Below the pieces are notes generated by a model, which saw only the letters and a list, made by a program, of their open reading frames with translations, did not search any database and had not been told where the DNA came from. A DNA stretch of 64,000 bases from Planctomycetota bacterium (GTDB lineage: Bacteria > Planctomycetota > MHYJ01 > JACPRB01): NCBI GenBank assembly GCA_016209705.1, contig JACQVR010000094.1, forward strand, positions 64-64,063. The letters run 5' to 3'. Positions 1-64,000 of the stretch are shown one piece after another. Within the stretch, counting starts at the first letter, position 1. Each line of letters begins with the position of its first letter. The position numbers and the translations under genes were made by a program.

Positions 1-1393
1 CCCCTCCCAGCCCCGGCTCCGTCATCGGACGCAACTGAAACAGCTTCTCCGCCTGCTCCGGCGTGATCAGCTTCTTCTCGAGGGCGAGTTGCTTGACGCC
101 CATGCGGCGCCGGTACGCTTCCTTCGCCAGCTCCGCCGCCTTGTCGTAGCCGATGACCGGGTTCAGGATCGTCACCAGCGACAGACTCTTGTGCGCCAGT
201 TCCTCGCACCGCTCGGCATTGGCCTGGATGCCGCTCACGCAGCGCTTCGCGAATTGCAACGAGGATGCCGCCAGAAGGTCGACGGCCTGGAGCACGTTGT
301 GCGCCATCACGGGAATGAACACGTTCAGCTCCAACGCGCCGCCCTGCGCGGCGATCGTCACCGCCGCGTCGTTTCCGATGACTTGCGCCGCGACCTGCGT
401 CACGACCTCGCACAGCACCGGATTCACCTTGCCCGGCATGATCGACGAGCCCGGCTGAAGGTCGGGCAGCAGGATCTCGCCCAATCCACCCAACGGCCCG
501 GACCCCATCCAGCGCAGGTCGTTGGCGATTTTCATGAGGCCGCACGCCAGCCCCTTCAGCGCGCCGCTCACCATGAGGAGATCGTCGCGCGACCCTTGCG
601 CCTCGAAGTGGTCACGGGCTTCGCGAAGGTGAAGGCCCGTTTCGTTCGCCAGGAGCGCGCACACCCGGCGCGCAAATTCCGGATGCGCGTTCATCCCCGT
701 CCCCACCGCGGTGCCTCCCAACGCCAGCTCCCGCAGCGGCTCCGACACCCGGCGGATCTGCTCGCTCCCCTTGCGCACCTGCATCGCGTAGCCGCCGAAC
801 TCCTGGCCCAACCGCACGGGCACCGCATCCATCAAATGCGTGCGTCCGAGTTTGATGATCGAGTCGAACTCCTTCGCCTTCGTATCGAGCGCCGCGTGCA
901 GCCCGTCCAGCGCCGGGAATAGCTCTCCGTGCAACGCCAGAAGCGCCGAAAGATGCGCTGCCGACGGAATCATGTCGTTGGAGGACTGTCCCAAGTTGAC
1001 ATGATCGTTCGGGTGGACGGGTTTCTTGGTCCCTCGCTCGCCCCCCAGTTTCACGTTCGCCAGATTCGCGATCACTTCGTTCGCGTTCATGTTCGTGGAC
1101 GTGCCCGAGCCGGTCTGGAAGACGTCGAGGGGGAACTCCGCGTCCCACCGGCCGTCGGCGACCTCCCCCGCGGCCTCGGCGGTCGCGGCCGCCAGTTTCG
1201 CGTCCAGCAGTCCCAGGTCCCCGTTGACCCGCGCCGCCGCGCGCTTCAGCCGCGCCAGCGCCTCGATGAACCGCCGCGGGAACCGGAGCCCGCTGATCGG
1301 GAAGTTCTGGATCGCCCGCTGGGTCTGCGCACCCCACCATGCATCGTCCGGAACTTCGACCGATCCCATCGAATCCTTCTCGATCCGGGACAT
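1..1393 (-). CDS. fumC: Fumarate hydratase class II, essentially complete. Start is the ATG complementary to 1391-1393; the last few C-terminal codons run off the window.
   Basis: Minus-strand translation gives MSRIEKDSMGSVEVPDDAWWGAQTQR at the N-terminus. It also gives GSSIMPGKVNPV and LNPVIGYDKAAELAKEA, which are FumC-type rather than aspartase-type motifs. The gene is absent from the ORF track only because it runs off the edge. Confidence 0.85.
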   Translation of the reverse strand, partial: MSRIEKDSMGSVEVPDDAWWGAQTQRAIQNFPISGLRFPRRFIEALARLKRAAARVNGDLGLLDAKLAAATAEAAGEVADGRWDAEFPLDVFQTGSGTSTNMNANEVIANLANVKLGGERGTKKPVHPNDHVNLGQSSNDMIPSAAHLSALLALHGELFPALDGLHAALDTKAKEFDSIIKLGRTHLMDAVPVRLGQEFGGYAMQVRKGSEQIRRVSEPLRELALGGTAVGTGMNAHPEFARRVCALLANETGLHLREARDHFEAQGSRDDLLMVSGALKGLACGLMKIANDLRWMGSGPLGGLGEILLPDLQPGSSIMPGKVNPVLCEVVTQVAAQVIGNDAAVTIAAQGGALELNVFIPVMAHNVLQAVDLLAASSLQFAKRCVSGIQANAERCEELAHKSLSLVTILNPVIGYDKAAELAKEAYRRRMGVKQLALEKKLITPEQAEKLFQLRPMTEPGLGG

Positions 1394-1443
1394 GTGCTCC
1401 TCCATCAAACGGGGCCGCCCATGATACAATCGAGATCGCCCGC

Positions 1444-2487
1444 ATGTCCGCAAAGACCATGACAAACCTCGACGAGTATCGCGCGGTCCGTGACGGAGCC
1501 GGAATCTCCCGCATCGGCTGGCGCGGCGTTCTCGAGCTCACGGGGCGCGATCGGGTGCGGTTTCTCCACAATCTCAGCACGAACGACGTGCTCCTGCTCG
1601 CGACGGGACGGCCGGGCGCCTCCTTCGCCAAAGGCGAGCGACTCGACCTTTCCAGGACCAAGGCGGGTCCGGGCCATTACAACACGCTCGCCAATCGCCA
1701 AGGCAAGCTGGTGGCGGAGTTCAAGGTGCGGATGCTGGAAGACCGCATCTGGCTCGACATCGATCGCGCCGCCCTTCCCGCCGCGATGGACGCGTTGGGC
1801 GGGATGATCATCATGGACGACGTGACACTCGCGGATCGAACGGCGGACTTCGCGCTTCTGCGCCTCGACGGGCCGAAGGCGCGCGACGTGCTGGCCAAGG
1901 CGGCCGGCCCCGTGGCCGACCTGCCTGAGTTTCAATTTTCGATGATCGAGGACCTGCTCGTTTCTCCTTTTTCGCTGATCGGCATGCCGGGATACGACCT
2001 CCAGATCGCCGCCAGCCGTGCCTCGGACGTCTTCGAACGGCTCGCCGCCGCCGGGTCGCGCGAAATCGGCGAGGACGTTCTCGAGACGCTCCGCATCGAG
2101 CACGGCTTCCCCCGATGGGGCGTGGATCTCGACTCGACGATGCTTCCCTTGGAATCCGGCTTGGAGCCCATCGCGGTCAGCTTCACCAAAGGATGCTATC
2201 TCGGCCAGGAAGTGATTCAGCGCGTGAAGACGTACTCGGAGGCCCCGCGCCAGATGGTGCAGCTCGTTCTCGAGACTTCGGAGATCCCGGCCTCCAAGGA
2301 AATCCGCGTGGACCATTCGGCCGCCGGTCGCGTCACGAGCGTGGCGTACTCGCCGCGCTGGAAACGCGCCGTCGCCTTGGGGCTGATTCGCAAGGAACAC
2401 CAGGCGCCGGGAACCCGCGTGACGATCGGCGCTGACGTTCCGGCGGAAGTCCGTGCCCTTCCGTGGCACTCCGGCGCGCGCGCCTGA
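1444..2487 (+). CDS. ygfZ: YgfZ/GcvT-family folate-binding protein (tRNA-modifying YgfZ-like).
   Basis: The KGCYLGQE hallmark is present near the C-terminus, with an aminomethyltransferase-like fold signature. The start was chosen at ATG 1444 because the upstream part of ORF 1339 overlaps the fumC start. Confidence 0.7.
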   Translation: MSAKTMTNLDEYRAVRDGAGISRIGWRGVLELTGRDRVRFLHNLSTNDVLLLATGRPGASFAKGERLDLSRTKAGPGHYNTLANRQGKLVAEFKVRMLEDRIWLDIDRAALPAAMDALGGMIIMDDVTLADRTADFALLRLDGPKARDVLAKAAGPVADLPEFQFSMIEDLLVSPFSLIGMPGYDLQIAASRASDVFERLAAAGSREIGEDVLETLRIEHGFPRWGVDLDSTMLPLESGLEPIAVSFTKGCYLGQEVIQRVKTYSEAPRQMVQLVLETSEIPASKEIRVDHSAAGRVTSVAYSPRWKRAVALGLIRKEHQAPGTRVTIGADVPAEVRALPWHSGARA

Positions 2488-2988
2488 TTATTTCTTCTTT
2501 TCCCCGTCCTTTTCTTGCGACGGCTCCACGAACGAGACGTCGTGCTTCTTGAGGATGTCCCGGAACTTGGCTTCCAGCTCCGCGGCGGACGTCACGCCCT
2601 TTCTCCCGCGATAGGGAATCGCCTCGTGGATTTTCTTGTCGGGTGAGACGAGCCACAGGATCTGTCCGCCGTTCCAGCCGTCGGTCTCTTTCCAGAGCTC
2701 CGGCTCGATTTTTTCGCCCTTCTTGCGGGGCGTCCGGGGATGCCACGTCAGGACGGGGTAGAAATTCGTTTCGATGACCTTCTTGATCCGTTCGTCGAGA
2801 AGCGAACCGTTCTCGAATTTCTGGCAGGACGGTCAGCGCGGCCATTCTTTGTAGATGAGGACCCATCGCGACGTCTTCTCGTCCTGGGCCTTCTCGAAGG
2901 CCTCCTCGGACGACATCCATTTGATCTCGTCGATCCGATCGCCCGCGGCGACCGCCGCCGCCATGCCCAACCAGAGCATCGTCTTCAT
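2488..2988 (-). CDS. Secreted thioredoxin-fold (Thioredoxin_7/DsbD-gamma-like) protein with an in-frame TGA (complement 2833-2835) at the first position of a U-P-S-C (UxxC) redox motif. Candidate selenoprotein.
   Basis: The gene starts at ATG 2988, preceded by a GGGGG RBS, and encodes a signal peptide MKTMLWLGMAAAVAAG. Translation continues ...IKWMSSEEAFEKAQDEKTSRWVLIYKEWPR-TGA-PSCQKFENGSLLDERIKK... through to TAA at 2488. The segment after the TGA has no start codon of its own. Confidence 0.55.
2795..2816 (-). promoter_or_regulatory. Candidate bacterial SECIS hairpin, 16 nt downstream of the TGA at 2833-2835.
   Basis: Sense strand reads UCGAGAA-CGGUUCGC-UUCUCGA. This is a 7-bp perfect stem whose apical loop contains GGUUC. 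Confidence 0.4.
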
Positions 2989-3157
2989 GATCTACCCCCT
3001 TGAAGTCGTTTCTGGTTATACGGGCGAACTCCGGGATGCGCGCCAAAAGACTTTTCCCCCTGACGAGGGACGCGGGACTTGGGGGGTGGAACGGGCACCT
3101 TCGTCGACTTCGCTCAAGGCACGTCGCCCGCCGGGAAGCCGCTTTTCTTGCGGCGAC

Positions 3158-3976
3158 TCAAACTTCAATGTGCTCCGCGCCGGTGTAGATGTTGAACGCG
3201 TCGGCGCGCAGGAAGCCGACCAGCGTCATCCCGGCCTGCTGGGCTATTTCGACGGCGAGGCTGGACGGCGCCGACACGGCGCAGACGGCGGAGATGCCCG
3301 CCATCATCGCTTTCTGCATGATCTCGAAGCTCGCGCGGCCGCTGACCATGAGGATGTGGCGGTCGAGCGGCACTCTCCCGTTAAGAAACATGGAACCGAT
3401 CGCCTTGTCCGTGGCGTTGTGCCGCCCGATATCTTCCCGCAGGACGAGCAGCGTACCGTGCGCGTCGAAGATCCCCGCCGCGTGAAGGCCGCCGGTGCGC
3501 TCGAACACGGTTTGAGCCTTGCGCAAGGTCTGCCCCAGGGAATAGAAAAACTCCAGCTTCAACCTCAGCTTGGAATTGGTCGGCTTCACTTCCATCTTGA
3601 TGTTTTCGATGGCCGCCTTTCCGCAGATGCCGCAGGAGCTCGTCGCGTAGAAGTTCCGCTTGAGCCGGGAGAGATCCACGGAAACGCCGGCCGCCGGCGT
3701 CACGTTGACGATGTTGCGCAGATCCGGATGCTTTTCGTCCTGGCAATACCGCAAGGCGCCGATGTCGTCGGGTGACTTCAGAATTCCTTCGGTGAACAGG
3801 AATCCGGCGGCCAGATCGAAATCTTCACCCGGCGTGCGCATGGTCACGACGACGGGTTCGTCATTGACGCGAACTTCCAGCGGCTCCTCGACGGCGAGCT
3901 CGTCGAGGTCCTGCTCGTGAGGTATGCCCTGCTCGATCTTCCGAGTGCCGTGCCGGGCGATGCGCGGTGACGTCAT
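3158..3976 (-). CDS. fdhD: Formate dehydrogenase accessory sulfurtransferase FdhD.
   Basis: A GRHNATDKAIG motif is present. The size and sequence are typical of the FdhD/NarQ family. Confidence 0.85.
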   Translation of the reverse strand: MTSPRIARHGTRKIEQGIPHEQDLDELAVEEPLEVRVNDEPVVVTMRTPGEDFDLAAGFLFTEGILKSPDDIGALRYCQDEKHPDLRNIVNVTPAAGVSVDLSRLKRNFYATSSCGICGKAAIENIKMEVKPTNSKLRLKLEFFYSLGQTLRKAQTVFERTGGLHAAGIFDAHGTLLVLREDIGRHNATDKAIGSMFLNGRVPLDRHILMVSGRASFEIMQKAMMAGISAVCAVSAPSSLAVEIAQQAGMTLVGFLRADAFNIYTGAEHIEV

Positions 3977-3996
3977 GTGTTCTCCCGCGCGCCATT

Positions 3997-6246
3997 CTAA
4001 TCAATCTTGGAAATGTCCACCACTACGTTGTAGTCGGGTTCGCACGACACGGGATCGTACCGGCGCGGAATGAGCACGTTCGCTTCCGGCCAATGCAGTT
4101 GCAACGTTCGAGGCCGCACGGGCGCGATGAAGACGCGGCCCATGAACTCGCCGGCACCCGAGCGCAGCCTGACCCGGTCGCCTTCGACGCATCCCAGCTC
4201 GCGCGCGTCTTCGGCGCACATGAAGACTGCCTCGCGGGCCGCCCGTCCCGTCAAAGGATCCCGCCGCGACTGGACCATCGAATTGAATTGCTTGCCGCGC
4301 CGCGTCGTGACCTGGAACTTGCCCTCCGGCAGATCCCGCCTCGGAATCTCCTGGACCCACATCCGGGCGCGTCCCCCGGGCATGCGGTCGAACGTTCCGC
4401 CTTCGAACAGGCGTTCGCCCCCCCATTGGACCGAATCCCCTTCGTTCCGGAGCGACGCGACGCCCTTGTAGAACGGAACCGCCCGCTCGATCTCCTCGCG
4501 CACTTCCTGCGGATGGCGATACGGGACCAGCCGCTCGAACCGGGGATCGACCTTCCGCGCCAGAAGGACGGGGATCTCCCACTCCGCTTTCGCCTCGCCG
4601 ACGCGCGGGCCGGGAACTTCGGGACTGAAGCGGATGCGCCGCTCCGTCGACGTCGCCGTGCAGCCGCCCGGCTGCTCGTAGCGGGTCATCGCCGGCAGGA
4701 GCACGACCAGATCGCCGTCCAGGAGGGTCGAGGTATTCACCACGATGTCTTGGTGCAGGCGCACGCCGATCCGGCCGATCGCTTCGCGGACGTAACGGCG
4801 GTCGGGCATCGTCTCGAGAAGGTTGCCCCCGATGTTGTACAGAAAATCGATCCGTCCCTCATGGGCGGCCTCGATCATGTGCGGCGTCGCCAACCCCCGG
4901 CGCGCGGGCACCGGAGCGCCCCACAGCGATTCCAGTTCCTTCGCCGATTCCGCGGTGATCGGGCGGCCGCCGGGGAACTTGTCCGGAGCCAGTCCCACCT
5001 CCGCGCCGCCCTGCACGCCGCTGTGGCCGCGGATGGCCATGACGCCGCACTTCTCGCGGCCCACCATGCCGCGCGCCAGCGCCAGCGTGCCGATGGAGCG
5101 GACGTTCCGGACGCCGAACTCGGATTGCGTCAGACCCATGCTGTAGACGAAGACGGCGGTCTCGGCCTCCTTGTAGATGGAGGCGAAGCGCGCCATCTCG
5201 GACCGCGGAAGTCCGCTCTCGCGCTCGAGTTCTTCCCACGCCATCGCGTCGAGCCGGGCCATGGACTCCTCGACGCCGGCGCCGTGGCGCTGGAGGAAAT
5301 CGAGGCGGAAGCCGTACATCTCCTTCAGCGCCTTGAGCGTTCCGTTCGCGAACGCGATGTCGCCGCCGATGCGGACGGCATAGTAATCGTCCATGAGGCG
5401 GGTGCCGAAGAGCGCGCTGCCCGCCACCGAGGGCACCCAGTATTTCTCCAGCCCGGGCTCGCGAAACGGGTTGACGACCGCCACCCGCGTGCCCTGCTTC
5501 TTCGCGTAATGGATGTACTTGGTCGTGACCGGCTGGTTGTTGGCCAGGTTCGTGCCCCACAGCACGAGCAGGTCGGTCCCGATGAAATCTTTCAGCGAGC
5601 AGTTCGGCGCGCCGACGCCGAAGATGTCCGCCAAACCGTAGGTGGACGGCGCGTGGCACAGGCGGGCACAGTAGTCGACATGCGGGCTTCCCAGCAGCCG
5701 CGCCACCTTCTGGAAGGTGTAGTAGGCCTCGTTGGTCAGACCGCGGGACGTGGCGAACCACGCCATGCGATCGGGATCGGTCTTCCGGAGTCGTTCCGCG
5801 ACGGTCTCGAGGGCTTCGTCCCAGGATACGCGGCGGAATCCGCGCTCCCCGCGCCGCCGCACGAAGGGATACGGCACGCGGCCGAGCGCCTGGAGCTCTT
5901 CATTGCGCAGCTTCCGAAGCGCCTCGACGTCCTCGAGCACGGCGGGGTCGAAGGCCGGCATCGTATTGAGGCGCAGGAGCCGAAGCCTCGTGGTGCACAG
6001 ATGGACGCCGTTGATGACGTCGTCCTTGAGCCCGTACGGACCCAGCGAGCAGCCGTCGCAGACGCCGTGGCGCAGGATGTTCCACGCGTACTTCAGGCTG
6101 TCGCGGTTCTCCCACGCGACCTTGAGCATTTCCGTGAAATGGCGCGGCTTGCGGCGGGCGCCGATGCCGAATGGCAGCGCTTCCAGGAACGTCCGGGTCG
6201 GCTTTTGGAGCGGCCGTTCCGGCGGCGGTCCGATGCGGGGATTCAT
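3997..6246 (-). CDS. Molybdopterin oxidoreductase alpha subunit, FdhF/YdeP family, Cys-type.
   Basis: The N-terminal Cys cluster reads HGVCDGCSLGP. The active-site region reads RLCHAPS, corresponding to E. coli FdhH V-U-HGPS but with Cys instead of Sec. The preferred start is ATG 6246 (MNPRIGPP); the track start at 6288 is TTG. Confidence 0.8.
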   Translation of the reverse strand: MNPRIGPPPERPLQKPTRTFLEALPFGIGARRKPRHFTEMLKVAWENRDSLKYAWNILRHGVCDGCSLGPYGLKDDVINGVHLCTTRLRLLRLNTMPAFDPAVLEDVEALRKLRNEELQALGRVPYPFVRRRGERGFRRVSWDEALETVAERLRKTDPDRMAWFATSRGLTNEAYYTFQKVARLLGSPHVDYCARLCHAPSTYGLADIFGVGAPNCSLKDFIGTDLLVLWGTNLANNQPVTTKYIHYAKKQGTRVAVVNPFREPGLEKYWVPSVAGSALFGTRLMDDYYAVRIGGDIAFANGTLKALKEMYGFRLDFLQRHGAGVEESMARLDAMAWEELERESGLPRSEMARFASIYKEAETAVFVYSMGLTQSEFGVRNVRSIGTLALARGMVGREKCGVMAIRGHSGVQGGAEVGLAPDKFPGGRPITAESAKELESLWGAPVPARRGLATPHMIEAAHEGRIDFLYNIGGNLLETMPDRRYVREAIGRIGVRLHQDIVVNTSTLLDGDLVVLLPAMTRYEQPGGCTATSTERRIRFSPEVPGPRVGEAKAEWEIPVLLARKVDPRFERLVPYRHPQEVREEIERAVPFYKGVASLRNEGDSVQWGGERLFEGGTFDRMPGGRARMWVQEIPRRDLPEGKFQVTTRRGKQFNSMVQSRRDPLTGRAAREAVFMCAEDARELGCVEGDRVRLRSGAGEFMGRVFIAPVRPRTLQLHWPEANVLIPRRYDPVSCEPDYNVVVDISKID

Positions 6247-6273
6247 AACGCAATTGTAAGAATCACCTTCAGA

Positions 6274-6298
6274 ACCACCAAGGCACAAGGTTGGTGGT
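6274..6298. repeat. Small hairpin ACCACCAAGGCACAAGGTTGGTGGT (8-bp stem). The CACCAAGG motif family is shared with the MITE-like element at 18515-18718.
   Basis: A perfect inverted repeat accaccaa/ttggtggt with a 9-nt loop. It lies in the divergent intergenic region between ydeP and the antitoxin gene. Confidence 0.4.
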
Positions 6299-6364
6299 GA
6301 AGAATGATCCGGGGTAAACGTTCATCTTGATCCTCGTCCCGAATGGTTATAACATAGTTCTTAT

Positions 6365-6604
6365 ATGATTCGCACGCAACGCATCCAAAAGGTCGGCAAC
6401 AGCGCGGCCGTGCTGCTGCCCAAGGATTGGCTGCGGGGGCACCGTCTTCGAGCGGGGGCCAAGGTGACGGTCGAGGTCTCTGAGACCCGGCTGACCATCT
6501 ATCCCGAGCTGCAGGAGCGCGAAATCCGTGTCAACGCCGAATTCGGCCGCAGGGTGGACCGTTTTCTTCGAAAGCATCGAGCCATCCTGAAACGGCTGTC
6601 CTGA
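6365..6604 (+). CDS. AbrB/MazE/SpoVT-type antitoxin.
   Basis: Contains KVGNSAAVLLPK, a looped-hinge-helix signature. It is 79 aa and its stop overlaps the start of the Doc toxin gene. Confidence 0.75.
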   Translation: MIRTQRIQKVGNSAAVLLPKDWLRGHRLRAGAKVTVEVSETRLTIYPELQEREIRVNAEFGRRVDRFLRKHRAILKRLS

Positions 6605-6993
6605 TGCCGATCTTCTACCCCCCGGCCGTGGCCTTGCTCTATCTCCACGAGCAAGTCATCCGCGAATTCGGAGGATCCGGCGGATTGCGGGACCGCGGAG
6701 CTCTCGAAGGCGCAGCCGCTCGTCCCCGCGCGACGTTCGGCGGCCACCCCTTGTACGCGACGCTCCCCGAAAAGGCGGCGGCGCTCCTCGAGTCGATTTG
6801 CGTCAATCATCCTTTTGTCGACGGAAACAAACGCGTCGCGTTTTCCGCCGCGGGTCTTTTTCTCCAATACAACGGCCGCACGCTTGCGTGCGAAGAGGAC
6901 GAGGCGGTCGAATTCATGCTCGGCGTCGCGGCGGGGAAGCTCAGGAAAGAAGAGATCCGCATCTGGCTCCAGGAACACTCCCGCCCGCTCTGA
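6604..6993 (+). CDS. doc: Doc (death-on-curing) family toxin with a Fic-fold kinase.
   Basis: The HPFVDGNKRVA motif is present. It is 129 aa and translationally coupled (TGATG) to the upstream antitoxin. Confidence 0.85.
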   Translation: MPIFYPPAVALLYLHEQVIREFGGSGGLRDRGALEGAAARPRATFGGHPLYATLPEKAAALLESICVNHPFVDGNKRVAFSAAGLFLQYNGRTLACEEDEAVEFMLGVAAGKLRKEEIRIWLQEHSRPL

Positions 6994-7012
6994 GAGCGCT
7001 GCGAAAGTCCAT

Positions 7013-8409
7013 TCAACGGTCGACCTTGAAGTCCTGAGCGATGACGTTGTACCCCTTCGCGGCATCCCAGGTCTGCTCGTTGGCGAGCCGGATGGCGTAC
7101 TCGGGCCGGTGCCGCAGAGCGTCGGCCTCGTCGGGCAGCCACAACGCGAGGAGATAGACGCCGGCCGGCACGAGCGCTTGGAGGCCGGCCTCGATCTTGA
7201 TGTCGCCCGGCCGCCACGTTCGGGGATCCTCGGAGTCAAGTCGGACCTCGTATCGGCGGATCTGGTTCTCCAGAACAAGGTACACCGGGCGAGCGTTATA
7301 CGGCGCGGCGAATCCGTCGTTGCGCATGCGGATGGAAAGGTAGGCGGTATCTCCGGAGCGTACGGAGGCGGGCATCTCGGAATCCACGAACATGAAGCGG
7401 TATCCCAGGCGCGAGCGGATCTCGGGCATAACCCCCTGTTCCTGCCAGGAGGCCAGAACCTCGGCGTGATAATGGGCGTTGACGAATGACCAATTCAGCC
7501 GCCTCATTTCGTGGATGGCGTTCGGGCCGTCGCTGCGCGGCGGATTATAGTTGGCGGTCTCTCCACCGACCGGAAGGTATCGGGAATCCTGGGCCAGCCA
7601 ATCCTTCCAATCTTCGACGGGCGAAGGGTACGTTCCATAATCGGTGCTGCTGGCCAGAAAGGCGTCGTTGTGATGGCCGGTGCGGGCGCGGCGACTTCCA
7701 TCGTGCCCTTCCGATTTCGTGAGCGCCCCGGCTTCGAAAATCTCGTTCTTGAAGTTCGGTTTCCGGATTTGAACCATGCGAGAGGGAGGCAAGGCGTCCA
7801 GGAGAGCGAACAGAATATCCCGCCGGTCTCTGACGTTGTCCAGGCCGTTCGTGGAGCCGTGCCACTCTCCCCACGCGCCGATGAATCCGGCCTGAAGGAC
7901 GGCGATCACGTCGGCGTGCTCCCAGAGGAGACCGGTCAGTTGAGCGATGTGCCCCAGCACGCGATCCTTCGGCGCGTCCGGATCCCCGATGTACGAACTG
8001 TAATAGAAGCAAGGATCACCTTGATTCCGGCGGCGCGAACCGCGTCCAGACCCGCAGAAACCTTGTTGATGAAGGCGGGATCGATATCGGCGGCGCGATA
8101 AGACTTCAGGTTCACTCCCGCATAGGCGAGAGATCGCCCTCTTTGGCGGACGAACGCGAAATCGCGGTCGTTGACGAGGTCGATCCAATCGAAGAACCCC
8201 CGCTCCGGATTGACGATCTCCTCCGCCGTCGCCTCATATGTGCGCAAGACAAGCGCTTCGCCCAGCGGGAGGAATGGATTGAAATCCGGAAGCATCGGGT
8301 CGCCGGCCGCTCGATGGGCCACGCCAAGCGGGGTTTGGCCAGAGTCGCAACCGACCGCAGCGAGTGAAATCCCAAGCAGGAGGAACGCGGAAATACAACG
8401 ACAGGGCAC
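7013..8409 (-). pseudogene. DUF4874/DUF4832-type glycoside-hydrolase-like lipoprotein interrupted by a frameshift near 8015-8035.
   Basis: The N-terminal frame carries a lipoprotein signal (LLLGISLAAVGC) and ...RAAGIKVIL. The C-terminal frame continues (C)FYYSSYIGDPDAP...FIGAWGEWH. A single missing nucleotide in ATCCTTGCTTC would restore KVILRFYY, matching the family consensus. Confidence 0.55.
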
Positions 8410-8603
8410 GGCGGGTGGCGTGTCCTTTCCTACCGGCTCACGGTACGGGTCCCGGATCGCGGCCCCTGAAGCCTAACCTTCAGACAGTCGGAGGCCGAAT
8501 GAAAGGACCTAATCTTGGCAAATCCCTCGGGGTTGTCAATAGCGAAAAAGCGCCGGGGGGACGATTTTCTCTTGACAGGGCGGCGCGTCCCCGGCCTCTA
8601 TTG

Positions 8604-8631
8604 AAAATAGATTTCAATGAAAATGGATTTC
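8604..8631. promoter_or_regulatory. Fur-box-like AT-rich dyad immediately upstream of fur.
   Basis: Sequence AAAATAGATTTCAATGAAAATGGATTTC resembles GATAATGATAATCATTATC-type Fur boxes. It is an AT island in a 68% GC genome, and TTGACA lies just upstream. Confidence 0.4.
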
Positions 8632-8637
8632 ACATAG

Positions 8638-9138
8638 ATGACCCGGGGCATCGGACGGCAAATGGATTCCTTCAAGCGTGCGCTCGGCGACCTGGGACTC
8701 GAGGCCACGCCTCAGCGGCTCGCGATCGGCGAGGCCGCATTCACCGTCCGCCCTCATTTCACCGTGGAAGAGCTCTTCCAGCGCGTTCGGAAGCGCGAGC
8801 CCCGCATCGGTCGCGTCACGGTCTACCGGACGCTCAAGGTGATGATGCAGGCCAGGCTCGTCGAAGAACGTCCCTTTCGCAAGGGCGGCATGCTGTACGA
8901 ACCCATGGCCGGCCATCGCCACCATGATCACATGCTGTGCCTTCGCTGCGGCAAGATCATCGAATTCGAGAACGAGCGGATCGAGCAGGAACAGGCCCGC
9001 GCGGCCGCCCGGCACCGCTTCCAGATCCTCACCCACAGCCATACGCTGTTCGGGTATTGCCGGAACTGCCGGAAATCCTGCTGCTCGACGCGGGGAGCCG
9101 GTCCGGGAGAATGCGGGAGGAACGGCCGAGAACGGTGA
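8638..9138 (+). CDS. fur: Fur family metalloregulator.
   Basis: HHDHMLCLRCGKIIEF and a winged-helix N-terminus are present. Alternative start ATG 8662. Confidence 0.85.
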   Translation: MTRGIGRQMDSFKRALGDLGLEATPQRLAIGEAAFTVRPHFTVEELFQRVRKREPRIGRVTVYRTLKVMMQARLVEERPFRKGGMLYEPMAGHRHHDHMLCLRCGKIIEFENERIEQEQARAAARHRFQILTHSHTLFGYCRNCRKSCCSTRGAGPGECGRNGRER

Positions 9139-9161
9139 CTCTTTCTTTTTTTGGTCTGTAG

Positions 9162-9178
9162 TTGAGACTGAGTCTCAA
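9162..9178. promoter_or_regulatory. Perfect 17-bp palindrome TTGAGACTGAGTCTCAA upstream of hemP.
   Basis: TTGAGACT/AGTCTCAA is self-complementary. It lies between fur and hemP and is not GC-rich, so it is unlikely to be a terminator. Confidence 0.4.
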
Positions 9179-9209
9179 TAAGGATTCATCGAGGGAACGC
9201 GTGTCGGCG

Positions 9210-9389
9210 ATGGAAGACAAGCATTCACCGAGACGGGATGCGCCTCGGATCACCGCCTCGGGTTCAACCCGCAAAGTGGTGCGGGTCGAGGAACTCCTCA
9301 ACGGCGTCCAGGAAGCGATCTTGAACCACGGGGGAGAGGAATACCGATTAAGGATCACCCGAAATGGAAAGCTGATTTTGACGAAGTAG
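9210..9389 (+). CDS. hemP: Hemin uptake protein HemP (small).
   Basis: The C-terminus reads HGGEEYRLRITRNGKLILTK, the HemP family signature. An RBS GAGGGA lies upstream. Confidence 0.7.
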   Translation: MEDKHSPRRDAPRITASGSTRKVVRVEELLNGVQEAILNHGGEEYRLRITRNGKLILTK

Positions 9390-9518
9390 CCGTTTCCACC
9401 CCAGCCAGCCACCCACCGGTAGCCAGCCAGGGACGACAAGGTTCGCGCCCTGGCTTTTTTTATGGCCTCGAAAGCGCGGAAGAAACGCGATGGAGTCCTT
9501 TCGGATCGAGGTGCAAAG

Positions 9519-10075
9519 ATGACGCTCGGCATGCCGAGGATGAGTATCGGGATCGCCCTGGCTCTCCTCGTTTTTGGCGTGGTGGCCACCGGACAGGAAA
9601 AGTCTGCGGAGAGGGGGAATGGAAGAAAATTCACGCGGCAGATCCCCACAGCGTTGGCATCGGCCCTGGAGAGACCCTCTTGGTAGCGACAAAGCAAGAA
9701 GGTTTGCTCGTCAGCAGAGACGGTGGCGCGACCTGGATGCGAGATCTCCAGCGCGAGGAATCGCTGGCCGCGTTGGCCCCTTCGACGGACGGTCGAATCC
9801 CCGTGGCGAAGCTCGTGATCGATCTCCATACCGGCAAGGCGCTCTTCGGAAAATCGGGCGAGGTGTACTGGATTCATGCCGGTGGCTGGTCGCTGGCCTT
9901 CCTGGTTTTCACCGGCTTGGGCATCTGGATCAAGATCCAGTGGCACAAGCTGTGGGTACATCGCCGCAAATGCGTTCCCTTTCCCTGCGCCAAGGATTGC
10001 ATCGCAACCCCGTCCGCGTCCCCCACCCTGCTATCGAGAGGAATCGATCATGACCGTGGCCCCGTTGTTGCGTGA
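9519..10075 (+). pseudogene. Secreted BNR/Asp-box plus PepSY-TM-like protein split by a frameshift in the G5 run at 9613-9617.
   Basis: Frame X encodes a signal peptide MTLGMPRMSIGIALALLVFGVVATGQEKSAE. Frame Z continues GEWKKIHAADPHSVGIGPGETLLVATKQEGLLVSRDGGATW...LHTGKALFGKSGEVYWIHAGGWSLAFLVFTGLGIW. One extra G in the run would fuse them. Confidence 0.5.
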
Positions 10076-10826
10076 ACCTGAAACAGGAGTCATTCCGTCT
10101 CGTCGAATCGGAAAACGGCGACGCACATGGGCCTCGTGGCCCTTGTCCCTGATGGTCCATGGGACCGTCGCCGGATTGATCGCGTTCGTGAGCGCTCTCG
10201 TCCCGTCCCCGCGGCCGCTCTGTTTGGCTGCTCCCCAAGTCGAGGAAACTTCTTCGGTTCGGCTCCGTTCGGAAGGGGCGACGCCGGAGGTATCCTTCGA
10301 GCCTCGAACACCGCTGTCGATCCCTCTGGAGCCGCCCGAGGTCGGCAGGGATGAACCGGAATTTATTCGCGAAGCCTTTCACGTTCCTGTAGAGGAGAAA
10401 ATCGTCGAGCCTTCGTTCGACGAGGGAGTTCTAGATCCGCTTCGAATCCTCGACCGCCCCTTTAAGAGCACTCAGCGTTTGCCGGAGGAGAGTTCTTTAT
10501 CGCGGGAAGGCGCCGATTCCACGGTCATCCCCGCCTCGCCGGCGCAAAATCCTCCCCCGGAGTATCCCCTCATCGCGCGAAGGCGAGGCCTTGAGGGATG
10601 CGTCGTGCTGCGGGTCCGAGTTTCCGAGGAAGGACATCCCCTCGAGGTGCAGGTCCAATCGTCGTCCGGTCATCGCTGCCTGGATGAAGCGGCCATTCGG
10701 GCCGTCAAGAATTGGCGCTTCACGCCCGCCAAACGAGGCAATGCCGCCATTCCATCGCTGTGTGAGATCCCCATTCGATTTCGCCTCGAACAGAGCGGTC
10801 CAGAAGAGAAGAAGGATCCAAGTTGA
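10050..10826 (+). CDS. tonB: Energy transducer TonB.
   Basis: An N-terminal TM helix is followed by a Pro/Glu-rich spacer. The C-terminal TonB domain reads PPEYPLIARRRGLEGCVVLRVRVSEEG...VKNWRFTPA. Confidence 0.75.
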   Translation: MTVAPLLREPETGVIPSRRIGKRRRTWASWPLSLMVHGTVAGLIAFVSALVPSPRPLCLAAPQVEETSSVRLRSEGATPEVSFEPRTPLSIPLEPPEVGRDEPEFIREAFHVPVEEKIVEPSFDEGVLDPLRILDRPFKSTQRLPEESSLSREGADSTVIPASPAQNPPPEYPLIARRRGLEGCVVLRVRVSEEGHPLEVQVQSSSGHRCLDEAAIRAVKNWRFTPAKRGNAAIPSLCEIPIRFRLEQSGPEEKKDPS

Positions 10827-10840
10827 AAATAAAGATCCGG

Positions 10841-11641
10841 CTACTCCCCCTCCCCGCGCTCCTTCCAGCGCCGGACCGCTTCCCGGCGCATCCGCTCCTT
10901 CGCCGGCCCCCACGATATTCGCGCGGCGTCCAATTCCCTCCGGAACGCGGCGTGCTCGAGATCGGGGACGGCGATTTGGCCGCACACCAACTTCCGAGGC
11001 CGCGGATTGGGCAGCAAGCGACCCTTCAGAAGATCGTCGTCGGATATGTCCTTCTCCGTGATGTGCTCCGACGCCCTGTTTCCATTCCAGCTCGGAAATC
11101 CTTCGACATGAGAGAGGGGGCCCGGCATCACCACGGTTCGATGAATCTCCAGACCGCCGATCAACTCCCTGAGGATGCGCTTCTTCAACTCGTCGCCCGG
11201 TTCTTCCCCCTCCCGTTTCTTCTCCCCCATCTTGACGGCGATCTCGATCTTGCAATCCACGCGCTCTGCGATGTCCAGCATGCACCCTTCCCCGGCTGGG
11301 CCGAATGCGAACTGGACGACGTTCTTCCCCTTCCTGAGCTTCAGGCGGCCGATGTCCTCGAAATAAAGGACCAGGGCGCAGGAACGCCATCCCCCGCGCT
11401 CCTCCTCCTGCGGCTCGGAGCCGCCTGAAATTCCTTCGCTCTCCTCCACCAGCGAAGCCATCCAGGCGTAGGCGTCTTCGGCACCATACAGGGCGTAATC
11501 GCTCGGAACGGAGAACCGCATCCGCAATTTTCCGGAGCCGTCGGGCAGAAGCGTCCACTCCTCGTCATACTTGAAGCAGCCGGCTCCCAGGAGCAACGCG
11601 CCGGCCGCCGCCGCCCAACGACCGAACCTGAAGGATTTCAT
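10841..11641 (-). CDS. Hypothetical lipoprotein, last gene of the ECF sigma operon.
   Basis: Lipobox LLLGAGC follows MKSFRFGRWAAAAG. The upstream part of track ORF 10841..12319 is antisense artefact. ATG is at 11641. Confidence 0.55.
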   Translation of the reverse strand: MKSFRFGRWAAAAGALLLGAGCFKYDEEWTLLPDGSGKLRMRFSVPSDYALYGAEDAYAWMASLVEESEGISGGSEPQEEERGGWRSCALVLYFEDIGRLKLRKGKNVVQFAFGPAGEGCMLDIAERVDCKIEIAVKMGEKKREGEEPGDELKKRILRELIGGLEIHRTVVMPGPLSHVEGFPSWNGNRASEHITEKDISDDDLLKGRLLPNPRPRKLVCGQIAVPDLEHAAFRRELDAARISWGPAKERMRREAVRRWKERGEGE

Positions 11642-12939
11642 TTGGGGAGACCGGAATTGAGGTGGTCGCACGCGATCTCCAATCGCCGGGTCTCCACATA
11701 GGCCGTCTCCAGTTCGCCGACGCGCGGGTCCGCGTCCCTCGGCGCCCGAAGTCGGAGCTCGATCAGAGGTCCCTCCCATTCGAGGCGCTTCCATTCCACT
11801 TCCAGGCCCGCCAACGCGTCCTCCGTGGAGGCGTATCCCCGGCGATACATGAGCTCCACGACCAACGCGTCGCGGAACACAGGAGCCACATCGTCCAGGA
11901 GATCTTCGGCGCGTTCCTCGGCGACATGGGCCATCAGCTTGATCATGGAAGCCGAAACGGCTTCGGAGTGCCGGATCAAATCGCCGAGCGACCCGGTCCG
12001 GCCATCCTCCATCAGGATGCCGACGCGCCGGCAAAGATCCGGATGCACCGTCACCAATTCGGAGAAGCCTTGACTCTGAACGGCGACTTCGAGCGTCGGC
12101 CGTTCGGGCCCCCCTTCCTCGATCATCAGGCGCACGACGCCGTCGTTGAATTGCTTGCACTCCATCGCCTTCATGAGGCCCCCCACGTCCGCGCGAACCG
12201 CGATGAGCAGGACGGCGTCCTCCCTCGCTTCGGACGGGGTCTCGGCATCCTGCCTCCACAGGGCCAGATGGCGCACGTACCGTTTCGCCGTGGGTTCCAG
12301 GGCGGTCGTCTGGGTCCATGCGTTCTTGGACGCCTTGAACAGCGCCTTCTTCGCGGCGACCCTTCGAGCCACGTTTCGGGAATCGATCTCGTCCAGCGCA
12401 TCCTGCGGCGAGATCTCGACGGGGGGATAATCCTTGGCCACGATTTCTTCCAGCGCGAGGGTGTGGAGATTCAGGGCGCCCTCGAACAGGGTCGTGGAGG
12501 CCACGACGGGGCGCGCGGCGATCTCGTCTAATCTTTCCTCGATCGATTTGGCCAGCGCGGTCTTGTATTCCTGGACTGTCCTTTCGGCGACGTCCGGAGC
12601 GGGCTTCGTCTCATCGGCCTTCCAATACCGCATCCCACCCCACAAGGCGACCGCGGCGGCGGCCGCACCGGCGCTCCGGAGCGCCCATCGACGGAACGCG
12701 CGGGAGGGTGACGCCAGGCGAGACACGTAATCGCGACGGCGTCGCGGGTCCGGCCGATGGACGGAAGCGCCGAGCTGCACGGCGCGCGCCAGGATCCGCC
12801 ATTCCTCCTGCATCTTGGCGAACAACGCCGCGCACGCCGGGCATTCCGACGCGTGGGACCGCGCATCGCGCTCCCGGACCGCGTCGAGCCGGCGATCCAG
12901 CAATTCGGCCGCGCGGGCGGAAAATTCGTCACACCGCAT
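11638..12939 (-). CDS. Anti-sigma factor (zf-HC2 N-terminal domain, single TM, periplasmic C-terminal domain).
   Basis: The N-terminus reads SHASECPACAALF (HxxxCxxC). It overlaps the upstream ECF sigma stop and carries a TM segment near residue 100. Confidence 0.7.
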   Translation of the reverse strand: MRCDEFSARAAELLDRRLDAVRERDARSHASECPACAALFAKMQEEWRILARAVQLGASVHRPDPRRRRDYVSRLASPSRAFRRWALRSAGAAAAAVALWGGMRYWKADETKPAPDVAERTVQEYKTALAKSIEERLDEIAARPVVASTTLFEGALNLHTLALEEIVAKDYPPVEISPQDALDEIDSRNVARRVAAKKALFKASKNAWTQTTALEPTAKRYVRHLALWRQDAETPSEAREDAVLLIAVRADVGGLMKAMECKQFNDGVVRLMIEEGGPERPTLEVAVQSQGFSELVTVHPDLCRRVGILMEDGRTGSLGDLIRHSEAVSASMIKLMAHVAEERAEDLLDDVAPVFRDALVVELMYRRGYASTEDALAGLEVEWKRLEWEGPLIELRLRAPRDADPRVGELETAYVETRRLEIACDHLNSGLPK

Positions 12940-13540
12940 AGAGACCTTCCAGCAAGCCCCTCAGCTTCTGCCTCGCGCTGAACAGGCGGGACTTGACGGT
13001 TCCTTCCGGAATATCCAAGGCCCTCGCGATTTCGGCGTAACTCAGCTCCTCGAAATGGAACAGCTCCAGGATGAGCCGATCGTCCGCGCCGAGTCGCCGG
13101 AACGCTCTTCTCATGAGCTCGTCCGTCTCGCCGGGCGCCCCGACCGGAGGGCTGACCGCTTCCACCTGAATCCTGGCGGCCCGACGAAAGCGCGCGTCTT
13201 GCTGCTGGCGTTTGAGCCACTGTCTCTTGAGGATGCCCACCAGCCAGGTGAAAATCCCCGACTCCCCTCGAAAGCGCGCGATCGCTTTCAACGCGACCGT
13301 GAATGTCTCCTGCGTGAGATCTTCCACAGCCTCCCGATCATGGACCAACGCGCATGCGACGCGGAACAGCCGGTCGTAATGCGTCTCGACCAGCGTCCGG
13401 AGCGCGGAACGGTCTCCCCTCCGAGCTCGTTCCACGAGCCGGCCGTCGCCGATCGAACCCGGTACAGGCGGAATCGCCCGGCCGGATTTCTCCGACTCCC
13501 GGGCCGACGATTCCCTGCGGGTGGTCACAGATTCTTCCAT
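12929..13540 (-). CDS. RNA polymerase ECF (sigma-70 family) sigma factor.
   Basis: Regions 2 and 4 are present, reading DLTQETFTVALKAIARF ... LSYAEIARALDIPEGTVKSRLFSARQKL. Confidence 0.85.
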   Translation of the reverse strand: MEESVTTRRESSARESEKSGRAIPPVPGSIGDGRLVERARRGDRSALRTLVETHYDRLFRVACALVHDREAVEDLTQETFTVALKAIARFRGESGIFTWLVGILKRQWLKRQQQDARFRRAARIQVEAVSPPVGAPGETDELMRRAFRRLGADDRLILELFHFEELSYAEIARALDIPEGTVKSRLFSARQKLRGLLEGLYAV

Positions 13541-13557
13541 GAAGATCCGGAAGGAAA

Positions 13558-15225
13558 TTAATCTTCCTCTTTTTTCTTTTCTTCCGATCCCTTCCGCAGG
13601 TTTTCGAGCTGCTTCATGTTGGGATCGTCCTGTCCGACTCCCATCTTCTTGAGAAACTCGATCGCCTCGTCGATGCTGTTGAACGTCCGATTCAATTTGG
13701 GGTCTTCCGCGGGTTTGGACACGTCATCGACGAGAACCCCATTTCCGTCGCGCGTGCGTTTTCCGGCGGCTTCGGCTTTGACCCAGACGAGCGAGTCGTT
13801 CTGGAGCAGGCAGATCAAAGCGTAGTGCGCGGTGCGCCAGCTCGGTCCGTCGCAGGCCTCGTACCCAGCGAACCGGGGGGCCGCCCGCCGGGGCGGAGCC
13901 GCGAAGGATCCCTTCAATTCCTGCTGGCTCAGGATGAACACCTGGTGATGCTCGTTGAAATTCGTCCATGCCGACAGTCCCACCTGCCGGGACCAGATCG
14001 CCGCCGAGAGGAAGTGCGTCGGCAGCGCGACCGCTGCCTGGGCGACGGAGCGCACGTGCTCGCTGTAATACGCGGTCAAGTTCTGAAGGAACGCGTCTTC
14101 CATTCGACAGCCCATCGATCTCAAGGCCACGAGGGCGCCGGCGCAGCGTCCCGCTTCGCGGCGGCTGTCGAACGTCGGATCGACGACGAACCCCGCCGTT
14201 CCATCGTTCGAATGTTTCTTGAGATAGGCGCAGGCGCGCTCGAATACTTGGTTCTCGATCTCCACGCCCACCCGCTCCGCCGCGCCCAACGCCGTCAGAC
14301 ACTGATTCGCCGTCAACGTCCGTTCGCAATATCCCAGGTCCTGGCCCGCGGACCATCCCCCCTCCTCATGGGACGCGATCAGGAGGCGAACTCCCTCCTG
14401 AATCAGCGCGAATACGGACGGTTCCGGCGCGCGAGCGTAGCGTTCCGCGAAAAAGAGGGTCGTGGCGGCGGTCGCCCACGGTCCGATAGCCGTGGCGCTC
14501 TTCAGCGCGCCTTCGAGATAGCGGCCGCATCGGCCTACGGACTCGGCGTACGTTCCCGCCTTCCCGTCGCTCCCCGAAGCCAGAAACGCCAAACCCACCA
14601 TGGCGGTCACGGCCGCCTTGGGTCCCGCCTCATCCCGAGCCGCCGGAAACGAGCCGTCCGGAAGTTGGCTCCCCTTCAGGAACTCAAGGCCTTTCTCCGC
14701 CGCCAGCTCGTATCGCGCGCTCCGTCCCGGCAGCCCTTGTTCCAGCGGCGGAAGCGTCAGCGCCAGCCGCGCCGTTTGAATCCGGCCGTCCCTCAAAAAG
14801 GCAAGCTCCACCGTCTCCAGGCCGGCGGATAAGGCGGCTTCCAGCCGCCTGAGAAGATCGAGGGTCGGATCCTCCTTGAGCGGAAGAAAATCCTTCTCGA
14901 CGCGAATCAGAACGTCGCCGACTCGCAGCCCGATGGCGCGCAACGGCGATCCATCCTCGATCGTGCGCAGGACGACGCCGCCGGGGTAGCGGAATTGCTG
15001 CGGATCCGTGGCGTCCGGAACCTTGATCGAGCGCGTGGCGCCGTGCCCCGCGGCGCCCAGGAATCCGAGGGTGTGAAACTCGGCGACGTCGGGATCGAGA
15101 TAATCGACGCGTGGCGGGCCGGAAGATGACGTGAATCCGCGGAACGCCAGAAAGGCCGCGATGCCGGCGGCGATCAGCACCAGCAGAAAGGCGCCGGCCC
15201 GGCCCGACGAAGGATTGCAGGTCAT
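13558..15225 (-). CDS. Membrane-anchored PDZ-domain protein with prenyltransferase/squalene-oxidase (terpene-cyclase-like alpha/alpha toroid) repeats.
   Basis: An N-terminal TM anchor is followed by a PDZ-like segment IGLRVGDVLIRVEK. Repeated QLPDGSF/EEGGWS-type motifs follow. Confidence 0.6.
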   Translation of the reverse strand: MTCNPSSGRAGAFLLVLIAAGIAAFLAFRGFTSSSGPPRVDYLDPDVAEFHTLGFLGAAGHGATRSIKVPDATDPQQFRYPGGVVLRTIEDGSPLRAIGLRVGDVLIRVEKDFLPLKEDPTLDLLRRLEAALSAGLETVELAFLRDGRIQTARLALTLPPLEQGLPGRSARYELAAEKGLEFLKGSQLPDGSFPAARDEAGPKAAVTAMVGLAFLASGSDGKAGTYAESVGRCGRYLEGALKSATAIGPWATAATTLFFAERYARAPEPSVFALIQEGVRLLIASHEEGGWSAGQDLGYCERTLTANQCLTALGAAERVGVEIENQVFERACAYLKKHSNDGTAGFVVDPTFDSRREAGRCAGALVALRSMGCRMEDAFLQNLTAYYSEHVRSVAQAAVALPTHFLSAAIWSRQVGLSAWTNFNEHHQVFILSQQELKGSFAAPPRRAAPRFAGYEACDGPSWRTAHYALICLLQNDSLVWVKAEAAGKRTRDGNGVLVDDVSKPAEDPKLNRTFNSIDEAIEFLKKMGVGQDDPNMKQLENLRKGSEEKKKEED

Positions 15226-16424
15226 GGCTTCGAGCCGGCCGGACGACTCGCCGCCGGCTTTTTCTCCAGGGCGCCGTGAGCGGCCAGATAATGCTCAAGG
15301 CTCAGAATCGCGAAGCCGGTTCCCCACTTGTCCCCGTAACCGTAACAGATCGTATCCCACCAGCTCTTTTCCTTCTCCTGGTTGCGGAGAATCACTGTGA
15401 CGAGGTGATTCCAATGCTCCGGCGGGACGTCTTTCCCCAGCAGGGTCATGACCTCCGCCGCGTAATAGCATCCGTAGTAGAAGAAATAGCCGGAGATGTT
15501 GTGCGGCGCGTCGCGGTGGGGAATGATGCGCTTGTTTCCGATCCGCTCCACGTAGTCCAATGTTTTGAAAAAGAACTGATTCCGCTCGCGAAGGATCTCT
15601 CGCGTGTACGTATCGTCGTAATGATGCAGCGCCAACCCTCCGGCCTGCGTCCGCGCTCCGGCGCCGAGTTCTTCCAACGGATGCGTCGTGCTTCTTTTCA
15701 GGTAGTAGCCGTACATCATGTTCTTGTCGGGATACATCATCCGCTTCATGATCTTGGCGGCGTCCCCCAACATCCCTTCGGGGATGTCGAACCCTTGCTT
15801 CTTGGCCTTCATCAGCGGGAGCATGACCGACGCCGTCGTGAAGCTCAGGCAATCCCCACCCATGCCCGGATCCGAATAGTACGCCCATCCTCCCTCGTGC
15901 GCCTGAAGCTTTCGGAGCTGCTCGATGACCTCGGGGATGATGCGCTTCATTTCGTTGCGATGCGCTGAACCATACGGATGGTCCCAGAGCGCCGTCAGAA
16001 AATCCAAAATGTAGGCGTATCCCCACACATTGAACGCCTCCCCCGGATCGTAAGGACACTTCCACCCGCTCAAGACGGCATGGATCCCCTTGTCGAGCGT
16101 CTCGCCGTGCTCTTTCGTGCGCAAGGGATAATGCAGGAAAGCTTTCGCGATGATGGAAGTGCACGCCAGGCGCACGCTGTGTTGAGCGCCCCGACTCGTG
16201 AGTCCGAATCCGAGCTGGGAATCCTCCAGCGCCACGGGATCGTGGGATCCCCAGGATCCGTCCTTGTTCTGCTTTTCTCGAAGGAACCGGAAACCGTCCT
16301 CGATGGCCTGATGCGCCGCGACCGCGACGCTTTCCCGACTCGGCGGCGCCTTCTCGGTGTCTTGGCTTCGAGCGCTCAAGGGGGCCAGGAGCGCCCCGAC
16401 CAGCATGATCGGCGCGAGCCTCAT
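15222..16424 (-). CDS. Secreted prenyltransferase/squalene-oxidase repeat protein (terpene-cyclase-like).
   Basis: Signal peptide MRLAPIMLVGALLAPLSA. Repeat motifs include QNKDGSWG, HEGGWAYY and KEKSWWD. It overlaps the next gene by 4 nt. The 5' portion of the track ORF is antisense to the permease. Confidence 0.6.
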   Translation of the reverse strand: MRLAPIMLVGALLAPLSARSQDTEKAPPSRESVAVAAHQAIEDGFRFLREKQNKDGSWGSHDPVALEDSQLGFGLTSRGAQHSVRLACTSIIAKAFLHYPLRTKEHGETLDKGIHAVLSGWKCPYDPGEAFNVWGYAYILDFLTALWDHPYGSAHRNEMKRIIPEVIEQLRKLQAHEGGWAYYSDPGMGGDCLSFTTASVMLPLMKAKKQGFDIPEGMLGDAAKIMKRMMYPDKNMMYGYYLKRSTTHPLEELGAGARTQAGGLALHHYDDTYTREILRERNQFFFKTLDYVERIGNKRIIPHRDAPHNISGYFFYYGCYYAAEVMTLLGKDVPPEHWNHLVTVILRNQEKEKSWWDTICYGYGDKWGTGFAILSLEHYLAAHGALEKKPAASRPAGSKP

Positions 16425-16435
16425 GCGTGGCACTT

Positions 16436-16512
16436 TGAACCGCCAAAACGCCAAAGCGCCAGGGGAAGTCCTTACCGGAACTCTTTCGGCGGTTTGGCGC
16501 TTCGGCGGTTTA
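16436..16512. repeat. REP/MITE-like 77-bp palindromic element, copy 1 (TTGAACCGCCAAA...GGCGGTTTA).
   Basis: The arms gaaccgccaaaacgccaaagcgcc and ggcggtttggcgcttcggcggttta are inverted. A second copy with the same termini lies at 50596-50672. Confidence 0.45.
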
Positions 16513-16549
16513 CCCAAAGGATAAAACATGGATGACTCCTCACGGATCC

Positions 16550-17818
16550 TCATTCGGCCCGCAGCGCCAGGACCGGATCGAGCCGGGCCGCCCGGAACGC
16601 GGGAAGGGTGCCGAACAAGAGGGCGACCACGACGGAAACGCCGAACCCCAGGGGGAACGCGACCGGTTGGAACGCCACGTTCCATTGCGCCAAGGTTCCG
16701 ACGACCAGCGCGATCAAGACGCCCATTCCCAGACCGAGCAACCCGCCCAGTCCTCCCAGCAGCGTGCTCTCGCCCAGGAAAAGCTTGACGATCTCGCTTC
16801 GCGTCGCGCCCAGAGCGCGCCGAACGCCGATCTCCTGCCGACGCTCGGCCACGTTGGCCAGCATGATGTTCATGATCCCGATGCCGCCGACCAGCAGCGA
16901 GAGCGAAGCGATCGAACCCATGACCCACATGAAGATCCGCTCGGCCAGTTGATGCTCCTTCAACAAGGCGTGCGGGATCGTGGCCTCCACGTCCTTCAGG
17001 CGATGGCGGCTCTCCATCAAGTTGAGCGACGCCTGCGCCACGGGACCGAGATGGCCTACATCGGAAACGCGCAGGACGGCCCGATTCACTTCCACCTCGG
17101 TGGATTCCCAGACACCCTGACCCGAGCGGACCTGACGTGTTCCGAAACGGGCCAGCGCCGTGGAATACGGAATGTACGCGGCGTGATCCGGATTGGACAA
17201 CGCTCCCTGCGTTCCCGTCTGCCCCTTCTGCTCCAACACCCCCACGACGGTGAAGGGATCGCCGCCGATCTTGACGATCTCCCCGATGGAGTCGCTGAGC
17301 GGAAAGAGCAGGCGCGCCGTGTCGTGCCCGAGGACGCATATGGAGTCCGCCTGCCCTTCGTCCACCGGGCAGAGGAATCTCCCCTCGCGGATTCCGTGCT
17401 CCATGATCTCGCCGTACTCCGACGTCGTGGCGACCACGCTGGCGTCGGAATTCTGGAACGTCGTCGACACGTCGCGCAGGATCAGGCGCATCGGAAGCAC
17501 CGCTTCGACGCTGGGAAGGTTGTCCTTCAGAATCTCGAGGTCTTTCTGGGTGATTCCGTAGCTGGCGGTCCACGAAGACGTCGACCGCTCCTCTTCCCGC
17601 TTGCGGACCCTCTGGGGCTTGACGGAGTCCAGGATGATGTTGCGCAATCCCATGCGCTCGATGCGCGTGACGACGTCCCGCCGGGCCACCTCGCTGATGG
17701 ACAGCATGCAGATGACCGAGCTCACTCCGAACACGACGCCGAGCATGGCCAGGAAGGAGCGGGTCTTGTGCAGCAGGAGGTTCTGAAAGGCTTCGATCCA
17801 GAATTTGACGATCTTCAT
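16550..17818 (-). CDS. ABC transporter permease, MacB/FtsX family.
   Basis: The N-terminal TM is followed by a large periplasmic domain and a C-terminal FtsX 3-TM bundle, with GVRRALGATRSEIV. Confidence 0.85.
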   Translation of the reverse strand: MKIVKFWIEAFQNLLLHKTRSFLAMLGVVFGVSSVICMLSISEVARRDVVTRIERMGLRNIILDSVKPQRVRKREEERSTSSWTASYGITQKDLEILKDNLPSVEAVLPMRLILRDVSTTFQNSDASVVATTSEYGEIMEHGIREGRFLCPVDEGQADSICVLGHDTARLLFPLSDSIGEIVKIGGDPFTVVGVLEQKGQTGTQGALSNPDHAAYIPYSTALARFGTRQVRSGQGVWESTEVEVNRAVLRVSDVGHLGPVAQASLNLMESRHRLKDVEATIPHALLKEHQLAERIFMWVMGSIASLSLLVGGIGIMNIMLANVAERRQEIGVRRALGATRSEIVKLFLGESTLLGGLGGLLGLGMGVLIALVVGTLAQWNVAFQPVAFPLGFGVSVVVALLFGTLPAFRAARLDPVLALRAE

Positions 17819-18489
17819 GCCGACACCCGCCCGTTCTTCAACGTGATCGTCCGCGGCGTCCGTTCGGCGATCGCCCGATTATGCGTCACCACCACCACCG
17901 TCTTGCCTTCCCGGTTCAACGCCGCCAAGAGGTTGAAGATCTCGTTTCCGGTGTTTTCGTCGAGATTGCCCGTGGGCTCATCCGCCAGGATGAGGCTGGG
18001 ATTCCCGAGCAGGGCGCGCGCCACGGCCACGCGCTGCATCTCCCCGTTCGACAGTTCGAAGGGTCGATGGCGAAGGCGATGGGACAGGCCCACGCGCTCC
18101 AGGAGCGTCCGGGCGGTCCGCTCCTGCGCCCGCGCGTCGCCGTTCGCCAGGTACCGGGCGCCGAGCATCACGTTCTTGACGACGTTGAGCTGTGGAATGA
18201 GGTGAAACGATTGGAAGACGAAGCCGATCTCTTTCCCTCGCAGGCGCGCCTGCTCCACATCCGAGAGGTCCTGCACGGGCTGACCGTGAAAGCGGTAGGT
18301 TCCGCTCGTCGGCCGGATCATGAATCCCAGCAGATAGAGGAAGGTGGACTTGCCGGATCCCGAGCTTCCCACAATCGAGACGAATTCCCCCGCCTCCAAG
18401 GTCAGGCTGACATCCGAGAGCGCATAAACGCTCCCCCCCGGCATGGGGTATTCCTTGCCGACGCCCTGCACTTCGATCTGAGCTGGCAT
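17815..18489 (-). CDS. ABC transporter ATP-binding protein (MacB/LolD-type).
   Basis: Walker A GSSGSGKST, an LSNGEMQRVAVARAL signature and Walker B ILADEPTGNLD are present. Start MPAQIEVQG is at 18489. Confidence 0.9.
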   Translation of the reverse strand: MPAQIEVQGVGKEYPMPGGSVYALSDVSLTLEAGEFVSIVGSSGSGKSTFLYLLGFMIRPTSGTYRFHGQPVQDLSDVEQARLRGKEIGFVFQSFHLIPQLNVVKNVMLGARYLANGDARAQERTARTLLERVGLSHRLRHRPFELSNGEMQRVAVARALLGNPSLILADEPTGNLDENTGNEIFNLLAALNREGKTVVVVTHNRAIAERTPRTITLKNGRVSA

Positions 18490-18514
18490 TGCTTGACTCG
18501 GATAATTCATCAAG

Positions 18515-18718
18515 ATCACCACCAAGACACCAAGACACGAAGTAGGCTTGAGGGCACCAAGGACCGCATTTGGGTGGCTTCATCCATCGCCTCAGCTCCC
18601 GCGTGGCGACAGACTGTCGAAGCGAAGCGGAGCCAACGACCGTTGCAAAACACCATCCAGTGGCGTGCTTGGTGGCCCCTTAGCCCGCTTGGTGCCTTTG
18701 TGCCTTGGTGGTGCATGG
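18515..18718. mobile_element. MITE-like element, about 200 bp, with imperfect ~52-bp terminal inverted repeats built from CACCAAG units. It is inserted between the exporter MFP and ATPase genes.
   Basis: Left arm is atcaccaccaagacaccaagacacgaag...ggcaccaagg. The right arm's reverse complement is caccaccaaggcacaaaggcaccaagcgg...ccaccaagcacgc. No credible ORF is present. Confidence 0.45.
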
Positions 18719-18733
18719 ACAACTCAGGTGACC

Positions 18734-20212
18734 CTATCCCTTAAACGGATTGTAGAGGTACACCTTTTCGCCGGGCCGCAGGCCTTCCACGATCTGCACG
18801 GCCTTGCCGTTGCTGGTCGCGATCTTCACTTCGCGCTTGACCGGGCGATCGCCTTCCTGGACGTAGCAGTAGTACTGCCCTCCTTCTGCGAAGACCGAAA
18901 CCACGGGCACCTGAACGGCTTCCGCGACGGTGTCGACGTGGATCGTGACGCGGCAGTTCATTCCTGCCCGCAGTTGAGGATGGACTCCTTCGTACGCGCC
19001 GACGACCTTGAAAGACCGGACGGCGCTCATGAACTCGTCGCGGCTGGCGATATGCTCGACTTTCGTCACTTTTCCGCGGATGTTCAGATCCGGGAACGCG
19101 TCCGGACGAAGGGTGATCGGCAAGCCCTCCTTCATGTGCTGGATGTCGTTCTCCCGCACCTGCATCTTGACGGACAAATGCTCCATGGAGGCGATGGTCA
19201 GCAGCGTTTCGTGCGTCTGCACCCGGCCGCCCACGCGCAGGTTCCGCTGGCCGCCCCCGAAGGAAATGATCACGTCGCCGAGCGGATTCTCGTCCGTGAG
19301 CGAGCCGTAGAAGACGATTCCGTTGCGGGGAGAAAGGACTTTCAGCATTTCCAGGTCCTGCTCGAGGCGGCTCACCTTATCCTGGGCGATCTTGAACTCG
19401 CGCTGCGCCTTCTGGACCCCGGCTTGCTTCTCCGCCACCTTCGTCTCGAAGCTGACCTTTTCCTTCTTTTCTTCGGCCTGGATCTTCTTGATCTCGAGCA
19501 TCTTCTTCTCGGCGTCGATGTCCAGCTCGTACTTCTTGAAGTGTTCCAGCTTCTCCCGCTGCTTCTCGAGCCCTCGCTCCGCTTCCTCGATTTGCCGCCG
19601 CGCGCGCTCGACCAGAATCGTTTCGGTGGCGGTATGGAGTTCCCGCTCGTCGTACAGCTTCTTGAGCTGCTCGAAATTGATCCGGCTGTCCTTCAATGAA
19701 TTTTCCGAGTTGCGGATTTCTTTCAACTTGTCGTCCAGCTTGAACTCCTTGTTCTTCACCTCCGCCTCATGGCTCCGCTCGGCCATCTCCAGCTCTTTGA
19801 GGATGCGCTCCAGGGTCGCCGCCTGATCGATTTGCGTGACGGCGAGCTCCGATTCGGCCTTTTGAAGCGCCAGGCGGGCGTCGTCCACGGCGGTGACGGC
19901 CTTTTCGATCGCGTCCTGGATCGTCTTGGTATCGAGCTGGAGGAGCGGGTCCCCTTCCTTGACGGAGGCGCCCTCGGGAATGATCTGGGTGATGATCAAG
20001 TCGCCGCGGTACTCCTTGGGCTCGACCGCGATGCGCGTCTTGTCTTCGGCGTGGAAGACTCCGGCGACCTGGGCCTCGATGGAGAGGTTGTCTTTCACGA
20101 CCGTCGCCAGCATGCCCTCCTTCGCCCCTCCATCCCCCGTTTTCGCCGTGGGAAAGAGAGCCAGCGCCGCCACGGCGGAAAAAGCGATCAAGGCACCCGT
20201 CTTCACGATCAT
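18734..20212 (-). CDS. HlyD/MacA-family periplasmic adaptor (membrane fusion protein).
   Basis: A signal anchor is followed by a long coiled-coil (Glu/Lys-rich heptads). The C-terminal beta-barrel/MPD domains read KVYLYNPFKG. Confidence 0.85.
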   Translation of the reverse strand: MIVKTGALIAFSAVAALALFPTAKTGDGGAKEGMLATVVKDNLSIEAQVAGVFHAEDKTRIAVEPKEYRGDLIITQIIPEGASVKEGDPLLQLDTKTIQDAIEKAVTAVDDARLALQKAESELAVTQIDQAATLERILKELEMAERSHEAEVKNKEFKLDDKLKEIRNSENSLKDSRINFEQLKKLYDERELHTATETILVERARRQIEEAERGLEKQREKLEHFKKYELDIDAEKKMLEIKKIQAEEKKEKVSFETKVAEKQAGVQKAQREFKIAQDKVSRLEQDLEMLKVLSPRNGIVFYGSLTDENPLGDVIISFGGGQRNLRVGGRVQTHETLLTIASMEHLSVKMQVRENDIQHMKEGLPITLRPDAFPDLNIRGKVTKVEHIASRDEFMSAVRSFKVVGAYEGVHPQLRAGMNCRVTIHVDTVAEAVQVPVVSVFAEGGQYYCYVQEGDRPVKREVKIATSNGKAVQIVEGLRPGEKVYLYNPFKG

Positions 20213-20440
20213 AAGCTTCGACCTCCTTCGGCCTGCGGCCCCACCGCCGGTCTATGGGAACACTCCGGCTGTCTTCGTGGAAAATCGGAAACGCCCGGCG
20301 CAAGGTCCTCTCAGTTAGTACGAGATGAGCTCGGTTTGTTCGAACGTATTTGAGAAAAAAGCTTGAACGTAGGCCGCAACCGGCTTCCCCTTCCGAAACG
20401 TGACTTCGAGATAGCGGTCTTTCATGGGTCAAAACCTATC

Positions 20441-21262
20441 CTACCGGAGGTGACGCGCTTCGGCGGTCTCGGGAGCGACATCGAACTCCACGAGCACCGG
20501 CAGGTGATCCGAGGCGACCCGCGTCAGCCGCGTCCGCAGCACTTCCGCGCGCTTGACGCTGATTTCCGGGCTGACGAACACGTGATCGTAGCGCACGAAC
20601 GGCCACAGGCTCGGCCATGTGGGACGCGACGTGCCGCCGTTCACGATCTGCGCGTCGCGCAAGGTGCCGTTGATGAGCCGATAGACCGGCGATCGCGCGG
20701 TCGCGTTGAAATCTCCGCAGAGGATGCGCGGGAACGCGCACGCGGCGTGCGTCAGCCAATCCTTCCCGCACAAGTCGGTGGCTTGAAGCATCCGCTCGCC
20801 GCGAACCAGTCCAAGATGCGTGTTGATCACCTGAACATCCCGGTTTCCGACCTTGACCGAAGCCCACAGGGCGGCGCGGCGCTGCACCCGAAACACGGGC
20901 GAGGTCGGCAGCAGCGCGCTGCGGACCATGCGCAAGGGAAGGCGGCTCAAGATGGCGTTGCCGAAACGCGCCCCGTCCCGCTCGCGGGCCGGATGGTAGA
21001 GGAACTCCATCCCCAGGAGCTCCGCCAGACGGGAAGGCTGGTCGAGGTGATCCGTTCTCAGATGGTCGGTTTCGAGCTCCTGCAGCGCCACGATGTGCGG
21101 ATCGGCCTCGCGGATCGCCGCCGCCACGCGGGCGGGATCATGCCGCCCGTCGACGCCGACGCAACGATGCACATTGTAGGTCAGAATTCGAAAGGTAGGA
21201 CGCGGCGCCGGAACGGGCGCCGGGAATGAAGCCGGAAGCGGCTTCGACAGAATGGATATCAT
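20441..21262 (-). CDS. Endonuclease/exonuclease/phosphatase (EEP) family protein.
   Basis: TYNVHRCVG, LQELE and DHLPVLVEF motifs are present. The overlapping plus-strand ORF 20363..21229 is antisense artefact. Confidence 0.8.
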   Translation of the reverse strand: MISILSKPLPASFPAPVPAPRPTFRILTYNVHRCVGVDGRHDPARVAAAIREADPHIVALQELETDHLRTDHLDQPSRLAELLGMEFLYHPARERDGARFGNAILSRLPLRMVRSALLPTSPVFRVQRRAALWASVKVGNRDVQVINTHLGLVRGERMLQATDLCGKDWLTHAACAFPRILCGDFNATARSPVYRLINGTLRDAQIVNGGTSRPTWPSLWPFVRYDHVFVSPEISVKRAEVLRTRLTRVASDHLPVLVEFDVAPETAEARHLR

Positions 21263-21597
21263 GGGCTGGGAAAAACTCCCCTACGCGGGGACGCGCCTCC
21301 CTCGCGAAAATCCTACCACCTTGATTCGGCATTTGCGGAGCGGCAACCGGCGTGGTGGGTAAGACGCCGCGCGAATCGCCCTGAGTATAAGCCGAACGGA
21401 CCGCACTTTCAATCGCGTTGTTCGGTCGGTCTGAAACTCCGGAATGAGGCAAAGCCTGACCCGAAAGGCGATGGAGGACGCTGGAGCGACAGATTGAAGC
21501 GATGTCCGCGTTCCATCCAACTCGAACATAACATTCCTCCTTTCGCGCGCATCAAATCAGAGGGGAATCTATCCCCCGACGAGAAAGGAGTACCACC

Positions 21598-22038
21598 ATG
21601 ACGGCCGTAAAAGAAGTAATGACGCGACAGGTCGCCACGATCGAACCGGAGACGACGCTGGCCGACGCGGCCAAGAAGATGCGGCAGCTCGATTGCGGCT
21701 CGCTTCCCATATGTGAAGGCAAAGGGCATATGCTCCTGGGCATCGTCACGGACCGCGACATCACCGTCCGGGCCGTCGCGGAGGGCCGCGATCCCAACCG
21801 CACGCCCGTGCGGGAAATCATGTCTTCCGACCTGGTGTGCATCGCGGAGGATCGGGATACGGAGCAAGCCGCGACCCTCATGTCGACTTACCAGGTCCGC
21901 CGGCTGCCCGTCGTGGATCCGACGAACCACGTCATCGGCATGCTGTCCCTCGGCAAGCTCGCCCGGACGGACAACGGCCAGCGAACGGCGCAGGTCCTCA
22001 AGGACATATCCGAACGGAGAACGAGCAGGAAGAAATAG
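21598..22038 (+). CDS. CBS-pair domain protein.
   Basis: Two CBS motifs are present (GIVTDRDI and VIGMLSLGKL). A strong RBS AGGAG lies upstream. Confidence 0.8.
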   Translation: MTAVKEVMTRQVATIEPETTLADAAKKMRQLDCGSLPICEGKGHMLLGIVTDRDITVRAVAEGRDPNRTPVREIMSSDLVCIAEDRDTEQAATLMSTYQVRRLPVVDPTNHVIGMLSLGKLARTDNGQRTAQVLKDISERRTSRKK

Positions 22039-22306
22039 GCGAGCTTTCATCCCTCCGCGATTCTGCGCCAACCGACGCCGGAAGATCGACACCGTCAGAT
22101 GTCGCTGTTCACGGAAGGTCTCCGCACGGTCGCGCGATTGCTCAACGGCAACGGAAGCGTTTCAGCCTCGATCGCCCGAAGGCGTCGCGAAGGTCCTCCT
22201 TGGCCCGTTCAAGTCGCGCGCGGCGGGAATCGTTACGTCCCAGGGGTCGACGAGCGGCCATCATCGACACGGACGCTCGGTAAGATTAGACTTCGTGGGA
22301 GGTTCC

Positions 22307-23062
22307 ATGAGAACGCTGCTTCGGCTCAGCTTCGGGGTGGCGCTGACCGCGTCAGGCTGCCATTTCCGATCGCAGGATGACCCAGCCCAGGAGCCCCGCG
22401 CGGCGGCCGCAGCCGTCGCGAACATCCCGGCTCTCGACCGACAAATCCCCGATGTTCTCGAATCCGCCACATTCGCGGTCGGCTGATTCTGGGATGCGGA
22501 CGCCCGGTTCGGGACCGTCCCCGGCGTCGTGCGCACGCGCGTGGGATACGCCGGCGGAACGCTCGCGAATCCCGCCTATGACCACATAGGCGACCATCTC
22601 GAGGCGATCCAGATCGACTACGATCCGTCGCGAGTCACGTACGAGGATCTCCTGGATCTCTTCTGGGAGATCCATGATCCCTGCCCGCCGCGCTGGACCC
22701 GCCAGTACATGTCCGTCATCTTCACGCACAACGAGACGCAACGGGAACTCGCGGAGGGATTCAAGGCGCGCGAGGACGCCCCGGGCGCGATCATTCCGAC
22801 CAAGATCCTCCCGTTGACCCGGTTTTATCCGGCGGAGGACCGTCATCAAAAGTACGTGCTGCGTCAGATAGAAGAGCTGATGCGGGAGTTCCGCGCCATG
22901 TATCCCAGGGAGGCCGACTTCGTGAATTCCACGGCGGCCGCGCGCGTCAACGGATTCGTGGCCGGCCTCACCCTAGCGGAACGGATCGAAGCGGTGATCG
23001 ATCAATTAGGGCTTTCTCCCGAGGGTCGGCGACTGCTGCGATCCTTCGCCCTTCCGCAGTGA
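22307..23062 (+). CDS. msrA: Peptide methionine sulfoxide reductase MsrA lipoprotein with in-frame TGA (22484-22486) at the catalytic Cys position. Candidate Sec-MsrA.
   Basis: A GGGAGG RBS precedes signal/lipobox MRTLLRLSFGVALTASGC. Translation continues ...ESATFAVG-TGA-FWDADARFGTVPGVVRTRVGYAGG... (GCFWG becomes GUFWD). The rest of MsrA, including DPCPPRW, is in frame through to 23062. Confidence 0.7.
22498..22520 (+). promoter_or_regulatory. Candidate bSECIS hairpin, 11 nt downstream of the msrA TGA.
   Basis: GGACG-CCC-GGUUC-GGG-AC-CGUCC folds as a bipartite stem with an apical loop GGUUC. Confidence 0.45.
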
Positions 23063-23093
23063 ACGCCTATTTTTACACTCCAATCGCCGCTGG

Positions 23094-23113
23094 GCCGCCG
23101 CACGCGGCGGGGC
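23094..23113. terminator. GC hairpin between convergent msrA and the antiporter gene.
   Basis: CCGCCG-CACG-CGGCGG is followed by GGCTTTCACC. The U-tract is weak. Confidence 0.3.
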
Positions 23114-23127
23114 TTTCACCGTTGTGA

Positions 23128-24444
23128 TCACGACCTCGACTCCTGCCCTTTCATGAGCCATCGGATCAGCGGCGTGGCCATGAACGTGGTCACCAGCGCC
23201 ATGACGACGAGCATCGTGAACATGCCCGTGGGGAGGAGCCCAAGGTCTTTCCCGATGTTGAGCACGATCAGCGCCATGAGCGCCCGCGTGTTCATGCAGA
23301 TTCCGATCGTCGCGGCGCTGCGGGGATTCTCTCCCAGGAGCCGGGCGGACACGTAGGCGCCCCCGAACTTGCCCGCGAACGCCACGACACACACAAGGAC
23401 GCACAGCCACGCTCCGAACCATCCCTGGAGGGAGCCGATGTCGGTGCGGAGCCCGGTGTAGGCGAAGAAGACGGGCAGGAAGAACGTAGTGACCAGCGCA
23501 GACACGCGGTCCTTCCATTCCTGGACGAATCGGCGGTCGTCGTGCAGCGCCAGCCCTATCACGAAGCCGCCGAAGATGGCGAAAACGCCCAGGTTGCTCG
23601 TGACGCCGGCGGAAGTGAAGAGAAGCAGCAGGAGACTCGCGATCGCGCCGAAGCGCAGGCTTCCGTGACGGTCCAAGTGGGCCGCTACAGCCCGCCGCAG
23701 GAGGGGCCGCAGAACCACCCCCACGAACGCCACGTAGAGGACGAGGCCCCCAAATCTGGCCGCCGCCCAGCTCGCCGTGAAATTTCCCGTCACCAGCAGC
23801 GAGATCGCTCCGAGGAGGAGCCATCCGATCGCATCGTCGATGGCCGCCGCGCCGATCGTCAGCGCGGCCGTCCGCGTGTGGGAGAGCCCAAGCTCCATGA
23901 AGATCCGCCCCAGGATCGGGATCGCGGTGATGGAGATGGCGACCGCGAAGAAGAGGCGAAATCCATCGAGCGGCGGAAGCGCTTCCCCGGGCCGGAGCTG
24001 GAGGTGATCGTAGAAGAAGGACGCGGTGAGGAGCGCCAGCGCGAAGGGAATGACGATGCCGCCGGCGCTGATGGCCGTCACGGACCTCAGGTCGCGGCCC
24101 ACGTGGCGGCGGAACTCGAATTCGAGGCCGATCTGGAACATGAGGAGCACGAGTCCCACCTGGGCCAGCCCCACAAAGATGGTCGACGTCGAGGGGTGGA
24201 ACAGCTCGCGCATGAAGCCGGGGGCGAGCGCGCCCAGACAACTCGGGCCGAGGAGGATGCCTGTCAGGATCTCGCCGGACACGTCCGTCTGGCCCAGCCG
24301 CCGGACGATCCAGGTGACGATGCGGGTGGCCAGGAGGATCGCGATCAACTGATAGAGAAGGCGGAGAACGATCTGCTCGGCATCGGCGCTGACCGCCGAC
24401 TCCTGAAAGGGAGCTATCGGAAGGAGCGCAAGCATCCGGTGCAT
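23128..24444 (-). CDS. Monovalent cation:proton antiporter (CPA2/Kef-type Na+/H+ exchanger domain).
   Basis: The protein is polytopic and contains GEILTGILLGPSCLG. The start is uncertain (ATG 24444 or the track start 24498). Confidence 0.8.
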   Translation of the reverse strand: MHRMLALLPIAPFQESAVSADAEQIVLRLLYQLIAILLATRIVTWIVRRLGQTDVSGEILTGILLGPSCLGALAPGFMRELFHPSTSTIFVGLAQVGLVLLMFQIGLEFEFRRHVGRDLRSVTAISAGGIVIPFALALLTASFFYDHLQLRPGEALPPLDGFRLFFAVAISITAIPILGRIFMELGLSHTRTAALTIGAAAIDDAIGWLLLGAISLLVTGNFTASWAAARFGGLVLYVAFVGVVLRPLLRRAVAAHLDRHGSLRFGAIASLLLLLFTSAGVTSNLGVFAIFGGFVIGLALHDDRRFVQEWKDRVSALVTTFFLPVFFAYTGLRTDIGSLQGWFGAWLCVLVCVVAFAGKFGGAYVSARLLGENPRSAATIGICMNTRALMALIVLNIGKDLGLLPTGMFTMLVVMALVTTFMATPLIRWLMKGQESRS

Positions 24445-24645
24445 CGGGATTCCTGTCTGGAGGAAGAGCTTCGAGAACGCGTTAAGGAAATCCTCCAATG
24501 TCCCCCGAGATCCCCGGCAGCGCGCCCGCCGGTTACCCGAACAGCCACGTGGTCATCTCAGGCAAGAAGGTCGTCTCGAACCGGCGGGAAATGAATCCTT
24601 GGTAACCGGGAATCCGCCTTCGCTCCTGTTTCTGCCTCTTCCGAT

Positions 24646-24777
24646 CAGTTCCTGCCGGAGCTACGGCGTGATATTCGCCTCCGCTCGCTCAGATCAGGAA
24701 AGGCAGGACCAACATTACGCCGAAGCCCCGCCCATTTATCTCGTAGACTGCCGAATGGGCGGGGCGGAGGCGAATAC
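24646..24777. other. Highly structured non-coding segment: a nested 12-bp/12-bp perfect helix plus an outer 12-bp helix. Function unknown.
   Basis: The outer helix is ATTCGCCTCCGC...GCGGAGGCGAAT. The inner helix is GCCCCGCCCATT-(17 nt)-AATGGGCGGGGC. The segment lies between the antiporter start and tRNA-Arg. Confidence 0.25.
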
Positions 24778-24915
24778 GCCCTACTGAACGATTTTAGAAC
24801 CACTCTTCGGACATGGTTCGACTCGCCGCTGCGCGGCTCGCTCACCATACTTCGCCTCGCGCGGCAAGAGGGTACTTGTACTGAGCGAGCGCGGTGACAG
24901 CCGCGCGAGTCGAAG

Positions 24916-24989
24916 TACGCCCGGCAGGAATCGAACCTGCAACCTACTGGTTCGTAGCCAGTCACTCTATCCAATTGAGCTACGGGCGC
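24916..24989 (-). tRNA. tRNA-Arg (anticodon ACG).
   Basis: Sense sequence is GCGCCCGTAGCTCAATTGGATAGAGTGACTGGCTACGAACCAGTAGGTTGCAGGTTCGATTCCTGCCGGGCGTA. It folds as a cloverleaf with anticodon loop CUACGAA and T-loop GGTTCGATTCC. The 1:72 pair is G:U. Confidence 0.85.
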
Positions 24990-25200
24990 ACGCGCCGGCG
25001 AAGGCGCCGCTCCGCGCGAAACGCGGAGCGCAACCGATAGTCTATCGCCCACGGGGCGCGTTTCAATAGTTTCGCCTCGGTGCCTCCTTCCCCAAGCTCC
25101 CAGCCCCGAGCTCCAAGCCGCGCCTTCACCAGCCCCATGCGTAAACTCGTTCCATGCGCCGCTTCGTTTCGCCGTTGGACTTCCTCCGGCCGCCGATATA

Positions 25201-26847
25201 ATGGCCGCGATGCGAAAGCGAGAATCCGACCCGACCTACACCGTCCTCGCCCGGCGCTACCGTCCAGTGCGCTTCGAAGAAGTTGTCGGCCAGGAGCACG
25301 TCACCACCACTCTGGCCAACGCCATCCGCGAAGGGCGCATCGGCCACGCCTATCTCTTCGCGGGCCCCCGCGGCGTCGGCAAGACGTCGACCGCCCGCCT
25401 CCTGGCCAAGTCGCTCAACTGCGAAAAAGGTCCCACGCCCACCCCGTGCAACGCGTGCGAGCTGTGCCGTCGCATCCAGGACGGAACGGATACCGACGTC
25501 ATCGAAATGGACGCCGCGTCCAACAACAGCGTCGAAGACGCCCGCGACCTGCGCGACGGCGTCCGCTATCTCCCGATGAAGGGTCGATTCAAGGTCTATA
25601 TTCTCGACGAAGCCCACATGCTGTCCAAGGCGGCCTTCAACGCCCTTCTGAAGACGCTCGAGGAACCGCCGCCCCACGTGAAGTTCATCTTCGCCACCAC
25701 GGAACTCCACAAGCTTCCGGACACGATCCTCTCGCGATGCCAGCAGTTCGATTTCCGCCGCGTCACCTCCGCGGACATCGTGAAGCGCCTGCGCCAGGTG
25801 ATCGACGCCGAGAAGCTCGCCGTGAACGAACCGGTCCTCGCGTCCATCGCCCGCGCCGCGCGCGGATCGATGCGCGACGCGGAGTCCATCCTCGACCAGC
25901 TCGTCGCGTTCAAGCGCGGCGGCCTGACCTCCGACGACGTGGCCGTCCTGCTCGGGGCCGCGGGAGGCGACCGGGTGGACGCGCTGGTGCGGGAGATCCA
26001 ATCCGGAAACGCCGGCGGCGTCCTGACCTCGCTCGACGCGATCTTCTCCACCGGCGTGGATTCCTCCGCGTTCGCGGACCAGATGATCGACCATTTCCGC
26101 GGGCTCCTGGCGATCAAGGCGTGCGGCCGAGCTTCCCCCGTCATCGATCTGCCGGACGCGCTCTTGGACGCCGCGGACCGGCAGGCGGCGGGATTCTCGC
26201 TGGAATCGCTGCTGTATCACCTCCAGCTCCTGCTGGAGGCGAGGCGCCGCATCAAGGAAGGCGCGGATCCGAGAATCGTGATCGAAATCACGTTCGTCAA
26301 GATGGCCAAGGCGGCCGACCTGGTGCCGCTGGCCGAGATCCTCCGCGCGGGATCGCCGCCCGCGCCGCCCAAGCCTCCCCCGCCTTCGACGGCGAATCCG
26401 CCCGCGGCGGCCGTCCCCATCGAGCCGCCCGAAGAGACGGATCCCGGGCCCGTGAGCGCCGAGATCACCGTGCCGACGCTCCGCGCCCACTGGCACCGGG
26501 TGTCGGCGGAAGTGAAAAAAGTCAGCGCCATCCCGGGCGCGCTGCTGGAACACGGGAAACCGACCCGAATGGCGGGCGACGAGGTGGAGATCGCCTTGCC
26601 TCCCACGTTGTCCATGCATCGCGACCAGCTCGATTCCGCCAAGAACCGGCAGATCATCGAGGCGGCGCTCCAACGCGTTTTCGGGCGGCGGCTGGGAGTT
26701 CACGTGGTCGTCACCCCGAGCGGACCGGAGCCCGACCTGCCGCTGCTCCAGAGGCCGGCCGCGGCGCCGGCCGACCTTGCGTCCGACCCCGGAGTCCGCA
26801 AGGTCCTGGAAAAATTTCCGGGGTCCAAGATCGTCGGAATAGAATGA
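25201..26847 (+). CDS. dnaX: DNA polymerase III subunit gamma/tau.
   Basis: Walker A GPRGVGKTS and a clamp-loader zinc module CNACELC are present. It heads the conserved dnaX-ybaB-recR arrangement. Confidence 0.9.
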   Translation: MAAMRKRESDPTYTVLARRYRPVRFEEVVGQEHVTTTLANAIREGRIGHAYLFAGPRGVGKTSTARLLAKSLNCEKGPTPTPCNACELCRRIQDGTDTDVIEMDAASNNSVEDARDLRDGVRYLPMKGRFKVYILDEAHMLSKAAFNALLKTLEEPPPHVKFIFATTELHKLPDTILSRCQQFDFRRVTSADIVKRLRQVIDAEKLAVNEPVLASIARAARGSMRDAESILDQLVAFKRGGLTSDDVAVLLGAAGGDRVDALVREIQSGNAGGVLTSLDAIFSTGVDSSAFADQMIDHFRGLLAIKACGRASPVIDLPDALLDAADRQAAGFSLESLLYHLQLLLEARRRIKEGADPRIVIEITFVKMAKAADLVPLAEILRAGSPPAPPKPPPPSTANPPAAAVPIEPPEETDPGPVSAEITVPTLRAHWHRVSAEVKKVSAIPGALLEHGKPTRMAGDEVEIALPPTLSMHRDQLDSAKNRQIIEAALQRVFGRRLGVHVVVTPSGPEPDLPLLQRPAAAPADLASDPGVRKVLEKFPGSKIVGIE

Positions 26848-26857
26848 GGAGGCCCGC

Positions 26858-27178
26858 ATGTTCCCCGGCGGCATGAACCTCGGCAAGCTGAGCAAACAGG
26901 TCCAGGACATGCAGAAAAAACTGGCCCAGGTGGAGGAGCTGCTCAAGGAACGGATCGTCGACGCCACATCGGGCGGGGGCATGGTGACCGTGAAGGTCAA
27001 CGGCGCGGAGGAGGTCGTGGACGTCAAGATCGAGGAGCAGGTGCTGGCCTCGAACGACAAGGCCATGGTGGAAGATCTGGTCATGGCCGCCGTGAACGAA
27101 GGCATCAAGAAAGCCAAGAAACTGCGCGAAGCGGAGATGGCGAAAGTCACGGGAATGTCGCTTCCGGGGTTGTTCTAA
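26858..27178 (+). CDS. ybaB: Nucleoid-associated protein YbaB/EbfC.
   Basis: It is 106 aa and contains GGGMVTVKVNG. Confidence 0.9.
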   Translation: MFPGGMNLGKLSKQVQDMQKKLAQVEELLKERIVDATSGGGMVTVKVNGAEEVVDVKIEEQVLASNDKAMVEDLVMAAVNEGIKKAKKLREAEMAKVTGMSLPGLF

Positions 27179-27197
27179 CTTTGCGGTACGACCGGCC

Positions 27198-27794
27198 ATG
27201 GGCACCGCGACGCCGATCGTTCGACTCATGAAGGCGCTCTCCAGGCTTCCGGGGATTGGAGAGAAGACCGCCGAGCGACTGGCGTTCTTCATCCATGCCC
27301 AGTCTCAAAGCGATGCGCTGGACCTGGCGGACGCCATCCGCGAAGTGAAAGAACGGCTGAGGTCCTGCTCGTTATGCTATGATATGACGATTGAAGATCC
27401 GTGCGCGATCTGCTCGGATGCGAAGCGGGACCGGGCCCTCGTCTGCGTCGTGGAGCAGTCGAAGGATCTCGGAGCGATCGAGAAGGCGGGAGCGTACCGC
27501 GGCCTTTACCATGTGTTGAACGGCCACCTCTCCCCGCTGGACGGCATCGGGCCCGAACAGCTCACGATCCGGCCGCTCGTGGAACGGGTCCGGAAAGGCG
27601 GAGTGGACGAAGTGATTCTGGCGACGAATCCTACGGCGGAAGGAGACGCGACGGCCTTTTACGTGCAGAAGGCGTTGACCCCTTTGGGCGCGAAGGTGAC
27701 CCGGATCGCCCGGGGCCTGCCTGCGGGATCCAGCTTCGAATACGCCAGCCGAACGATCGTCGCCGACGCGCTCAAGGGCCGGCGGGAGTTCTGA
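27198..27794 (+). CDS. recR: Recombination protein RecR.
   Basis: HhH motif LPGIGEKTAERLAFF, C4 zinc finger CSLCYDMTIEDPCAIC and a Toprim domain are present. Confidence 0.9.
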   Translation: MGTATPIVRLMKALSRLPGIGEKTAERLAFFIHAQSQSDALDLADAIREVKERLRSCSLCYDMTIEDPCAICSDAKRDRALVCVVEQSKDLGAIEKAGAYRGLYHVLNGHLSPLDGIGPEQLTIRPLVERVRKGGVDEVILATNPTAEGDATAFYVQKALTPLGAKVTRIARGLPAGSSFEYASRTIVADALKGRREF

Positions 27795-29341
27795 TGGTCA
27801 TGAAAATGGAAATCCATCTCCAGCAGCGACTCGAGCAGCGCCAGCAGCTCTCTCAGCAGATGCTGCAGAATCTGGAGCTGCTCCAGCTTCCGATCCTGCA
27901 GCTTCGCCAGAAGATCGACGAGGAACTCGAGGGAAACCCCACGTTGGAGCTGGGCGCCGAAATCGAGGAGCCTGGAGAGCCTGCGGCGCCCGTGGAAACC
28001 GCCGAACCCGCCGAATCGTCGGAAGAGGGAAAGCAGGAGTTTCTCGAAGCGGTCGAAGACGAATGGCTGCAAAGCGAGCGCCTCTATCCCCGCAGCCGCG
28101 GCGGGGAATCGGACGATTCCAAGTTCGAATTCCTCCAGAATGTCAGCGCCTCTCCCCTTTCCCTGCACGAATATCTGCGCGCGCAGCTTGCGCTGCTCGA
28201 AGTGGACCCGGACCTGCGGGTCTACCTGGAGCTTCTGATCGAACACCTCAACGACAATGGATATCTGGGAACGCCGCTCGAGGAAATCGTTCAGGCCGCG
28301 CCGGAGGAGATGCGGAAGCTCCCCCCGGAATTGCTGCTGAAGAAGTTCGAAACGGCGCTCGTCTTTCTGCAGAAAATGGAGCCGTTGGGGATCGGAGCGC
28401 GCACTCCCCGGGAATGCCTGCTTCTCCAGCTGGACGAAAGCGATTCGAATTACGCCGCCAAGCGGCGATTGATCGAGCGCCATCTGGAGGACATCGGCAA
28501 CAACCGCCTTCCGAAAATGGCGCGCGACATCACCGCCGACCCCGAGGCGCTGGCCGACTTCGGATACAAGCCGGGCGCCGATCCCGAGATCATCCTGGAG
28601 GACATCAAGATCCTGATCGGCGAGATCCAGAAACTGAATCCCCATCCCGGCGCGAACTTTTCGACGGAAAGCAATCCGCGCGTCTATCCGGAAGTCATCA
28701 TCCGCCCCATCGACGGGAAATTCGAGATCGTGATCGAGGATTCGTACCTCCCTCCCCTGTCCATCAACCGGACGTACCAGGAGATGCTCAAGGACAAGTC
28801 CCTGGGAAAGCCCGAACGGGATTACCTCCGCCGCAAGTTGGACGCCGGCCGCAAGCTGATCAGCGCGATCGAGCAGCGCCGCCACACCATTCGCCGCATC
28901 ACCGAAGAGATTCTGCGGCACCAGCTCGACTTCTTCGAGCGCGGCGCGGAATATTTGAAACCGCTCAAGATGCAGGAGGTCGCCGACGCCGTGGGAATCC
29001 ACGTCTCGACGGTCAGTCGGGCGATCTCCGGGAAGTGGATCGAGACGCCGCGGGGCATCTTCCCGATGAAATTCTTCTTCGCGTCCGCGGCGCCGCGGTC
29101 GGCCGGTCAGGCGCCGAGCTTCATCGGCGGCGAGGCGCCTCCCCAGGATGATCGAACCCGCCTGGCGCTGATGGAAAAGCTGCGGGAGATCATCGACGCG
29201 GAGGACAAGAGGCGACCCCTGGCGGATCTGGAGATCGTCAAGCTGCTCCGGCAGCAAGGCCTCGCCGCCGCCCGGCGAACCGTCGCGAAGTACCGCGAAG
29301 AGATGGGGATCCCCAGCTCGAGATTGAGAAAGCAGTATTGA
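27794..29341 (+). CDS. rpoN: RNA polymerase sigma-54 factor.
   Basis: A Gln/Leu-rich region I leads to the C-terminal RpoN box ARRTVAKYRE. The start overlaps the recR stop. Confidence 0.9.
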   Translation: MVMKMEIHLQQRLEQRQQLSQQMLQNLELLQLPILQLRQKIDEELEGNPTLELGAEIEEPGEPAAPVETAEPAESSEEGKQEFLEAVEDEWLQSERLYPRSRGGESDDSKFEFLQNVSASPLSLHEYLRAQLALLEVDPDLRVYLELLIEHLNDNGYLGTPLEEIVQAAPEEMRKLPPELLLKKFETALVFLQKMEPLGIGARTPRECLLLQLDESDSNYAAKRRLIERHLEDIGNNRLPKMARDITADPEALADFGYKPGADPEIILEDIKILIGEIQKLNPHPGANFSTESNPRVYPEVIIRPIDGKFEIVIEDSYLPPLSINRTYQEMLKDKSLGKPERDYLRRKLDAGRKLISAIEQRRHTIRRITEEILRHQLDFFERGAEYLKPLKMQEVADAVGIHVSTVSRAISGKWIETPRGIFPMKFFFASAAPRSAGQAPSFIGGEAPPQDDRTRLALMEKLREIIDAEDKRRPLADLEIVKLLRQQGLAAARRTVAKYREEMGIPSSRLRKQY

Positions 29342-29410
29342 CCTGGAGCTCGAAGGCGCTCCGATCCGATCTATTGCACAATTCCCCCTCCCTCCCTATC
29401 CTGTCCCTTC

Positions 29411-30400
29411 ATGACCGTCGAAGAACAAGCGCGCCGATTTCGCGAGGGCATCGAGCGGCTCCGCAAGGAGATCGGCAAGGTGATCGTGGGCCACGAGGAC
29501 GTGGTGTCGCAGGCGATCATCACGATCCTGTCCGGGGGCCATGCCCTGCTCGAAGGGGTTCCGGGCATCGGCAAGACGCTGCTGGTGCGCACGATCAGTC
29601 AAAGCCTGAGCCTGCGCTTCTCGCGCATCCAGTTCACGCCCGACCTCATGCCGGCGGACATCCTGGGCACGAACATCGTGGTGGAAGATCCCAGCGGGCG
29701 GAAGAGCTTCCAGTTCCAGAAGGGCCCGATCTTCGGCCATATCATCCTGGCGGACGAGATCAATCGGGCCACGCCCAAGACCCAGTCGGCGTTGCTGGAG
29801 GCGATGCAGGAAAAAGCGGTGACCGTGAGCGGGCAGCGCTATCCCCTGGAGGAACCGTTCTTCGTGCTGGCGACGCAGAACCCCATCGAAATGGAAGGAA
29901 CCTATCCCCTGCCCGAGGCCCAGATCGATCGCTTCTTCTTCAAGATCGAAGTGAAGGCGGCGACGCTGGCCGGGCTGCTGGAGATCATCGATCGCACCAC
30001 CGGCCGCGAGATTCCTTCCATTTCTCCCGTACTGCGCGGGGAGGATATCCTGGCGATGCGCGCGCTGGCGCGCGAGGTTCCCATCGCCTCCCACGTGAAG
30101 GAGTACGCCGCGCGCCTGGTCCTGGCCACGCATCCCACCGAGGGGGGAAGCGACGTAGCCCGCAAGTACGTCCGCTACGGGTCCAGCCCCCGCGGCGTCC
30201 AGGCCCTGGTGCTCGCGGGAAAGATCCTGGCGTTGATGAAAGGACGCTACAACGTGGCCTTCTCGGACATCCGCGAGGCCTCCTACCCCGCCTTAAGACA
30301 CAGATTGATCCTGAACTTCGAAGCGGAGGCCGAAGGCGTCCGGCCCGACCAGATTCTCGGCCGGATCCTCGAAAAGACGCCCGACGCCATCCCGGCCTAG
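29411..30400 (+). CDS. MoxR-family AAA+ ATPase.
   Basis: Walker A GVPGIGKT and Walker B ILADEINRA are present. The size (329 aa) is typical. Confidence 0.85.
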   Translation: MTVEEQARRFREGIERLRKEIGKVIVGHEDVVSQAIITILSGGHALLEGVPGIGKTLLVRTISQSLSLRFSRIQFTPDLMPADILGTNIVVEDPSGRKSFQFQKGPIFGHIILADEINRATPKTQSALLEAMQEKAVTVSGQRYPLEEPFFVLATQNPIEMEGTYPLPEAQIDRFFFKIEVKAATLAGLLEIIDRTTGREIPSISPVLRGEDILAMRALAREVPIASHVKEYAARLVLATHPTEGGSDVARKYVRYGSSPRGVQALVLAGKILALMKGRYNVAFSDIREASYPALRHRLILNFEAEAEGVRPDQILGRILEKTPDAIPA

Positions 30401-30433
30401 GAGCGTGTCGACCCCATGAATCCGACACGCTCC
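30400..30433 (+). other. Stable hairpin directly after the moxR stop, an 11-bp perfect stem. Its first 16 nt recur at 36719-36734.
   Basis: GGAGCGTGTCG-(12 nt)-CGACACGCTCC, with no U-tract after it. The 16-mer CCTAGGAGCGTGTCGA also follows the stop of the gene ending at 36718. Confidence 0.4.
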
Positions 30434-30456
30434 TCGCCTTGGCGACCCCGCGCGCT

Positions 30457-30539
30457 TATGGTATGTTACATTCCATGTTACGTTTTATTCTCAAAACTTA
30501 TTGTAACGTTACAATATATTTTCAAAATATTTCGTAACA
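30457..30539. promoter_or_regulatory. AT-rich operator cluster A. It holds a perfect palindrome TTGTAACGTTACAA (30501-30514) and arrayed GTTAC/GTAAC half-sites separated by TTTTCAAAA-type cores.
   Basis: An ~85-bp island of >75% AT in a 68% GC genome, immediately upstream of the mscL-like gene and the DUF21-CBS-EIIA gene. The same motif grammar recurs at 34980-35012 and 39185-39280. Confidence 0.5.
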
Positions 30540-30548
30540 GGAGGGAGC

Positions 30549-30815
30549 ATGGAGTTCGACCCGAAGACGCTGGTCAAGACGCCGGCGTTCGCGATCGCCG
30601 GGGGGTTCGTGCTGGGGGCCGCGGTGTTCGAGCTGATTCGGGGCGCGATCAACCATTTGATCGTCCCCTTCTTCAGCATCGTCGGCGACGGCGGGGGAAT
30701 ACGGATCGGCGACAGCATTTACATCGGGTGCGGCGGGTTCATTGGCGCGGTCATGGTGTTCGTGGTCGCGACCGCCGTCGGAGTGCTGATGATCCGGGTC
30801 GCGGCGAAGGATTGA
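30549..30815 (+). CDS. Small MscL-family-like membrane protein (88 aa, lacking the C-terminal cytoplasmic helix).
   Basis: AFAIAGGFVLGAAVFELIRGAINHLIVPFFSIV resembles MscL TM1 and the periplasmic loop. An RBS AGGAGGGAG lies upstream. Confidence 0.5.
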   Translation: MEFDPKTLVKTPAFAIAGGFVLGAAVFELIRGAINHLIVPFFSIVGDGGGIRIGDSIYIGCGGFIGAVMVFVVATAVGVLMIRVAAKD

Positions 30816-30852
30816 CCCCCTCGTCCGCCTCCGATAGCCTTGCCCGCGCTCC

Positions 30853-32424
30853 ATGATTCCCTCCCCGGCCCTATGCGCGCTTTCCGAAGCCGACGGCGCC
30901 TCGTCTTCCTGGCTTCAGCTCCTCTACCTCGCGGCGGCGGGCCTGCTGGTGCTGCTGAACGCGTTTTTCGTTCTCGCGGAGTTCGCCATCGTCAAGATTC
31001 GGGCGACCCAGATGCTCGAACTGGCGGAACGCGGCAACGCGAGAGCCGCGCTCGCCACCTCGATCGTCAAGCGCCTCGACGCCTACCTCTCCACCTGCCA
31101 ACTCGGCATCACCGTCGCGAGCCTGGGGCTGGGGTGGATCGGAGAACCCGCGTTCGCCACGTTGCTGAAACCTTGGTTGGACGCCCTTGGAATCTGGTCC
31201 CGGACGGTGACGACGTCGGTCGCCTTCGCGATCTCGTTCGCATTCGTCACCTTCATCCATGTCGTGATCGGCGAGCTGGCCCCCAAATCGATCGCGATCC
31301 GCCGGACCGAATGGGCCACCCTCTTCGCGGCGCGCCCCCTCCACTGGTTTTACCGGGTCACCTTCCCCGCCATGTGGCTCTTGAACGTGACCAGCAACGC
31401 CGTCCTCCGGCTGCTGCGCATCCCTCCGGTCACCGACATGGAACTGGCTCATTCCGAGGAAGAACTTCGCATGATCCTGGGCGCGTCCCACGAGAAGGGC
31501 GCCGTCACGCTCAATCGCCTGCTCATGATGGAAAACGTCCTCGACTTCGGAACGTTGACCGTGGCGGACGTCATGACGCCGGCCGAGCGGGTGATTTCCC
31601 TGTCCGCGGCCGCGCCGTGGTCGGAAACTTTCGACAAGATCCGGAAATCGCTCCACTCCCGCTATCCCCTGGACTTCGGGACCTCGAAGAAACGGGATCG
31701 CATGATCCATCTCAAAGACCTGCTGATCGCCGTGGCCGCCGGAAAACCGCCGGACTTGACCTCCATCGCCCGTCCGGTGCGCGCCGTCCGTCCCGACCTC
31801 TCCCTCGAGGACCTCCTCCAGCACTTCTATCGGAACCGCAGCCATCTCGCGATGGTGGAGGACGACGCGGGCCGGTTCCTGGGACTGGTCACCATCGAAG
31901 ACGTCATCGAAGAACTGATCGGAACCGTTCGCGACGAATTCGAGACGGTCAAGGAGTTCAATCTCTCCGACTTGGTCCCGCCGGGAGCGATCGCGCTCGG
32001 CCTCGAACCGATGACCAAAGAGCAGTCGATCCGAACCCTGATCGAAAGGCTGGCTCAGAAGCATCCGGAGTTGAACGTCCCGTTGATCGTCTCCACGATC
32101 CTTCGCCGAGAAACGCTCGCATCGACGGGTCTGGGTGAAGGCATCGCCATCCCGCACAGCCGCATTCCAGCCCTCTTGCGTCCGATGGGCGCGATCGGCC
32201 AATGGCCCCAGGGAATCGAATTTCAGGCGCTCGACGCCCACCCCGTCTACTTGATGTTCCTGATCCTGACGCCCGTCCATGACGAGGGCGTCCACGTGCA
32301 CATCCTGGGAAAGATCAGCGCCTTGCTCTCCAGCGATTACCTTCGCGAACGCCTCCGCCACGCCCAAAGCGTCGAGGAGGTACGGGAGGTGTTGCGGATC
32401 TCCGACCAGTCGCTGCCGGCGTGA
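30853..32424 (+). CDS. CNNM/DUF21 membrane domain plus CBS pair fused to a C-terminal PTS EIIA(Ntr/fructose)-type domain.
   Basis: DUF21 TM helices and a CBS pair are followed by GLGEGIAIPHSRIPAL (EIIA active-site His region). This replaces the usual CorC_HlyC terminus. Confidence 0.7.
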   Translation: MIPSPALCALSEADGASSSWLQLLYLAAAGLLVLLNAFFVLAEFAIVKIRATQMLELAERGNARAALATSIVKRLDAYLSTCQLGITVASLGLGWIGEPAFATLLKPWLDALGIWSRTVTTSVAFAISFAFVTFIHVVIGELAPKSIAIRRTEWATLFAARPLHWFYRVTFPAMWLLNVTSNAVLRLLRIPPVTDMELAHSEEELRMILGASHEKGAVTLNRLLMMENVLDFGTLTVADVMTPAERVISLSAAAPWSETFDKIRKSLHSRYPLDFGTSKKRDRMIHLKDLLIAVAAGKPPDLTSIARPVRAVRPDLSLEDLLQHFYRNRSHLAMVEDDAGRFLGLVTIEDVIEELIGTVRDEFETVKEFNLSDLVPPGAIALGLEPMTKEQSIRTLIERLAQKHPELNVPLIVSTILRRETLASTGLGEGIAIPHSRIPALLRPMGAIGQWPQGIEFQALDAHPVYLMFLILTPVHDEGVHVHILGKISALLSSDYLRERLRHAQSVEEVREVLRISDQSLPA

Positions 32425-32428
32425 CGCT

Positions 32429-32803
32429 TCAGAAGAGATCCTTGGCCGCCGCGGCGCACAGTGCCGCGCCGATCAGGTAGACCGCCGCGCCGACGAGCAG
32501 GACGGCGCGACCGAGTCCCAAAACGTCGGAGCGAAAAAGGCCGGCCGCCAGGAAGGCCGCGCCGGTCGCGGCGAAGACGACTTGACTGATCGCCCACCGG
32601 CGGAGGGTGAGTTCCTGCGACAGCGCCTCGACTCCGTAGCCGATGAACGCGAGGCCGCCGGCCAGGATCGCCGCGATCTTCAACCACCACGGCAGCGTCT
32701 CCGCGGGCACGTTCCATAACAGGGCCCCGGCCGCCAGGACCAGTCCGAACCAACACACGGCGGCCGTGACGGACGTGGCTCGATCCGCGTCGCGAAAGGA
32801 CAT
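32429..32803 (-). CDS. Small hypothetical membrane protein (4 predicted TM segments).
   Basis: The ORF is hydrophobic and 124 aa long. No recognisable motif was found. Confidence 0.45.
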   Translation of the reverse strand: MSFRDADRATSVTAAVCWFGLVLAAGALLWNVPAETLPWWLKIAAILAGGLAFIGYGVEALSQELTLRRWAISQVVFAATGAAFLAAGLFRSDVLGLGRAVLLVGAAVYLIGAALCAAAAKDLF

Positions 32804-32924
32804 GACGCTACTATACCCGCGGAACGCTCCGCGCCGTTCGCAAATCCGAGACCGCGTGCGGACACAAATTCTTGCGCTTCATCCTGTTCTCACTACAATG
32901 TGCGCGCGAGCCGCGCGCACTCTT

Positions 32925-34037
32925 ATGGGACTATCCGACGACAACGTGCTTCAACCGCTGAACGCCGCGAATCGCAGGCAGAAGAAAGCGCTCTTTCGGC
33001 AACCCGTCCGGCCCCTCGCCCTGCGCCCGAACACCACCGTCGCCGACCTGGTCGAGGGCATGGCGGGCATGTCCATCCAGGCGCGCAACATCGGGCAGTG
33101 CGCGCAGGTCCTCGAGCGCATGCTCAAAGACCCGGCTCGCCCGACGGTTTTTCTCGGACTGGCTGGTCCGTTGATCGCGGCGGGCCTGCGCAAAGTCATC
33201 CGCGACCTCATCGAAGCGGGCGTCGTGGACGTCGTCGTCTCCACCGGCGCGATCTTGTATCAGGATATTTATCAGGCGCGCGGCTTCCGCCATTATCAGG
33301 GCGACGTGGATGCGGACGATTCGGCGTTGCGCGATCTGTACATCGACCGCATCTACGATACCTACGTCGACGAGGAGAAATTCTGGGATACCGACGTGTG
33401 GTGCGGGGAGCTGGCGAACGAGCTCCCGCCCGGCCCTACCTCCAGCCGGGCGTATCTGGATTTCGTCGCGTCGCGCCTTGAGGACGATGAGTCGATTCTG
33501 GTCACCTGCCGGAAGCACGGCGTCCCGGTTTTCTGCCCCGCGCTCAACGACAGTTCGATCGGCATCGGACTCACCCACCACCGCCATCTCGCGCATCGGG
33601 AAGGCCGCACGCCGCTGGCGATCGACTCGATCCGCGACAACTACGAGCTGACCCAGATCGTCGTGCAATCGAACATGACGTCCGCCATCTACATCGCCGG
33701 AGGCGTTCCCAAGAACTACATCAACGACTCCGTGGTCATGAGCTACATCTTCGGCCTGGAGCGCGGCCATGAATACGCGGTTCAAGTGACCACGGCCGTG
33801 ACCGCGGACGGCGGGCTGTCCAGCTCGACACTTTCCGAAGCCCGCTCGTGGGGCAAGATCAAGAAGGAAGCCAAGTTCGCGATGGCGTGGGTCGAGCCCA
33901 GCGTCGCCTTGCCGCTGCTGGCGGGCTATGTGCTCCAGCGGAACCTGGCGAAGGGGCGCGGCCGGCTGCACCTCACGTGGGACGGCGAGATCCTCCGCGA
34001 GTTGCGCGCGGACCCGCGAAAGCACCGCGGCCGCTGA
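32925..34037 (+). CDS. Deoxyhypusine synthase-like (homospermidine-synthase-related) protein.
   Basis: DHS-family signature segments are present (GLAGPLIAAGLR, VSTGAILYQD, IAGGVPKNY). ATG at 32925 lies within track ORF 32643. Confidence 0.75.
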   Translation: MGLSDDNVLQPLNAANRRQKKALFRQPVRPLALRPNTTVADLVEGMAGMSIQARNIGQCAQVLERMLKDPARPTVFLGLAGPLIAAGLRKVIRDLIEAGVVDVVVSTGAILYQDIYQARGFRHYQGDVDADDSALRDLYIDRIYDTYVDEEKFWDTDVWCGELANELPPGPTSSRAYLDFVASRLEDDESILVTCRKHGVPVFCPALNDSSIGIGLTHHRHLAHREGRTPLAIDSIRDNYELTQIVVQSNMTSAIYIAGGVPKNYINDSVVMSYIFGLERGHEYAVQVTTAVTADGGLSSSTLSEARSWGKIKKEAKFAMAWVEPSVALPLLAGYVLQRNLAKGRGRLHLTWDGEILRELRADPRKHRGR

Positions 34038-34045
34038 ACCTTCGA

Positions 34046-34990
34046 ATGGCCAGAAAGACGCGATTCCTGAACATCCTCGTCACCGGCGGCGCCGGATTCA
34101 TCGGATCCAACCTCGTCCAGGCGATCCAGGCCCGCTGGCCGTCGGCCCTGCTGACCGTGGTCGACGACTTTCGCTCGGGACACTTCAAGAATCTCACCGG
34201 CTTCCGCGGAGACGTGGTGGCAGCGGACATCGGAGCCTGGGAGTCGTCCGAGAAATACGACTGCATCTTCCATCTGGCCTCGATCACCGACACCACGATC
34301 AGCGATCAATTCCGGATGGTGCGGGACAATGTGGAAGGCTTCCGCAGCGTCTTGAGGATGGCCCGCAGAATGAAGGCGATCGTGGTGTACGCCTCCAGCG
34401 CCGCGACGTACGGGCAGGCGAACGAGCGCGCGTTGGAAACGTCTCCCGCCCTTCCGACGACCGCGTACGCGTTTTCGAAGGTCGTCCTGGATCACCTGGC
34501 GGAGCGCGCGCGCTGGGACGGAATGCGCGTCGAGGGGGTTCGGTACTTCAACGTCTACGGCCCCCACGAGGCGCACAAGGGGGCGGCGGCCAGCATGATC
34601 TATCAGCTCGCCGCGCAGATGCGGAAGGACCGCCGGCCGCGAATCTTCAAGCACGGCGAGCAGCGGCGCGATTTCATCTTCGTGGACGACGCCGTGCATG
34701 CCACGCTCCTGGCGGCCGAGCGTGGAAAGAACGCCGTCTACAACGTCGGCACCGGACGCGCCCGGTCGTTCAACGAAGTCATCGACGCGCTGAACTCGGC
34801 CCTGGGAACGCGCCTGGAGCCGGAGTACTTCGACAATCCCTACGATTTCTATCAGGACTACACCGAAGCCAACATCGCCCGGGCCCGCGCCGACCTCGGC
34901 TTCACCGCCGCCTTCGGCCTCGAAGACGGAGTGCGCGAATACCTCCAGCGCCTCGGATGGACGCGCGCCGCCCATCGCCTGTTACAATAA
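34046..34990 (+). CDS. NAD-dependent epimerase/dehydratase (HldD/ADP-heptose-6-epimerase-like SDR).
   Basis: Rossmann motif ILVTGGAGFIGSNL is present, with YAFSK in the catalytic YxxxK position. Confidence 0.8.
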   Translation: MARKTRFLNILVTGGAGFIGSNLVQAIQARWPSALLTVVDDFRSGHFKNLTGFRGDVVAADIGAWESSEKYDCIFHLASITDTTISDQFRMVRDNVEGFRSVLRMARRMKAIVVYASSAATYGQANERALETSPALPTTAYAFSKVVLDHLAERARWDGMRVEGVRYFNVYGPHEAHKGAAASMIYQLAAQMRKDRRPRIFKHGEQRRDFIFVDDAVHATLLAAERGKNAVYNVGTGRARSFNEVIDALNSALGTRLEPEYFDNPYDFYQDYTEANIARARADLGFTAAFGLEDGVREYLQRLGWTRAAHRLLQ

Positions 34991-35012
34991 GTTTTGAAAA
35001 TTATTTGTAACA
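34980..35012. promoter_or_regulatory. AT-rich operator B. It is one GTTACA-N22-TGTAACA dyad with a TTTTGAAAA core, overlapping the epimerase stop and directly upstream of selenoprotein candidate 3.
   Basis: Sequence is TGTTACAATAAGTTTTGAAAATTATTTGTAACA. It follows the same grammar as operator clusters A and C. Confidence 0.45.
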
Positions 35013-35074
35013 CCTACGAAGGGCCGCCCGGCCGGTGTCTAAGCTGGAGATCCCAACTCCAGGAGATGAACGTC

Positions 35075-36718
35075 ATGAAAAAATTAGGTGGAGCCCTTCT
35101 TGCGGGCCTGGTGTGCTTGAGTCCTCTTTGGGCTCAGCAGGAAGATCTGAGGTCTATCGAAAAGGACCTCAAACAGGGACTTAAGGCCCAAGCCGAACGG
35201 GAAGTGGAAAAAGCCGTTCAAGCGCTGCACAAAATCAACACGCCGGAAGCGGTAAAAGTCCTGCTGAGAGGGTTGCGGGAACGCCTGCTCCCCAGCACGT
35301 ACTGGATCCTGGTCCGCGGAGCCGCCGCCTTCTCTTCCCCCGACGCCTTGGGCGAAGTCACCGGCTACATCCTCAAATACAAGCAGACTCCCGTGGCGCG
35401 CGACATGGCGGCCGCGTTGCATGGAAATTGGACGCCCGCGTGCGAAGGCGCGCTCATCGCGATTCTGAACAAAGGGACGCCCGAACTCCAAGCGCTCGCC
35501 ACCGAGCACCTGATGGAAGTCGGCGCCAGGGATGCGGTGGAAGCGGTCCTCGCGCTGCTGAAAAAAGGCCGTCCCGGCCCGGACCTGTCCCGCAGACTGT
35601 TCCGCGTTCTCTCCGTGATCACCATCGGCGACTACGGAGACAGCCTTTCCAACTGGGAGGGCTGGTGGGAGGCGAACAAACACAAGGACTGGGGCGAACT
35701 CAAAGCCAAAGAAGGCCCCGGCTATCGCAGCGGAGGAGGAACCGTCACCGACAGCCTCGACAAAGCGCGCGATAAGGAAGTCGAGCAGCTCAAGAAAGGG
35801 AAAGTCCTCGTGCTGGGCGCGGGTAACAAATGCAAGGACGGGAAAAACCACGATCTGGATCGTATCGACTCGCTCATCAAGAAGATGGATCTTCAGGTCG
35901 ACTTCATCGACAAGATCGAGTTCTGCAAACCGTCATTCAAAGTCGACGATTACCTCTCCATCCTCTGCAACTGCACGTTCATCGAGGAACACTGCATCTG
36001 CCCGACTTGCAAACGCGGGCCGCCCGGAGACAAGCGCCGATTCCAGTGAGCGGGCTGCGACAAGCATGAAATAGTACGGTACGTACTAGATGAGGCCGGG
36101 CTGAACAAGATCCGCAAATATGTCGACGACGGGGGATATCTCTTCACCGAAGACTGGTGTCTCAAGGAAATCCTGGCGGCCAAGTTCAGCGAATTCGTCA
36201 ATCTGGGGCCGTATCTTCCCGAGATGAACGTCCCCATCTTCCCCAAACCGGGCGCCGGAACCCATCCCTACCTGCGGCGCATTTTCACGCGCCATCCGAA
36301 AGACCTCCGGCGCGGAGAAACGGGCACCGAGGAAGAGTTCGAACGGCTCACGCACGAGTGGAAGATCGACAACGAGAGCCCAGCGATTCGGATCACGAAC
36401 AAGCAGGCCGTCACCGTGCTGGTCTACTCCACGGAGGTGGGCAAGAAAGCGGGAGCGGAAGGAAGCGACGCGGTCGCGATCACGTTCGCCGTCGGCGCGC
36501 GGGGACCCGAGGCTAAAGATCCGGTGGCGACTGGCAAACCCATCGAGCAGGACCGGGCCAAGATGAGCGGCGGGCGGGTCCTGCACGTCATGAGCCACTT
36601 CGGCAAGCAGAAATCGGTCTCCGACGAGTACACGATCCAGAACCTGCTGCTGAACTTTCTGATCGAAGCCAGCGAGCGCCGCGGGTTTCAGAAGGAAGCG
36701 GCTCAGAAGAAGAAATGA
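35075..36718 (+). CDS. Secreted HEAT-repeat protein with a C-terminal Cys-rich GATase1/DUF4159-like region, read through an in-frame TGA (36047-36049) at a U-A-G-C (UxxC) motif. Candidate selenoprotein.
   Basis: RBS AGGAG precedes signal peptide MKKLGGALLAGLVCLSPLWA and HEAT-like repeats. Translation continues ...CNCTFIEEHCICPTCKRGPPGDKRRFQ-TGA-AGCDKHEIVRYVLDEAGLNKIRKYVDDGGYLFTEDWCLKEIL... in the same frame with no further stop until 36718. The segment after the TGA has no in-frame ATG until 36224, which would cut into the conserved GGYLFTEDWC block. Confidence 0.5.
36072..36088 (+). promoter_or_regulatory. Candidate bSECIS hairpin, 22 nt downstream of the TGA at 36047.
   Basis: UAGUAC-GGUAC-GUACUA is a 6-bp stem with apical loop GGUAC. 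The other two candidates carry GGUUC. Confidence 0.35.
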
Positions 36719-36834
36719 TCCCTAGGAGCGTGTCGAGACATTCAAGGGGATGTCGAGATATAGGGGATGCAGGTGATAAGACCCTCCATGCGTGGTACGG
36801 CACATCTCCATATCTCCAATATCCCGACAACCTC

Positions 36835-39159
36835 CTAGCGCATGAGGCGCCGCGCCGCTTCGACCACGTCCGAGGCTTTGGGGAGATGCGCCCACTCGAG
36901 GGGCGGCGCGTACGGCACCGGCTGGTCCGGAGCCGCCACCCGCGCGATCGGCGCTTCCAGTTCGTAGATCGCCTTCTCCGCGACGAGGGCCGCCAGCTCC
37001 GCGCCCGGCCCGCCGCGACGGGAATCCTCGTGCAGGACGAGGAGGCGGTGCGTCTTCGCGACGGAGTTCAGCAGTGCCTCCTCATCCAGCGGAACCAGCG
37101 AACGGAGATCGAGCACTTCGAGCGAGATGCCTTCGGCATGAAGCGTCTGAGCGGCGTCCAGCGCCGTCCACGCCATCGCGCCGTAGGTGGCGCATGTGAC
37201 GTCCTTCCCTTCGCGGCGCACTTCGGCTTTCCCGATCGGAACTTCAAAATCGCCCCCCAGCGGAACCTCTTCGAGCAGATCGGTCCGGAACAAGGAGTAG
37301 AGCCCCTTCGATTCCAGATAGATCACGGGATTCCCGTCGCGCACGGCCGCGACGAGCAAACCTTTCGCGTCGGATGGCGTGGACGGCGCCACGATCTTCC
37401 AGCCCGGAGTGCGCAAAAACCAAGCTTCCGGACACTGTGAATGAAACGGGCCTCCGCCCAGCAGGCGATTCATCGTTCCCGTCGCGCCCCCGTACGGCAG
37501 CCGCACGACCATCGGAACGCGCTTTCCGTACCTCCAATGGATCTTCGCCGCGTTGTTGACGAACGCGTTGAACCCCGGCGTCAGGAAATCCGCGAATTGC
37601 ATCTCGACGATCGGCCGCTTCCCCATCAGGGCCGCGCCTACCGCCGCGCCCACGATCGCCGACTCCGCCAGCGGCGTGTTCAGCACGCGGTCCGCCCCGA
37701 AGCGTTTCGCCAACCCGCGCGTCACGCCGAAGGCGCCGCCGTAGCGGCCGCCGACGTCTTCTCCCAGAAGAAAGACGCGCGGATCGGATTCCAGGAGTTC
37801 CGATAGCGCCAGACGCACCGCTTCGTCGTAGCCCGCCCGCTTCGTCGCGCGCGCAGAGGGAGGGGGCGTCGCATCCTCCCGCACGGCGAATACGCGTTCG
37901 ACCTGCGGAGCCGGATCCGGCCACGGCGCCGCTTCAACCTTTCGAGCGGCGGCCTCCACCACAGCGGCGACGTCCCGGCGCATCCGCTCGGGATCGCTCG
38001 CTTCCAGAATACCCTCGTCCAGCAGGCGCTTCTCATAAAGCTCGATGGGATCGGCCTTCTCCCATAAGGCCCGTTCCTCGTCGAGCTCGTAGCCGGGAAC
38101 CTTGTGTTGCGGGACGCCGTGAAAGCGTTCGTCGTCATGATGCGCGTGTCCCGCCCGGCGGTACGTCACGAGCTCGATGAGCGCCGGCCCCTTGCCGGCC
38201 CGGGCGCGCTCCGCCGCCCACGCGGTCGCGGCGGCGATCTCGTCGGGGTCGTTGCCGAAAATCGTGAGGCCGGGGATCCCGTATCCGGCGCCTTTCGCCG
38301 CGAACCGGCGCGCGGCGGTCTGCTCGCTCCAGTGCGTCCCCAGCGCCCAGTGGTTGTTCTGGACGAAGAAGATCATGTTCAGTCGCTGCGCCGCCGCGAA
38401 ATTGATGGCCTCGTGCCATTCGCCCAGACTGGATCCCCCTTCGCCGATGAACGACACGGCCACGCGATCGCTCCGGTCGAGCTTGAAGGCGTACGCGACG
38501 CCGATCAGCGTCTGCGTGGCGATGGCCAGGGGCGCCGTCGCCGGCAGCACGCCGCATTCCAGATCGCCGATGTGCAGATCGCGCCCTCCCATGGGACCGC
38601 CGAGTTTGCCGGATTGCGCGCAGAGGACGTTCTCGACGTCGCCCGACCACATGAGCTGGACGCCGACGTCACGAATGATGGGCGCGACGAGGTCCCCGCC
38701 CGGCCCGCGGCGCAGTCGGGCCGCGACGCCCACGATCGCCTCCTGCCCCCAGGAACGAAATCCTTTTTGGGGCGAGGGATAGACCGTCCCGTCGGGAGCC
38801 GTCCAGGCGATCTTCTTTTCGACGAACCAGCGCTTGCACAGGTTGTCGACCTCGCGCGTCAGCAACATGCCACGATACATCTCGCGGCGCTCGCCGGCGG
38901 TGAGCGACTTCTTGATCTCCCGCCGCCGCACGAATCCGTCGAGCTGCTCCAGCAGCGCCTCGCGGGTCCAACCCGCCGCCTCGCCGGCGGTGACGCCGGG
39001 CCACAGCGGCGTGGGATCGGCGGAGATGCGCTGGATGGCCTTGCGCAGGTCCCCCAGCGAGGTGGCCTCCGGAATCAGATACGGCGCCTCGACCGCCAGG
39101 AAATCGAGCAAGGCGCGATCCACGCCAGGGGGAGCTTTCGGCATGCCGAGCGAAAACAT
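36835..39159 (-). CDS. Fused 2-oxoacid dehydrogenase E1 component alpha+beta (TPP-dependent; BCKDH/acetoin-DH type).
   Basis: The N-terminal half carries a TPP-binding E1-alpha region (GDLECGVLPATAPL, IGEGGSSLGEWHEA). The C-terminal half is E1-beta/transketolase-like (LGEDVGGRYGGAFGVTRGL). A single 774-aa ORF. Confidence 0.85.
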   Translation of the reverse strand: MFSLGMPKAPPGVDRALLDFLAVEAPYLIPEATSLGDLRKAIQRISADPTPLWPGVTAGEAAGWTREALLEQLDGFVRRREIKKSLTAGERREMYRGMLLTREVDNLCKRWFVEKKIAWTAPDGTVYPSPQKGFRSWGQEAIVGVAARLRRGPGGDLVAPIIRDVGVQLMWSGDVENVLCAQSGKLGGPMGGRDLHIGDLECGVLPATAPLAIATQTLIGVAYAFKLDRSDRVAVSFIGEGGSSLGEWHEAINFAAAQRLNMIFFVQNNHWALGTHWSEQTAARRFAAKGAGYGIPGLTIFGNDPDEIAAATAWAAERARAGKGPALIELVTYRRAGHAHHDDERFHGVPQHKVPGYELDEERALWEKADPIELYEKRLLDEGILEASDPERMRRDVAAVVEAAARKVEAAPWPDPAPQVERVFAVREDATPPPSARATKRAGYDEAVRLALSELLESDPRVFLLGEDVGGRYGGAFGVTRGLAKRFGADRVLNTPLAESAIVGAAVGAALMGKRPIVEMQFADFLTPGFNAFVNNAAKIHWRYGKRVPMVVRLPYGGATGTMNRLLGGGPFHSQCPEAWFLRTPGWKIVAPSTPSDAKGLLVAAVRDGNPVIYLESKGLYSLFRTDLLEEVPLGGDFEVPIGKAEVRREGKDVTCATYGAMAWTALDAAQTLHAEGISLEVLDLRSLVPLDEEALLNSVAKTHRLLVLHEDSRRGGPGAELAALVAEKAIYELEAPIARVAAPDQPVPYAPPLEWAHLPKASDVVEAARRLMR

Positions 39160-39184
39160 AACAGAAACCGCTTCCCTCCTGTAG

Positions 39185-39280
39185 TGTTACAAAACATTTT
39201 CAAAATATATCGTAACGTTACAATATATTTTGAAAACTATTTGTAACTGTTACATAAAGTTCTCAAAACTTATTGTAACG
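39185..39280. promoter_or_regulatory. AT-rich operator cluster C. Three consecutive GTTAC-N19/20-GTAAC dyads including TCGTAACGTTACAA, in the divergent region between the E1 fusion gene and trpD.
   Basis: Sequence is TGTTACAAAACATTTTCAAAATATATCGTAACGTTACAATATATTTTGAAAACTATTTGTAACTGTTACATAAAGTTCTCAAAACTTATTGTAACG. A TTGACA -35 box follows at 39282. Confidence 0.5.
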
Positions 39281-39436
39281 CTTGACAGGGAACGGGGCGG
39301 CTGATTGAATGCCGCTTGCTATGAAACGTTCCGCCACGCGACGCACGTCCGGCATGTGGCGACGCTCTGCCTAGGGCGGAGAACGTTCAGCGTTCCTGGC
39401 CTTCCCTCTTTCGTTCCCGATCCCCGTGGGAACCCG

Positions 39437-40495
39437 ATGTCCCAAGCATTTTCCGGAGCCACTGCCATGAAAGACGTGCTCGAACAACTGATTCAAGGAC
39501 GGCATCTCGCCGAGACCACCGTCCGCCACGTGATCTCCGAATGCGTCGAGGGGCGGCACACGCCCGCGCAGATGAGCGCGTTCCTGACCGCCATGCGCAT
39601 GAAAGGCGAGAGCGCCGGCGAACTCACGGAACTGGCGCGGACCCTGCGGGACATGGCCGTCCGGCCGAACATCCCGCGCCGCCCCTTGATCGACACCGCC
39701 GGAACCGGAGGGGATTCCAGCGGAAGCTTCAACATCTCGACGCTGACCGCGCTTCTGCTCGCATCGCTGGGCCTGCCCGTCGCCAAGCACGGCGGCCGCG
39801 CGGTGTCGGGCCGCGTCGGCAGCGCCGACCTGTTGGAGAGCCTCGGGATCCGCATCACGCTCACGCCCGAGGAAGTCGAAACGTCGCTGGATCACGCCAA
39901 CTTCGCCTTCCTCTTCGCGCCCGCGTTCCATCCCGCGACGAAAGTCTTTTCTCCCATCCGCAAGGAACTGGGGATACGCACGATCTTCAATCTGCTGGGG
40001 CCGTTGACCAATCCGGCTCGGCCGGAATACCAATTGCTCGGCGTCTACCCGCCCGGCGCCGGGCCGCTCATGGCGGAGGCATTGCGAGCCCTCGGCGTCC
40101 AGCGCGCCACGATCGTGCGCGGCGGCAACGGATGGGATGAAGCGACCTTGGGCGAACCCGTTTCGCTGATCGACGTCAGCCCGGAAAGAATCACTTCCCG
40201 CGAGCTGGATCCAAGGGAGCTGGGATTCACTCCCGCTCCCGCCGATACGTTGCGCGTCTCGAGTCGCGAAGATGCGCTCCGCTTGGCGCGCGCGGTCCTC
40301 GACGGCGCCGACGGGCCGGCGGCGGATACGGTCCTGCTGAACACGGTCCTGGCCCTGCAAACGCGCGATCCGTCGCTTTCGCCCGCTCAGGCCAGAACGA
40401 CGGCCGAGGAAGCGCTTCGAAAGGGCGCGCTGCGCGACACGGTCTCCAAGCTCCGGCACCTTTTCCCGGTGGAATCATGCTCGAAGACATCCTGA
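39437..40495 (+). CDS. trpD: Anthranilate phosphoribosyltransferase.
   Basis: GTGGDSSGSFNIST and KHGGRAVSGRVGSADLLE are present. Alternative start 39466. Confidence 0.9.
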   Translation: MSQAFSGATAMKDVLEQLIQGRHLAETTVRHVISECVEGRHTPAQMSAFLTAMRMKGESAGELTELARTLRDMAVRPNIPRRPLIDTAGTGGDSSGSFNISTLTALLLASLGLPVAKHGGRAVSGRVGSADLLESLGIRITLTPEEVETSLDHANFAFLFAPAFHPATKVFSPIRKELGIRTIFNLLGPLTNPARPEYQLLGVYPPGAGPLMAEALRALGVQRATIVRGGNGWDEATLGEPVSLIDVSPERITSRELDPRELGFTPAPADTLRVSSREDALRLARAVLDGADGPAADTVLLNTVLALQTRDPSLSPAQARTTAEEALRKGALRDTVSKLRHLFPVESCSKTS

Positions 40496-41229
40496 ACCGA
40501 ACCCGCGATCTGGTCGCGCTGCGGAAGGAGAAATTCCCGCTGCGGAAGCCGGAGATTCTCCCTGCGAACGGAAGGCGATTCGCGGACGCCCTCCGCGGAG
40601 GAAGTCGGATCAACCTGATCGCGGAGGTGAAACGCGGATCCCCCACCGCGGGATTCATGCGGCCGCTGGACGCCGCCGCGACCGCCGCCGCGTACGTCGA
40701 AGGCGGGGCGCGCGCCGTCTCGGTCCTCACCGAGCCCCATTTCTTCTTCGGCTCGCTCGAGGATCTCGAGCATGTGGCGCGACGCATCGAGGCGCCGGTG
40801 CTGAGGAAGGATTTCATCCTGGACGAATATCAGCTCTACGAATCGGCCGCCCGCGGCGCCGACGCCGTGCTGCTCATCGCGGCCGTCCTGCCGGAGGCGG
40901 AGCTGAAAGCGTTCTTTCAGCTCGCCGTCCATCTGGGGTTGTGCCCCCTGGTGGAAGTCCACGAGCCCCCGGAACTCGACTCCGTCTTGAAGCTGGACCC
41001 TCCCGTGATCGGCGTCAATCAGCGCAACCTGAAAACATTCCGAATCGACTCGAAGGCGGAACTCGTGGAACGGATCCCGGCCGGCATCGTTCGCGTCATC
41101 GAAAGCGGCATTCGAGACGGCGACCAGGCGCGGAAGTTCAAACTCATGGGCTACGATGCATGCCTGGTCGGAGAAGCGCTGGCGCGAAGCGACGACCCCG
41201 CGGCCGCCGTGCGGAAGCTCCTCGAATGA
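40477..41229 (+). CDS. trpC: Indole-3-glycerol phosphate synthase.
   Basis: LIAEVKRGSPTAG, GARAVSVLTE and GVNQRNLKTF are present. Confidence 0.9.
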   Translation: MLEDILNRTRDLVALRKEKFPLRKPEILPANGRRFADALRGGSRINLIAEVKRGSPTAGFMRPLDAAATAAAYVEGGARAVSVLTEPHFFFGSLEDLEHVARRIEAPVLRKDFILDEYQLYESAARGADAVLLIAAVLPEAELKAFFQLAVHLGLCPLVEVHEPPELDSVLKLDPPVIGVNQRNLKTFRIDSKAELVERIPAGIVRVIESGIRDGDQARKFKLMGYDACLVGEALARSDDPAAAVRKLLE

Positions 41230-41795
41230 AAATCAAGATCTGCGGCATCACGAATCTGCGCGACGCGCTACTGAGTTACGAACTCGGCGCCACGGCGATC
41301 GGCCTGATCTTCGCGTCCAGCCCGCGGCGGGTCTCCATCGAAACGGCGCGCGAGGTGGTTCGGAATCTGCCTCGAGATCTCGAATCGGTTGCCGTGTTTC
41401 AGGATCAAGACGCGGACTTCGTGCGTCGCGTCCTTCGCGACGTGCGCGCGCGCACGCTCCAATTTCATGGAAATGAGTCGCCGGAGTTCGTGGCTTCGTT
41501 CGGATATCCCACCATCAAGAGTTTCCGCGTTGGGGAAGCCGGCCCGCCGCCGGAAGCGGAGCGATATCCGGACCGGATCCTCTTGGAGATCGCCCCGGAG
41601 CATCCGCCGGATCTGGCGCGCGTCCGTCGAGATTTCTTTATCGCGGGCTCCCTGACGCCCGACAACGTCCGCGAAGTCGCTTCGCGCGTGCGACCCTATG
41701 GCGTGGATGTGGCGCGCGGCGTGGAAGCGAGTCCCGGCCTGAAGGATCCGGCCAAACTCAAGGCGTTCATCAAGGAAGCCAGGAGATGCGGATGA
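41226..41795 (+). CDS. trpF: Phosphoribosylanthranilate isomerase.
   Basis: MKIKICGIT is followed by a PRAI fold. The ATG overlaps the trpC stop (ATGA). Confidence 0.85.
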
Positions 41796-42937
41796 ACAAT
41801 GGCTATTTCGGAGCCTACGGGGGGCGGTTCGTGCCCGAGACGCTCATGGAGGCGCTCCTGGACCTGGAGCGCGCCTTCCATGCGGCGTGGGCATCCCCGA
41901 AATTTCGCGATGAGCTTCATGCTCACCTGAGCCGGTTCGCCGGACGGCCCACGCCCCTCTATCGCGCGCGCCGCCTGGAAGCCGCGCACGGACTCCGCCG
42001 CCTTTATCTCAAGCGCGAGGACCTCTGCCACACCGGCGCGCACAAGATCAACAACAGCGTCGGGCAGGCGCTGCTCGCGCGCGCCATGCGCAAGAGGCGG
42101 ATCGTGTGCGAGACGGGCGCGGGCCAGCACGGCGTGGCCACCGCGAGCGTGTGCGCCATGATGGGTCTCGAATGCGTGGTCTACATGGGCCGCCGCGACG
42201 TGGAGCGCCAGCGCCCCAACGTGGAGCGGATGCGACATTTCGGCGCGCGGGTGATTCCGGTCGCTTCCGGGAGTCAAACGCTCAAGGACGCGATCAATGA
42301 AGCGCTGCGCGACTGGGTGACGAACGTCAAGGACACGCACTACTTGCTGGGTTCGGTGGTGGGACCGCATCCCTATCCGCTCATGGTGCGCCGGTTCCAT
42401 TCCGTGATCGGAGAAGAGGCGCGCCGGCAGATCCTGCGGGAAGAAGGGCGGCTCCCGGACGCCGTCGTGGCCTGCGTCGGCGGAGGTTCGAACGCGATCG
42501 GAATCTTCTCGGCGTTCCTGAACGATCGCTCCGTCCGACTCATCGGAGTCGAGGCCGAGGGCGCGGCCAGCGTGTCGTGCGGATCGCCGGGAGTGCTTCA
42601 CGGCTGCCGGAGCTATGTCCTCCAAGATCACGACGGCCAGATCCGTGAAACGAATTCGATCGCGCCGGGACTCGACTATCCCGGCGTGGGGCCGGAGCAC
42701 TCGTCTCTTCGAGACTCGGGACGCGTTCGATACGTCTCCATCGGCGATCGGCAGGCGCTCGCCGCATTCCGCGAGCTTTCCCGCATGGAGGGCATCCTGC
42801 CGGCGCTGGAATCGTCGCACGCGCTGGCCTATGCGCCGAAGCTGAAGCGACTCAGAGGTGTTCGAGACATTCTCGTGAATCTCTCCGGACGCGGAGACAA
42901 AGACTTGGGCATCGTTTCGGGAGCCAAGCATGCCTAA
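41786..42937 (+). CDS. trpB: Tryptophan synthase beta chain.
   Basis: PLP lysine context HTGAHKINN is present, with GGGSNAIG. Confidence 0.95.
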
Positions 42938-43685
42938 GAAACTGATTCCGTATCTGACCGCCGGATATCCCGATTCGGCCGGGTTTCTCGAACTCCTGCG
43001 CGTGGCGGAGGAACAGGCCGACGCGCTGGAAATCGGATTGCCGTTTTCCGATCCCGTGGCGGACGGTCCTGTGATCCAGCGCAGCAGCCAATCCGCGCTG
43101 GCGAACGGGATGAATCTGCCGCGCTTGTTCACTCTGCTGAAGCGGGTTCGCCCGCAGCGACCGCTGCACCTCATGAGCTACCTGAACCCGCTGCTGCGGC
43201 CGGGTCTGGACGAGCGCCTGCGGACCCTGGCGCGACTTGGATTTCGATCGCTCATGATCCCCGATCTGCCGCTGGAGGAGTCCGGCTTCTTGATGAATCG
43301 CGTCGCCAAGCACGGCCTTTCGCTGACGCCGTTTCTCTCTCTCGAAACGCGTCCCGCCCGGGCGCGGCGGATCCTCGAGTCGCCGGCGGAATCGATCTAT
43401 TTGATTTCGGTCCGCGGGACGACCGGCATCCGCGCGCGTTTTTCCGGCGAGACGATCGATTTCATCCGAACGATCCGCGGCCGGACGGAAAAAGAATTGC
43501 TGCTCGGCTTCGGCATTTCCGCGCCCGAGCAGGTGCGGCAGGTTGCCCCCCATGTGGACGGCGTGATCGTCGGCTCGGCGCTGATCGATCTCATCGACCG
43601 TTCACGAGGGAACTTACCCGCGATCACGCAATTCTTGAATCGCCTGAGAAAGGGATTGTCCCGCGAACATCGTCACCCGGCCTGA
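42930..43685 (+). CDS. trpA: Tryptophan synthase alpha chain.
   Basis: [26 protein letters not shown] and GFGIS are present. Confidence 0.9.
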
Positions 43686-43759
43686 CGCGCCGCAAGAAAA
43701 AGCGACGACCATTCATTTTTTCTCCGGCTTTCTGGCCGGCTCGCGCACTACGTATTAGA

Positions 43760-44197
43760 ATGTTTGAGATGCGTGGCAACGGGCGAGAAGAGAAGCCTCC
43801 CTCGTGGGCTCGAAGTCTTTCCGCCGAAATGCGCGCTTACCTCCGGCACGGCTCCGAGGAAGCGGCAAGGAATCGGAAGGAGGCGCAAAAGGATCGGCAG
43901 GAAATGCGGGCCTATTTCCAGAAAGTAATCGAGAAGGCCGATGCGGATCGGCGGGAAACGCGGGAGTACTTCCAGAAAGTGATCGCGAATGCTGAAGCGG
44001 ACCGGAAGGAAATGCGGGCCTTCTTCCAAACCGTGGCCGCGCAGGCGGCGGACGACCGCGCGGACTTCAAGGCGGATCGGGCCAACTTCGCCAAGCTCAC
44101 CGCGATGGTCGTTAAGATCGGCAACGAGATCATCAGGCGGCTCGAAGATATCCAGCGAACGCTCTACATCCAAGGCAACGGGCGTAGGAATAGGTAA
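43760..44197 (+). CDS. Hypothetical repeat protein. It has 3 copies of an ~19-aa EMRAYFQKVIxxAxADRxE unit plus a C-terminal module DFKADRANFAKL...IQGNGRRNR that is duplicated at 50410-50549.
   Basis: Internal periodicity is clear. The C-terminal 46 aa are ~80% identical (about 75% at DNA level) to the tail of ORF 50247..50549. Confidence 0.5.
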   Translation: MFEMRGNGREEKPPSWARSLSAEMRAYLRHGSEEAARNRKEAQKDRQEMRAYFQKVIEKADADRRETREYFQKVIANAEADRKEMRAFFQTVAAQAADDRADFKADRANFAKLTAMVVKIGNEIIRRLEDIQRTLYIQGNGRRNR

Positions 44198-44209
44198 AGC
44201 CGCCTCCTG

Positions 44210-45037
44210 TTACCGGGCTTTGTGCCGGTACCACCACGTTCCATCCAAGATCCCCAGCGCCGCGAGAAGATCCAGTCCGACCGAACCGCATCCGCCGCCT
44301 CCGCTCTCCGAGCTCCCGCTCGACCCTCCCGTCGGTCCGCCATCGCCTCCGTTCCCGCCCCCTTCTCCACCGCCGCATCCGCCTTCCCCGCCGACCTGAT
44401 CCGCGCCGGTATCTTTTCGATCCACGCGAACCGTGAAATCGACGCGCTCGTCGATAACTTCCTCTTTTTCGATCCGGGCCAGCAGCGCCTCGTCGAGACG
44501 GAGCAGTCTTTTGGCTTTGATGTATTCGACGTTTTCGCGATAGACCGCCACGAGATCTTCTTCCGCCAGTTCGCCTTCTTTGATGAGCTGGTTCAGGATC
44601 TTTTCCGGAGCCGACGGATCGCGCATCTGGCCGGGGTGCACGTGGAGCGCGTGGAGGTAGCCGCGGATCAAGGCGCGGATCTTTTGATTCGGCGCGGGCG
44701 GCGGAGCCTTTTCTTCCGCCACGCGTTCCTCGGAACGGCGGGAAGCATCCGGAGATTCGTCACGCTGAATCGCGAAACTCCAGACGATCAGGATCGTGGC
44801 GGCAAGCAAGGGGAAAACCAGGTATCTCAACAGGCGCTTTCGCGGGCCGGCGAAGTTCGCCGGACGGCCGCTCATCTTTTCGAAGAGAAGCGCTTCCTCG
44901 CAGGATGCTTCGATCATTTTCCGGGCCAGGCCACGATCCCGTTTCAGCCGCGCCGTGAATTCCGTCTCTTCGTCCGCGTCGAGCTGCGCATAAAGGGCGC
45001 GCAGGATGAGGTCGTCGGCGGCGGTCCTCGTGTTCAT
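44210..45037 (-). CDS. Putative anti-sigma-like single-TM membrane protein with a Gly/Cys-rich C-terminus.
   Basis: An N-terminal cytoplasmic domain is followed by TM LVFPLLAATILIVWSFAI. The C-terminal low-complexity region reads GGEGGCGGGEGGGNGG. It lies directly downstream of the sigma fragment. Confidence 0.4.
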   Translation of the reverse strand: MNTRTAADDLILRALYAQLDADEETEFTARLKRDRGLARKMIEASCEEALLFEKMSGRPANFAGPRKRLLRYLVFPLLAATILIVWSFAIQRDESPDASRRSEERVAEEKAPPPAPNQKIRALIRGYLHALHVHPGQMRDPSAPEKILNQLIKEGELAEEDLVAVYRENVEYIKAKRLLRLDEALLARIEKEEVIDERVDFTVRVDRKDTGADQVGGEGGCGGGEGGGNGGDGGPTGGSSGSSESGGGGCGSVGLDLLAALGILDGTWWYRHKAR

Positions 45038-45440
45038 GATTCGTTCGCTCCCCATTCCGAGCTTTCGACCTTTCGGTTGACGCAATCACGAATCGCCAGG
45101 CGAACGCGCTTCAGGAGCGCGTACGTCGCCTGCACGGTCTTCCCGATCGATCCGGCGATTTGCGGCACGTCCAGGGCCGAACCGTAGCGCAAGGTGATGA
45201 TCTTGCGGGAAAGACCGCGAAGGGACTTCATTCACTCGTCCAGCGCCGCGCACCGTCGTTCGATGTAGGAGGTTTCATCGACTTCCTTCGCGGCTTCGGC
45301 GAGTTGATCGAGCACTTCGGGATCGACGGTGACGAAACCGGCGCGACTCTTCTTGAAGAAATCCAGGATGGAGCGCCGGGCGATTTCGCGGATCCACGCA
45401 CGGAAATTGAGGATCGGCCCCTGGCGTTCCCATTGAGCAT
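45034..45440 (-). pseudogene. ECF sigma factor remnant. It is N-terminally truncated, and region 2 and region 4 are separated by an in-frame TGA.
   Basis: The frame reads ...WERQGPILNFRAWIREIARRSILDFFKK...AALDE-TGA-MKSLRGLSRKIITLRYGSALDVPQIAG.... There is no start codon or region 2.1/2.2 between it and the upstream gene end at 45508. Confidence 0.5.
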
Positions 45441-45507
45441 TCTTTTTTCCTCTGCGAAACGCCGGTTTATTCGACAGCGCTTATCCGGTCTCCTCCCTGG
45501 AAGGAGC

Positions 45508-46680
45508 TTATCCGGCTATCCTCTGGAGCCATTCTCCAGGGTTGCATACGAGGAGGGATGGATTTTCGATCTTGCGCGCGATTCGGCAGACGAGAACGCG
45601 GCGCTTTGCCTGGATCATGTCCGCCGTTTTGTTCAACCGTTCGATCTCTTCAGTCGAGGGATTAGAGGTCAGCTTGATCTCGACGGCCCACGATTCTCCG
45701 CCTTTTTCCAGCACGAGGTCCAATTCGTAGCCGTCCGACGTGCGGAAGAAATAGGCGCGATCTTGCTTGCCTACGGCGGAGAGCGCGGCGAGCGTTTGCT
45801 CGATCACGAAGCCCTCCCAGCTTGCGCCCAGCCAGGGCTGGCGATACAGGTGATCGAGATCGTTTACCCCCATCAACGAGTGAAGCAGGCCGCTGTCCCT
45901 CCAGTAAACGCGGGGCACCCTGACGAGGCGCTTCCTGATGTTCTTGAAATAAGGTTGGAGCCTATGGATGAGGAAGGCGCCCTCCAGGTAATCGCAATAT
46001 CGGATGACGGTCTTGTGGTCCAGCGCCAGGCTTGACCCGAGCTGGGAGGCGTTCAGCGGTTGTCCCTGGATGGAGGCGAGCATGTGCAGCAATCGAAGCA
46101 GCAACTGCGGTTTGGCCGGCAGGCCCCACGTGGGAAGATCGCGCGTCACCTGCGTGTTCAAATAATCCCGCTGCCATTCGGGAAACATCCGAGCGTCGAG
46201 AATCCCGCCGTCGGGATAGCCGCCGCGAAGCCACAGATCATCGATTTGGTCAGGTGCAAGTTCGGGCAAAATGAAGGGACTCATCATGACCAGTCCCATT
46301 CGGCCGGCCAAGGATTCTGAGACATTCTCCATCAACGCCGGGGAGACCGAGCCCAGAAGCAGGAAGCGTCCGTTTCGCTTTCGGTCCGCATCGATGGCCC
46401 CGCGCAGCCGCGAAAAAACCTCGGGGGCTTGCTGGACCTCGTCGAGAACGATCAATTTTTTGCCCGCCACCAAGGCATCCCATTCGGCGTCGAGGCGGGC
46501 TTCGCCGCCGTCCGTTTCCAGGTCGAAATAGACGCCTTCGAAGCCGCGGGCGAGCGTGGTCTTGCCGCATTGACGCGGCCCCAGAATACCCACGGCGGGG
46601 AACTTCCCGAGCTTGTCCCGTACTTGGAGGGCATAGAGACGGGGAATCATTTCTTGTATTATGGGAATTCGTTCCCACAT
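45508..46680 (-). CDS. AAA-family ATPase (AAA_14 plus DUF4143 type).
   Basis: Walker A GPRQCGKTT, Walker B LIVLDEVQ and a DUF4143-like C-terminal domain are present. Start MWERIPII. Confidence 0.75.
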   Translation of the reverse strand: MWERIPIIQEMIPRLYALQVRDKLGKFPAVGILGPRQCGKTTLARGFEGVYFDLETDGGEARLDAEWDALVAGKKLIVLDEVQQAPEVFSRLRGAIDADRKRNGRFLLLGSVSPALMENVSESLAGRMGLVMMSPFILPELAPDQIDDLWLRGGYPDGGILDARMFPEWQRDYLNTQVTRDLPTWGLPAKPQLLLRLLHMLASIQGQPLNASQLGSSLALDHKTVIRYCDYLEGAFLIHRLQPYFKNIRKRLVRVPRVYWRDSGLLHSLMGVNDLDHLYRQPWLGASWEGFVIEQTLAALSAVGKQDRAYFFRTSDGYELDLVLEKGGESWAVEIKLTSNPSTEEIERLNKTADMIQAKRRVLVCRIARKIENPSLLVCNPGEWLQRIAG

Positions 46681-46889
46681 TGCAATAATTACTGAAAACA
46701 TGGCGCAACCTTTACGGATGGGTTTCGCGCGGACTTCAGGTATTTTTCAAGACAGCCATAAATTTGTAACGATCTTTCTTGAGATGTATGTCTTTCCCCC
46801 AACGATCTCGCTACATAAATGTTTTACTTGACAATTGCTGATTTATAACTATATTAAGTTAGCTGTAAGTGTTTTTCACAAACCACGCC

Positions 46890-48425
46890 ATGGACAAACA
46901 CGACCAGCGAAAGGCAGGGATCAGGCCGGCCGGCTATGAGGCCCTGATCGCCCGGTACGAACTGGACGTCATCCCGAACTGGCACCGTTCTTTCGTGGCC
47001 GCCGGTGGCCTCCGTCGGATCAAGGCCTCTTCCGGTGTAACCGAGGAAATCTATCCGCCGAAGTACTGGCCAGGGGATTCTCTTGGAGACCATCTCGAGT
47101 TCGCGCTCAAGTACGACGGCACGAACCTGGCGATCCTCGCCAAGATATTTCAGGTCTCGCCACAAGAGGAAATCCTGGATCACATCCGGTCCAAGCCGAC
47201 CGGCAAGTACGCCCGGAGGTTGTGGTTCCTGTACGAATTTCTGACCGGCAACCCCCTCCCCTTGGACGACCTCACGCGAGGAAACTACATCAACCTCCTC
47301 GATCCTGAGGAGTACTACACGGCCGAAACAGCCCGGCTCGTGCGTCGCCAGCGGATCAACGACAACCTGCTCGGTGACCGGCGATTCTGTCCGGCGATCC
47401 GTCGCACCGCTGCGCTCCAGGGCTTCGAGCGCGCCGATCTTCCCGAACGCGGCCGGAAGGTCGTGGCCGCCTTTGCGCCGGAGCTTCTGAAACGGGCCTT
47501 GAGCTACCTGTACACCAAGGAGACGAGATCATCCTTCGAGATCGAGCGCATCAAGCCGGACTCGATGCGCACGGAGCGCTTCGTCGCGCTCTTGCAACTG
47601 GCGCAGCGGGAGGACTTCTGCGAAAAGCTCCAGTTGATCGACCTCCAGAACCGTATCGTCGACCCTCGGTTCCGAGAAGTCGATTATCGCACAAGCCAGA
47701 ATTACGTCGGCGAAACCGTCGCTTGGCAGCAAGAAAAGGTCCATTTCGCATGTCCGAAGCCGGAAGACCTGCGCGATCTGATGGAAGGGTTGGTCGCCGC
47801 TCATCGCCGCATGAACGCGGGCGATGTTTCGCCCGTGGCGCATGCCGCGGCGATCGCCTATGGATTCGTCTACCTCCATCCGTTCGAAGACGGGAACGGC
47901 CGCATCCATCGTTTCCTGATCCACAACATTCTGGCGCGCCGCGGCTTTACCCCCGAAGGAATGATGTTCCCGGTGTCGGCATCCATGCTGAAGAACGCCG
48001 CGGACTACGACGCCTCGCTCGAGGCCTTTTCCCGTCCTTTGATGGCCCTGGTGGAATACTCCTTGGACGACGAGGGGCGGATGACCGTTCACAACGATAC
48101 GGCCTCCTGGTATCGGTACATCGACATGACCTTCCAGGCCGAGGCTTTGTTCAAGTTCATCGAGCGGACGATCGCCACGGAACTGGTCGAGGAGTTGACC
48201 TTCCTGGCCAACTACGACCGGACCAAGAAGGCGATTCAAGAGATCGTGGACATGCCGGATCGACACATCGATCTTTTCATCCGGTTCTGTCTGCAAAATA
48301 ACGGCCGCCTTTCCGCGCGGAAGCGCGCCGGCCCCTTTTCTTCCCTCTCGGACGAGGAAGTCGCGCGCATGGAAGAGGCCGTTCAATCTTCCTATGGAAA
48401 CGAGACGAGGGACGAGCGTCGATGA
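46890..48425 (+). CDS. Fic family protein (adenylyltransferase/AMPylator-type).
   Basis: The Fic motif HPFEDGNGRIHR is present, with a long N-terminal helical extension. The AT-rich divergent promoter upstream has TTGACA and TATAAC boxes. Confidence 0.85.
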   Translation: MDKHDQRKAGIRPAGYEALIARYELDVIPNWHRSFVAAGGLRRIKASSGVTEEIYPPKYWPGDSLGDHLEFALKYDGTNLAILAKIFQVSPQEEILDHIRSKPTGKYARRLWFLYEFLTGNPLPLDDLTRGNYINLLDPEEYYTAETARLVRRQRINDNLLGDRRFCPAIRRTAALQGFERADLPERGRKVVAAFAPELLKRALSYLYTKETRSSFEIERIKPDSMRTERFVALLQLAQREDFCEKLQLIDLQNRIVDPRFREVDYRTSQNYVGETVAWQQEKVHFACPKPEDLRDLMEGLVAAHRRMNAGDVSPVAHAAAIAYGFVYLHPFEDGNGRIHRFLIHNILARRGFTPEGMMFPVSASMLKNAADYDASLEAFSRPLMALVEYSLDDEGRMTVHNDTASWYRYIDMTFQAEALFKFIERTIATELVEELTFLANYDRTKKAIQEIVDMPDRHIDLFIRFCLQNNGRLSARKRAGPFSSLSDEEVARMEEAVQSSYGNETRDERR

Positions 48426-48458
48426 TCGTCTCGCCGGGCTCCGTGAAAATCGAGATCT

Positions 48459-48938
48459 CTACAAAAGCGATTTTTGCCAGAAGCGTAGCGGTCCCGCCTC
48501 AGCTTTGTATCGCACCTCTTCGAATCCGAAATTCGCGTAGAACCTCTGTGCCTTGGTGTTGTTCTCTTGAACTTCCAAGGTCAGCTTGCCACAGTCCAAT
48601 TCATTGGCTCTCCGCTCGATAGCTTTTAGCATACATCCACCTACGCCCTGTCTCTGATATCTCTGCTGAACGTATAAGTCATGAATGTTTATCAATCTTC
48701 TGCCGGTAAATGTTGAAAAGCCAATGAAACAGATGGCAAGGCCAACCGGCCTTTTGTCGCAATAGGCCAGGAAGACCAATGCCGTGGCCAGAGAACGGAG
48801 GCCAGGAATCAAGCGATCGCACACGTCAGGCGGAAGGTCTCCCGTGATCTCTCGCGCAAATTCTTTGATGAGGCCAAGGACCGCTTTCTGATCCTCCGAT
48901 CTGCCGAGATCGGTCTCCTCGACCGTGATTACGAGCAT
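48459..48938 (-). CDS. GNAT family N-acetyltransferase.
   Basis: An acetyl-CoA site QRYQRQGVGGCML is followed by a C-terminal FGFEEV. Start MLVITVEE. Confidence 0.75.
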   Translation of the reverse strand: MLVITVEETDLGRSEDQKAVLGLIKEFAREITGDLPPDVCDRLIPGLRSLATALVFLAYCDKRPVGLAICFIGFSTFTGRRLINIHDLYVQQRYQRQGVGGCMLKAIERRANELDCGKLTLEVQENNTKAQRFYANFGFEEVRYKAEAGPLRFWQKSLL

Positions 48939-49118
48939 TGTTTCGGACCTCCTCTTTACTTGCGCGCCCGCCGGCACATGTGGGCAACGGGCCGCAAAGG
49001 ACCGGCTCCTGCTCGGATTGACCACGGTAGAGCCCTTGGTCCGTTCCGACCAAGGGCGTCGTACGTGCCATGGCCGCACACTGTCGTGGTCGGGTTCGCG
49101 GACGGTCCATCAGGTATA

Positions 49119-49478
49119 TTATCGATACGCATATTCCGGCCGGTATGAAACCACCTCGATCTCCAGGCCGTCCGGGTCCATCACGTAGACCGCATCCCCC
49201 TCCTTCCGCGACGCCGACTCCGCGATTTCGATTCCTTCCCGTTTCAGGCGTTCCCGGAACGTCGCCAGATCGGTCGTGACGAATCCCACATGAGCGAAGA
49301 AGCCGGTCGATCCGCCGGTTCCTCCCTCCGTGAGGGCGACGTAGAACCGGTCCGTCCCGATGTGCACGGTCCGGCCGTACGGTCCCACCCCATCGTACCG
49401 GACGGCGAATCCGAACGCTCGCCGGTAGAAATCGGCGCTGCGGTCGACATCCGCGACGGACAAGTGGATGTGCTCCAT
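49119..49478 (-). CDS. VOC (glyoxalase/bleomycin-resistance/dioxygenase) family protein.
   Basis: A paired beta-alpha-beta-beta-beta module is present, with HIHLSVADVDRSADFYRRAFGF and the metal-binding Glu near the C-terminus. Confidence 0.7.
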   Translation of the reverse strand: MEHIHLSVADVDRSADFYRRAFGFAVRYDGVGPYGRTVHIGTDRFYVALTEGGTGGSTGFFAHVGFVTTDLATFRERLKREGIEIAESASRKEGDAVYVMDPDGLEIEVVSYRPEYAYR

Positions 49479-49550
49479 GCGCTCCGCGACGGCCCGAGAA
49501 TCCGGACCCAGGGCGAGGTTTTCCACGGCGATTCTCCTTAAATCTTATCT

Positions 49551-49564
49551 ACAGTATATACTGT
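49551..49564. promoter_or_regulatory. Perfect 14-bp palindrome ACAGTATATACTGT in the AT-rich divergent region upstream of the regulator gene.
   Basis: The sequence is self-complementary. It sits 60 bp upstream of the wHTH regulator start and is a likely autoregulatory operator. Confidence 0.45.
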
Positions 49565-49626
49565 CTAAATAATATTTACTCAAGGAACATCTGGCATCCC
49601 GCGGACGCGCGGTTTAGGATGCCCGT

Positions 49627-50250
49627 ATGCCCGAATACACGGAAGCCGACCGACCGCGGATCTTGGACGTGCTCAAACTTCACGGCCCGCGGAACGTGCC
49701 GGCGCTTGCGCGGACCTTAGGCGTCAACCCCACGGCGGTGCGCCAGCAGCTCGCGGTGCTCCAGAGGGACGGCCTGGTCGCCGTCGGCATCGAGCGCCGC
49801 CGGGTCGGCCGGCCGACGCAGGTCTGGAGCCTGACGGCGAAGGCGGAGGCCTTATTCCCGCAAGCGTACGGGACGATGGCGCTGTCCCTGCTGCGGCAGC
49901 TACGGGAGGTGGACGGCGAAGCCAAGATCGAGCGCCTCTTCGCCCGGCGGACGCGGGAGTTGATGAAGGCCTATCGCCGAGCGCTACGGGGGAAGTCGGC
50001 GGCGGAGAAGTTCCGCGAGCTGGCGCGGATCCGCGACCGCGAGGGATACATGGCGCGGGCGGATCGGGACGGCCTCACGGAGCACCACTGCCCGATCGCG
50101 GCGATCGCGCGGGAGTTCCCCGCGGTGTGCCGGTACGAGAAGCTCCTCTTCGAGGCCGCGCTGGGGGCGGAATTGACGCGCACGGAGCACATCGCCTCCG
50201 GCGGCCGCTCCTGCGTGTACCGCCAGAGTGAGCCGATAATCTTTATGTGA
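49627..50250 (+). CDS. Winged-helix transcriptional regulator with a C-terminal Cys/His-rich (putative metal or Fe-S sensing) domain.
   Basis: The N-terminus has ArsR/DeoR-like HTH LARTLGVNPTAVRQQLAVLQRDGLV. The C-terminus reads EHHCPIAAIAREFPAVCRYE...GGRSCVY. Confidence 0.6.
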   Translation: MPEYTEADRPRILDVLKLHGPRNVPALARTLGVNPTAVRQQLAVLQRDGLVAVGIERRRVGRPTQVWSLTAKAEALFPQAYGTMALSLLRQLREVDGEAKIERLFARRTRELMKAYRRALRGKSAAEKFRELARIRDREGYMARADRDGLTEHHCPIAAIAREFPAVCRYEKLLFEAALGAELTRTEHIASGGRSCVYRQSEPIIFM

Positions 50251-50549
50251 GAGGGGGCATAGGATACTCCAGCTACGATATACGGCTGCGTGCGGTCAGC
50301 GCAGTGCAGCGAGGTACGGGGATCTGCGTCGTGGCGGAGGCTTTTGGCACAAATCGCTCGACGCTCCATCGGTGGATACAGCGTTATCAATGGGAAAATG
50401 AAGCCGATCGAGAAGATTTCAAAAAAGATCGGGCCAACTTTGCCAAGCTCATGGCCGTGGCGCTCAGGACCGGGAACGAGATCATCCGCCGGCTCGACAA
50501 CATCCAGCACACCCTCCGCATCCAAGGCAATGGGCGCAAGAATCGATAG
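50247..50549 (+). mobile_element. IS630-family transposase N-terminal HTH fragment fused to a copy of the DRANFAKL...IQGNGRKNR module.
   Basis: YDIRLRAVSAVQRGTGICVVAEAFGTNRSTLHRWIQRY resembles the IS630/Tc1 HTH. No DDE domain follows. Instead the tail matches the C-terminus of ORF 43760..44197. Confidence 0.45.
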
Positions 50550-50595
50550 GGCAAGGTCCGCGAAAAAATAACCGATGCTATTTTTGATGAAAGGC

Positions 50596-50672
50596 TTGAA
50601 CCGCCAAAGCACCAAACCGCCAACCGAGTTCATCAGGAACTTCCAACGGCGCTTTAGCGTCTTGGCGGTTCA
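50596..50672. repeat. REP/MITE-like palindromic element, copy 2 (TTGAACCGCCAAAGC...TTGGCGGTTCA).
   Basis: It has the same termini and internal CGCCAAA units as the element at 16436-16512. Confidence 0.45.
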
Positions 50673-50706
50673 TGCACGAGACAGAGCCGCTATTTTCTAA
50701 CGATCT

Positions 50707-51423
50707 CTACTGCTGGTACTTCATGACGTAAATCACCGGGCGCGCATCGCTCGGGAGGCTCTGCTTGTCCACCTCGAATTTGACATCCTCGATCCGCTTG
50801 ATCGAGGCCGCGTCCTTGCCCTTCAGGAACTCGTCGACGCCGGATGCCAGCCACGTTGCTTCCTTGGTCTTGTAGTGCATGGGCACGACGATCCGCGGCT
50901 TGAGCTTCTTGATGACCTCGTCCGCCTCCTTGGCGTTCAGGACGACTTTGCCGCCCACAGGGATGAATAACACATCGACCCTTCCCAGCATCAAGACCTG
51001 CTCGTCCGAGAGAATTTCGCACAAGTCCCCGCAATGGGCGAACCGCACCCCGTTCAGCTCCACCGCGAACATGGTGTTCTGGCCGCGATCGCCGCCGTGA
51101 TCCGAAACCACGTGCGTGAACTTGAGGCCGCCGATGGTGGTCGCTCCGTTCTTGAATTTTTGCCGCAGCACCATCGGCATGCCGTTGATCGCGGCGACGT
51201 TGTTGTGGTCGCCGTGCTCGTGCGAGCAGCAGCAGATCTGGGCGGTCGCGGATTGCACCTTATAACCCCATGCTCCGTCGTACGGATCGAACGCCACGGT
51301 CAGTCGGCCGGCGGAGACGGTGAAGAAGGAATGGCCATACCAGGTTACCGTCACTTTGTCCGACTTGCCTTCTTGCGGGACGGTCGCGGCCAACACGGCC
51401 GACGCGATCAGCGCGAGACGCAT
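50707..51423 (-). CDS. MBL-fold metallo-hydrolase (secreted).
   Basis: A signal peptide and an HEHGDH metal-binding motif are present. Confidence 0.8.
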   Translation of the reverse strand: MRLALIASAVLAATVPQEGKSDKVTVTWYGHSFFTVSAGRLTVAFDPYDGAWGYKVQSATAQICCCSHEHGDHNNVAAINGMPMVLRQKFKNGATTIGGLKFTHVVSDHGGDRGQNTMFAVELNGVRFAHCGDLCEILSDEQVLMLGRVDVLFIPVGGKVVLNAKEADEVIKKLKPRIVVPMHYKTKEATWLASGVDEFLKGKDAASIKRIEDVKFEVDKQSLPSDARPVIYVMKYQQ

Positions 51424-51447
51424 GACATGCTCCTTTCTGCCAGGAGA

Positions 51448-51774
51448 TCATCGGGATATTGGAGATACGGAGATTTCCTCCACTATGGCGGTCTTAGTAC
51501 CGCCACCCGCAAATGAATGACCAGATGGCGGGTGGCGGAGTCCGACGCCATTGAAGAAGCCGAATGTCACGTGGGCTTTCGCGGCCATCATGAAACAGAT
51601 CAGGCCGCTCTTGGCGTAACAGAGTTGTCCCCATTTGATCGACTCTTCGAATCCCGGCTCGGCATCGAGGAGGAGCTTCCGAAGCGCCTGAGCGATCTCC
51701 CGGAGTTCAGGCTTGAGCTTGGCGATCCAGTCGGAGGCTCCCGGCCGCGCTTTCTCTTTCGCCGCCATGATTTC
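51448..51774 (-). CDS. DUF1801 (YdhG-like) domain protein.
   Basis: IKWGQLCYA is present. RBS GAGGAG lies 7 nt upstream of ATG 51774. The longer track ORF start is artefactual. Confidence 0.6.
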   Translation of the reverse strand, partial: EIMAAKEKARPGASDWIAKLKPELREIAQALRKLLLDAEPGFEESIKWGQLCYAKSGLICFMMAAKAHVTFGFFNGVGLRHPPSGHSFAGGGTKTAIVEEISVSPISR

Positions 51775-51779
51775 GCTCC

Positions 51780-52255
51780 TCATGGAACCATCTGCTTCAT
51801 GTGATGCTTCAAATGCTGGACATAGTCCCGCATGAGGAATTCCAGCGTCACGGGATCGTCGTCGCCGATGACGCATCGGTTTCCAAGACGCCGCGAATCC
51901 GCGCTTTTCATCACGCGCGCCAGATGAAGATTGTACCCCTTCCAAAGGTTCACCAGAAGCGCCCACGGTTCGCGATGATATCCTTGGGTCGCCACCCATT
52001 CATCCTGATCATAGGCGGGGAAGCGGAGTTCGCCGGCCAACTGGGCTCGGACGAAGCGTTGATGGTTGTTCGACGCGGAATCGATGAGATGGCCCAGGAT
52101 TTCTTTCTTCGACCACTTGCCCGGCGCGGGACGGACTTCGCTCTCCTCTTCCGTGACGCGATGAAGCAGAGCGGCATAATGTTCCACGGACGCATTCAAG
52201 TCTTCGACAACGTCTTCAAGGCCGGTGCTTTGTTGGCTCATTCGCATTCTCCTTC
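51780..52255 (-). CDS. DinB/YfiT-like (DinB_2) metal-dependent hydrolase superfamily protein.
   Basis: His-triad type motifs are present (ILGHLIDSASNNHQRF ... HLKHH). Confidence 0.65.
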
Positions 52256-52258
52256 CGC

Positions 52259-52885
52259 TCAATGACCGCCCAATCCACGGCCGGCGACATGCAGGATGAC
52301 AAAGAGCAGGACCAAGACGAGGGCGATGATACCCAATATCTTCACCCAGCGGCCGGGTTCGATGGCGGTGTCGCCACGCTGATCGCGCATCTTGCGCCGT
52401 CCATATGGGGTCATCCCTCGCGGCTTGTACACGGAGAGCGCCGCCGCCACGCCCAACGCGACCAGAGCCGCGCCGGCGTCCGCCACGAGTTGAAGCCGCA
52501 GTCCGGCGAGCTCGCCATGGGCCAGCGTCGTCTCCGCCACGACGCGCGCCAGGTGCCCGACGGGTTGCATGTGCATCAGCAAGAGGATCGTGGCGAGGAC
52601 GGTGATCAGGAATTTCACCAGGACCCAATAGTGCCGGAACAAGCCCCACTCCGTGCCCAGCGACATGATCAGGCCGGTCGGCAGCGATGCGAGACTCAGC
52701 GGAACGATGACGAACCAGCCGGTCAATGTCATCGCCAGATAGGCGGCGCGCACCATCTGAACATCCTCGCTCGCGAGGCCGGCGATCGCGAGGGCGAGGA
52801 AGCCCGCGACCGCGCCGAGCCAGCCGACCGAGGAGGTAACATGTCCGGTGAGCGCGAATTTTCGAAGACTCGAGGTCATGATCAT
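52259..52885 (-). CDS. Hypothetical integral membrane protein (about 5 TM segments).
   Basis: The ORF is hydrophobic. Start MIMTSSLRKF is at 52885, and it overlaps the upstream AKR gene by 4 nt. Confidence 0.5.
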   Translation of the reverse strand: MIMTSSLRKFALTGHVTSSVGWLGAVAGFLALAIAGLASEDVQMVRAAYLAMTLTGWFVIVPLSLASLPTGLIMSLGTEWGLFRHYWVLVKFLITVLATILLLMHMQPVGHLARVVAETTLAHGELAGLRLQLVADAGAALVALGVAAALSVYKPRGMTPYGRRKMRDQRGDTAIEPGRWVKILGIIALVLVLLFVILHVAGRGLGGH

Positions 52886-53706
52886 GGCGAAACCTCCAGG
52901 TATTCGATCGCCCGCACCGCTGGATCGGGCAAGGCCAGATCGAGGGAGGCGAGATCCTGTCTCATATGCTCGGGATCGGAGGTGCCCGTGAGAGGCAGCA
53001 TCCCGACCGCTCGCGCGAATCGGAACACGATCTGAGCCGGGGTGACGTTCAGACGCCTCGCGAGATCCGTGACACGCGGGAGGTGGAGAACCTCCGGATT
53101 GGCCGTGAGCAACGAAAACCCCTGATAAACGATGCCCCTTTCCTTGCAGAACGCGCGCACGCCGCGATCCCAACCCAGCCGCGCGAAGCAACGATTCTGA
53201 ACGAACGCCGGAGGTTCCGGCTGCGCGGCCGCCATTTGTTGAAGATGCCGGAGCGACACATTGCTGACGCCCACCCGCCGCGCCCGTCCGGCATCTCGCT
53301 CCCGCACCATCGACGCCCAGACTTCCGTGTCCTCCGCCGTCCAGCCATGTCCAGAGGACGGCCCATGCATGATGAAGCTGTCGACGTAGTCGGTTCCCAG
53401 ATGTTCGAGTGAGCTGGCCGTCGACTGAGCGACCTGCGTGGAGAGATCGGCGGCGGGATCGTACGGCAAACGGTGGTCCTGTCCGGCCTGGTGCGTGAAC
53501 TTCGTCTGGAGGAACAGATCCTCGCGCTTGACAACTCCCGCCCGGTAGGCGGCGGTGAGACCCTCGCCTACTCCGGCTTCAAAATAGTGGCGTCTCTGGT
53601 TGGCCGTGTCGATGCCGCGAAATCCCATCCGCAGCGCGAGTTCGGTGAGCGCGGCGGTGCGGTCTTCCTTCCAGGCGGTGCCGTAGAGGAAATAGGGGAC
53701 GAGCAT
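52882..53706 (-). CDS. Aldo/keto reductase.
   Basis: YGTAWKED...GFRGIDTANQ, catalytic tetrad context and IMHGPSSGH are present. The start was set at ATG 53706 because the 64-nt leader element abuts it directly. Confidence 0.75.
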   Translation of the reverse strand: MLVPYFLYGTAWKEDRTAALTELALRMGFRGIDTANQRRHYFEAGVGEGLTAAYRAGVVKREDLFLQTKFTHQAGQDHRLPYDPAADLSTQVAQSTASSLEHLGTDYVDSFIMHGPSSGHGWTAEDTEVWASMVRERDAGRARRVGVSNVSLRHLQQMAAAQPEPPAFVQNRCFARLGWDRGVRAFCKERGIVYQGFSLLTANPEVLHLPRVTDLARRLNVTPAQIVFRFARAVGMLPLTGTSDPEHMRQDLASLDLALPDPAVRAIEYLEVSP

Positions 53707-53709
53707 GGC

Positions 53710-53773
53710 GTAGAATTTGCTCAGATGTCCGAATGTCGCAAATTCTACCATCCGAAACCTGCGGTTTCGGCAT
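53710..53773 (-). ncRNA. Conserved 64-nt structured leader element, copy 1, immediately 5' of the AKR start codon.
   Basis: Sense strand is AUGCCGAAACCGCAGGUUUCGGAUGGUAGAAUUUGCGACAUUCGGACAUCUGAGCAAAUUCUAC-GCC-AUG. It folds as two hairpins. Copy 2 at 60163-60226 differs by a compensatory change (AAUUUGC/GCAAAUU versus AAAUUGC/GCAAUUU). Confidence 0.5.
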
Positions 53774-53881
53774 AATTTCGAGGGGAACGGATGGCGTGAG
53801 CAAAAGGATCCATCGGTGTTTCGAGACTGTAGCATAAATACCGGGCTTATCCGTGCCTCGAGCGAACTGAATGAAGGGTGC

Positions 53882-54620
53882 CTAGCGTTTTGTGGCGGCT
53901 ATCGGCTTGGGATAAAGCGGAGAGGCGTCGCTGGTGATTTCCTTCAGCTTCAGCTCGCGACTCTGCAGGATCAACTGGAAGCGTTGGAGAAACCGTTGGA
54001 TGTCCTCGTGAGTCGGGTCATGGTCAACAACCTCGTACAAAAGCCGTTTGAAGTTGCGGTTGTCCACGATCGACAGCACGCAGAAAGGCCCGTCATAGAG
54101 TTCGTCTATGGCAATGTATCCGGAGAATCCACGAAGGGCCCAGTCCAGGTAGTCAGCCTCGATGCGAGCTTCGCCTTTTTTTCCCTGACGTCTCAACCCA
54201 GTTCTGGATCGTGGCGAATGGCACAAAGACACGGTGGTCACGCCAAAGATGCCAGGAGGCCGCCCGATACGGCAGACTGTCTTCGACGACCAATCGGACA
54301 GCGGCCGATACAACGCGGTGGGTGTAGCGGCGGCCGGGTAAGGCGAGGTCTGACATGTCGGCGTTGAAATACTTTCTGCAGCGAGAGCAAAAATGCTGAG
54401 AGTAGGTAAGCTGAATGTCGACGGGGCGTTCCGACCGCGGGTCCCCCAGGTCGTGGAGCACTCGCCCCATCCGCTTCTCGCGATAACATCTGTGAGCACA
54501 TTCGGGGCAGGGTCGACGTTTGTAGTCTCGGCTCCTCTGAATAGCCTTGGGTTTCGGAAGGTCTTCAACTCGCGTTATCCCTTCTGTCCGGTCCGGCCGA
54601 TTTTCCCCCGGTGCAGCCAT
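53882..54620 (-). pseudogene. ISL3-family transposase remnant (N-terminal zinc-finger/HTH region plus the start of the DDE domain), frameshifted and C-terminally truncated.
   Basis: Frame 1 reads RPCPECAHRCYREKRMGRVLHDLGD...RFCSRCRKYF. Frame 2 reads ...YIAIDELYDGPFCVLSIVDNRNFKRLLYEVVDHD. Only about 245 of the expected 400-450 aa are present. Confidence 0.6.
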
Positions 54621-54671
54621 TCTTTCTCTCTCCAGGCAAGAAACCGCCTCTCCCCTGGAGAAATCGGCTCA

Positions 54672-54719
54672 AAACGACGAATAGCTGAAGATTAATCCCG
54701 GTTTCTATGCTACACACTC
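54672..54719. repeat. 48-bp exact direct repeat, copy A (AAACGACGAATAGCTGAAGATTAATCCCGGTTTCTATGCTACACACTC).
   Basis: It is identical to 56016-56063. It lies at the outer edge of the ISL3 remnant and forms the C-terminal tail of the truncated sigma gene. Confidence 0.6.
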
Positions 54720-54720
54720 C

Positions 54721-55203
54721 GTTTGTTCGTCCGTTTCTCCTACCTGGTCCTGCCGAATTTCGGGAGCGCCGAAGGGTGATGACGCGCCGGTACGCCCCGC
54801 CCAGCTCCTCCAAGTACTCGTCGAGCGCTTGGCGCTGCCGGTCGAGATCGCCGGCCGCCTCGACTTCCAGGGCGACTTTCTCCATCCGTTCGAGGGCCCC
54901 CGGAGGCACGGCCATGGCGCCGCGCCTGGCGCGTTCGAGGTGCTCGAGCAGGCGGTGGCGCGAGATTTCGCGCACCCACGCCAGGAAGTTCGTGCCCGGC
55001 TTGTACTGCGCGGCGCTCCGGAGCGCGACGAGCGACACCTCCTGGAGCAGATCTTCCGCGTCGTGCGAGTTCCATACCGCGGCCAGGAGATAGGCGTAGA
55101 GGTCCGCCCGATGCTTGATGAGCAGCATCGGGACGACGTCGGAATCGCCAGCGCACCCTGCGCCCACGTCGGGCTGATCGTCCGGTTTCTGCATCCTCTT
55201 CAT
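54721..55203 (-). pseudogene. Sigma-70/ECF-type sigma factor truncated within region 4 by the 48-bp repeat.
   Basis: Region 2 (DLLQEVSLVALRSAAQYKPGTNFLAWVREISRHRL) and the start of region 4 (YRRVITLRR) are present. The reading frame then enters repeat-derived sequence (VCSIETGINLQLFVV). Confidence 0.5.
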
Positions 55204-55571
55204 AAGTCCTCGGCGAGCCGAATTAGGAAGCGCTTTCTCGAAAATTTTCTGTAAGGTTGACTACAAATAGAACCATGAATTCTATCACATCAAAAACCGC
55301 GCCGCGGAAGAGGGAGAAGAAGTCTTTTTCGCGACCTCCTCAAGCTTCCATTTCCCGGATGCGAGGATATAATTCTTCCCGATAGTGGGGAGGGCCATGC
55401 ATCGGAGTCGAGGGGTTTCACGGTGCGCCGATTGAACCGGGCCGAATTCCCGGCTCGCGCGCCGGACGACGCGACGGAATCCGATCGACCTCTCCCTTCC
55501 TCGAGCTAGAAGCTTCCCCGCCTGACGCGGAGCGGTTCCGGGTCAAGGGGACGGAGGGTCTTTGGAGGAGA

Positions 55572-55883
55572 ATGGACATGCGAAAATTGGCGCTCGTCGT
55601 GGTGGCGGCGGTCTTCCTCGGAGCGACCGTCGGATGCGGCGGACCGTTCACGGTCAGCCGCAGCGTCAACGACTGGTACAACCAGAAGTACGGGGAGACG
55701 CCCTGGCTGTATGGGAACATGGTGTCCAGCGCCGTTTACGGGCTGGCCATGGGCCTGTCCTGGACGGCGGACATGCTGGTCGTGAACACCTATCACTTCT
55801 GGGTGAAGGACGCGCAGCCGATCGGCGACGGCAAGGGAACGACGTTCGAGCACAAGAATCCGACCTCGGGCAAGAAGCGGTAG
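55572..55883 (+). CDS. Small hypothetical lipoprotein.
   Basis: Lipobox FLGATVGC is present in a 103-aa ORF with RBS GGAGGAG. A strong terminator follows. Confidence 0.55.
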   Translation: MDMRKLALVVVAAVFLGATVGCGGPFTVSRSVNDWYNQKYGETPWLYGNMVSSAVYGLAMGLSWTADMLVVNTYHFWVKDAQPIGDGKGTTFEHKNPTSGKKR

Positions 55884-55901
55884 GCCCGGCAAAGTCTGCG
55901 G

Positions 55902-55940
55902 AAAACCCCCGGCGCCCGCCGGGGGTTTTTCTTTTTACCG
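55902..55940 (+). terminator. Rho-independent (bidirectional) terminator.
   Basis: AAAACCCCCGGCGCCCGCCGGGGGTTTTTCTTTTT has an 8-9 bp GC stem flanked by an A-tract and a T-tract. Confidence 0.8.
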
Positions 55941-56015
55941 CGCGATGAACGACTGGACATCGCCTGTGGCGATGAGATCCCCGGAAATGCCCACGTTTCC
56001 CGCCGATCCCGTGGG

Positions 56016-56063
56016 AAACGACGAATAGCTGAAGATTAATCCCGGTTTCTATGCTACACACTC
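56016..56063. repeat. 48-bp exact direct repeat, copy B. It supplies the last 4 codons and the stop of the M48 protease gene.
   Basis: It is identical to 54672-54719. The minus-strand reading GAG TGT GTA GCA TAG within the repeat ends ORF 56049..57419. Confidence 0.6.
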
Positions 56064-57419
56064 AACAACGTCGATCTTTTGCCCGCAGCGGTCGCAGCGG
56101 ACGAAAGGCGCCTTGAACTTCGGGCTCAAGTGCTTCACGGCGCCGCAGGCGCACTTGAACGACTCCCAACCGTGGGACGACCTCTCGTAGCGAAGGATGG
56201 GAACGGACGGCGCTTCGGGGGCGGGGACGGGTTGCGCGGAGGGAACCGCGCGGGTGCGGCCGCAGCGAGGGCACGGGATTCCCTCCCTTTTCATCTCGGC
56301 GGGAACTTTGATTTTCACCCCGCAGGCGCAGGTCAGCAGCACCAGCCCGTTCAACCGGCCCAGGAGGTCGTGCACTTCTTCGGCGCGCCGAACCGCCTCT
56401 TCGCGGGACTCCCGATCCACGGAGGGAGCGCGCACCGGGACGGGCGTGTCCTTGGACAGCGTCGTTTCATCGAGGCAGGGACGTTTCCCGCCTCGGACGC
56501 GCCGGAAGGCCTCCTCGTAGGCGGAATACCCGGCGCCGGCCATCCCGCGAAGGATCTTCACGCGCTCCTCCGTGGGCGGATGGGTGGAAAAAAGCTGGAA
56601 GGATGCCAGGGATTGCAAAGGGTTGATGATGTACATCGGCGCCAGAACCCGGCTGGCCCCGCCTACCGCACTCGCGCCCGCCGCGATCTTCTCCAGCGCG
56701 GATGCCAATCCTTCCGGATAGCGCGTGAATCGCGCGGCGCACGCGTCCGCCAGATGCTCCCGCCGGCGGGAACACGCCAAATACAAAAGGCGGGCGAAGA
56801 ACGGAGCCAGAATCGCCGCCGCCAGCGCGGCCAGGAAGACCGCCGCGTGGCCGCCTCGCGAGGAGCGCCGGCGTCCGCCTCCCCACCACGCCACTCGCAG
56901 GACCGCCTCCGACAGAAGCACGATCGCGCCCAGCATCACCCCGGCCAAGGTCATGAACGACGAGTCTCGATTGCGGATATGTCCGATCTCGTGCCCGATC
57001 ACTCCCTGCAATTCGTCCCGACTGAGCCGCTCCAGCAAACCCGACGTCACGGCCACGCTGCGGCGCCGGCCCCGTTCCACGGCGAACGCGTTCGGTCCGG
57101 GGTCCCAGATCAGGTAGACGTCCGGAGGGCCGCCCAGTCCGGACGCGATCGACATCTCTTCCACGATGTTCCAGAGCTGGGGCGCGTCCTCCTTCCCGAT
57201 GCGCTGCGCCCCGGCCGTCATCAGCAGCACTCGATCGCCTTCGATCGTCGCTCCGAACCACAGCACGAGCCACAGGCCGGACGCCGCCAGCATTCCGAGC
57301 CACCCGGCCTCCGGAGCCACCGCGGAACCCACCAGAAAACCGAAGCCAAGAAGGATCGCTCCCATGCATCCGACAAGCACCCAGGAGCGGCGGCGGTTTC
57401 GACGGATGGCGGCCCACAT
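56049..57419 (-). CDS. M48 family (HtpX-like) zinc metalloprotease with a C-terminal double zinc-ribbon domain.
   Basis: The HEIGHIRNRD (HExxH) motif is present along with TM segments. The C-terminus reads CACGVKIKV...CPRCG...CACG...CDRCGQ. The antisense ORF 56079..57467 is artefact. Confidence 0.8.
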   Translation of the reverse strand: MWAAIRRNRRRSWVLVGCMGAILLGFGFLVGSAVAPEAGWLGMLAASGLWLVLWFGATIEGDRVLLMTAGAQRIGKEDAPQLWNIVEEMSIASGLGGPPDVYLIWDPGPNAFAVERGRRRSVAVTSGLLERLSRDELQGVIGHEIGHIRNRDSSFMTLAGVMLGAIVLLSEAVLRVAWWGGGRRRSSRGGHAAVFLAALAAAILAPFFARLLYLACSRRREHLADACAARFTRYPEGLASALEKIAAGASAVGGASRVLAPMYIINPLQSLASFQLFSTHPPTEERVKILRGMAGAGYSAYEEAFRRVRGGKRPCLDETTLSKDTPVPVRAPSVDRESREEAVRRAEEVHDLLGRLNGLVLLTCACGVKIKVPAEMKREGIPCPRCGRTRAVPSAQPVPAPEAPSVPILRYERSSHGWESFKCACGAVKHLSPKFKAPFVRCDRCGQKIDVVECVA

Positions 57420-57421
57420 AA

Positions 57422-57463
57422 GAGTCCCGAGTCCCGAGTCGCGAGTCCTGAGTCACGAGTCGC
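57422..57463. repeat. Tandem heptanucleotide repeat (GAGTCNC) x6 in the lemA-M48 intergenic region.
   Basis: Units are GAGTCCC GAGTCCC GAGTCGC GAGTCCT GAGTCAC GAGTCGC. The unit length is not a multiple of 3, and every unit contains GANTC. Confidence 0.7.
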
Positions 57464-57485
57464 GTAACCCTCGGGCGCGCGACCG

Positions 57486-58052
57486 TTAAAACTTCACTTT
57501 CGGAGCTTCGCGCGCCGCTTCGTCCGCCAGCTCGAAATGCGCCGCCGGACGGAACGAGAACATCGCGGCGACGAAGTTCGAAGGAAAGGTCTCCAGCTGC
57601 GTGTTGAAGTGCATCACGCTGTCGTTATAGAACTGCCGGGCGAACCCCACCTTGTTCTCGGTCGAAGTCAGCTCCTCCTGAAGCGCCAGGAAGTTTCGAT
57701 TGGCCTTGAGGTCCGGATACTGCTCGACCACCAGCATGAGCCGGCCCAGCGCGCCGCTCAGGGCGGATTCCGCGGCGATCCGTTCCTCGACCGTGCCGGC
57801 GCCCATCGCCTGCGCCCGAGCCTTGGTGACATTCTCGAGCGTGGCGCGCTCGTGGGCGGCGTACCCCTTGACGGTCTCCACCAAATTCGGGACCAGGTCG
57901 TGCCGGCGCTTGAGCTGCACGTCGATCTGCGCCCACGCGTTCTTGGTCTCGTTGCGCAGCCGGACCAGGCCGTTGTACAGGCCGATCACCACGATTCCGA
58001 AGAGAAAGAAGACGCCCACGACGACGGCCAGCACGATGAGCGCGGTTGTCAC
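57486..58052 (-). CDS. lemA: LemA family protein.
   Basis: A TM anchor is followed by YNGLVRLRNETKNAWAQIDVQLKRRHDLVPNLVETVKGYA. A GTG start follows the RBS AGGAAGGAGGG. The upstream part of the track ORF is not coding. Confidence 0.8.
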   Translation of the reverse strand: MTTALIVLAVVVGVFFLFGIVVIGLYNGLVRLRNETKNAWAQIDVQLKRRHDLVPNLVETVKGYAAHERATLENVTKARAQAMGAGTVEERIAAESALSGALGRLMLVVEQYPDLKANRNFLALQEELTSTENKVGFARQFYNDSVMHFNTQLETFPSNFVAAMFSFRPAAHFELADEAAREAPKVKF

Positions 58053-58465
58053 GTTTCCCTCCTTCCTGATTCCCCCAGATCCTTCCGGAACAACTCCCCG
58101 AAGAAGCGCGCCACCGCTCCCTCCCCGCCGGCGGGACCGGCGCGAACCAACGCTTCCACTTCGCCGCGGTCGAACCACAAACCATGTCCGAGCGGGCATC
58201 GATCGATCTCGACGTCATGGACGGGGGCCCGCCGGAGCTTCCGCCCGCACCGCAGGCAACGCCGCGCTCCGTGCGCTTCGCCGGCCGCCCGACCCAGCGC
58301 CCGGGACCATCCACCCGAATCCGCCCCGGAAAGCTCGACCAGCCGTTCCAGTTCGCCGGCGTCCAGCCACGTCCCCCCACATTCGAGGCACCGATCGACT
58401 TCGACTCCTTCAAGCTCAAAAACCACGAGCGGTGCTTCGCACCCCGGACATCGCAGATTCGTCAT
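58049..58465 (-). CDS. zf-TFIIB-type zinc-ribbon domain protein with two CPxC...CxxC modules.
   Basis: LRCPGCEAPL...DRCLECGGTWLD is repeated as RCLRCGRKL...DRCPLGHGLWFD. Confidence 0.65.
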   Translation of the reverse strand: MTNLRCPGCEAPLVVFELEGVEVDRCLECGGTWLDAGELERLVELSGADSGGWSRALGRAAGEAHGARRCLRCGRKLRRAPVHDVEIDRCPLGHGLWFDRGEVEALVRAGPAGGEGAVARFFGELFRKDLGESGRRET

Positions 58466-58562
58466 GAGGGAGACATTATGCAGACTGCCGAAGCGGAGCG
58501 TCCATTACGACTTTTAGCCTGAATCTTCGCCTGCGCCGCTTCGCGGCGCGCGGAAATTCAGG

Positions 58563-59432
58563 CTAAGGCTCCGGGCGCGAGACGCTCTTCCGAAACGCCA
58601 TGAACCGCTCCACGAACAGATCGTCGCGCATTCGCCGCGCGAGATCTTCTCCCAATTCCGCGAAGAGGGAGCGATACGCCTCGATCCTCTCCGCCTCGCT
58701 GCGAGGAAGGGCCCGCCCGCCGACCGGCAGCCGCTGCCGCCAGATGACCGACCCCGGCACCTCTCGGCGCAGGAAATCGAGCACCGCCGTGGCCGCCGGC
58801 ATCATCACGCCCACCGCCAGCGACACCGATTCGGTGACCGCCCGCGCGACATGCCAGTAGCCGGCCGGAATATACAGCCAGTCCCCTTCCTCCAGCATGC
58901 ACCGCAACGACAACGGATGGGTCTCCCGCTCGAAGCCCATGTCCTTCGGAATCGTCTCCAGCAGCGGCCAAGGATGGACGGTGTTCTTGCGCAGCGAATA
59001 TTCCTTGCGTCCCCGCGCCTGGAGGATGAAGACGTCTTCCGCGTCGTAATGCCACCCGAACCCCTGCCCGTCGGCCGGCGTGCAGTAGAGATGAATGTTC
59101 ACCGGCGCCTGGAAATCTTCGAAAAAGGAGGATGCCAGATCGGCCAAGGCCGCATCATGCCGCTCGGCATTCCGGAGGACGAGCGTATACCCCGACGCGT
59201 AGAGTTGCCGCGCTTGCTCCGCCGTGGGCGTCCCTCCCTTTTCCCAGGGCCGGCCATCCCGAGCGACCAGAACGTCGGCGCCCTCCCGCGCCAGCGCGCG
59301 CTCGAGGATGTTCCAAGACGCCAGCGGAACGAATGGCCGGGCGCCTCCGGTCCGGGCCAAGGGAAGGCGATGGAGGTGCTCCTCGACGAACGAAGAAACC
59401 GGGAGGTCGCCGAGTAGACGTTCCAACGCCAT
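58563..59432 (-). CDS. Cupin/JmjC-like (ribosomal-oxygenase-type cupin_4) protein.
   Basis: HYDAEDVFILQARGRKEY ... WLYIPAGYWH is a 2-His-1-carboxylate cupin signature. Confidence 0.6.
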   Translation of the reverse strand: MALERLLGDLPVSSFVEEHLHRLPLARTGGARPFVPLASWNILERALAREGADVLVARDGRPWEKGGTPTAEQARQLYASGYTLVLRNAERHDAALADLASSFFEDFQAPVNIHLYCTPADGQGFGWHYDAEDVFILQARGRKEYSLRKNTVHPWPLLETIPKDMGFERETHPLSLRCMLEEGDWLYIPAGYWHVARAVTESVSLAVGVMMPAATAVLDFLRREVPGSVIWRQRLPVGGRALPRSEAERIEAYRSLFAELGEDLARRMRDDLFVERFMAFRKSVSRPEP

Positions 59433-59460
59433 GCCTCCAGCATAGCACGGAGCACGGCGA

Positions 59461-60162
59461 TCATCCGATCAGATGCGTGTAGTCCCGGAAAGGCGCTCGG
59501 CAGGGAGGGCCATCCGCAAACAGGAGCCGCTCTCCGTGTGAAGATCGGATGAGCATGAGCGAGGAAACGGTTCCGTACACGTCGCCGTGCTTGCAGACGG
59601 GTCGATCTCCTTCGTGCGAACGCAGGAAATCCGCCAGATCCGCCTCCGGCGGGACCGCGGAGTTCTCGGAAAAGCTCCGCAGAAACGTCCGCCGTTCAGG
59701 CATCGCGGGATCGTCGAGGTCGGCGTTCGTCGAAATGACGTGACGGCCGGGTCCGAACGAAGTTCTGCGAAGCTCGCCATCCCAGTGGAGGCACAACCCG
59801 ACGCCGTCCTTTTCCACCGCGACCATGTTGAAGCCGGCCACCGGCCGCTCGCCGACGCGCTTGGCGATAAGGGCTTCGACTCAGCCCAGCGCGCGGCAGT
59901 CCAGCGCCTCCAGAGCCACCAAACCGCGCGAGTAAGAGTCCGGCGTCTTCGCCGGAGTCCGGCGATTGGTCACGGCCACGACAAGTCCGTGGCGGTTGAC
60001 GGCGAACCACGTGCCGCCCCCCTCGAGGTCCTGAGGGCCGACAACGCCGGGTCGCAGCTCCTTCGGCGGCGCGGAGAGGCGCGCGACCCGTTCGTCCCGA
60101 TTGGCGCCGATCACCAGGGGGATGTCACGATCCAGGCCGACGAACAGGGTGAGCACGCACAT
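59461..60162 (-). pseudogene. NRDE (TANGO2-like, DUF833) family gene interrupted by an in-frame TGA (complement 59881-59883).
   Basis: The start reads MCVLTLFVGLDRDIPLVIGANRDERV (the MC...ANRDE signature). The frame then reads ...LEALDCRALG-TGA-VEALIAKRVGERPVAGFNMVAVEKDG... to 59461. No UxxC chemistry or GGUUC-loop hairpin follows the TGA. Confidence 0.45.
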
Positions 60163-60226
60163 GTAGAAATTGCTCAGATTGTGGGATGTCGCAATTTCTA
60201 ACGGCTGAAACCTTCGGTTCCGGCAT
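60163..60226 (-). ncRNA. Conserved 64-nt structured leader element, copy 2, immediately 5' of the NRDE start codon.
   Basis: Sense strand is AUGCCGGAACCGAAGGUUUCAGCCGUUAGAAAUUGCGACAUCCCACAAUCUGAGCAAUUUCUAC-AUG. It is ~80% identical to copy 1 with covarying stem positions. Confidence 0.5.
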
Positions 60227-60983
60227 CCCGCTGCCGAGTCTCGCAAGCGGGCCGTCGCTCCTGCGGAACCGTATTCTGGAACTTGAGAGGGCGCGGTAGG
60301 ATTCGGGGAAAGCACTGGAAAGGAGGAAGGTAAATGACCTGTCCCCAAATCCAATCCCAACGGCGCCGGTCGAACCGCGCGCGAAGCTCCTCCACCGCCG
60401 CTCGCGCCCGGTTCGCGGCCGCTTCGGCCTCGAGCATTCTGGTCCGCAGGAGTTCCAGTTCCGCGCGACGCGCCTCCTCGGCCCCCCGCTCCGCTTCCCG
60501 CTTCAGGATGGCGTCCGCTTCGCTTTCCAGAACCCACCGGCCCCGGAAGCGGACGAAACCTTCGGCCGCGCGGATTTCGACCTCCGTCATCCATCGCCCT
60601 TCATGCCGCCGGTAGCCGAGCGCGGCCCGAGCGCCGGCGTGATCGGGTTCTCGAACCACGACTTCCTCGAAGAGCTTGCGGGCGCGAGTGAGCAAATCCC
60701 GCTCGGCGGCCCACCGGGCCAGCCGGTATCGACCCTCCACATCGCCGGGCCGCAGGGCGGCCGCGCGCCGCTCCAACTCGTCAAGCGCCGAAGGCCCTCG
60801 GTGAATGCGGGCCACGTCGGATCGCCGGAGCGTGATCGTGCCATAATCCAACTCCACCACCACGCTCGACGCGGATTCCGTCACTCGGCCTTCGAACCTG
60901 GCTCCGTTGCGCAGTACGACTTCGTCCGCGCGCGCCGGCACGCGGAGAAGCGCAAGCCCCACGATCCACGCAGCGTATTTCAT
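60198..60983 (-). CDS. Hypothetical secreted protein (Arg/Glu-rich coiled-coil C-terminus).
   Basis: Signal peptide MKYAAWIVGLALLRVPARA is present. The extent is uncertain because the upstream track ORF portion is artefact and the 3' end overlaps the leader element. Confidence 0.4.
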   Translation of the reverse strand: MKYAAWIVGLALLRVPARADEVVLRNGARFEGRVTESASSVVVELDYGTITLRRSDVARIHRGPSALDELERRAAALRPGDVEGRYRLARWAAERDLLTRARKLFEEVVVREPDHAGARAALGYRRHEGRWMTEVEIRAAEGFVRFRGRWVLESEADAILKREAERGAEEARRAELELLRTRMLEAEAAANRARAAVEELRARFDRRRWDWIWGQVIYLPPFQCFPRILPRPLKFQNTVPQERRPACETRQRDAGTEGFSR

Positions 60984-61031
60984 GAGTCTATATATTATAA
61001 GCCTGGAGCGGCGCGATTGATTCGAAATACG

Positions 61032-63383
61032 ATGGGCGGCACGCGGACCCGTGCGGAAGCGGCGGGGATTTTCCTGCTCAGCGCCGCCTGTCTGTTCTTC
61101 GAGCTCCACGCGTTCCGATTCTTCACGCTTTCCCAATGGCACCATTTTGGAGCGCTCGTCGTTTCGCTGGCGCTCTTCGGCGGCGCGGCGGCGGGTGTCG
61201 CCCTCGCGCTGTCGAGGCGCCTTCGGCGGGCGGATCCCGGGACCGCTGCGGCGACATGCGCCGTCGCCATGGCGGTCTCCGCGTGGGCTGGCCTGCACGC
61301 CGCTTCCTGGATCCCTTTCCGTCCGGTTCGCGCCTCGGTGGGACCGGAAGAACTGGCGGCGGTGGCGGGATGGTATCTATGTTTCGGCGTCCCGATGTTC
61401 TTCGCCTCGTTGGGCGTGCTGTACTTCCTGCTCAGGCGTCCCGGGAACGTGGGGACGATCTATGCGTCCAATCTTCTCGGCGGGGCGGCGGGCGTAGCGT
61501 CGGCCCTTTGGCTGGAAAGCGCCCTCGACGGGCAGGAAGCGGCGGCAACGGCCGTTTTGGGCCTCTGCGCCGCCACGTGCTTCGTTCATCTTTCCCCGTG
61601 GCGGATCGGCGGCGCGTCCGTTTTCTTGCTGCTCGCCGCCTGGATGCGTCCCGAGATCCCGGTATCCGAATTCAAGGCCCTGGCGAGCCTGCCGAATACG
61701 CTGGGAGCGCGCAGCGTTCATTCTGGTCGTGCCGAAGGACATCACGTGGCGTTGTTGAAGGTTCCCACGTTTCGGCGCGCGCCGGGACTCTCGCTGGCCT
61801 ATCGTGGAAGGGTTCCGACCGGTCTGACCGTCGTGGTGGACGGCGATCGTCCCGATGTGCTTCTCGAACCGCCCGTGGATCCGGATCTGCCGGCCCATCT
61901 GCCGGGAGCCGTCGGCCACGAGCTGGCCCCCGAAGGGCGAGCTTTGATCCTGGACGCGGCGGGGAATCTGCCGGTCCTGACCGCCAACCGATATGGGAGA
62001 TCTTCGCTGGTGCATCTCCCTCCCGAAATCGCGGGCGTTTGGTTCGACGTTCAGGGCTTGGATGCCCGCCGATATTTCCCGGGGGCGACGGTGGTGACGG
62101 TTCCTCCGAGAACGCTGCTGCGGGCCCAACCCGACGGCTCGGTTGCGTATGTGGAGATCGCCTTGCGTGACGGCGCGGCCACCATGACGGCCGCTCTGGG
62201 ACAGCCGACCGAAGGCTATCTGTTCACGGTGGAAGCGTGGAGGGAAATGCTGAGGTGTCTGGCTCCGGACGGCCTCTTGTGCGTGACGCGATGGCTCGAA
62301 TTTCCTCCGCGCGAAAGCTTGCGGCTGGCCGCGACCGCCGTCGAGGCGTTGAAAGAAGGCGCTCCGGCGGAGCGCTGCCTCGTGGCGTTTCGGTCGCTCC
62401 AGACGATCACCTTTCTAATCAGGCCTCGAGGATTCGATCCAGCTTCGCGCCGACGGTTGGCCGAAGCGCTGCGAAGGCGATCCTACGAATTGATCTATCC
62501 TGCGGGAGGAGGCGGAGTTCATGCCGCCGCCCTCGATGCGTTGCTGCGCGATCCGGAGAAGTTGTACGCTTCCTATCCCTTCTACATACGTCCCGCGACG
62601 GATGACCGGCCCTTCCCATGGTTTTTCCTCAAGCCGGGACGACTGGGCGAGTTGCGCGAACGGGCGGACATCGGCTGGCGCCCCCTGCTGGACGGGGGGT
62701 TTCTTTTGGGAGCCGCGGCGGTGCAGGCGGCCTTCATCGGCTTGATCTTGATCGCGCTTCCCTTTCTGCGAGCGCGCGATCGGCCTCCCGTATCGTCGGC
62801 GGTCGCGCCCGGAATCTACTTCTTCTTGATCGGCCTCGGATTTCTATTCGTTGAAATCCCTCTCGCGCAAATCTTGACGCGATCGGCGCCTTCGGCCGCG
62901 CATGCGTTCGGACTCGTGATCGCGACCATGTTCCTGGGCGCCGGCACCGGTTCCTACTTGTCCGGACGTCTGAGACTGGATCGTGTGGCCGTCGTCGTGG
63001 CCGCCGCCGCGCTGGTGATCGGTGCGCAGTGTGCCTTGTTGCCGCGGATCGGGACGTGGACGCTGGTTCCGGGAGGGTGGTGGATGGTTGGATCCCTTCT
63101 GGGCGCGCTTCCCTCCGTGGCCATGGGCATGGCCATGCCGGGAGGATTTCGCTGGGCGGGGCCGCTCGGCTCTTGGGGACCTTCCTGGGGATGGGCGGTC
63201 AATGGATGCGCCTCGGTGGTTTCGCCGCTTTTGGCGTCGATCCTGGCACTCGGCGTCGGGTTCCGTTTTGTGCTCGGCGTGGCGGCGGTCCTATACGTTA
63301 CCGCCGGAGGAATGCTTTATTTCAAGTCCCGAGTCGTGAGTCCGGAGTCCCGAGTCGAAGACGAGCTATCGCCTTCTTCATGA
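61032..63383 (+). CDS. Polytopic membrane protein with a spermidine/spermine-synthase-like (aminopropyltransferase) domain.
   Basis: N-terminal TM helices are followed by a central methyltransferase-like fold (LLCVTRWLEFPPRESL) and C-terminal TM helices. The extreme C-terminus overlaps GAGTC heptamer repeats and may terminate earlier. Confidence 0.55.
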   Translation: MGGTRTRAEAAGIFLLSAACLFFELHAFRFFTLSQWHHFGALVVSLALFGGAAAGVALALSRRLRRADPGTAAATCAVAMAVSAWAGLHAASWIPFRPVRASVGPEELAAVAGWYLCFGVPMFFASLGVLYFLLRRPGNVGTIYASNLLGGAAGVASALWLESALDGQEAAATAVLGLCAATCFVHLSPWRIGGASVFLLLAAWMRPEIPVSEFKALASLPNTLGARSVHSGRAEGHHVALLKVPTFRRAPGLSLAYRGRVPTGLTVVVDGDRPDVLLEPPVDPDLPAHLPGAVGHELAPEGRALILDAAGNLPVLTANRYGRSSLVHLPPEIAGVWFDVQGLDARRYFPGATVVTVPPRTLLRAQPDGSVAYVEIALRDGAATMTAALGQPTEGYLFTVEAWREMLRCLAPDGLLCVTRWLEFPPRESLRLAATAVEALKEGAPAERCLVAFRSLQTITFLIRPRGFDPASRRRLAEALRRRSYELIYPAGGGGVHAAALDALLRDPEKLYASYPFYIRPATDDRPFPWFFLKPGRLGELRERADIGWRPLLDGGFLLGAAAVQAAFIGLILIALPFLRARDRPPVSSAVAPGIYFFLIGLGFLFVEIPLAQILTRSAPSAAHAFGLVIATMFLGAGTGSYLSGRLRLDRVAVVVAAAALVIGAQCALLPRIGTWTLVPGGWWMVGSLLGALPSVAMGMAMPGGFRWAGPLGSWGPSWGWAVNGCASVVSPLLASILALGVGFRFVLGVAAVLYVTAGGMLYFKSRVVSPESRVEDELSPSS

Positions 63384-63410
63384 CCGGACTCATGACTCAT
63401 GACTCGTGAC
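63324..63410. repeat. GAGTCNN heptamer repeats in inverted arrangement (4 units forward at 63324-63358, 3 units reverse at 63386-63410) between convergent genes.
   Basis: Forward units are GAGTCGT GAGTCCG GAGTCCC GAGTCGA. Reverse units are GACTCAT GACTCAT GACTC. Together they can form a long imperfect hairpin. The unit matches the 57422-57463 array. Confidence 0.6.
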
Positions 63411-63417
63411 GCAAGAC

Positions 63418-64000
63418 TTATTTTGCTCGTTCGATCTTTCCCGTCATCGGCACGAACCGCACGCCGCCGTGGTCTTCCTGGATCAGTTCGCTTCCATTTT
63501 TCCTGATGCGAAACAAAGTCTGTCCGAAAAAAGGTTCGCCGATCGGAGCGACCAGGCGGCCGCCATCGGCCAATTGATCCAGGAGCGGCGGCGGCACGTG
63601 TCCCGCCGCGGCGGTGATGAGAATGGCCTGGAACGGCGCGGCCTCGGGCCACCCCTCGTATCCGTCGGCGGCTTTCGTGCGGACTTTGCTGTAGCCGAGT
63701 CGATCCAGCCGTTCGCGAGCTTCTTTGGCCAGCTCCGGAATGATCTCGATGGAATACACTTCGGCTCCGCACTCGGCGAGGACCGCAGCTTGATACCCGG
63801 AGCCGGTTCCGATCTCCAGCACCCGATCGCCCGGCTTGACAGCGGCCAGCTCCGTCATGAGCGCCACAATGTAGGGTTGGCTGATCGTCTGTCCGTATCC
63901 GATGGGCAGAGGACCGTCGTCGAACGCGCGGTGGCGCTGATCGGGAGGGACGAATTCCGGCCGGGGCGTCTTCCGCAGGGCGCGCAGGACCGAGACGACG
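63418..64000 (-). CDS. pcm: Protein-L-isoaspartate O-methyltransferase (N-terminus beyond the window end).
   Basis: SAM motif VLEIGTGSGYQAAVLA is present. The C-terminus GVRFVPMTG...* is at 63418, and the frame remains open to position 64000. Confidence 0.8.
   Translation of the reverse strand, partial: VVSVLRALRKTPRPEFVPPDQRHRAFDDGPLPIGYGQTISQPYIVALMTELAAVKPGDRVLEIGTGSGYQAAVLAECGAEVYSIEIIPELAKEARERLDRLGYSKVRTKAADGYEGWPEAAPFQAILITAAAGHVPPPLLDQLADGGRLVAPIGEPFFGQTLFRIRKNGSELIQEDHGGVRFVPMTGKIERAK

What the first reader, a model, noticed from the sequence alone, without database searches (positions are those of the whole stretch)
18515..18718. MITE-like element with CACCAAG-unit inverted repeats inserted inside an efflux operon, with a related mini-hairpin at 6274-6298
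Between the HlyD adaptor stop (18734) and the ABC ATPase start (18489) lies a ~200-bp segment whose ~52-bp ends are imperfect inverted repeats. Both ends are built from CACCAAG/CTTGGTG units: caccaccaagacaccaagacacgaag... versus ...cttggtgcctttgtgccttggtggtg. A 25-nt hairpin with the same ACCACCAAGGCACAAGG core sits in the ydeP/antitoxin intergenic region. This looks like a small non-autonomous repeat family that lands in intergenic spacers of operons and could act as an intra-operon attenuator.
Basis: seen in the sequence. Interest (0 to 1): 0.5.

Follow-up and report, generated by a model that had tools for sequence, protein, structure and literature searches.

The report
Empty hairpin cassette inside efflux operon
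The 200-base palindrome between two efflux-pump genes is a gene-less copy of a hairpin cassette found in well over a dozen bacterial phyla; full-length copies carry a small nuclease gene of unknown function, and the family is built like the intervening sequences of ribosomal RNA.

Summary
Window 18517-18713 is a 197-nt hairpin in the 244-nt spacer of a HlyD-adaptor/ABC/MacB-permease operon. Its two 26-nt ends are inverted repeats made of 8-nt units (CACNAAGR). The mini-hairpin at 6272-6301 is related, and I found a third copy at 50594-50675.

It is not a private repeat. A minority of copies hold one ORF in the loop, always a GxxExxY / PDDEXK_3 nuclease-fold protein. In the reverse test, 53 of 72 GxxExxY genes chosen by protein motifs alone are bracketed by tandem-unit inverted arms. 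The same holds for three of three four-helix-bundle (23S rRNA IVS protein) genes, which use 7-nt units.

There are no target-site duplications, no transposase and no terminator features, and no Rfam family or paper matches.

Best reading: an ORF-less derivative of an IVS-like nuclease cassette inserted into the operon spacer. It probably forms an RNase III-type stem in the mRNA. How it moves is unproven.

"MITE" and "attenuator" are not supported.

The parts
18517..18713 (-). Whole hairpin element, 197 nt, co-oriented with the operon
   Evidence: Inverted repeats. Folds at -108.7 kcal/mol as sense RNA, z -4.3. Orthologous spacers without it are 5-72 nt.
18688..18713 (-). 5' arm on the transcribed strand: CACCACCAAGGCACAAAGGCACCAAG
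   Evidence: Matches every constrained position of the family logo built from 180 arms. Exact hit of the scan pattern.
18517..18542 (-). 3' arm on the transcribed strand: CTTCGTGTCTTGGTGTCTTGGTGGTG
   Evidence: Its reverse complement, CACCACCAAGACACCAAGACACGAAG, matches the family logo. It pairs with the 5' arm; on the sense strand the two R-position mispairs are G-U (sequence).
18543..18687 (-). Inner 145 nt. Includes a second inverted pair (18552-18564 / 18665-18677) with one more CACCAAG unit. Otherwise unique.
   Evidence: No similar sequence in 130 loci, no GxxExxY remnant by HMM. No exact match of a 24-mer in metagenome contigs.
18714..18716 (-). ATG directly abutting the 5' arm, as in ORF-bearing cassettes. 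TGA at 18516-18518 closes the arm-to-arm 68-codon ORF.
   Evidence: Sequence. GxxExxY proteins often start MNHQDTK..., which is ATG plus the arm translated. The 68-aa ORF has no Pfam match.
18734..20212 (-). Upstream gene: HlyD-family membrane-fusion adaptor
   Evidence: Pfam HlyD_D23 and HlyD_3. 100% identical to a protein of a Planctomycetes MAG.
16550..18489 (-). Downstream genes: ABC ATPase (17815-18489) and MacB-type permease (16550-17818)
   Evidence: Pfam ABC_tran, MacB_PCD and FtsX. Same gene order in relatives.
6272..6301 (.). Mini-hairpin GAACCACCAAGGCAC-AAGG-TTGGTGGTGAA: the outermost part of both arms with almost nothing between
   Evidence: Lies in a divergent intergenic region.
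50594..50675 (-). Third family member, 82 nt, with variant units. The - strand reads ATGAACCGCCAAGACGCTAAAGCGCC...GGCGGTTTGGTGCTTTGGCGGTTCAA.
   Evidence: Inverted repeat I8. Sequence. Sense-strand RNA -47.7 kcal/mol, z -5.3. Lies between two - strand ORFs.

Best explanation
Identity. The element is an ORF-less ('empty') copy of a widespread hairpin cassette. The cassette has two 26-28-nt inverted arms, each built as TTCAC/GAAC plus about three tandem 8-nt units (here CACNAAGR). Full-length copies enclose one small gene for a GxxExxY (PDDEXK_3) PD-(D/E)XK-fold nuclease. That gene's start codon abuts or lies within the 5' arm, and its stop lies just before the 3' arm.

Shown:
- This copy sits in the spacer of a macA/macB-like operon, in the operon's orientation. 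Its presence is shown; that it arrived by insertion is inferred from relatives at only 53-58% amino-acid identity.
- It keeps the ATG before the 5' arm and the TGA after the 3' arm, but it holds no nuclease gene.

Inferred:
- It is co-transcribed with the operon. Its 26-bp terminal stem, plus an extended imperfect stem, forms in the polycistronic mRNA. As in the architecturally equivalent 23S rRNA intervening sequences, this stem is probably a substrate for RNase III. Cleavage would split the adaptor message from the ATPase/permease message rather than terminate transcription.
- Spread and upkeep of such hairpins depend on GxxExxY nucleases encoded elsewhere in the genome. The process would leave no target duplication and would resemble homing or the REPIN/RAYT system.
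For: Family membership:
- Both arms match the logo of 180 arms at every constrained position. Conservation stops sharply at -3 and +26.
- More than 120 genome stretches across many phyla carry the arm, where about one is expected by chance. They include cultured isolates.
- Most copies are hairpins of 50-120 nt with unrelated loops.

Link to the nuclease gene:
- All 6 GxxExxY genes found in the arm-selected loci are directly bounded by arms, and no other ORF family recurs there.
- About half of the best 120 GxxExxY homologues start MNHQDTK(A/T)PREPIP, which is the arm translated.
- In 72 GxxExxY loci chosen by protein motifs only, 53 are bracketed by tandem-unit inverted arms and 8 more by other inverted repeats.
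- The same is seen in Bacteroides, Sphingomonas, Gemmatirosa and Pirellulales, with other unit sequences.
- Decay series: L012, L013 and L117 keep scraps of the ORF in the loop.

Nuclease fold:
- D72 and K84 are invariant and E82 nearly so, giving an intact D...ExK motif.

Insertion:
- Orthologous operons have 5-72-nt spacers without arms.

IVS analogy:
- The Coxiella IVS has a 28-bp terminal stem, an AG-rich stretch followed by tandem heptamers before the ORF, and cleavage by RNase III (PMC4990558).
- Three of three four-helix-bundle (IVS protein) genes examined are bracketed by inverted arms of 7-nt units.

Co-transcription:
- GxxExxY genes are co-oriented with their neighbours, 51 of 60 upstream and 48 of 60 downstream.
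- Both hairpins in the window fold about 10 kcal/mol better as sense RNA than as antisense RNA.
Against: - No GxxExxY gene lies in the 64-kb window. The inner 145 nt show no remnant of one, so descent from an ORF-bearing cassette rests only on the arms and the ATG/TGA.
- Only 2 of 57 ORF-less hairpins show any ORF scrap. The hairpins may therefore multiply on their own.
- Mobility is not demonstrated. The 'empty site' comparison uses relatives at only 53-58% amino-acid identity.
- Family-wide, G-U versus A-C mispairs on the sense strand are not significantly biased (71 vs 57, p = 0.25).
- The two arms keep CAC/AAG as sequence, while the N and R positions drift nearly independently. This argues that pairing in RNA is not the only constraint, and perhaps not the main one.
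- RNase III cleavage and nuclease-arm recognition are analogies. Neither was tested.
Confidence: 0.6

Rival explanations
1. A classical MITE: a deletion derivative of a DDE-transposase insertion sequence, moved in trans by cut-and-paste through its terminal inverted repeats.
For: It has terminal inverted repeats, is small, has no coding capacity, is multi-copy and lies between genes. ORF-less copies far outnumber ORF-bearing ones (6 of about 120 loci).
Against: No target-site duplication flanks the window element. None appears in 45 related cassettes beyond the null expectation. No transposase-like ORF recurs next to arms. The partner gene is a 125-aa PD-(D/E)XK-fold protein. Arms built of tandem 8-nt units and conserved across phyla are unlike IS-specific inverted repeats.
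Confidence: 0.08
2. A host-selected regulatory RNA structure of this operon: an attenuator, terminator or mRNA stabiliser that sets the adaptor-to-pump ratio, unrelated to mobile DNA.
For: The stem is very stable in the sense transcript. It lies exactly between two cistrons. The family avoids divergent promoter regions, as REP elements do.
Against: No U-tract or terminator-like site on the - strand. Orthologous operons lack any such structure. The same arms occur next to unrelated genes in many phyla. No Rfam family matches, even at E = 10.
Confidence: 0.12
3. The hairpins multiply on their own, or are made by a host process such as slippage plus gene conversion. GxxExxY genes are merely frequent passengers or preferential colonisers of hairpin loops, not the engine.
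For: 55 of 57 ORF-less hairpins have no ORF scrap. Some GxxExxY genes lie between two complete hairpins rather than inside one (L122; L019). There are 17 inside-out junctions with a fixed spacing of about 22 nt. Unit number varies from 2 to 6.
Against: 74-85% of GxxExxY genes sampled without regard to arms are bracketed by such arms. Arm unit type differs between GxxExxY lineages. Another small ORF family has its own arm type.
Confidence: 0.18
4. A chance palindrome, low-complexity sequence or assembly artefact.
For: The source is a metagenome-assembled genome.
Against: The shuffle statistics exclude chance. The same arms occur in cultured isolates and a complete chromosome.
Confidence: 0.01

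Closest known systems
Intervening sequences (IVS) of 23S rRNA with an S23p / four-helix-bundle ORF (Coxiella, Leptospira, Salmonella; PMC4990558)
   Same: - Terminal inverted repeats form a stem of about 26-28 bp.
- An AG-rich stretch is followed by tandem short units (heptamers in Coxiella, in variable number) next to the start codon.
- One small ORF of about 120 aa sits in the loop and decays in some copies.
- The element lives inside a host transcript.
- Four-helix-bundle genes outside rRNA have equivalent tandem-unit arms.
   Different: - Here the host transcript is an mRNA operon spacer, not helix 25 or 45 of 23S rRNA. No rRNA was found in any arm-bearing locus.
- The partner ORF is a PD-(D/E)XK-fold GxxExxY protein, not S23p.
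- The units are 8-nt CACNAAGR.
- RNase III cleavage is shown for IVS and only inferred here.
REPINs and their RAYT transposases (PMC3116915)
   Same: - Inverted doublets form hairpins.
- Many non-autonomous copies lie in extragenic space.
- A small partner gene is itself flanked by the repeats (L122, L030).
- No target duplication.
   Different: - The partner is a PD-(D/E)XK-fold protein, not an IS200-like tyrosine transposase.
- The arms are tandem 8-nt units, nearly identical across phyla. REP sequences are lineage-specific (the last point is from my own knowledge).
MITEs co-transcribed with operons, such as Neisseria Correia elements (from my own knowledge; not checked here)
   Same: - About 100-200 bp with terminal inverted repeats of about 26 bp.
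- They sit between genes.
- They form stems in mRNA that RNase III cleaves, which changes the stability of neighbouring cistrons.
   Different: - Correia elements have TA target duplications and are confined to one genus.
- This family has no duplication and spans many phyla.
Free-standing and intron-borne homing endonuclease genes, including the PD-(D/E)XK enzyme I-Ssp6803I (from my own knowledge)
   Same: - A small nuclease gene sits as a selfish insert between or within host genes.
- Insertion leaves no target duplication.
- The ORF is frequently lost.
   Different: - No homing site or cleavage is known for GxxExxY proteins.
- Homing endonuclease genes are not bracketed by tandem-unit inverted repeats and do not leave abundant hairpin derivatives.

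Membership tests
Tandem-unit hairpin cassette family (CACNAAGR type), as defined here | Both ends match TT-CACCACCAAG-R-CAC-N-AAG-R-CAC-N-AAG in inverted orientation | tested here: met
   Both arms match all constrained positions of the 180-arm logo. The flanking TT is AT on one side and TG on the other.
Tandem-unit hairpin cassette family (CACNAAGR type), as defined here | Intergenic position close to neighbouring genes, usually co-directional or convergent | tested here: met
   20 nt after the HlyD stop and 27 nt before the ABC start.
Tandem-unit hairpin cassette family (CACNAAGR type), as defined here | GxxExxY (TIGR04256 / PF13366) ORF in the loop of full-length members | tested here: not met
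   No ORF remnant in the inner 145 nt and no GxxExxY gene in the window. This copy is therefore filed as an ORF-less derivative, like most of the hairpins examined (57 ORF-less hairpins against 6 GxxExxY genes in about 120 arm-selected loci).
MITE (DDE-transposon derivative) | Terminal inverted repeats, small size, non-coding | tested here: met
MITE (DDE-transposon derivative) | Target-site duplication flanking the element | tested here: not met
   The flanks ...GTCCATG | element | ATCTTGA... share no direct repeat. In 45 related cassettes direct-repeat scores equal the null.
MITE (DDE-transposon derivative) | A parent element with the same ends that encodes a transposase | tested here: not met
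   The only recurrent ORF next to arms is GxxExxY, which has a nuclease fold and no transposase domain.
23S rRNA intervening sequence (IVS) | Stem of about 28 bp from terminal inverted repeats, with tandem short units near the ORF start | tested here: met
   26-nt arms of three 8-nt units, compared with the description in PMC4990558.
23S rRNA intervening sequence (IVS) | Located in helix 25 or 45 of the 23S rRNA gene | tested here: not met
   It lies in an mRNA spacer. The only Rfam match in the window is a tRNA. Short-probe scans for conserved rRNA segments found none in the loci held at that point, L001-L135.
23S rRNA intervening sequence (IVS) | Excision from the transcript by RNase III | not testable with these tools
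REPIN / RAYT system | Inverted repeat doublets forming hairpins, in many copies in extragenic space | tested here: inconclusive
   The hairpin doublet feature is met. Copy number in the source genome is unknown beyond 3 in 64 kb. Several genomes show 3-4 or more copies in a truncated scan.
REPIN / RAYT system | Associated IS200-like tyrosine transposase (RAYT) | tested here: not met
   No such ORF recurs next to arms. The partner is GxxExxY.
Intrinsic terminator / attenuator | G+C-rich stem followed by a U-tract on the transcribed strand | tested here: not met
   The stem is followed by AUCUUGAUGAAUUAUCC. There is no terminator-like site on the - strand in 18200-19000.

The most novel reading that the evidence does not exclude
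GxxExxY nucleases and their tandem-unit hairpins form a previously undescribed, pan-bacterial class of nuclease-driven mobile cassettes. The nuclease would read the repeated 8-9-nt units of the arms, as duplex or as an extruded cruciform, and spread or maintain the cassette and its far more numerous ORF-less hairpins without target duplication. The 23S rRNA intervening sequences, with their S23p genes, would be one special case of the same design.
Probability: 0.3. Interest if true: 0.85.

Novelty: new variant of a known kind. Interest (0 to 1): 0.65.

Why it matters
GxxExxY / PDDEXK_3 proteins and four-helix-bundle 'IVS proteins' are large families with no known function. Each search here returned nearly 8,000 homologues at E <= 1e-10, from a scored set capped at 8,000. 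The origin and mobility of rRNA intervening sequences have been open since 1990.

A shared and easily recognised design turns both questions into testable ones: tandem-unit inverted arms around a small ORF, with abundant ORF-less hairpins wedged into operons. The tests would ask whether the nuclease acts on the arms, whether RNase III cuts the stems, and whether the hairpins move.

The finding also has practical uses:
- It explains many spurious N-terminal extensions (MNHQDTK...) and short hypothetical ORFs in annotations.
- It flags sites where operon mRNAs are likely to be processed.

Tried and rejected
- Rfam found nothing but tRNAs: at gathering threshold on the window, at E <= 10 on the spacer, and at gathering threshold on 15 related loci. 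The one weak hit was Bacteroidales-1 at 15.8 bits, which I take as chance.
- Literature search for 15-17-nt arm strings found no relevant paper. Ten-mers hit only primers. GxxExxY and PDDEXK_3 appear only in a 2012 survey, as 'unknown', and in passing mentions.
- The exact-protein look-up of the ABC ATPase failed. The HlyD protein identified the source instead.
- I looked for other copies of the inner 145 nt and found none in 130 loci or in metagenome contigs. The full 197-nt sequence is therefore unique; only the arms are repeated.
- An HMM search for a decayed GxxExxY ORF inside the element found nothing.
- blastn of the arm against plasmids gave no match, probably because of low-complexity masking. 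tblastn of the protein worked.
- A regex search for four-helix-bundle genes in the arm-selected loci found none. A direct protein search was used instead.
- My autocorrelation measure of unit periodicity was too strict because 8- and 9-nt units are mixed. I replaced it with unit-motif counts.
- Target-site duplication test: negative.
- Strand bias of G-U versus A-C mispairs: not significant.
- Phage carriage: only 5 hits in 2.9 million viral contigs.
- The 68-codon arm-to-arm ORF has no Pfam match. I rejected it as a gene because it is a by-product of the ATG and TGA that flank the arms.

Full report
**1. The observation.**
The window's 18490-18733 spacer lies between a HlyD-family adaptor gene (18734-20212, - strand) and an ABC ATPase gene (17815-18489, - strand). 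A MacB-type permease gene follows at 16550-17818. Pfam gives HlyD_D23/HlyD_3, ABC_tran and MacB_PCD+FtsX.

Inside the spacer, 18517-18713 is a 197-nt palindromic element. Its outer 26 nt on each side are inverted repeats built of CAC plus three CACNAAG units at 8-nt spacing. A second, inner inverted pair adds one more unit.

CACCAAG is over-represented in the window, with 12 occurrences against 4.4 expected, and half of them lie in this element. The 14-mer core with up to 2 mismatches occurs 5 times against 0.22 expected.

The spacer folds into one long hairpin:
- As sense (- strand) RNA: -108.7 kcal/mol, z -4.3.
- As antisense RNA: -98.7 kcal/mol.
- As DNA: -47.2 kcal/mol, z -3.3.

The mini-hairpin at 6272-6301 consists of the outermost part of each arm with 4 nt between them.

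**2. It is an insertion relative to related operons.**
The adaptor protein is 100% identical to one from a Planctomycetes MAG, on a 126-kb contig. The next relatives are only 53-58% identical.

Three of their operons have the same gene order, with adaptor-to-ATPase spacers of 69, 72 and 5 nt and no arm motifs. Here the spacer is 244 nt, which is 47 nt without the element.

No direct repeat flanks the element. No terminator-like or promoter-like site accompanies it on the transcribed strand.

**3. The arms are a cross-phylum repeat.**
I scanned one genome per species (GTDB) for CACCACCAAGRCACNAAGRCAC, for which about one chance match is expected.

Carriers include:
- Acidobacteriota, Planctomycetota, Verrucomicrobiota, Armatimonadota, Chloroflexota and Cyanobacteriota.
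- Alpha-, beta-, gamma- and 'delta'-proteobacteria.
- Hydrogenedentota, Sumerlaeota, NC10, WOR-3 and Bacteroidota.
- One archaeal MAG.
- Cultured isolates: Fischerella PCC 7521 and PCC 9431, three Azospirillum species, Caenispirillum, Thiohalophilus and Holophaga foetida.

A logo of 180 arms reads TT-CACCACCAAG-R-CAC-N-AAG-R-CAC-N-AAG. Positions the search did not force are conserved: 89-94% for the third unit and about 73% for the TT. Conservation drops sharply to background at -3 and +26, and the outside flank is purine-rich.

Most arms occur as a + arm followed by a - arm. These hairpins are 50-120 nt long (median about 89), with loops that share nothing and with 2-6 units per arm.

Within stems, pairing differs by position:
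- The CAC/AAG positions are complementary in 93% of cases.
- The N positions are complementary in 67% of cases (51% expected; permutation p < 1e-4).
- The R positions are complementary in 57% of cases, about random.

The arms are therefore conserved as sequence and not only as a pairing.

Several genomes carry multiple copies, some with similar extended flanks (L010/L031/L058, L028/L088, L085/L090).

By a heuristic ORF map the hairpins are intergenic: 26 between co-directional genes, 12 convergent and 5 divergent. They are often less than 30 nt from both neighbours, as in the window.

A whole-window scan for inverted repeats found a third family member at 50594-50675, with variant units CGCCAAG/CACCAAA. 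It again lies between two - strand ORFs.

**4. The partner gene.**
A discrete class of arm pairs lies 391-415 nt apart and encloses one ORF of about 125-135 aa. The ORF is a GxxExxY protein (TIGR04256, E 1e-36 to 1e-43) in Pfam family PDDEXK_3.

All six such genes in the arm-selected loci are directly bounded by arms, and no other ORF family recurs there.

Evidence from the protein side:
- About half of the best 120 homologues begin MNHQDTK(A/T)PREPIP. This is ATG plus the arm translated. The others begin M(x)EPIP.
- In 72 metagenome loci picked by protein motifs only, 53 genes are bracketed by tandem-unit inverted arms: 31 of CRC-N-AAG type, 21 of CRC-N-GAG type and 1 of CAC-N-ACG type. Eight more have other inverted repeats and 11 have none.
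- Plasmid-borne and other examples show the same design with other units. Bacteroides has TTCAC-CACAGAGGA-CGCAGAGGA. Sphingomonas has TTCAC-GCGAAGG-CGCGAGGA, with the cassette inserted between fabD and fabG. Gemmatirosa has GAAC-CGCAGAGGA. A Pirellulales genome has CACGACGA/CACAACGA.

Structure and residues:
- D72 and K84 are invariant and E82 is nearly invariant.
- There is no solved homologue by sequence.
- The 2012 superfamily survey lists PDDEXK_3 as 'unknown', with multiple transfers between divisions.

The genes are co-oriented with their neighbours, 51 of 60 upstream and 48 of 60 downstream. This fits expression by read-through from the host operon.

**5. From cassette to empty hairpin.**
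- L012 is a frameshifted cassette.
- L013 keeps only the 3' end of the ORF next to an arm.
- L117 is an 84-nt hairpin whose loop is the first few codons (REPI) joined to the last few (QRIAL, stop).

This is a decay series. Most empty hairpins keep no scrap, however (55 of 57).

The window element has no remnant in its unique inner 145 nt. It does keep an ATG immediately before the 5' arm, on the strand of the operon, and a TGA immediately after the 3' arm. The 50.6-kb copy also has an ATG before its 5' arm (ATGAACCGCCAAGAC).

I therefore read both as ORF-less derivatives. This step is inferred, not shown.

**6. What it is not.**
- Forty-five cassettes show no flanking direct repeats beyond a mismatched-locus null. 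One cassette, L126, has a 34-nt duplication of the metG 3' end, which is unexplained.
- No transposase is associated.
- No Rfam family matches.
- No paper in the library prints the arm sequences.
- Viral contigs hardly carry the arm, with 5 hits.

'MITE' in the DDE sense and 'terminator/attenuator' both fail defining tests.

**7. Closest known design.**
The Coxiella 23S rRNA intervening sequence is described as follows (PMC4990558):
- An AG-rich stretch is followed by tandem heptamers, whose number varies between strains, before the start of a small S23p ORF that is decaying.
- It is excised by RNase III within the stem.

That is the same build. I tested the link by retrieving four-helix-bundle (PF05635, 23S_rRNA_IVP) genes from ordinary genomic contexts. 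All three loci examined are bracketed by inverted arms of 7-nt TCAGCNN units.

The window also holds a hairpin of 7-nt AGTCNNG units at 63325-63404.

REPINs and their RAYT genes (PMC3116915) are the closest analogue for a partner gene that is flanked by, and presumably services, many hairpin doublets.

**8. Mechanism and confidence.**

*Shown:*
- The element belongs to the family.
- Relatives lack it at the same operon position.
- It is co-oriented with the operon.
- It is a strong predicted stem in the sense RNA.
- It has no terminator features.
- The arms are associated with GxxExxY genes across the family.
- There are no target duplications.

*Inferred by analogy with IVS:*
- The 26-bp terminal stem is an RNase III substrate. 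Cleavage would split the polycistronic message between the adaptor and the pump (confidence about 0.4).

*Inferred from association and the nuclease fold:*
- GxxExxY proteins act on the arms and drive or maintain the hairpins (confidence about 0.3).

Two results caution against a purely RNA-level role. G-U and A-C mispairs show no significant strand bias across 60 cassettes (71 vs 57, p = 0.25). The arms are conserved as sequence, with their variable positions drifting independently.

Also unexplained are 17 'inside-out' junctions, where a - arm is followed by an A/T-rich spacer of about 22 nt and then a + arm. They are common in heterocystous cyanobacteria.

**9. Verdict.**

The feature is better described as an empty copy of an IVS-like, nuclease-associated hairpin cassette family. 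The family is widespread and, as far as the searchable literature and Rfam show, undescribed.

I rate it a new variant of a known kind, with interest 0.65.

Noticed in passing
window 50594-50675: A third hairpin of the same family with variant units (CGCCAAG / CACCAAA). It has an ATG before the 5' arm on the - strand and lies between a Lactamase_B_3 gene and the next - strand ORF. Sense RNA folds at -47.7 kcal/mol (z -5.3).
   Followed up: partly
window 63325-63404: A hairpin whose arms are tandem 7-nt units (AGTCCCG AGTCGTG AGTCCGG ... CATGACT CATGACT). It folds at -47.6 kcal/mol, z -6.8. It has the same architecture as the main family but a different unit, and no partner ORF was identified.
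   Followed up: partly
window 30476-30539 and 39186-39280: AT-rich palindromic units of about 32 nt (TGTTACGTTTTATTCTCAAAACTTATTGTAAC / GTTACAATATATTTTCAAAATATTTCGTAACA) at two places in a 63% G+C sequence. The core TTGTAACGTTACAA occurs twice against 0.02 expected.
   Followed up: no
L218 601-969, L222 601-960, L224 601-975: Four-helix-bundle (PF05635, 23S rRNA IVS protein; also weak bAvd) genes in ordinary genomic contexts are bracketed by inverted arms of tandem 7-nt TCAGCNN units.
   Followed up: partly
L017, L025, L042, L063, L102, L109 and 11 other junctions: 'Inside-out' arrangement: a - arm, then an A/T-rich spacer of 14-30 nt (mode 21-22), then a + arm. In L042 a thiolase gene lies between a + arm and a - arm, and each of these has such an inside-out partner.
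   Followed up: no
L126 about 2965-3000 and 3475-3510 (also L125, L127-L130): About 34 nt of the metG 3' end (GCGAGATYTCGRGCGGGATTCCGGTAAAATAGGA) is directly duplicated on both sides of a GxxExxY cassette. A tRNA gene lies about 125 nt further downstream. No such duplication was seen in 45 other cassettes.
   Followed up: partly
L006 5560-5820 and L020 4600-4900: The loops of some hairpins carry other widespread short repeats (GTCATCCTGAGCGAAGCGAAGGATC; GTCATTCCCGCGAAGGCGGGAATC), so the loops can be mosaics.
   Followed up: no
L134 1447-1875 (Sphingomonas parapaucimobilis plasmid NZ_CP155749.1): A GxxExxY cassette sits between fabD and fabG of the fatty-acid synthesis operon. The annotated CDS runs through the 3' arm, which illustrates how the arms inflate gene calls.
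   Followed up: partly

What the first reader, a model, noticed from the sequence alone, without database searches (positions are those of the whole stretch)
22307..23062. Lipoprotein MsrA with UGA at the catalytic cysteine (GCFWG to G-U-FWD): candidate Sec-containing methionine sulfoxide reductase A
The frame from the RBS-preceded ATG encodes a lipobox signal peptide and then ...ATFAVG-TGA-FWDADARFG.... This places TGA precisely at the nucleophilic Cys of the MsrA GCFWG motif. The remainder of MsrA follows in frame with no start codon of its own. A bipartite hairpin with apical loop GGUUC begins 11 nt after the TGA. Sec-MsrA forms are known but rare in bacteria.
Basis: partly seen in the sequence, partly recalled or inferred. 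Interest (0 to 1): 0.85.

Follow-up and report, generated by a model that had tools for sequence, protein, structure and literature searches.

The report
Selenocysteine MsrA lipoprotein gene, genuine
This gene encodes a methionine sulfoxide reductase A whose catalytic cysteine is replaced by selenocysteine, read from an in-frame UGA with the help of a conserved RNA hairpin; it is real, but it belongs to a characterised and widespread selenoprotein family.

Summary
The ORF 22307-23062 (+) has one in-frame TGA (22484-22486, codon 60) at the catalytic residue of MsrA. It aligns with residue 16 of Clostridium oremlandii MsrA, a natural, experimentally studied selenoprotein (47% identity, E 1e-48). 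The TGA is not an assembly error: two other assemblies from two sequencing runs are identical across it. It is not a private nonsense mutation either. The same G-TGA-F-W codon occurs in at least 120 species genomes of many phyla. In those genomes it is followed by a hairpin that shows compensatory changes and synonymous-codon constraint, and Cys-type homologues mostly lack that hairpin. The window has the hairpin at 22498-22520, starting 11 nt after the UGA, with a GGUUC tip. No selA, selB, selC or selD gene lies in the 64 kb, so the machinery could not be checked directly. A second gene in the window, a secreted thioredoxin-like protein with a U-x-x-C motif, also carries a conserved UGA with a GGUUC-tipped hairpin. 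This suggests the organism, a Planctomycetota MAG, decodes Sec. The lipoprotein signal peptide is plausible: about 74% of Sec-MsrA relatives carry an N-terminal hydrophobic segment. Verdict: a new member of a known kind, of modest interest.

The parts
22264..22292 (+). Sigma-70-like promoter candidate (TCGACA-17-TAGACT). Weak evidence.
   Evidence: Consensus scan, (1 site found against 0.2 expected).
22297..22302 (+). Ribosome-binding site GGGAGG, 4 nt before the ATG.
   Evidence: Sequence read. The Logan gene call starts at the same ATG.
22307..23062 (+). Full msrA reading frame: 251 codons including Sec60, with terminal TGA at 23060-23062.
22307..22360 (+). Putative lipoprotein signal peptide MRTLLRLSFGVALTASG|C. 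The lipobox-like A-S-G-C ends at Cys18 (22358-22360). A roughly 35-aa Ala/Pro-rich tether follows.
   Evidence: Sequence. Homologues carry LAGC or LGC lipoboxes or hydrophobic N-termini. No dedicated predictor was available.
22466..22873 (+). MsrA catalytic (PMSR) domain, residues 54-189.
   Evidence: Pfam PF01625, E 3.9e-39.
22484..22486 (+). UGA read as selenocysteine (Sec60) in the motif G-U-F-W-D.
   Evidence: Aligns with Cys16 (native Sec16) of C. oremlandii MsrA (PMC4333827, PMC4479559). The same codon is TGA in at least 120 genomes. It is identical in three assemblies.
22498..22520 (+). SECIS core hairpin. Lower stem GGACG pairs with CGUCC (G15-C37, G16-C36, A17-U35, C18-G34, G19-C33). 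Upper stem CCCG pairs with CGGG (C20-G30 to G23-C27). There is a 2-nt 3' bulge (A31, C32) and a GUU tip (GGUUC at 22506-22510). The ViennaRNA MFE alternative spans 22485-22528 with the same apical stem-loop.
22874..23002 (+). C-terminal helical region, residues about 190-232. It aligns with the helical domain that C. oremlandii MsrA needs for activity.
   Evidence: The phmmer alignment to 4LWJ/7C13 runs to chain residue 189 (PMC4333827). The Pfam MsrA_helical model itself was not hit for the window protein, but it is hit for many homologues.

Best explanation
This is a functional selenoprotein gene for peptide methionine-(S)-sulfoxide reductase A. During translation the UGA at codon 60 is not read as stop. 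A hairpin in the mRNA starts 11 nt downstream and has a G-U-containing tip. It would recruit the Sec-specific elongation factor SelB carrying Sec-tRNA(Sec), so selenocysteine is inserted as the catalytic nucleophile in G-U-F-W-D. This step is inferred from family knowledge and from conservation. The N-terminus looks like a lipoprotein signal peptide, so the enzyme is probably exported and lipid-anchored at Cys18. It would then repair oxidised methionines in envelope proteins (inferred, moderate confidence). The selenenic acid formed on Sec60 must be recycled by a thiol or selenol partner. No resolving Cys is conserved, so this is a 1-Sec type like C. oremlandii MsrA, and the reductant is unknown.
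For: 1. Family and position: Pfam PMSR E 3.9e-39 and TIGR00401 above cutoff. The best PDB hits are the C. oremlandii MsrA constructs (E about 1e-48, 47.5% identity over 181 residues), with the TGA opposite Cys16, which is Sec in the native enzyme (PMC4333827, PMC4479559).
2. Integrity: active-site residues Y91, E99, Q133, Y134, H180 and Y183 are conserved, as they are in 113 Sec-type relatives. GC3 is 0.79 downstream of the TGA.
3. Not an error: Logan assemblies of SRR12113390 and SRR12113401 are 100% identical across the TGA.
4. Conserved UGA: 15 of the 120 best protein hits show 'GWFWG', and all four contigs fetched, which carry three of those proteins, have TGA at that codon. A protein-motif DNA scan found the TGA form in at least 120 species genomes from Planctomycetota, Desulfobacterota, Chloroflexota, Acidobacteriota, Nitrospirota, Firmicutes and others.
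5. Conserved RNA structure: the 8-bp stem (columns 16-23 with 27-34) is paired in 81.5% of cells in 122 Sec forms, against 47% in 101 Cys forms and 23-61% with slid partners. Compensatory changes occur at three pairs, and 0 of 500 shuffles reach the observed covariation score. A complete hairpin is present in 70% of Sec forms and 10% of Cys forms.
6. Synonymous-codon constraint: the Gly codon inside the stem is GGG in 113/122 Sec forms against 32/101 Cys forms (Fisher p 1e-22). Control Gly codons show no bias.
7. TGA is otherwise a normal stop: it ends 23 of 42 genes, including msrA itself.
8. Second UGA gene: a thioredoxin-like gene in the window has W-P-R-UGA-P-S-C with a GGUUC-tipped hairpin, both conserved in a 58%-identical homologue.
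9. Lineage: some Planctomycetes carry complete Sec-insertion gene sets (PMC4807772).
Against: No selA, selB, selD or tRNA-Sec gene lies in the 64 kb window, and the rest of the MAG could not be reached. Sec-decoding capacity of this organism is therefore inferred, not shown. Rfam has no hit, and the hairpin alone is not more stable than shuffled sequence. The window protein deviates from its relatives at two normally conserved positions: G63D (1 of 113) and Y179R (2 of 113). The signal peptide's hydrophobic core is short and the -3 lipobox residue is Ala, so export is plausible but not demonstrated. Two further in-frame TGAs in the window, in an NRDE/TANGO2 gene and an ECF-sigma fragment, are not at Cys positions. 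They leave open some other UGA read-through phenomenon.
Confidence: 0.9

Rival explanations
1. Pseudogene. A TGY-to-TGA nonsense mutation at the catalytic Cys codon has inactivated a Cys-type msrA, and only a 59-residue stub is made.
For: A single base change converts TGC or TGT to TGA. Gene callers split the locus into 59-aa and 177-aa pieces. The protein carries two unusual substitutions, G63D and Y179R.
Against: The TGA at this codon is shared by at least 120 species whose proteins are only about 46-57% identical to this one. The window carries the family's Sec-specific hairpin and codon signature (CCC GGT TCG GG), with its own compensatory pair C18-G34. The frame, GC3 and active-site residues are intact downstream.
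Confidence: 0.04
2. Sequencing or assembly error. The true codon is TGC or TGT.
For: MAG assemblies can contain single-base errors.
Against: Three assemblies agree base for base across the site: the window and the Logan contigs from SRR12113390 and SRR12113401. The flanking RNA signature is the one specific to TGA forms.
Confidence: 0.01
3. UGA is decoded by some mechanism other than Sec insertion: code reassignment to Trp or Gly, a suppressor tRNA, or leaky read-through. The resulting MsrA would have a non-Sec residue at position 60.
For: Four in-frame TGAs lie in about 55 genes of the window. Two of them, in the NRDE/TANGO2 gene and the ECF sigma fragment, are not at Cys positions. Some gene callers translated homologues with W.
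Against: TGA terminates 23 of 42 confident genes, including msrA itself. The genome is 63% GC, unlike known TGA-reassigned lineages (the comparison rests on my own knowledge). Trp or Gly at the nucleophile position would give a dead enzyme, yet the gene family is conserved. The hairpin has the position and G/U tip expected for SelB (PMC8659212).
Confidence: 0.03
4. Two separate products: a small lipopeptide (codons 1-59) and an N-terminally truncated MsrA-like protein started at GTG 22529.
For: A GTG exists at 22529, and automated callers use it.
Against: No Shine-Dalgarno sequence precedes that GTG. The product would lack the first strand and the catalytic residue. The 42 nt between the TGA and the GTG encode the conserved FW(G/D)xDxxFG motif in frame.
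Confidence: 0.02

Closest known systems
Selenoprotein MsrA of Clostridium (Alkaliphilus) oremlandii OhILAs (CoMsrA; PDB 4LWJ, 4U66, 7C13, 4W8C)
   Same: Same subfamily: 47.5% identity, E about 1e-48. Sec lies at the same position of the G-U-F-W-x motif, the same active-site residues are present, and the C-terminal helical extension aligns. Like CoMsrA it has no conserved resolving Cys, i.e. it is 1-Cys/1-Sec type (PMC4333827, PMC4479559).
   Different: CoMsrA is cytoplasmic, with Sec at residue 16 and no leader. The window protein has a 59-residue N-terminal extension with a lipoprotein-type signal peptide and tether. Its motif is GUFWD rather than GUFWG. It has one non-conserved Cys (C126), whereas CoMsrA has none. 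The organism is a high-GC Planctomycetota bacterium, not a Firmicute. CoMsrA is recycled by a (seleno)glutaredoxin, whereas the reductant here is unknown.
Extracytoplasmic Cys-type Msr systems: Neisseria gonorrhoeae MsrA/B lipoprotein, Haemophilus influenzae periplasmic MsrAB, Streptococcus pneumoniae MsrAB2 with Etrx lipoproteins
   Same: MsrA activity is placed outside the cytoplasm by a signal peptide or lipid anchor to repair envelope proteins (PMC6372556, PMC9404787, PMC3914529). Thirteen of about 120 Sec-MsrA loci also have an msrB immediately upstream.
   Different: Those enzymes use Cys, are fused to MsrB and/or Trx domains, and have defined CcdA/DsbD-Trx electron supply. Here the enzyme is a single-domain Sec enzyme, and no electron-supply genes are adjacent.
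Escherichia coli fdhF SECIS element
   Same: A hairpin inside the coding sequence, with the upper stem-loop starting 11 nt after UGA and G and U in the apical loop, the SelB contacts (PMC8659212). The window hairpin starts at +15 and has a GGUUC tip.
   Different: The sequence is unrelated, and no Rfam SECIS family matches. The E. coli bulged U17 on the 5' strand is absent. The window has a 2-nt bulge on the 3' strand, while most relatives have a perfect 8-bp stem.
Cys-type lipoprotein MsrA homologues with a G-C-F-W-C motif (the majority of the best database hits)
   Same: Same architecture of signal peptide or lipobox, IPxID linker and MsrA, at 46-57% identity.
   Different: They use Cys, often with a second Cys three residues later that could serve as resolving Cys. 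They mostly lack the downstream hairpin and its codon signature.

Membership tests
MsrA (Pfam PF01625 PMSR / TIGR00401) | Sequence match above the curated thresholds. | tested here: met
   PF01625 134.8 bits (cutoff 23.7). TIGR00401 112.7 bits (cutoff 108.1).
MsrA (Pfam PF01625 PMSR / TIGR00401) | Catalytic nucleophile in the G-[C/U]-F-W-x motif at the start of the domain. | tested here: met
   The TGA codon 60 aligns with Cys16 of 15-GCFWG-19 in 4LWJ/7C13 (PMC4333827).
MsrA (Pfam PF01625 PMSR / TIGR00401) | Conserved substrate-binding residues (Tyr, Glu, Gln-Tyr, His, Tyr). | tested here: met
   Y91, E99, Q133, Y134, H180 and Y183 are present and are at least 84% conserved in 113 relatives.
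MsrA (Pfam PF01625 PMSR / TIGR00401) | Met-(S)-sulfoxide reductase activity. | not testable with these tools
   Needs an enzyme assay.
Bacterial selenoprotein MsrA (CoMsrA type) | An in-frame UGA at the catalytic position that is conserved among orthologues. | tested here: met
   The TGA is in the window and in at least 120 species genomes plus metagenome contigs.
Bacterial selenoprotein MsrA (CoMsrA type) | A SECIS hairpin immediately downstream of the UGA, under RNA-level selection. | tested here: met
   81.5% paired against 47% in Cys forms. Compensatory changes at three pairs, with 0 of 500 shuffles reaching the observed score. GGG codon bias p 1e-22.
Bacterial selenoprotein MsrA (CoMsrA type) | C-terminal helical domain. 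| tested here: inconclusive
   The alignment to CoMsrA runs through residue 189 of 209, but Pfam MsrA_helical (PF20939) was not reported for the window protein.
Bacterial selenoprotein MsrA (CoMsrA type) | The genome encodes selA, selB, selC (tRNA-Sec) and selD. | not testable with these tools
Indirect support: a second conserved UGA/UxxC gene in the window.
Bacterial selenoprotein MsrA (CoMsrA type) | Selenium actually incorporated. | not testable with these tools
   Needs 75Se labelling or mass spectrometry.
Bacterial SECIS (E. coli fdhF paradigm) | Stem-loop about 11 nt after the UGA, with G (and U) in a small apical loop 16-37 nt from the UGA. | tested here: met
   The stem starts at +15 and the loop G24-U25-U26 is at +24 to +26. 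The 11-nt rule is from PMC8659212, the apical-loop G from PMC1088965. The 16-37 nt range is recalled from the bSECISearch description and was not checked against a paper here.
Bacterial SECIS (E. coli fdhF paradigm) | Match to a curated Rfam SECIS covariance model. | tested here: not met
   No Rfam hit at E up to 10 in 22400-22650. As far as I know, Rfam has no model built for this gene family's SECIS (not checked).
Bacterial lipoprotein (SPase II substrate) | Positively charged n-region, hydrophobic h-region, lipobox [LVI][ASTVI][GAS]-C. | tested here: inconclusive
   In MRTLLR-LSFGVALTAS-G-C, the n-region and the Cys fit. The h-region is short (KD about 1.4) and the -3 residue is Ala. Homologues have canonical LAGC or LGC lipoboxes. 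No dedicated predictor was available.

The most novel reading that the evidence does not exclude
The organism runs a selenium-dependent repair system for oxidised methionine outside the cytoplasm. It would consist of a lipid-anchored Sec-MsrA recycled by a secreted selenoprotein of the thioredoxin fold, the U-x-x-C gene at 2488-2988. More broadly, most bacterial Sec-MsrAs would be envelope enzymes rather than cytoplasmic ones like the only characterised example. The window would also come from a genome unusually dense in UGA-recoded genes, including an NRDE/TANGO2 gene whose conserved UGA is not at a Cys position.
Probability: 0.2. Interest if true: 0.55.

Novelty: new member of a known kind. 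Interest (0 to 1): 0.27.

Why it matters
For annotation, the locus should be one 251-codon selenoprotein gene, not a 59-aa stub plus a 177-aa fragment or a pseudogene. The same correction applies to more than a hundred genomes in which gene callers either split the gene or translate the UGA as Trp. Biologically, the case suggests that selenoprotein MsrA is usually an exported or membrane-anchored enzyme. The single characterised example, C. oremlandii MsrA, is cytoplasmic. That raises a concrete, testable question: what reduces a selenenic acid in the periplasm? The conserved hairpin with its Sec-specific codon signature is also a clean marker for separating Sec from Cys forms of this family.

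Tried and rejected
- Rfam, at gathering scores on the whole window and at E up to 10 on 22400-22650, found only a tRNA-Arg and no SECIS family.
- Single-sequence folding gave a hairpin no better than shuffles (z -0.5 to +1.0), so thermodynamics alone was dropped as evidence.
- ARAGORN found no tRNA-Sec in the window.
- Pfam and NCBIfam scans of about 55 ORFs found no SelA, SelB or SelD.
- The FdhF/YdeP-family molybdoenzyme at 4000-6288 (-) next to fdhD was examined as a possible selenoprotein. It has no in-frame TGA.
The X and W versions are not in the collection, and only Logan holds the two fragments. NCBI's own annotation of this locus therefore remains unknown.
- Walking along the 126-kb NCBI contig was not possible, because the encoding-contig index returned only short Logan contigs.
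- Neighbourhood clustering of 120 Sec-MsrA loci gave no universal partner gene. Only msrB (13 loci) and response regulators (14 loci) recurred.
- Cys126 was considered as a resolving Cys, but only 10 of 113 relatives have Cys in that column.
- RNAalifold on the ungapped alignment gave no useful consensus, because two stem registers coexist. Explicit pair counting was used instead.

Full report
**1. What is in the sequence**

The + strand frame from ATG 22307 runs 251 codons to TGA 23060-23062. GGGAGG lies 4 nt upstream of the ATG, and a weak sigma-70-like site lies at 22264-22292. There is one internal TGA, at 22484-22486 (codon 60). The product begins MRTLLRLSFGVALTASGC. An Ala/Pro-rich stretch follows, and then ...IPALDRQIPDVLESATFAVG-TGA-FWDADARFGTVPGVVRTRVGYAGG....

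With Cys placed at codon 60 the protein matches Pfam PMSR (E 3.9e-39, residues 54-189) and TIGR00401 msrA above its curated cutoff. Mechanical ORF listing and public gene calls split the locus into a 59-aa piece and a 177-aa piece that starts at GTG 22529. The neighbours are unrelated:
- a CBS-domain gene upstream;
- a convergent Na+/H+ exchanger downstream;
- then tRNA-Arg, dnaX, ybaB and rpoN.

**2. The TGA is at the catalytic residue of a known selenoenzyme subfamily**

The best solved-structure matches (E about 1e-48) are 4LWJ, 4U66, 7C13, 4LWK-M and 4W8C. Identity is 47.5% over 181 residues. The literature identifies 4LWJ as full-length Clostridium oremlandii MsrA. This is a natively Sec-containing, 1-Cys-type enzyme crystallised as Cys versions. 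Its active-site motif is 15-GCFWG-19 with catalytic residue 16, and it has a C-terminal helical domain required for activity (PMC4333827, PMC4479559).

In the alignment, query residue 60 lies opposite chain residue 16. The active-site residues Tyr47, Glu55, Gln89, Tyr90, His137 and Tyr140 of CoMsrA correspond to Y91, E99, Q133, Y134, H180 and Y183 here. A 2026 review lists MsrA with a 'GUFWG/H' motif among experimentally supported prokaryotic selenoproteins (PMC13188914). A Sec-MsrA was already listed for Syntrophobacter fumaroxidans in 2006 (PMC1794560).

**3. Not an error, and not code reassignment**

The window comes from an NCBI MAG labelled Planctomycetes/Planctomycetota bacterium. Its neighbouring CBS protein is MBI4565421.1, on a contig of 125,981 bp. 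Two Logan assemblies from different runs, SRR12113390 and SRR12113401, are 100% identical to the window over 5,075 and 1,159 bases that include the TGA.

TGA is the commonest terminator among confident genes (23 of 42) and ends msrA itself. The window is 58-67% GC throughout.

**4. The UGA is conserved across phyla**

Among the 120 best protein hits (46-57% identity), 15 read 'GWFWG'. All four contigs I fetched, which carry three of those proteins, have TGA at that codon. The W is therefore a gene-caller artefact.

The hits include Planctomycetota, 'delta proteobacteria'/Desulfobacterota, Chloroflexota, Acidobacteriota, Nitrospirota, Synergistota, Myxococcota and Firmicutes such as Desulforamulus aeronauticus DSM 10349. 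The form is widespread, not rare.

**5. The hairpin is real at the family level**

Downstream of the UGA, most Sec forms read GAC UCC CGG UUC GGG AGU C. This is a perfect 8-bp stem with a GUU tip (GGUUC in 81/122, AGUUC or AGUUU in 37/122). In 122 distinct Sec-form sequences:
- The stem (columns 16-23 with 27-34 from the U of UGA) is paired in 81.5% of cells. With the 3' partner slid by 1-3 columns the figure is 23-61%.
- Compensatory double changes occur at pairs 18-32 (CG/UA), 19-31 (UA/GC) and 23-27 (GC/AU).
- None of 500 column shuffles reaches the observed covariation score or paired fraction.

As a control I fetched 101 distinct Cys forms of the same protein motif (TGY instead of TGA) from metagenomes. 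They pair in only 47% of cells. A complete hairpin is present in 10% of them, against 70% of Sec forms.

The difference is visible in synonymous codons. The Gly codon inside the 3' arm is GGG in 113/122 Sec forms against 32/101 Cys forms (Fisher p about 1e-22). Two control Gly codons outside the stem show no such bias.

The window sequence is GGACG-CCCG-GUU-CGGG-(AC)-CGUCC, at 22498-22520. It scores 4/4 in the upper stem and 5/5 in the lower stem, in the register with a 2-nt 3' bulge that 22 relatives share. Its own C18-G34 pair replaces the U-A usual in that class. ViennaRNA's MFE offers an alternative lower stem but the same apical stem-loop.

The upper stem-loop starts 11 nt after the UGA and presents G and U in the tip. 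This is the geometry described for the E. coli fdhF SECIS, where G23/U24 contact SelB (PMC8659212; conserved apical-loop G in PMC1088965). Rfam has no matching model, and single-sequence stability is unremarkable in this GC-rich context. The comparative signal is what carries the argument.

**6. Sec machinery**

No tRNA-Sec, SelA, SelB or SelD is encoded in the 64 kb, and I could not reach the rest of the MAG. Indirect evidence is good.

A screen for in-frame TGAs flanked by coding-like sequence turned up a second candidate selenoprotein at 2988-2488 (-). It is a signal-peptide-bearing Thioredoxin_7-like protein reading ...YKEWPR-UGA-PSC..., a classical U-x-x-C redox motif. Only two homologues exist in the 5.8-billion-protein collection. 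The one whose DNA could be fetched (58% identity) has TGA at the same codon (WPR-UGA-SSC). It also has the same hairpin, UCGAGA(A/G)CG-GUU-CGCUUCUCGA, 16 nt after the UGA, again with a GGUUC tip.

Two unrelated genes in one window thus share a conserved UGA and a similar hairpin tip, which fits one SelB recognising both. Complete Sec-insertion gene sets are documented in several Planctomycetes (PMC4807772).

**7. Export**

The N-terminus has two Arg residues, a short hydrophobic core and A-S-G-C. That is a plausible but not textbook lipobox.

Support from relatives is stronger. Many Cys-type hits begin with ...LLLAAALGC..., and the best Sec-type hit has ...AALAGC.... In a crude hydropathy screen, 91 of 123 Sec-MsrA loci have an N-terminal hydrophobic segment and 26 have a lipobox after it.

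Extracytoplasmic Cys-type Msr enzymes are well known: the N. gonorrhoeae lipoprotein, H. influenzae periplasmic MsrAB and S. pneumoniae MsrAB2 with Etrx lipoproteins (PMC6372556, PMC9404787, PMC3914529). None of the papers returned by my one literature search describes an exported Sec-type enzyme.

No resolving Cys is conserved. Cys126 is shared by only 10 of 113 relatives, and 36 relatives have a Cys in a C-terminal extension that the window protein lacks. The recycling partner is unknown. The secreted U-x-x-C protein 19 kb away is a speculative candidate.

**8. Peculiarities of this copy**

The motif is GUFWD rather than GUFWG (1 of 113 Sec forms has D, although GCFWD occurs among Cys forms). 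Arg replaces the nearly invariant Tyr before H-Q-K-Y. Neither position is in the active-site list I could read (the passage was cut off), but these changes keep a small probability on decay.

**9. Verdict**

The locus is a genuine selenocysteine-type msrA with a family-conserved SECIS, probably encoding an exported lipoprotein. It is a new member of a characterised and, as shown here, widespread selenoprotein family, and it is not a surprise to a specialist. The more interesting leads are side observations:
- most Sec-MsrAs appear to be envelope proteins;
- the window holds a second, very rare U-x-x-C selenoprotein candidate;
- an NRDE/TANGO2 gene has a conserved in-frame UGA at a non-Cys position.

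Noticed in passing
window 2488-2988 (-); TGA at 2833-2835; hairpin about 2795-2816: Second candidate selenoprotein: a signal-peptide-bearing Thioredoxin_7-like protein (166 codons) with W-P-R-UGA-P-S-C, a U-x-x-C motif. A 58%-identical homologue (L247, Logan SRR22388038) has TGA at the same codon and the same GGUUC-tipped hairpin 16 nt downstream. Only two homologues were found in 5.8 billion proteins.
   Followed up: partly
window 59464-60162 (-); TGA at 59881-59883: An NRDE/TANGO2-family gene (PF05742) is interrupted by an in-frame TGA (...LEALDCRALG-TGA-VEALIAKRV...), with no start codon directly after it. A 57%-identical homologue in MAG GCA_964464755.1 (L248) has TGA at the same codon. 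Full-length homologues have variable residues there (Q, V, E, G and others), not Cys, and I saw no clearly conserved hairpin. It could be a new selenoprotein form or a conserved read-through site. Unexplained.
   Followed up: partly
window about 45040-45480 (-); TGA at 45232-45234: A fragment of an ECF sigma factor, in which only region 4 is detectable, carries an in-frame TGA and has no region-2 N-terminus. It sits in a lower-GC patch (about 44-52 kb, 58-60% GC) with Fic, DUF4143/AAA_14 ATPase and GNAT genes. It is probably a decayed gene beside an inserted segment.
   Followed up: partly
L007-L126 (Sec-MsrA loci from genome contigs): Thirteen of about 120 loci have an msrB gene, itself with an N-terminal hydrophobic segment, immediately upstream on the same strand. 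Fourteen have a response regulator nearby. No thioredoxin or CcdA partner is consistently linked.
   Followed up: partly
L127-L246 (Cys-type loci from metagenome contigs): About 10% of Cys-type genes keep the full Sec-type hairpin and codon signature (TCC CGG TTC GGG AGT). This looks like 'fossil' SECIS elements left by recent Sec-to-Cys conversion.
   Followed up: no
window 3158-6288 (-): fdhD lies next to an FdhF/YdeP-family molybdopterin oxidoreductase (TIGR01701, 594 bits). The oxidoreductase has no in-frame TGA, so it is not a selenoprotein here despite belonging to a family that often is.
   Followed up: yes
residues 49-121 of the MsrA protein: There is a weak match (36.9 bits, far below the 275-bit cutoff) to NCBIfam NF041383, 'VPGUxxT family thioredoxin-like (seleno)protein, type 2', profile positions 143-202. 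That model may contain an MsrA-like segment.
   Followed up: no
window 60300-63383 (+), 11638-12960 (-), 15222-17573 (-): Large ORFs with coding-like GC3 (up to 1,027 codons) have no Pfam or NCBIfam match.
   Followed up: no

What the first reader, a model, noticed from the sequence alone, without database searches (positions are those of the whole stretch)
30457..30539. AT-rich GTTAC-N19/20-GTAAC palindromic operator arrays at three loci, including a perfect TTGTAACGTTACAA
In a 68% GC genome, three >75% AT islands share one grammar. They lie at 30457-30539, 34980-35012 and 39185-39280. Each shows GTTAC(A/G) and (C/T)GTAAC half-sites spaced about 19-20 bp apart around TTTT(C/G)AAAA cores. The 14-bp palindromes TTGTAACGTTACAA and TCGTAACGTTACAA resemble LacI/CcpA-type operators (TGTAA-CG-TTACA). 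The sites sit upstream of the mscL-like/DUF21-CBS-EIIA genes, directly upstream of selenoprotein candidate 3, and in the divergent region between the E1 fusion and trpD. A half-site (TTTGTAACGATC) also occurs in the Fic promoter region near 46760. This suggests a regulon controlled by one dimeric or oligomerising DNA-binding protein.
Basis: seen in the sequence. Interest (0 to 1): 0.6.

Follow-up and report, generated by a model that had tools for sequence, protein, structure and literature searches.

The report
AT-rich 31-bp palindromic promoter-like modules
Six copies of a 31-bp AT-rich palindrome (GTTAC-N21-GTAAC) sit in three gene-upstream gaps of an uncultured Planctomycete contig; their arms match this lineage's own extended -10 promoter box, so they look like promoter/operator modules specific to this lineage, not LacI/CcpA-type operators.

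Summary
Six 31-bp units GTTAC-N21-GTAAC lie at 30477-30538 (2), 34981-35011 (1) and 39186-39279 (3); shuffles give none. The window is 63% GC, not 68%.

The conserved entity is the 31-mer (consensus GTTACAATAWRTTTTSAAAAYWTATTGTAAC). The CG-centred 14-mer arises only where two units abut. It does not match the cre consensus, so the LacI/CcpA reading fails.

Differences between half-sites pile up in a 6-bp AT-rich spacer (24, against 2 in the GTTAC and TTYT blocks). The arms do not co-vary and the hairpins are weak. The constraint is therefore on double-stranded DNA sequence, not on a stem-loop.

The arm (T)GTTACAAT equals the extended -10 box TGnTAnAnT. In this window and its relatives, away from the units, that box occurs only just upstream of genes. 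Abutting units put two -10 hexamers back to back, and a -35-like TTYTCA lies 16 bp upstream.

All three window loci lie 10-54 nt before a start codon (187 nt for trpD). The family is absent from seven of eight sampled relatives. In the eighth it lies between convergent stop codons, so it was dispersed rather than inherited in place.

Best reading (confidence about 0.4): copied, symmetric promoter/operator modules. Rivals are a dedicated-regulator operator regulon and a REP/MITE-like selfish repeat.

The parts
30464..30472 (+). TGTTACATT: an extra GTTAC with extended -10 form (TGnTAnAnT), 4 nt upstream of unit 1 and pointing towards the 88-aa gene
30477..30507 (.). unit 1, GTTACGTTTTATTCTCAAAACTTATTGTAAC; its centre TTCTCA is -35-like, 16 bp before TACAAT of unit 2
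30508..30538 (.). unit 2, GTTACAATATATTTTCAAAATATTTCGTAAC; it ends directly at the AGGAGG ribosome-binding site, 10 nt before ATG 30549 of the 88-aa membrane-protein gene (first gene of the 88-aa/CNNM-CBS-EIIA pair)
30501..30514 (.). junction palindrome TTGTAACGTTACAA: two back-to-back -10-like hexamers (TACAAT on each strand) 4 bp apart
   Evidence: geometry compared
34981..35011 (.). unit 3, a single unit, GTTACAATAAGTTTTGAAAATTATTTGTAAC. With the preceding T, its left arm is TGTTACAAT (34980-34988). It contains the epimerase stop codon (34988-34990) and lies 54 nt before ATG 35066 of the selenoprotein-candidate gene. It sits where relatives carry an AhpC-TSA gene with a TGTTA[CG]A[ACG]T promoter box.
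39186..39216 (.). unit 4, GTTACAAAACATTTTCAAAATATATCGTAAC; 26 nt from ATG 39159 of the E1 gene (minus strand); its right arm reads TACGAT on the minus strand
39217..39247 (.). unit 5, GTTACAATATATTTTGAAAACTATTTGTAAC; it abuts unit 4 (junction TCGTAACGTTACAA, 39210-39223)
39249..39279 (.). unit 6, GTTACATAAAGTTCTCAAAACTTATTGTAAC, 1 nt after unit 5; it shares its right 20 nt exactly with unit 1
39281..39309 (+). TTGACA-N17-TTGAAT, a sigma-70-like pair immediately after the array and facing trpD (annotated start 39467); this places the array in UP-element position
   Evidence: read; trpD start; not reported by the scan, which requires A at position 2 of the second hexamer
46679..46709 (.). degenerate unit ATTGCAATAATTACTGAAAACATGGCGCAAC (21 of 31 positions match the consensus, both pentamers mutated), in the AT-rich region between the DUF4143 ATPase gene and the Fic gene

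Best explanation
The units are a lineage-specific, copied family of 31-bp AT-rich dyad modules that act on double-stranded DNA at transcription initiation.

Each arm, (T)GTTACAAT, is the extended -10 box used by this group of Planctomycetes. Where two units abut (ATTGTAAC|GTTACAAT), two -10 hexamers lie back to back 4 bp apart. That geometry would start divergent transcripts about 29 bp apart. The centre of the neighbouring unit (TTYTCA) supplies a -35-like hexamer 16 bp upstream. An array is therefore a symmetric (bidirectional) promoter, and a single unit is a promoter plus its mirror image.

The units keep more than sigma-70 needs: T at -13, C at -10, the TTYT/AAAA block and a fixed 21-bp spacing. 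A symmetric DNA-binding protein probably also recognises the 31-mer and occludes or assists the promoter.

Shown:
- the units and their statistical significance;
- block-wise conservation without arm co-variation;
- identity of the arms with a box that elsewhere in this lineage occurs only upstream of genes;
- the distances to start codons;
- presence/absence differences among relatives.

Inferred:
- binding by RNA polymerase and the initiation sites;
- the extra binding factor;
- spread by copying or recombination.
For: 1. Real and non-random: 6 units against 0 in shuffles, and 50.7-58 bits against 14.4 for the next site.
2. Constraint on DNA sequence blocks: among 12 half-sites there are 24 differences in the 6 spacer positions and 2 in the 9 block positions (p = 3e-8). 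The spacer stays 87.5% AT.
3. No hairpin selection: the two arms of one unit are no more alike in the spacer (2.83 of 6) than half-sites from different units (3.23 of 6). DNA hairpins of the six window units are only -0.7 to -5.7 kcal/mol, and one unit does not fold.
4. TG.TA.A.T occurs only 6 times in the window's 128 kb of both strands. The 4 sites outside the loci all lie just upstream of gene starts. In about 107 kb of relatives, every match outside the L019/L023 array is upstream of a gene, often 6-7 nt before the ATG, which suggests leaderless mRNAs.
5. TGTTACAAT is the commonest form of that box and is the unit arm.
6. Orthologous AhpC promoters in relatives that lack units read TGTTACACT, TGTTAGAGT, TGTTACAAT and TGTTAGACT, 26-40 nt before the ATG.
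7. An independent consensus scan finds TTCTCA-16-TACAAT (30488-30515) and TTTTCA-16-TACAAT (39197-39224) across the two abutting junctions, with 0.1-0.4 expected.
8. The T at -7 is intact in both arms at the two perfect junctions. In single unit 3 it is intact only in the arm facing the downstream gene (half-site list).
9. A back-to-back spacing that gives about 29 bp between divergent starts is one of the preferred bidirectional configurations reported for E. coli (bioRxiv 10.1101/2020.01.31.928960).
10. Locus 3 lies between divergent genes. Units end 10 nt (locus 1), 54 nt (locus 2) and 26 nt (E1) from start codons.
Against: - In the relative L019 the two units lie between the convergent stop codons of a 239-aa gene and E1, where no mRNA promoter is needed.
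- The T at -7 is present in only 6 of 12 half-sites.
- The -35 matches are only 4 of 6 and lie in AT-rich DNA, where such matches are cheap.
- Nothing in a promoter reading requires a palindrome or an exact 21-bp spacing in a lone unit.
- T at -13 and C at -10 are invariant in the units but variable in ordinary promoters of the lineage. This points to another reader of the sequence or to recent copying.
- There are no transcription data, and only four arrays in all.
Confidence: 0.4

Rival explanations
1. Pure operator regulon. A dedicated dimeric or tetrameric regulator, or an Lrp- or response-regulator-like oligomer, binds each 31-bp dyad. Arrays with a 31-bp period (three helical turns) allow cooperative binding. 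The likeness to the -10 box exists only because the operators overlap promoters.
For: - Strict N21 spacing in 6 of 6 units.
- Invariant GTTAC and TTYT blocks one helical turn apart, with a free AT-rich spacer.
- T at -13 and C at -10 are fixed beyond what sigma-70 requires.
- All window loci are upstream of genes.
Against: - There is no conservation upstream of the orthologous genes in relatives. The MoxR/88-aa gap is 27-41 nt with no unit in L019, L021, L025 and L028, and the E1 5' region has no unit in L023, L024 and L026.
- The relative's array lies between convergent genes.
- The genes served are functionally unrelated.
- No candidate regulator lies next to any locus among the roughly 48 ORFs scanned.
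Confidence: 0.25
2. Selfish or structural dispersed repeat. This would be a REP/BIME- or MITE-like extragenic palindrome spread by a transposase or by recombination, with promoter-likeness as a by-product of AT richness.
For: - Presence/absence differences: only 1 of 8 sampled relatives has the family.
- Units overlap stop codons and change C-termini. The epimerase ends ...AHRLLQ* against ...GWAKA* in the relative, and L019 E1 ends ...RRLLQ* against ...RRLMR* in the window.
- Units occur in divergent, tandem and convergent gaps.
- They lie at points where gene content differs from relatives: AhpC is missing at unit 3, synteny breaks at locus 3, and the L019 array lies next to two genes absent from the window.
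- Units from different loci share identical 20-mers.
- All three loci lie within 9 kb of the 64 kb.
Against: - Differences are not spread evenly, as neutral decay would give (24 against 2).
- There is no compensatory pairing and the hairpins are weak.
- There is no GTAG or CGTC tag (definition in PMC3733652).
- No target-site duplication appears at any of the eight outer flanks.
- No Y1 or other transposase domain was found among the ORFs scanned, apart from a 100-aa IS630-like helix-turn-helix fragment at 50247-50549.
- The strict pattern is found nowhere else in the genome, metagenome or viral collections.
Confidence: 0.2
3. Site-specific recombination sites. The geometry (12-13-bp inverted arms around a 5-7-bp centre) resembles dif/lox/pdif sites that delimit exchangeable gene modules.
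For: - The 31-bp dyad geometry.
- The arrays bracket two roughly 4-kb gene blocks and coincide with differences in gene content from relatives.
Against: - No recombinase gene was found among the roughly 48 window ORFs scanned.
- Tandem abutting copies are not typical of such sites.
- The centre is symmetric, whereas recombination cores are usually asymmetric.
Confidence: 0.05
4. RNA-level element. The units would be hairpins in a 5' leader or a bidirectional terminator.
For: - Units lie at 3' ends of genes (locus 2 and L019).
- At locus 1 they could be transcribed from TGTTACATT.
Against: - No terminator-like site was found.
- No Rfam family matches.
- Stems are weak or absent and there is no co-variation.
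- Locus 3 lies between divergent genes.
Confidence: 0.03

Closest known systems
Symmetric (bidirectional) sigma-70 promoters (Warman et al., bioRxiv 10.1101/2020.01.31.928960; PMC12825309)
   Same: Pseudo-palindromic AT-rich DNA carries -10 hexamers on both strands at a preferred offset. The junction gives about 29 bp between divergent starts, one of the reported spacings. Such promoters are enriched in recently acquired DNA.
   Different: - Here the module is a discrete 31-bp unit with exact length, repeated in tandem and at several loci.
- T at -13, C at -10 and a TTYT block are invariant, which promoters do not need.
- A lone unit has face-to-face, not back-to-back, -10 boxes.
- No transcription start sites are known.
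REP/BIME elements (repetitive extragenic palindromes; PMC3733652)
   Same: These are 20-40-nt extragenic palindromes that are clustered, lineage-specific, variable between relatives, and found in all kinds of intergenic gaps.
   Different: - The units have no GTAG or CGTC tag.
- They are AT-rich in a GC-rich genome.
- The stem is not maintained by compensatory change.
- No RAYT gene was seen.
- Copy number is unknown.
Correia elements (CREE) of Neisseria (my own knowledge, not tested here)
   Same: Small mobile inverted-repeat elements whose ends carry -10-like boxes and create promoters next to genes, and which sometimes overlap gene ends.
   Different: Correia elements are 100-155 bp with 26-bp terminal repeats and a TA duplication. 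The units here are 31 bp and show no duplication.
Repressor operators that mimic and overlap the -10 box, such as Fur, Zur, PerR and LexA boxes (my own knowledge)
   Same: AT-rich dyads overlap core promoter elements, sometimes in tandem, with blocks fixed and spacers free.
   Different: Those sites are 15-20 bp and conserved upstream of orthologous genes. These are 31 bp and not positionally conserved.
cre / LacI-family operators
   Same: TGTAA...TTACA half-sites around a central CG at two junctions.
   Different: - The core is 2 bp shorter than cre and fails the consensus.
- The junction palindrome is a by-product of abutment.
- It is absent at locus 2 and in the relative.

Membership tests
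LacI/CcpA-type operator (cre) | 14-nt consensus TGWAANCGNTNWCA with a central CG | tested here: not met
   0 matches in the window with up to 1 mismatch. TGTAACGTTACA is 2 bp too short.
LacI/CcpA-type operator (cre) | The CG-centred palindrome is the conserved entity at every site | tested here: not met
   GTAACGTTAC occurs only at 30503 and 39212. Locus 2 has a single unit. The third boundary at locus 3 has a 1-nt spacer, and L019 has a 5-nt spacer.
LacI/CcpA-type operator (cre) | A LacI-family regulator encoded in the genome or nearby | tested here: inconclusive
   None among about 48 window ORFs scanned against Pfam. The rest of the genome is not available.
REP/BIME | 20-40-nt imperfect palindrome in extragenic DNA, often clustered | tested here: met
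   31-bp dyads in clusters of 1-3, all intergenic, touching only stop codons.
REP/BIME | GTAG or CGTC tetranucleotide tag at one end (PMC3733652) | tested here: not met
   Unit ends are (T)GTTAC and GTAAC(A) (definition).
REP/BIME | Stem-loop kept by compensatory changes | tested here: not met
   Arm identity in the spacer is 2.83 of 6 within units and 3.23 of 6 between units. Folding energies of the six window units are -0.7 to -5.7 kcal/mol.
REP/BIME | Hundreds of copies per genome and an associated RAYT transposase | not testable with these tools
   Only 64 kb of this MAG is held. No Y1 transposase was found among the ORFs scanned. The strict pattern is absent from the public collections.
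MITE | Terminal inverted repeats plus a target-site duplication; usually more than 50 bp | tested here: not met
   No duplication at the eight outer flanks. The unit is 31 bp.
Extended -10 sigma-70 promoter | TGnTAnnnT box | tested here: met
   TGTTACAAT (34980) and TGTTACATT (30464) match, as do three of the four arms in L019/L023. Inner arms read CGTTACAAT or CGTTACGAT.
Extended -10 sigma-70 promoter | Located a short distance upstream of a start codon | tested here: inconclusive
   Met at all three window loci (10, 54 and 26 nt). Not met in L019, where the genes are convergent.
Extended -10 sigma-70 promoter | -35-like hexamer 16-18 bp upstream | tested here: met
   TTCTCA-16-TACAAT and TTTTCA-16-TACAAT at the two abutting junctions. 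The matches are only 4 of 6.
Extended -10 sigma-70 promoter | A mapped transcription start about 7 nt downstream | not testable with these tools
   No RNA data are available.
Intrinsic terminator | GC-rich stem followed by a T run | tested here: not met
   0 terminator-like sites at the three loci.
Known RNA family (Rfam 15) | A match at the family's gathering score | tested here: not met
   The only match in the window is a tRNA at 24916-24989.
Tyrosine-recombinase core site (dif/lox-like) | 11-13-bp inverted arms around a 6-8-bp asymmetric core, with a cognate recombinase | tested here: inconclusive
   The geometry is compatible, but the centre is symmetric. No recombinase domain was found among the roughly 48 window ORFs scanned.

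The most novel reading that the evidence does not exclude
The units may be a self-propagating 'portable promoter'. This would be a 31-bp palindromic cassette copied into intergenic gaps by an unknown recombinase or repair route. There it would replace gene ends and install a bidirectional promoter that a cognate symmetric protein controls. It would be a mobile cis-regulatory module far smaller than any known MITE, and it would rewire operons in an uncultured Planctomycete lineage.
Probability: 0.15. Interest if true: 0.7.

Novelty: new variant of a known kind. Interest (0 to 1): 0.4.

Why it matters
Promoters and regulators of Planctomycetes are almost uncharted, and most members are uncultured. 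A compact, easily recognised 31-bp module with three properties would be useful:
- it carries the lineage's -10 box on both strands;
- it sits directly before ribosome-binding sites;
- it differs between close relatives.

It would give a ready-made handle for mapping promoters in these genomes. It would supply a candidate bait for finding the cognate DNA-binding protein. It would also be a possible example of regulatory DNA that spreads by copying rather than by point mutation. If it proves to be only a decaying repeat, it still marks recent rearrangement points in this genome.

Tried and rejected
- **Strict-pattern scans.** I scanned the 185,579-species genome collection, the JGI metagenome collection and IMG/VR with GTTACNNNNNNTTYTSAAAAYNNNNNGTAAC. 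This gave 4, 14 and 0 stretches. All hits were single sites in unrelated DNA of 32-57% GC (most of them low-GC), none from a Planctomycete, so they are chance hits. The pattern was built from the window units and is too strict to catch the variant units of L019.
- **Look-up of the window's own contig.** Exact-protein look-up failed three times; the proteins are not on record.
- **Peptide trick.** I translated the array (33 aa) and searched 1.84 billion protein representatives for ORFs called across similar arrays. The search returned only three unrelated tandem-repeat proteins.
- **Last protein search.** I used trpD with an E-value cut-off that was too strict (1e-100) and got only the self hit. 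I therefore could not examine trpD upstream regions in relatives.
- **Literature string search** for the palindromes found nothing relevant.
- **Readings tested and rejected:** Rfam, intrinsic terminators, hairpin or RNA structure and the cre/LacI consensus.
- **Considered from memory, not pursued.** BirA, NikR, Lrp/Ss-LrpB, OmpR/ArcA-type, Zur/Fur, parS, integron attC and IS608 TTAC targets. Each shares a fragment of the pattern but not the spacing or orientation, and none could be tested further here.

Full report
**Observation**

The three AT-rich islands exist as described. The pattern GTTAC-N{19,23}-GTAAC matches six times in the 64-kb window, always with N=21. The matches are at 30477-30507, 30508-30538, 34981-35011, 39186-39216, 39217-39247 and 39249-39279. 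None appeared in 100 dinucleotide-preserving shuffles.

A weight matrix built from the units scores them 50.7-58 bits. The next best site in the window scores 14.4. Tandem Repeats Finder reports a period-31 array at 39186-39280. The consensus is GTTACAATAWRTTTTSAAAAYWTATTGTAAC.

Several details need correcting:
- The window is 63.1% GC, not 68%.
- The TTTTSAAAA core is exact in four of the six units.
- The lone GTAAC near 46766 is at chance level.

**Setting**

The window comes from an NCBI MAG named 'Planctomycetes bacterium', on a contig of 125,981 bp. Pfam annotation gives this gene order:

| Coordinates | Strand | Gene |
|---|---|---|
| 27401-29341 | + | sigma-54 |
| 29411-30400 | + | MoxR ATPase |
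| 30457-30539 | | locus 1 |
| 30549-30815 | + | 88-aa membrane protein |
| 30853-32424 | + | CNNM-CBS-EIIA transporter |
| 32643-34037 | + | deoxyhypusine-synthase homologue |
| 33848-34990 | + | epimerase |
| 34980-35012 | | locus 2 |
| about 35075-36718 | + | about 548-aa gene with one in-frame TGA |
| 36835-39159 | - | fused E1 dehydrogenase |
| 39185-39280 | | locus 3 |
| from 39467 | + | trpD, trpC, trpB, trpA |

- Unit 2 ends at the AGGAGG ribosome-binding site, 10 nt before ATG 30549.
- Unit 3 contains the epimerase stop codon and ends 54 nt before ATG 35066.
- Unit 4 starts 26 nt from the E1 ATG.
- No unit lies inside a coding region beyond the last three codons.

**What is conserved**

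I aligned the 12 half-sites. GTTAC (positions 1-5) and TTYT (positions 12-15) are almost invariant, while positions 6-11 vary but stay 87.5% A/T. There are 24 differences in the 6 spacer positions against 2 in the 9 block positions (binomial p = 3e-8).

In the spacer, the two arms of one unit are no more alike (2.83 of 6) than half-sites taken from different units (3.23 of 6). Single-strand folding of the six window units gives only -0.7 to -5.7 kcal/mol, and unit 4 does not form the hairpin.

So the constraint acts on sequence blocks in duplex DNA. A stem-loop is not being maintained. This argues against an RNA element, a terminator and a classical REP hairpin. The scans agree: no terminator-like sites and no Rfam family. 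The uneven spread of differences also argues against neutral decay of a selfish repeat.

**The LacI/CcpA idea**

The CG-centred palindrome exists only where two units abut directly (30503 and 39212). Locus 2 has one unit. The third boundary at locus 3 has a 1-nt spacer. The relative has a 5-nt spacer.

The cre consensus TGWAANCGNTNWCA has no match in the window even with one mismatch. The 31-mer is the unit of conservation, and the 14-mer is a by-product of abutment.

**Relatives**

Homologues of the CNNM and E1 proteins reach only 71% and 81% identity at best, so the lineage is thinly sampled. I read about 107 kb around the syntenic genes in eight relatives.

Seven of the eight have no unit. 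In these relatives the MoxR/88-aa gap is 27-41 nt with no unit.

The eighth relative (L019/L023, JGI Ga0376077_0003555) has two units, GTTAC-N23-GTAAC and GTTAC-N21-GTAAC, 5 nt apart. They lie exactly between the convergent stop codons of a conserved 239-aa gene and E1, and both stop codons fall inside the arms. Its E1 ends ...RRLLQ* where the window has ...RRLMR*. The window's epimerase likewise ends ...AHRLLQ* where relatives end ...GWAKA*.

A tblastx comparison shows three further links to gene-content change:
- Unit 3 sits where relatives carry an AhpC-TSA gene that the window lacks.
- The window also lacks the two genes next to the L019 array.
- Synteny ends at the E1 5' end, where locus 3 sits.

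Units from different loci share identical 20-mers. The family was therefore dispersed or copied. It was not inherited in place, and it is not tied to orthologous promoters.

**The promoter link**

Seven of the eight outer flanks carry a T, which makes the arm TGTTACAAT. This is the extended -10 consensus TGnTATAAT with one change (the consensus is from my own knowledge).

The pattern TG.TA.A.T is rare: 6 sites in the window's two strands. The four sites outside the loci (1422, 53750, 53834, 55287) all lie just upstream of gene starts. In relatives, every match outside the L019/L023 array is upstream of a gene, often 6-7 nt before the ATG, which suggests leaderless mRNAs.

The orthologous AhpC promoters of relatives that lack units read TGTTACACT, TGTTAGAGT, TGTTACAAT and TGTTAGACT, 26-40 nt before the ATG. 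So the arm of the unit is this lineage's own promoter box.

Several features of the geometry fit a promoter:
- At an abutting junction (ATTGTAAC|GTTACAAT), two -10 hexamers lie back to back 4 bp apart. This predicts divergent starts about 29 bp apart, one of the preferred spacings reported for bidirectional promoters in E. coli.
- The consensus scan independently reports TTCTCA-16-TACAAT (30488-30515) and TTTTCA-16-TACAAT (39197-39224). Here the centre of one unit acts as the -35 and the arm of the next as the -10. The expected count is 0.1-0.4.
- The T at -7 is intact in both arms at the two perfect junctions, is lost at the imperfect third junction, and in unit 3 is intact only in the arm facing the downstream gene.
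- Locus 3 lies between divergent genes. It is followed directly by TTGACA-N17-TTGAAT facing trpD, which places the array in UP-element position.

**What the promoter reading leaves unexplained**
- Ordinary promoters of the lineage vary at -13 and -10, yet all 16 half-sites keep T and C there.
- The 21-bp spacing is exact in the window.
- A lone unit has face-to-face boxes.
- The L019 array has no gene to serve.

These points call for either a symmetric protein that reads the whole 31-mer, or recent copying of a fixed module, or both.

**Verdict**

I rank the explanations as follows:

| Explanation | Confidence |
|---|---|
| Copied, symmetric promoter/operator module | about 0.4 |
| Dedicated-regulator operator regulon | about 0.25 |
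| REP/MITE-like repeat with no regulatory role | about 0.2 |
| Recombination site | 0.05 |
| RNA element | 0.03 |

No cognate protein gene (LacI, Lrp, RAYT or recombinase) was found among the roughly 48 window ORFs I scanned. The strict pattern is absent from the public genome, metagenome and viral collections apart from chance hits.

The finding is a real cis-element family specific to this lineage. The LacI/CcpA comparison and the Fic half-site do not hold, and a regulon cannot be shown from this window.

Noticed in passing
window 35075-36718 (in-frame TGA at 36047-36049): The two ORFs 34994-36049 and 36224-36718 form one gene. It is homologous over its whole length, in a single frame, to a 550-aa protein of the relatives. 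It is interrupted only by one TGA followed by GCG GGC TGC, which would read U-A-G-C, a redox-type UxxC motif if decoded as selenocysteine. I did not look for a SECIS element or check the aligned residue in relatives.
   Followed up: partly
window 34990-35066 compared with L019 9202-9275 and L021 17261-17401: Relatives carry a 190-191-aa AhpC-TSA gene between the epimerase and the 550-aa gene. The window lacks it, and unit 3 sits at the junction. The window also lacks the saccharopine-dehydrogenase-like and amino-acid-permease genes between CNNM and the deoxyhypusine-synthase homologue, and the 143-aa and 239-aa genes before E1.
   Followed up: partly
window 30399-30434 and 36721-36736: A perfect 12-bp GC-rich inverted repeat (AGGAGCGTGTCG/CGACACGCTCCT, 12-nt loop) starts at the MoxR stop codon. 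The 16-mer CCTAGGAGCGTGTCGA recurs right after the stop codon at 36716-36718. This may be a second small repeat family at gene 3' ends.
   Followed up: partly
window 36790-36830 and 51440-51480 (opposite strand): The two stretches share about 40 nt, including TATCTCCAATATCCCGA. The nature of this repeat is unknown.
   Followed up: no
window 54672-54719 and 56016-56063: A perfect 48-nt direct repeat, 1344 bp apart. One copy lies inside the ECF-sigma ORF 54565-55203 and the other overlaps the 3' end of the M48 peptidase ORF. This could be a duplication, the flanks of an inserted segment, or an assembly artefact.
   Followed up: no
window 8600-8632, upstream of 8638-9138: A Fur-family regulator gene is preceded by ATTGAAAATAGATTTCAATGAAAATGGATTTCA, a Fur-box-like dyad that is probably its own operator.
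   Followed up: no
window 49551-49564: The perfect palindrome ACAGTATATACTGT lies in the divergent gap between a glyoxalase gene (49119-49526, minus strand) and a winged-helix regulator gene (49627-50250). It is a likely operator of that regulator.
   Followed up: no
L021 8565-8645 and 17269-17335; L028 295-353; L024 7410-7459; L029 about 3250-3350: Relatives that lack the 31-bp units carry other AT-richer simple repeats in intergenic gaps, such as GATTCTT or CTGATKT heptamer runs and GGATTGT runs. At least one lies after the epimerase gene, the same gap as unit 3. Intergenic repeat content turns over fast in this group.
   Followed up: no
L023 1701; L024 12763; L025 2409 and 15777: Extended -10 boxes (TGATAGAAT, TGATATAGT, TGGTAAAAT, TGCTATAGT) lie 6-7 nt before an ATG. 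This suggests that leaderless mRNAs are common in this lineage.
   Followed up: no
window 39321-39374: A short ORF (MKRSATRRTSGMWRRSA*) with one Trp codon lies in the 187-nt region between the array and the annotated trpD start at 39467. One Trp codon is too little to call it a trp leader peptide.
   Followed up: no
window 55225-55255: The best half-site outside the units is CTTACAGAAAATTTTC on the minus strand (18.7 bits). It lies in the leader of the ECF-sigma gene, downstream of its TGATAGAAT box.
   Followed up: no
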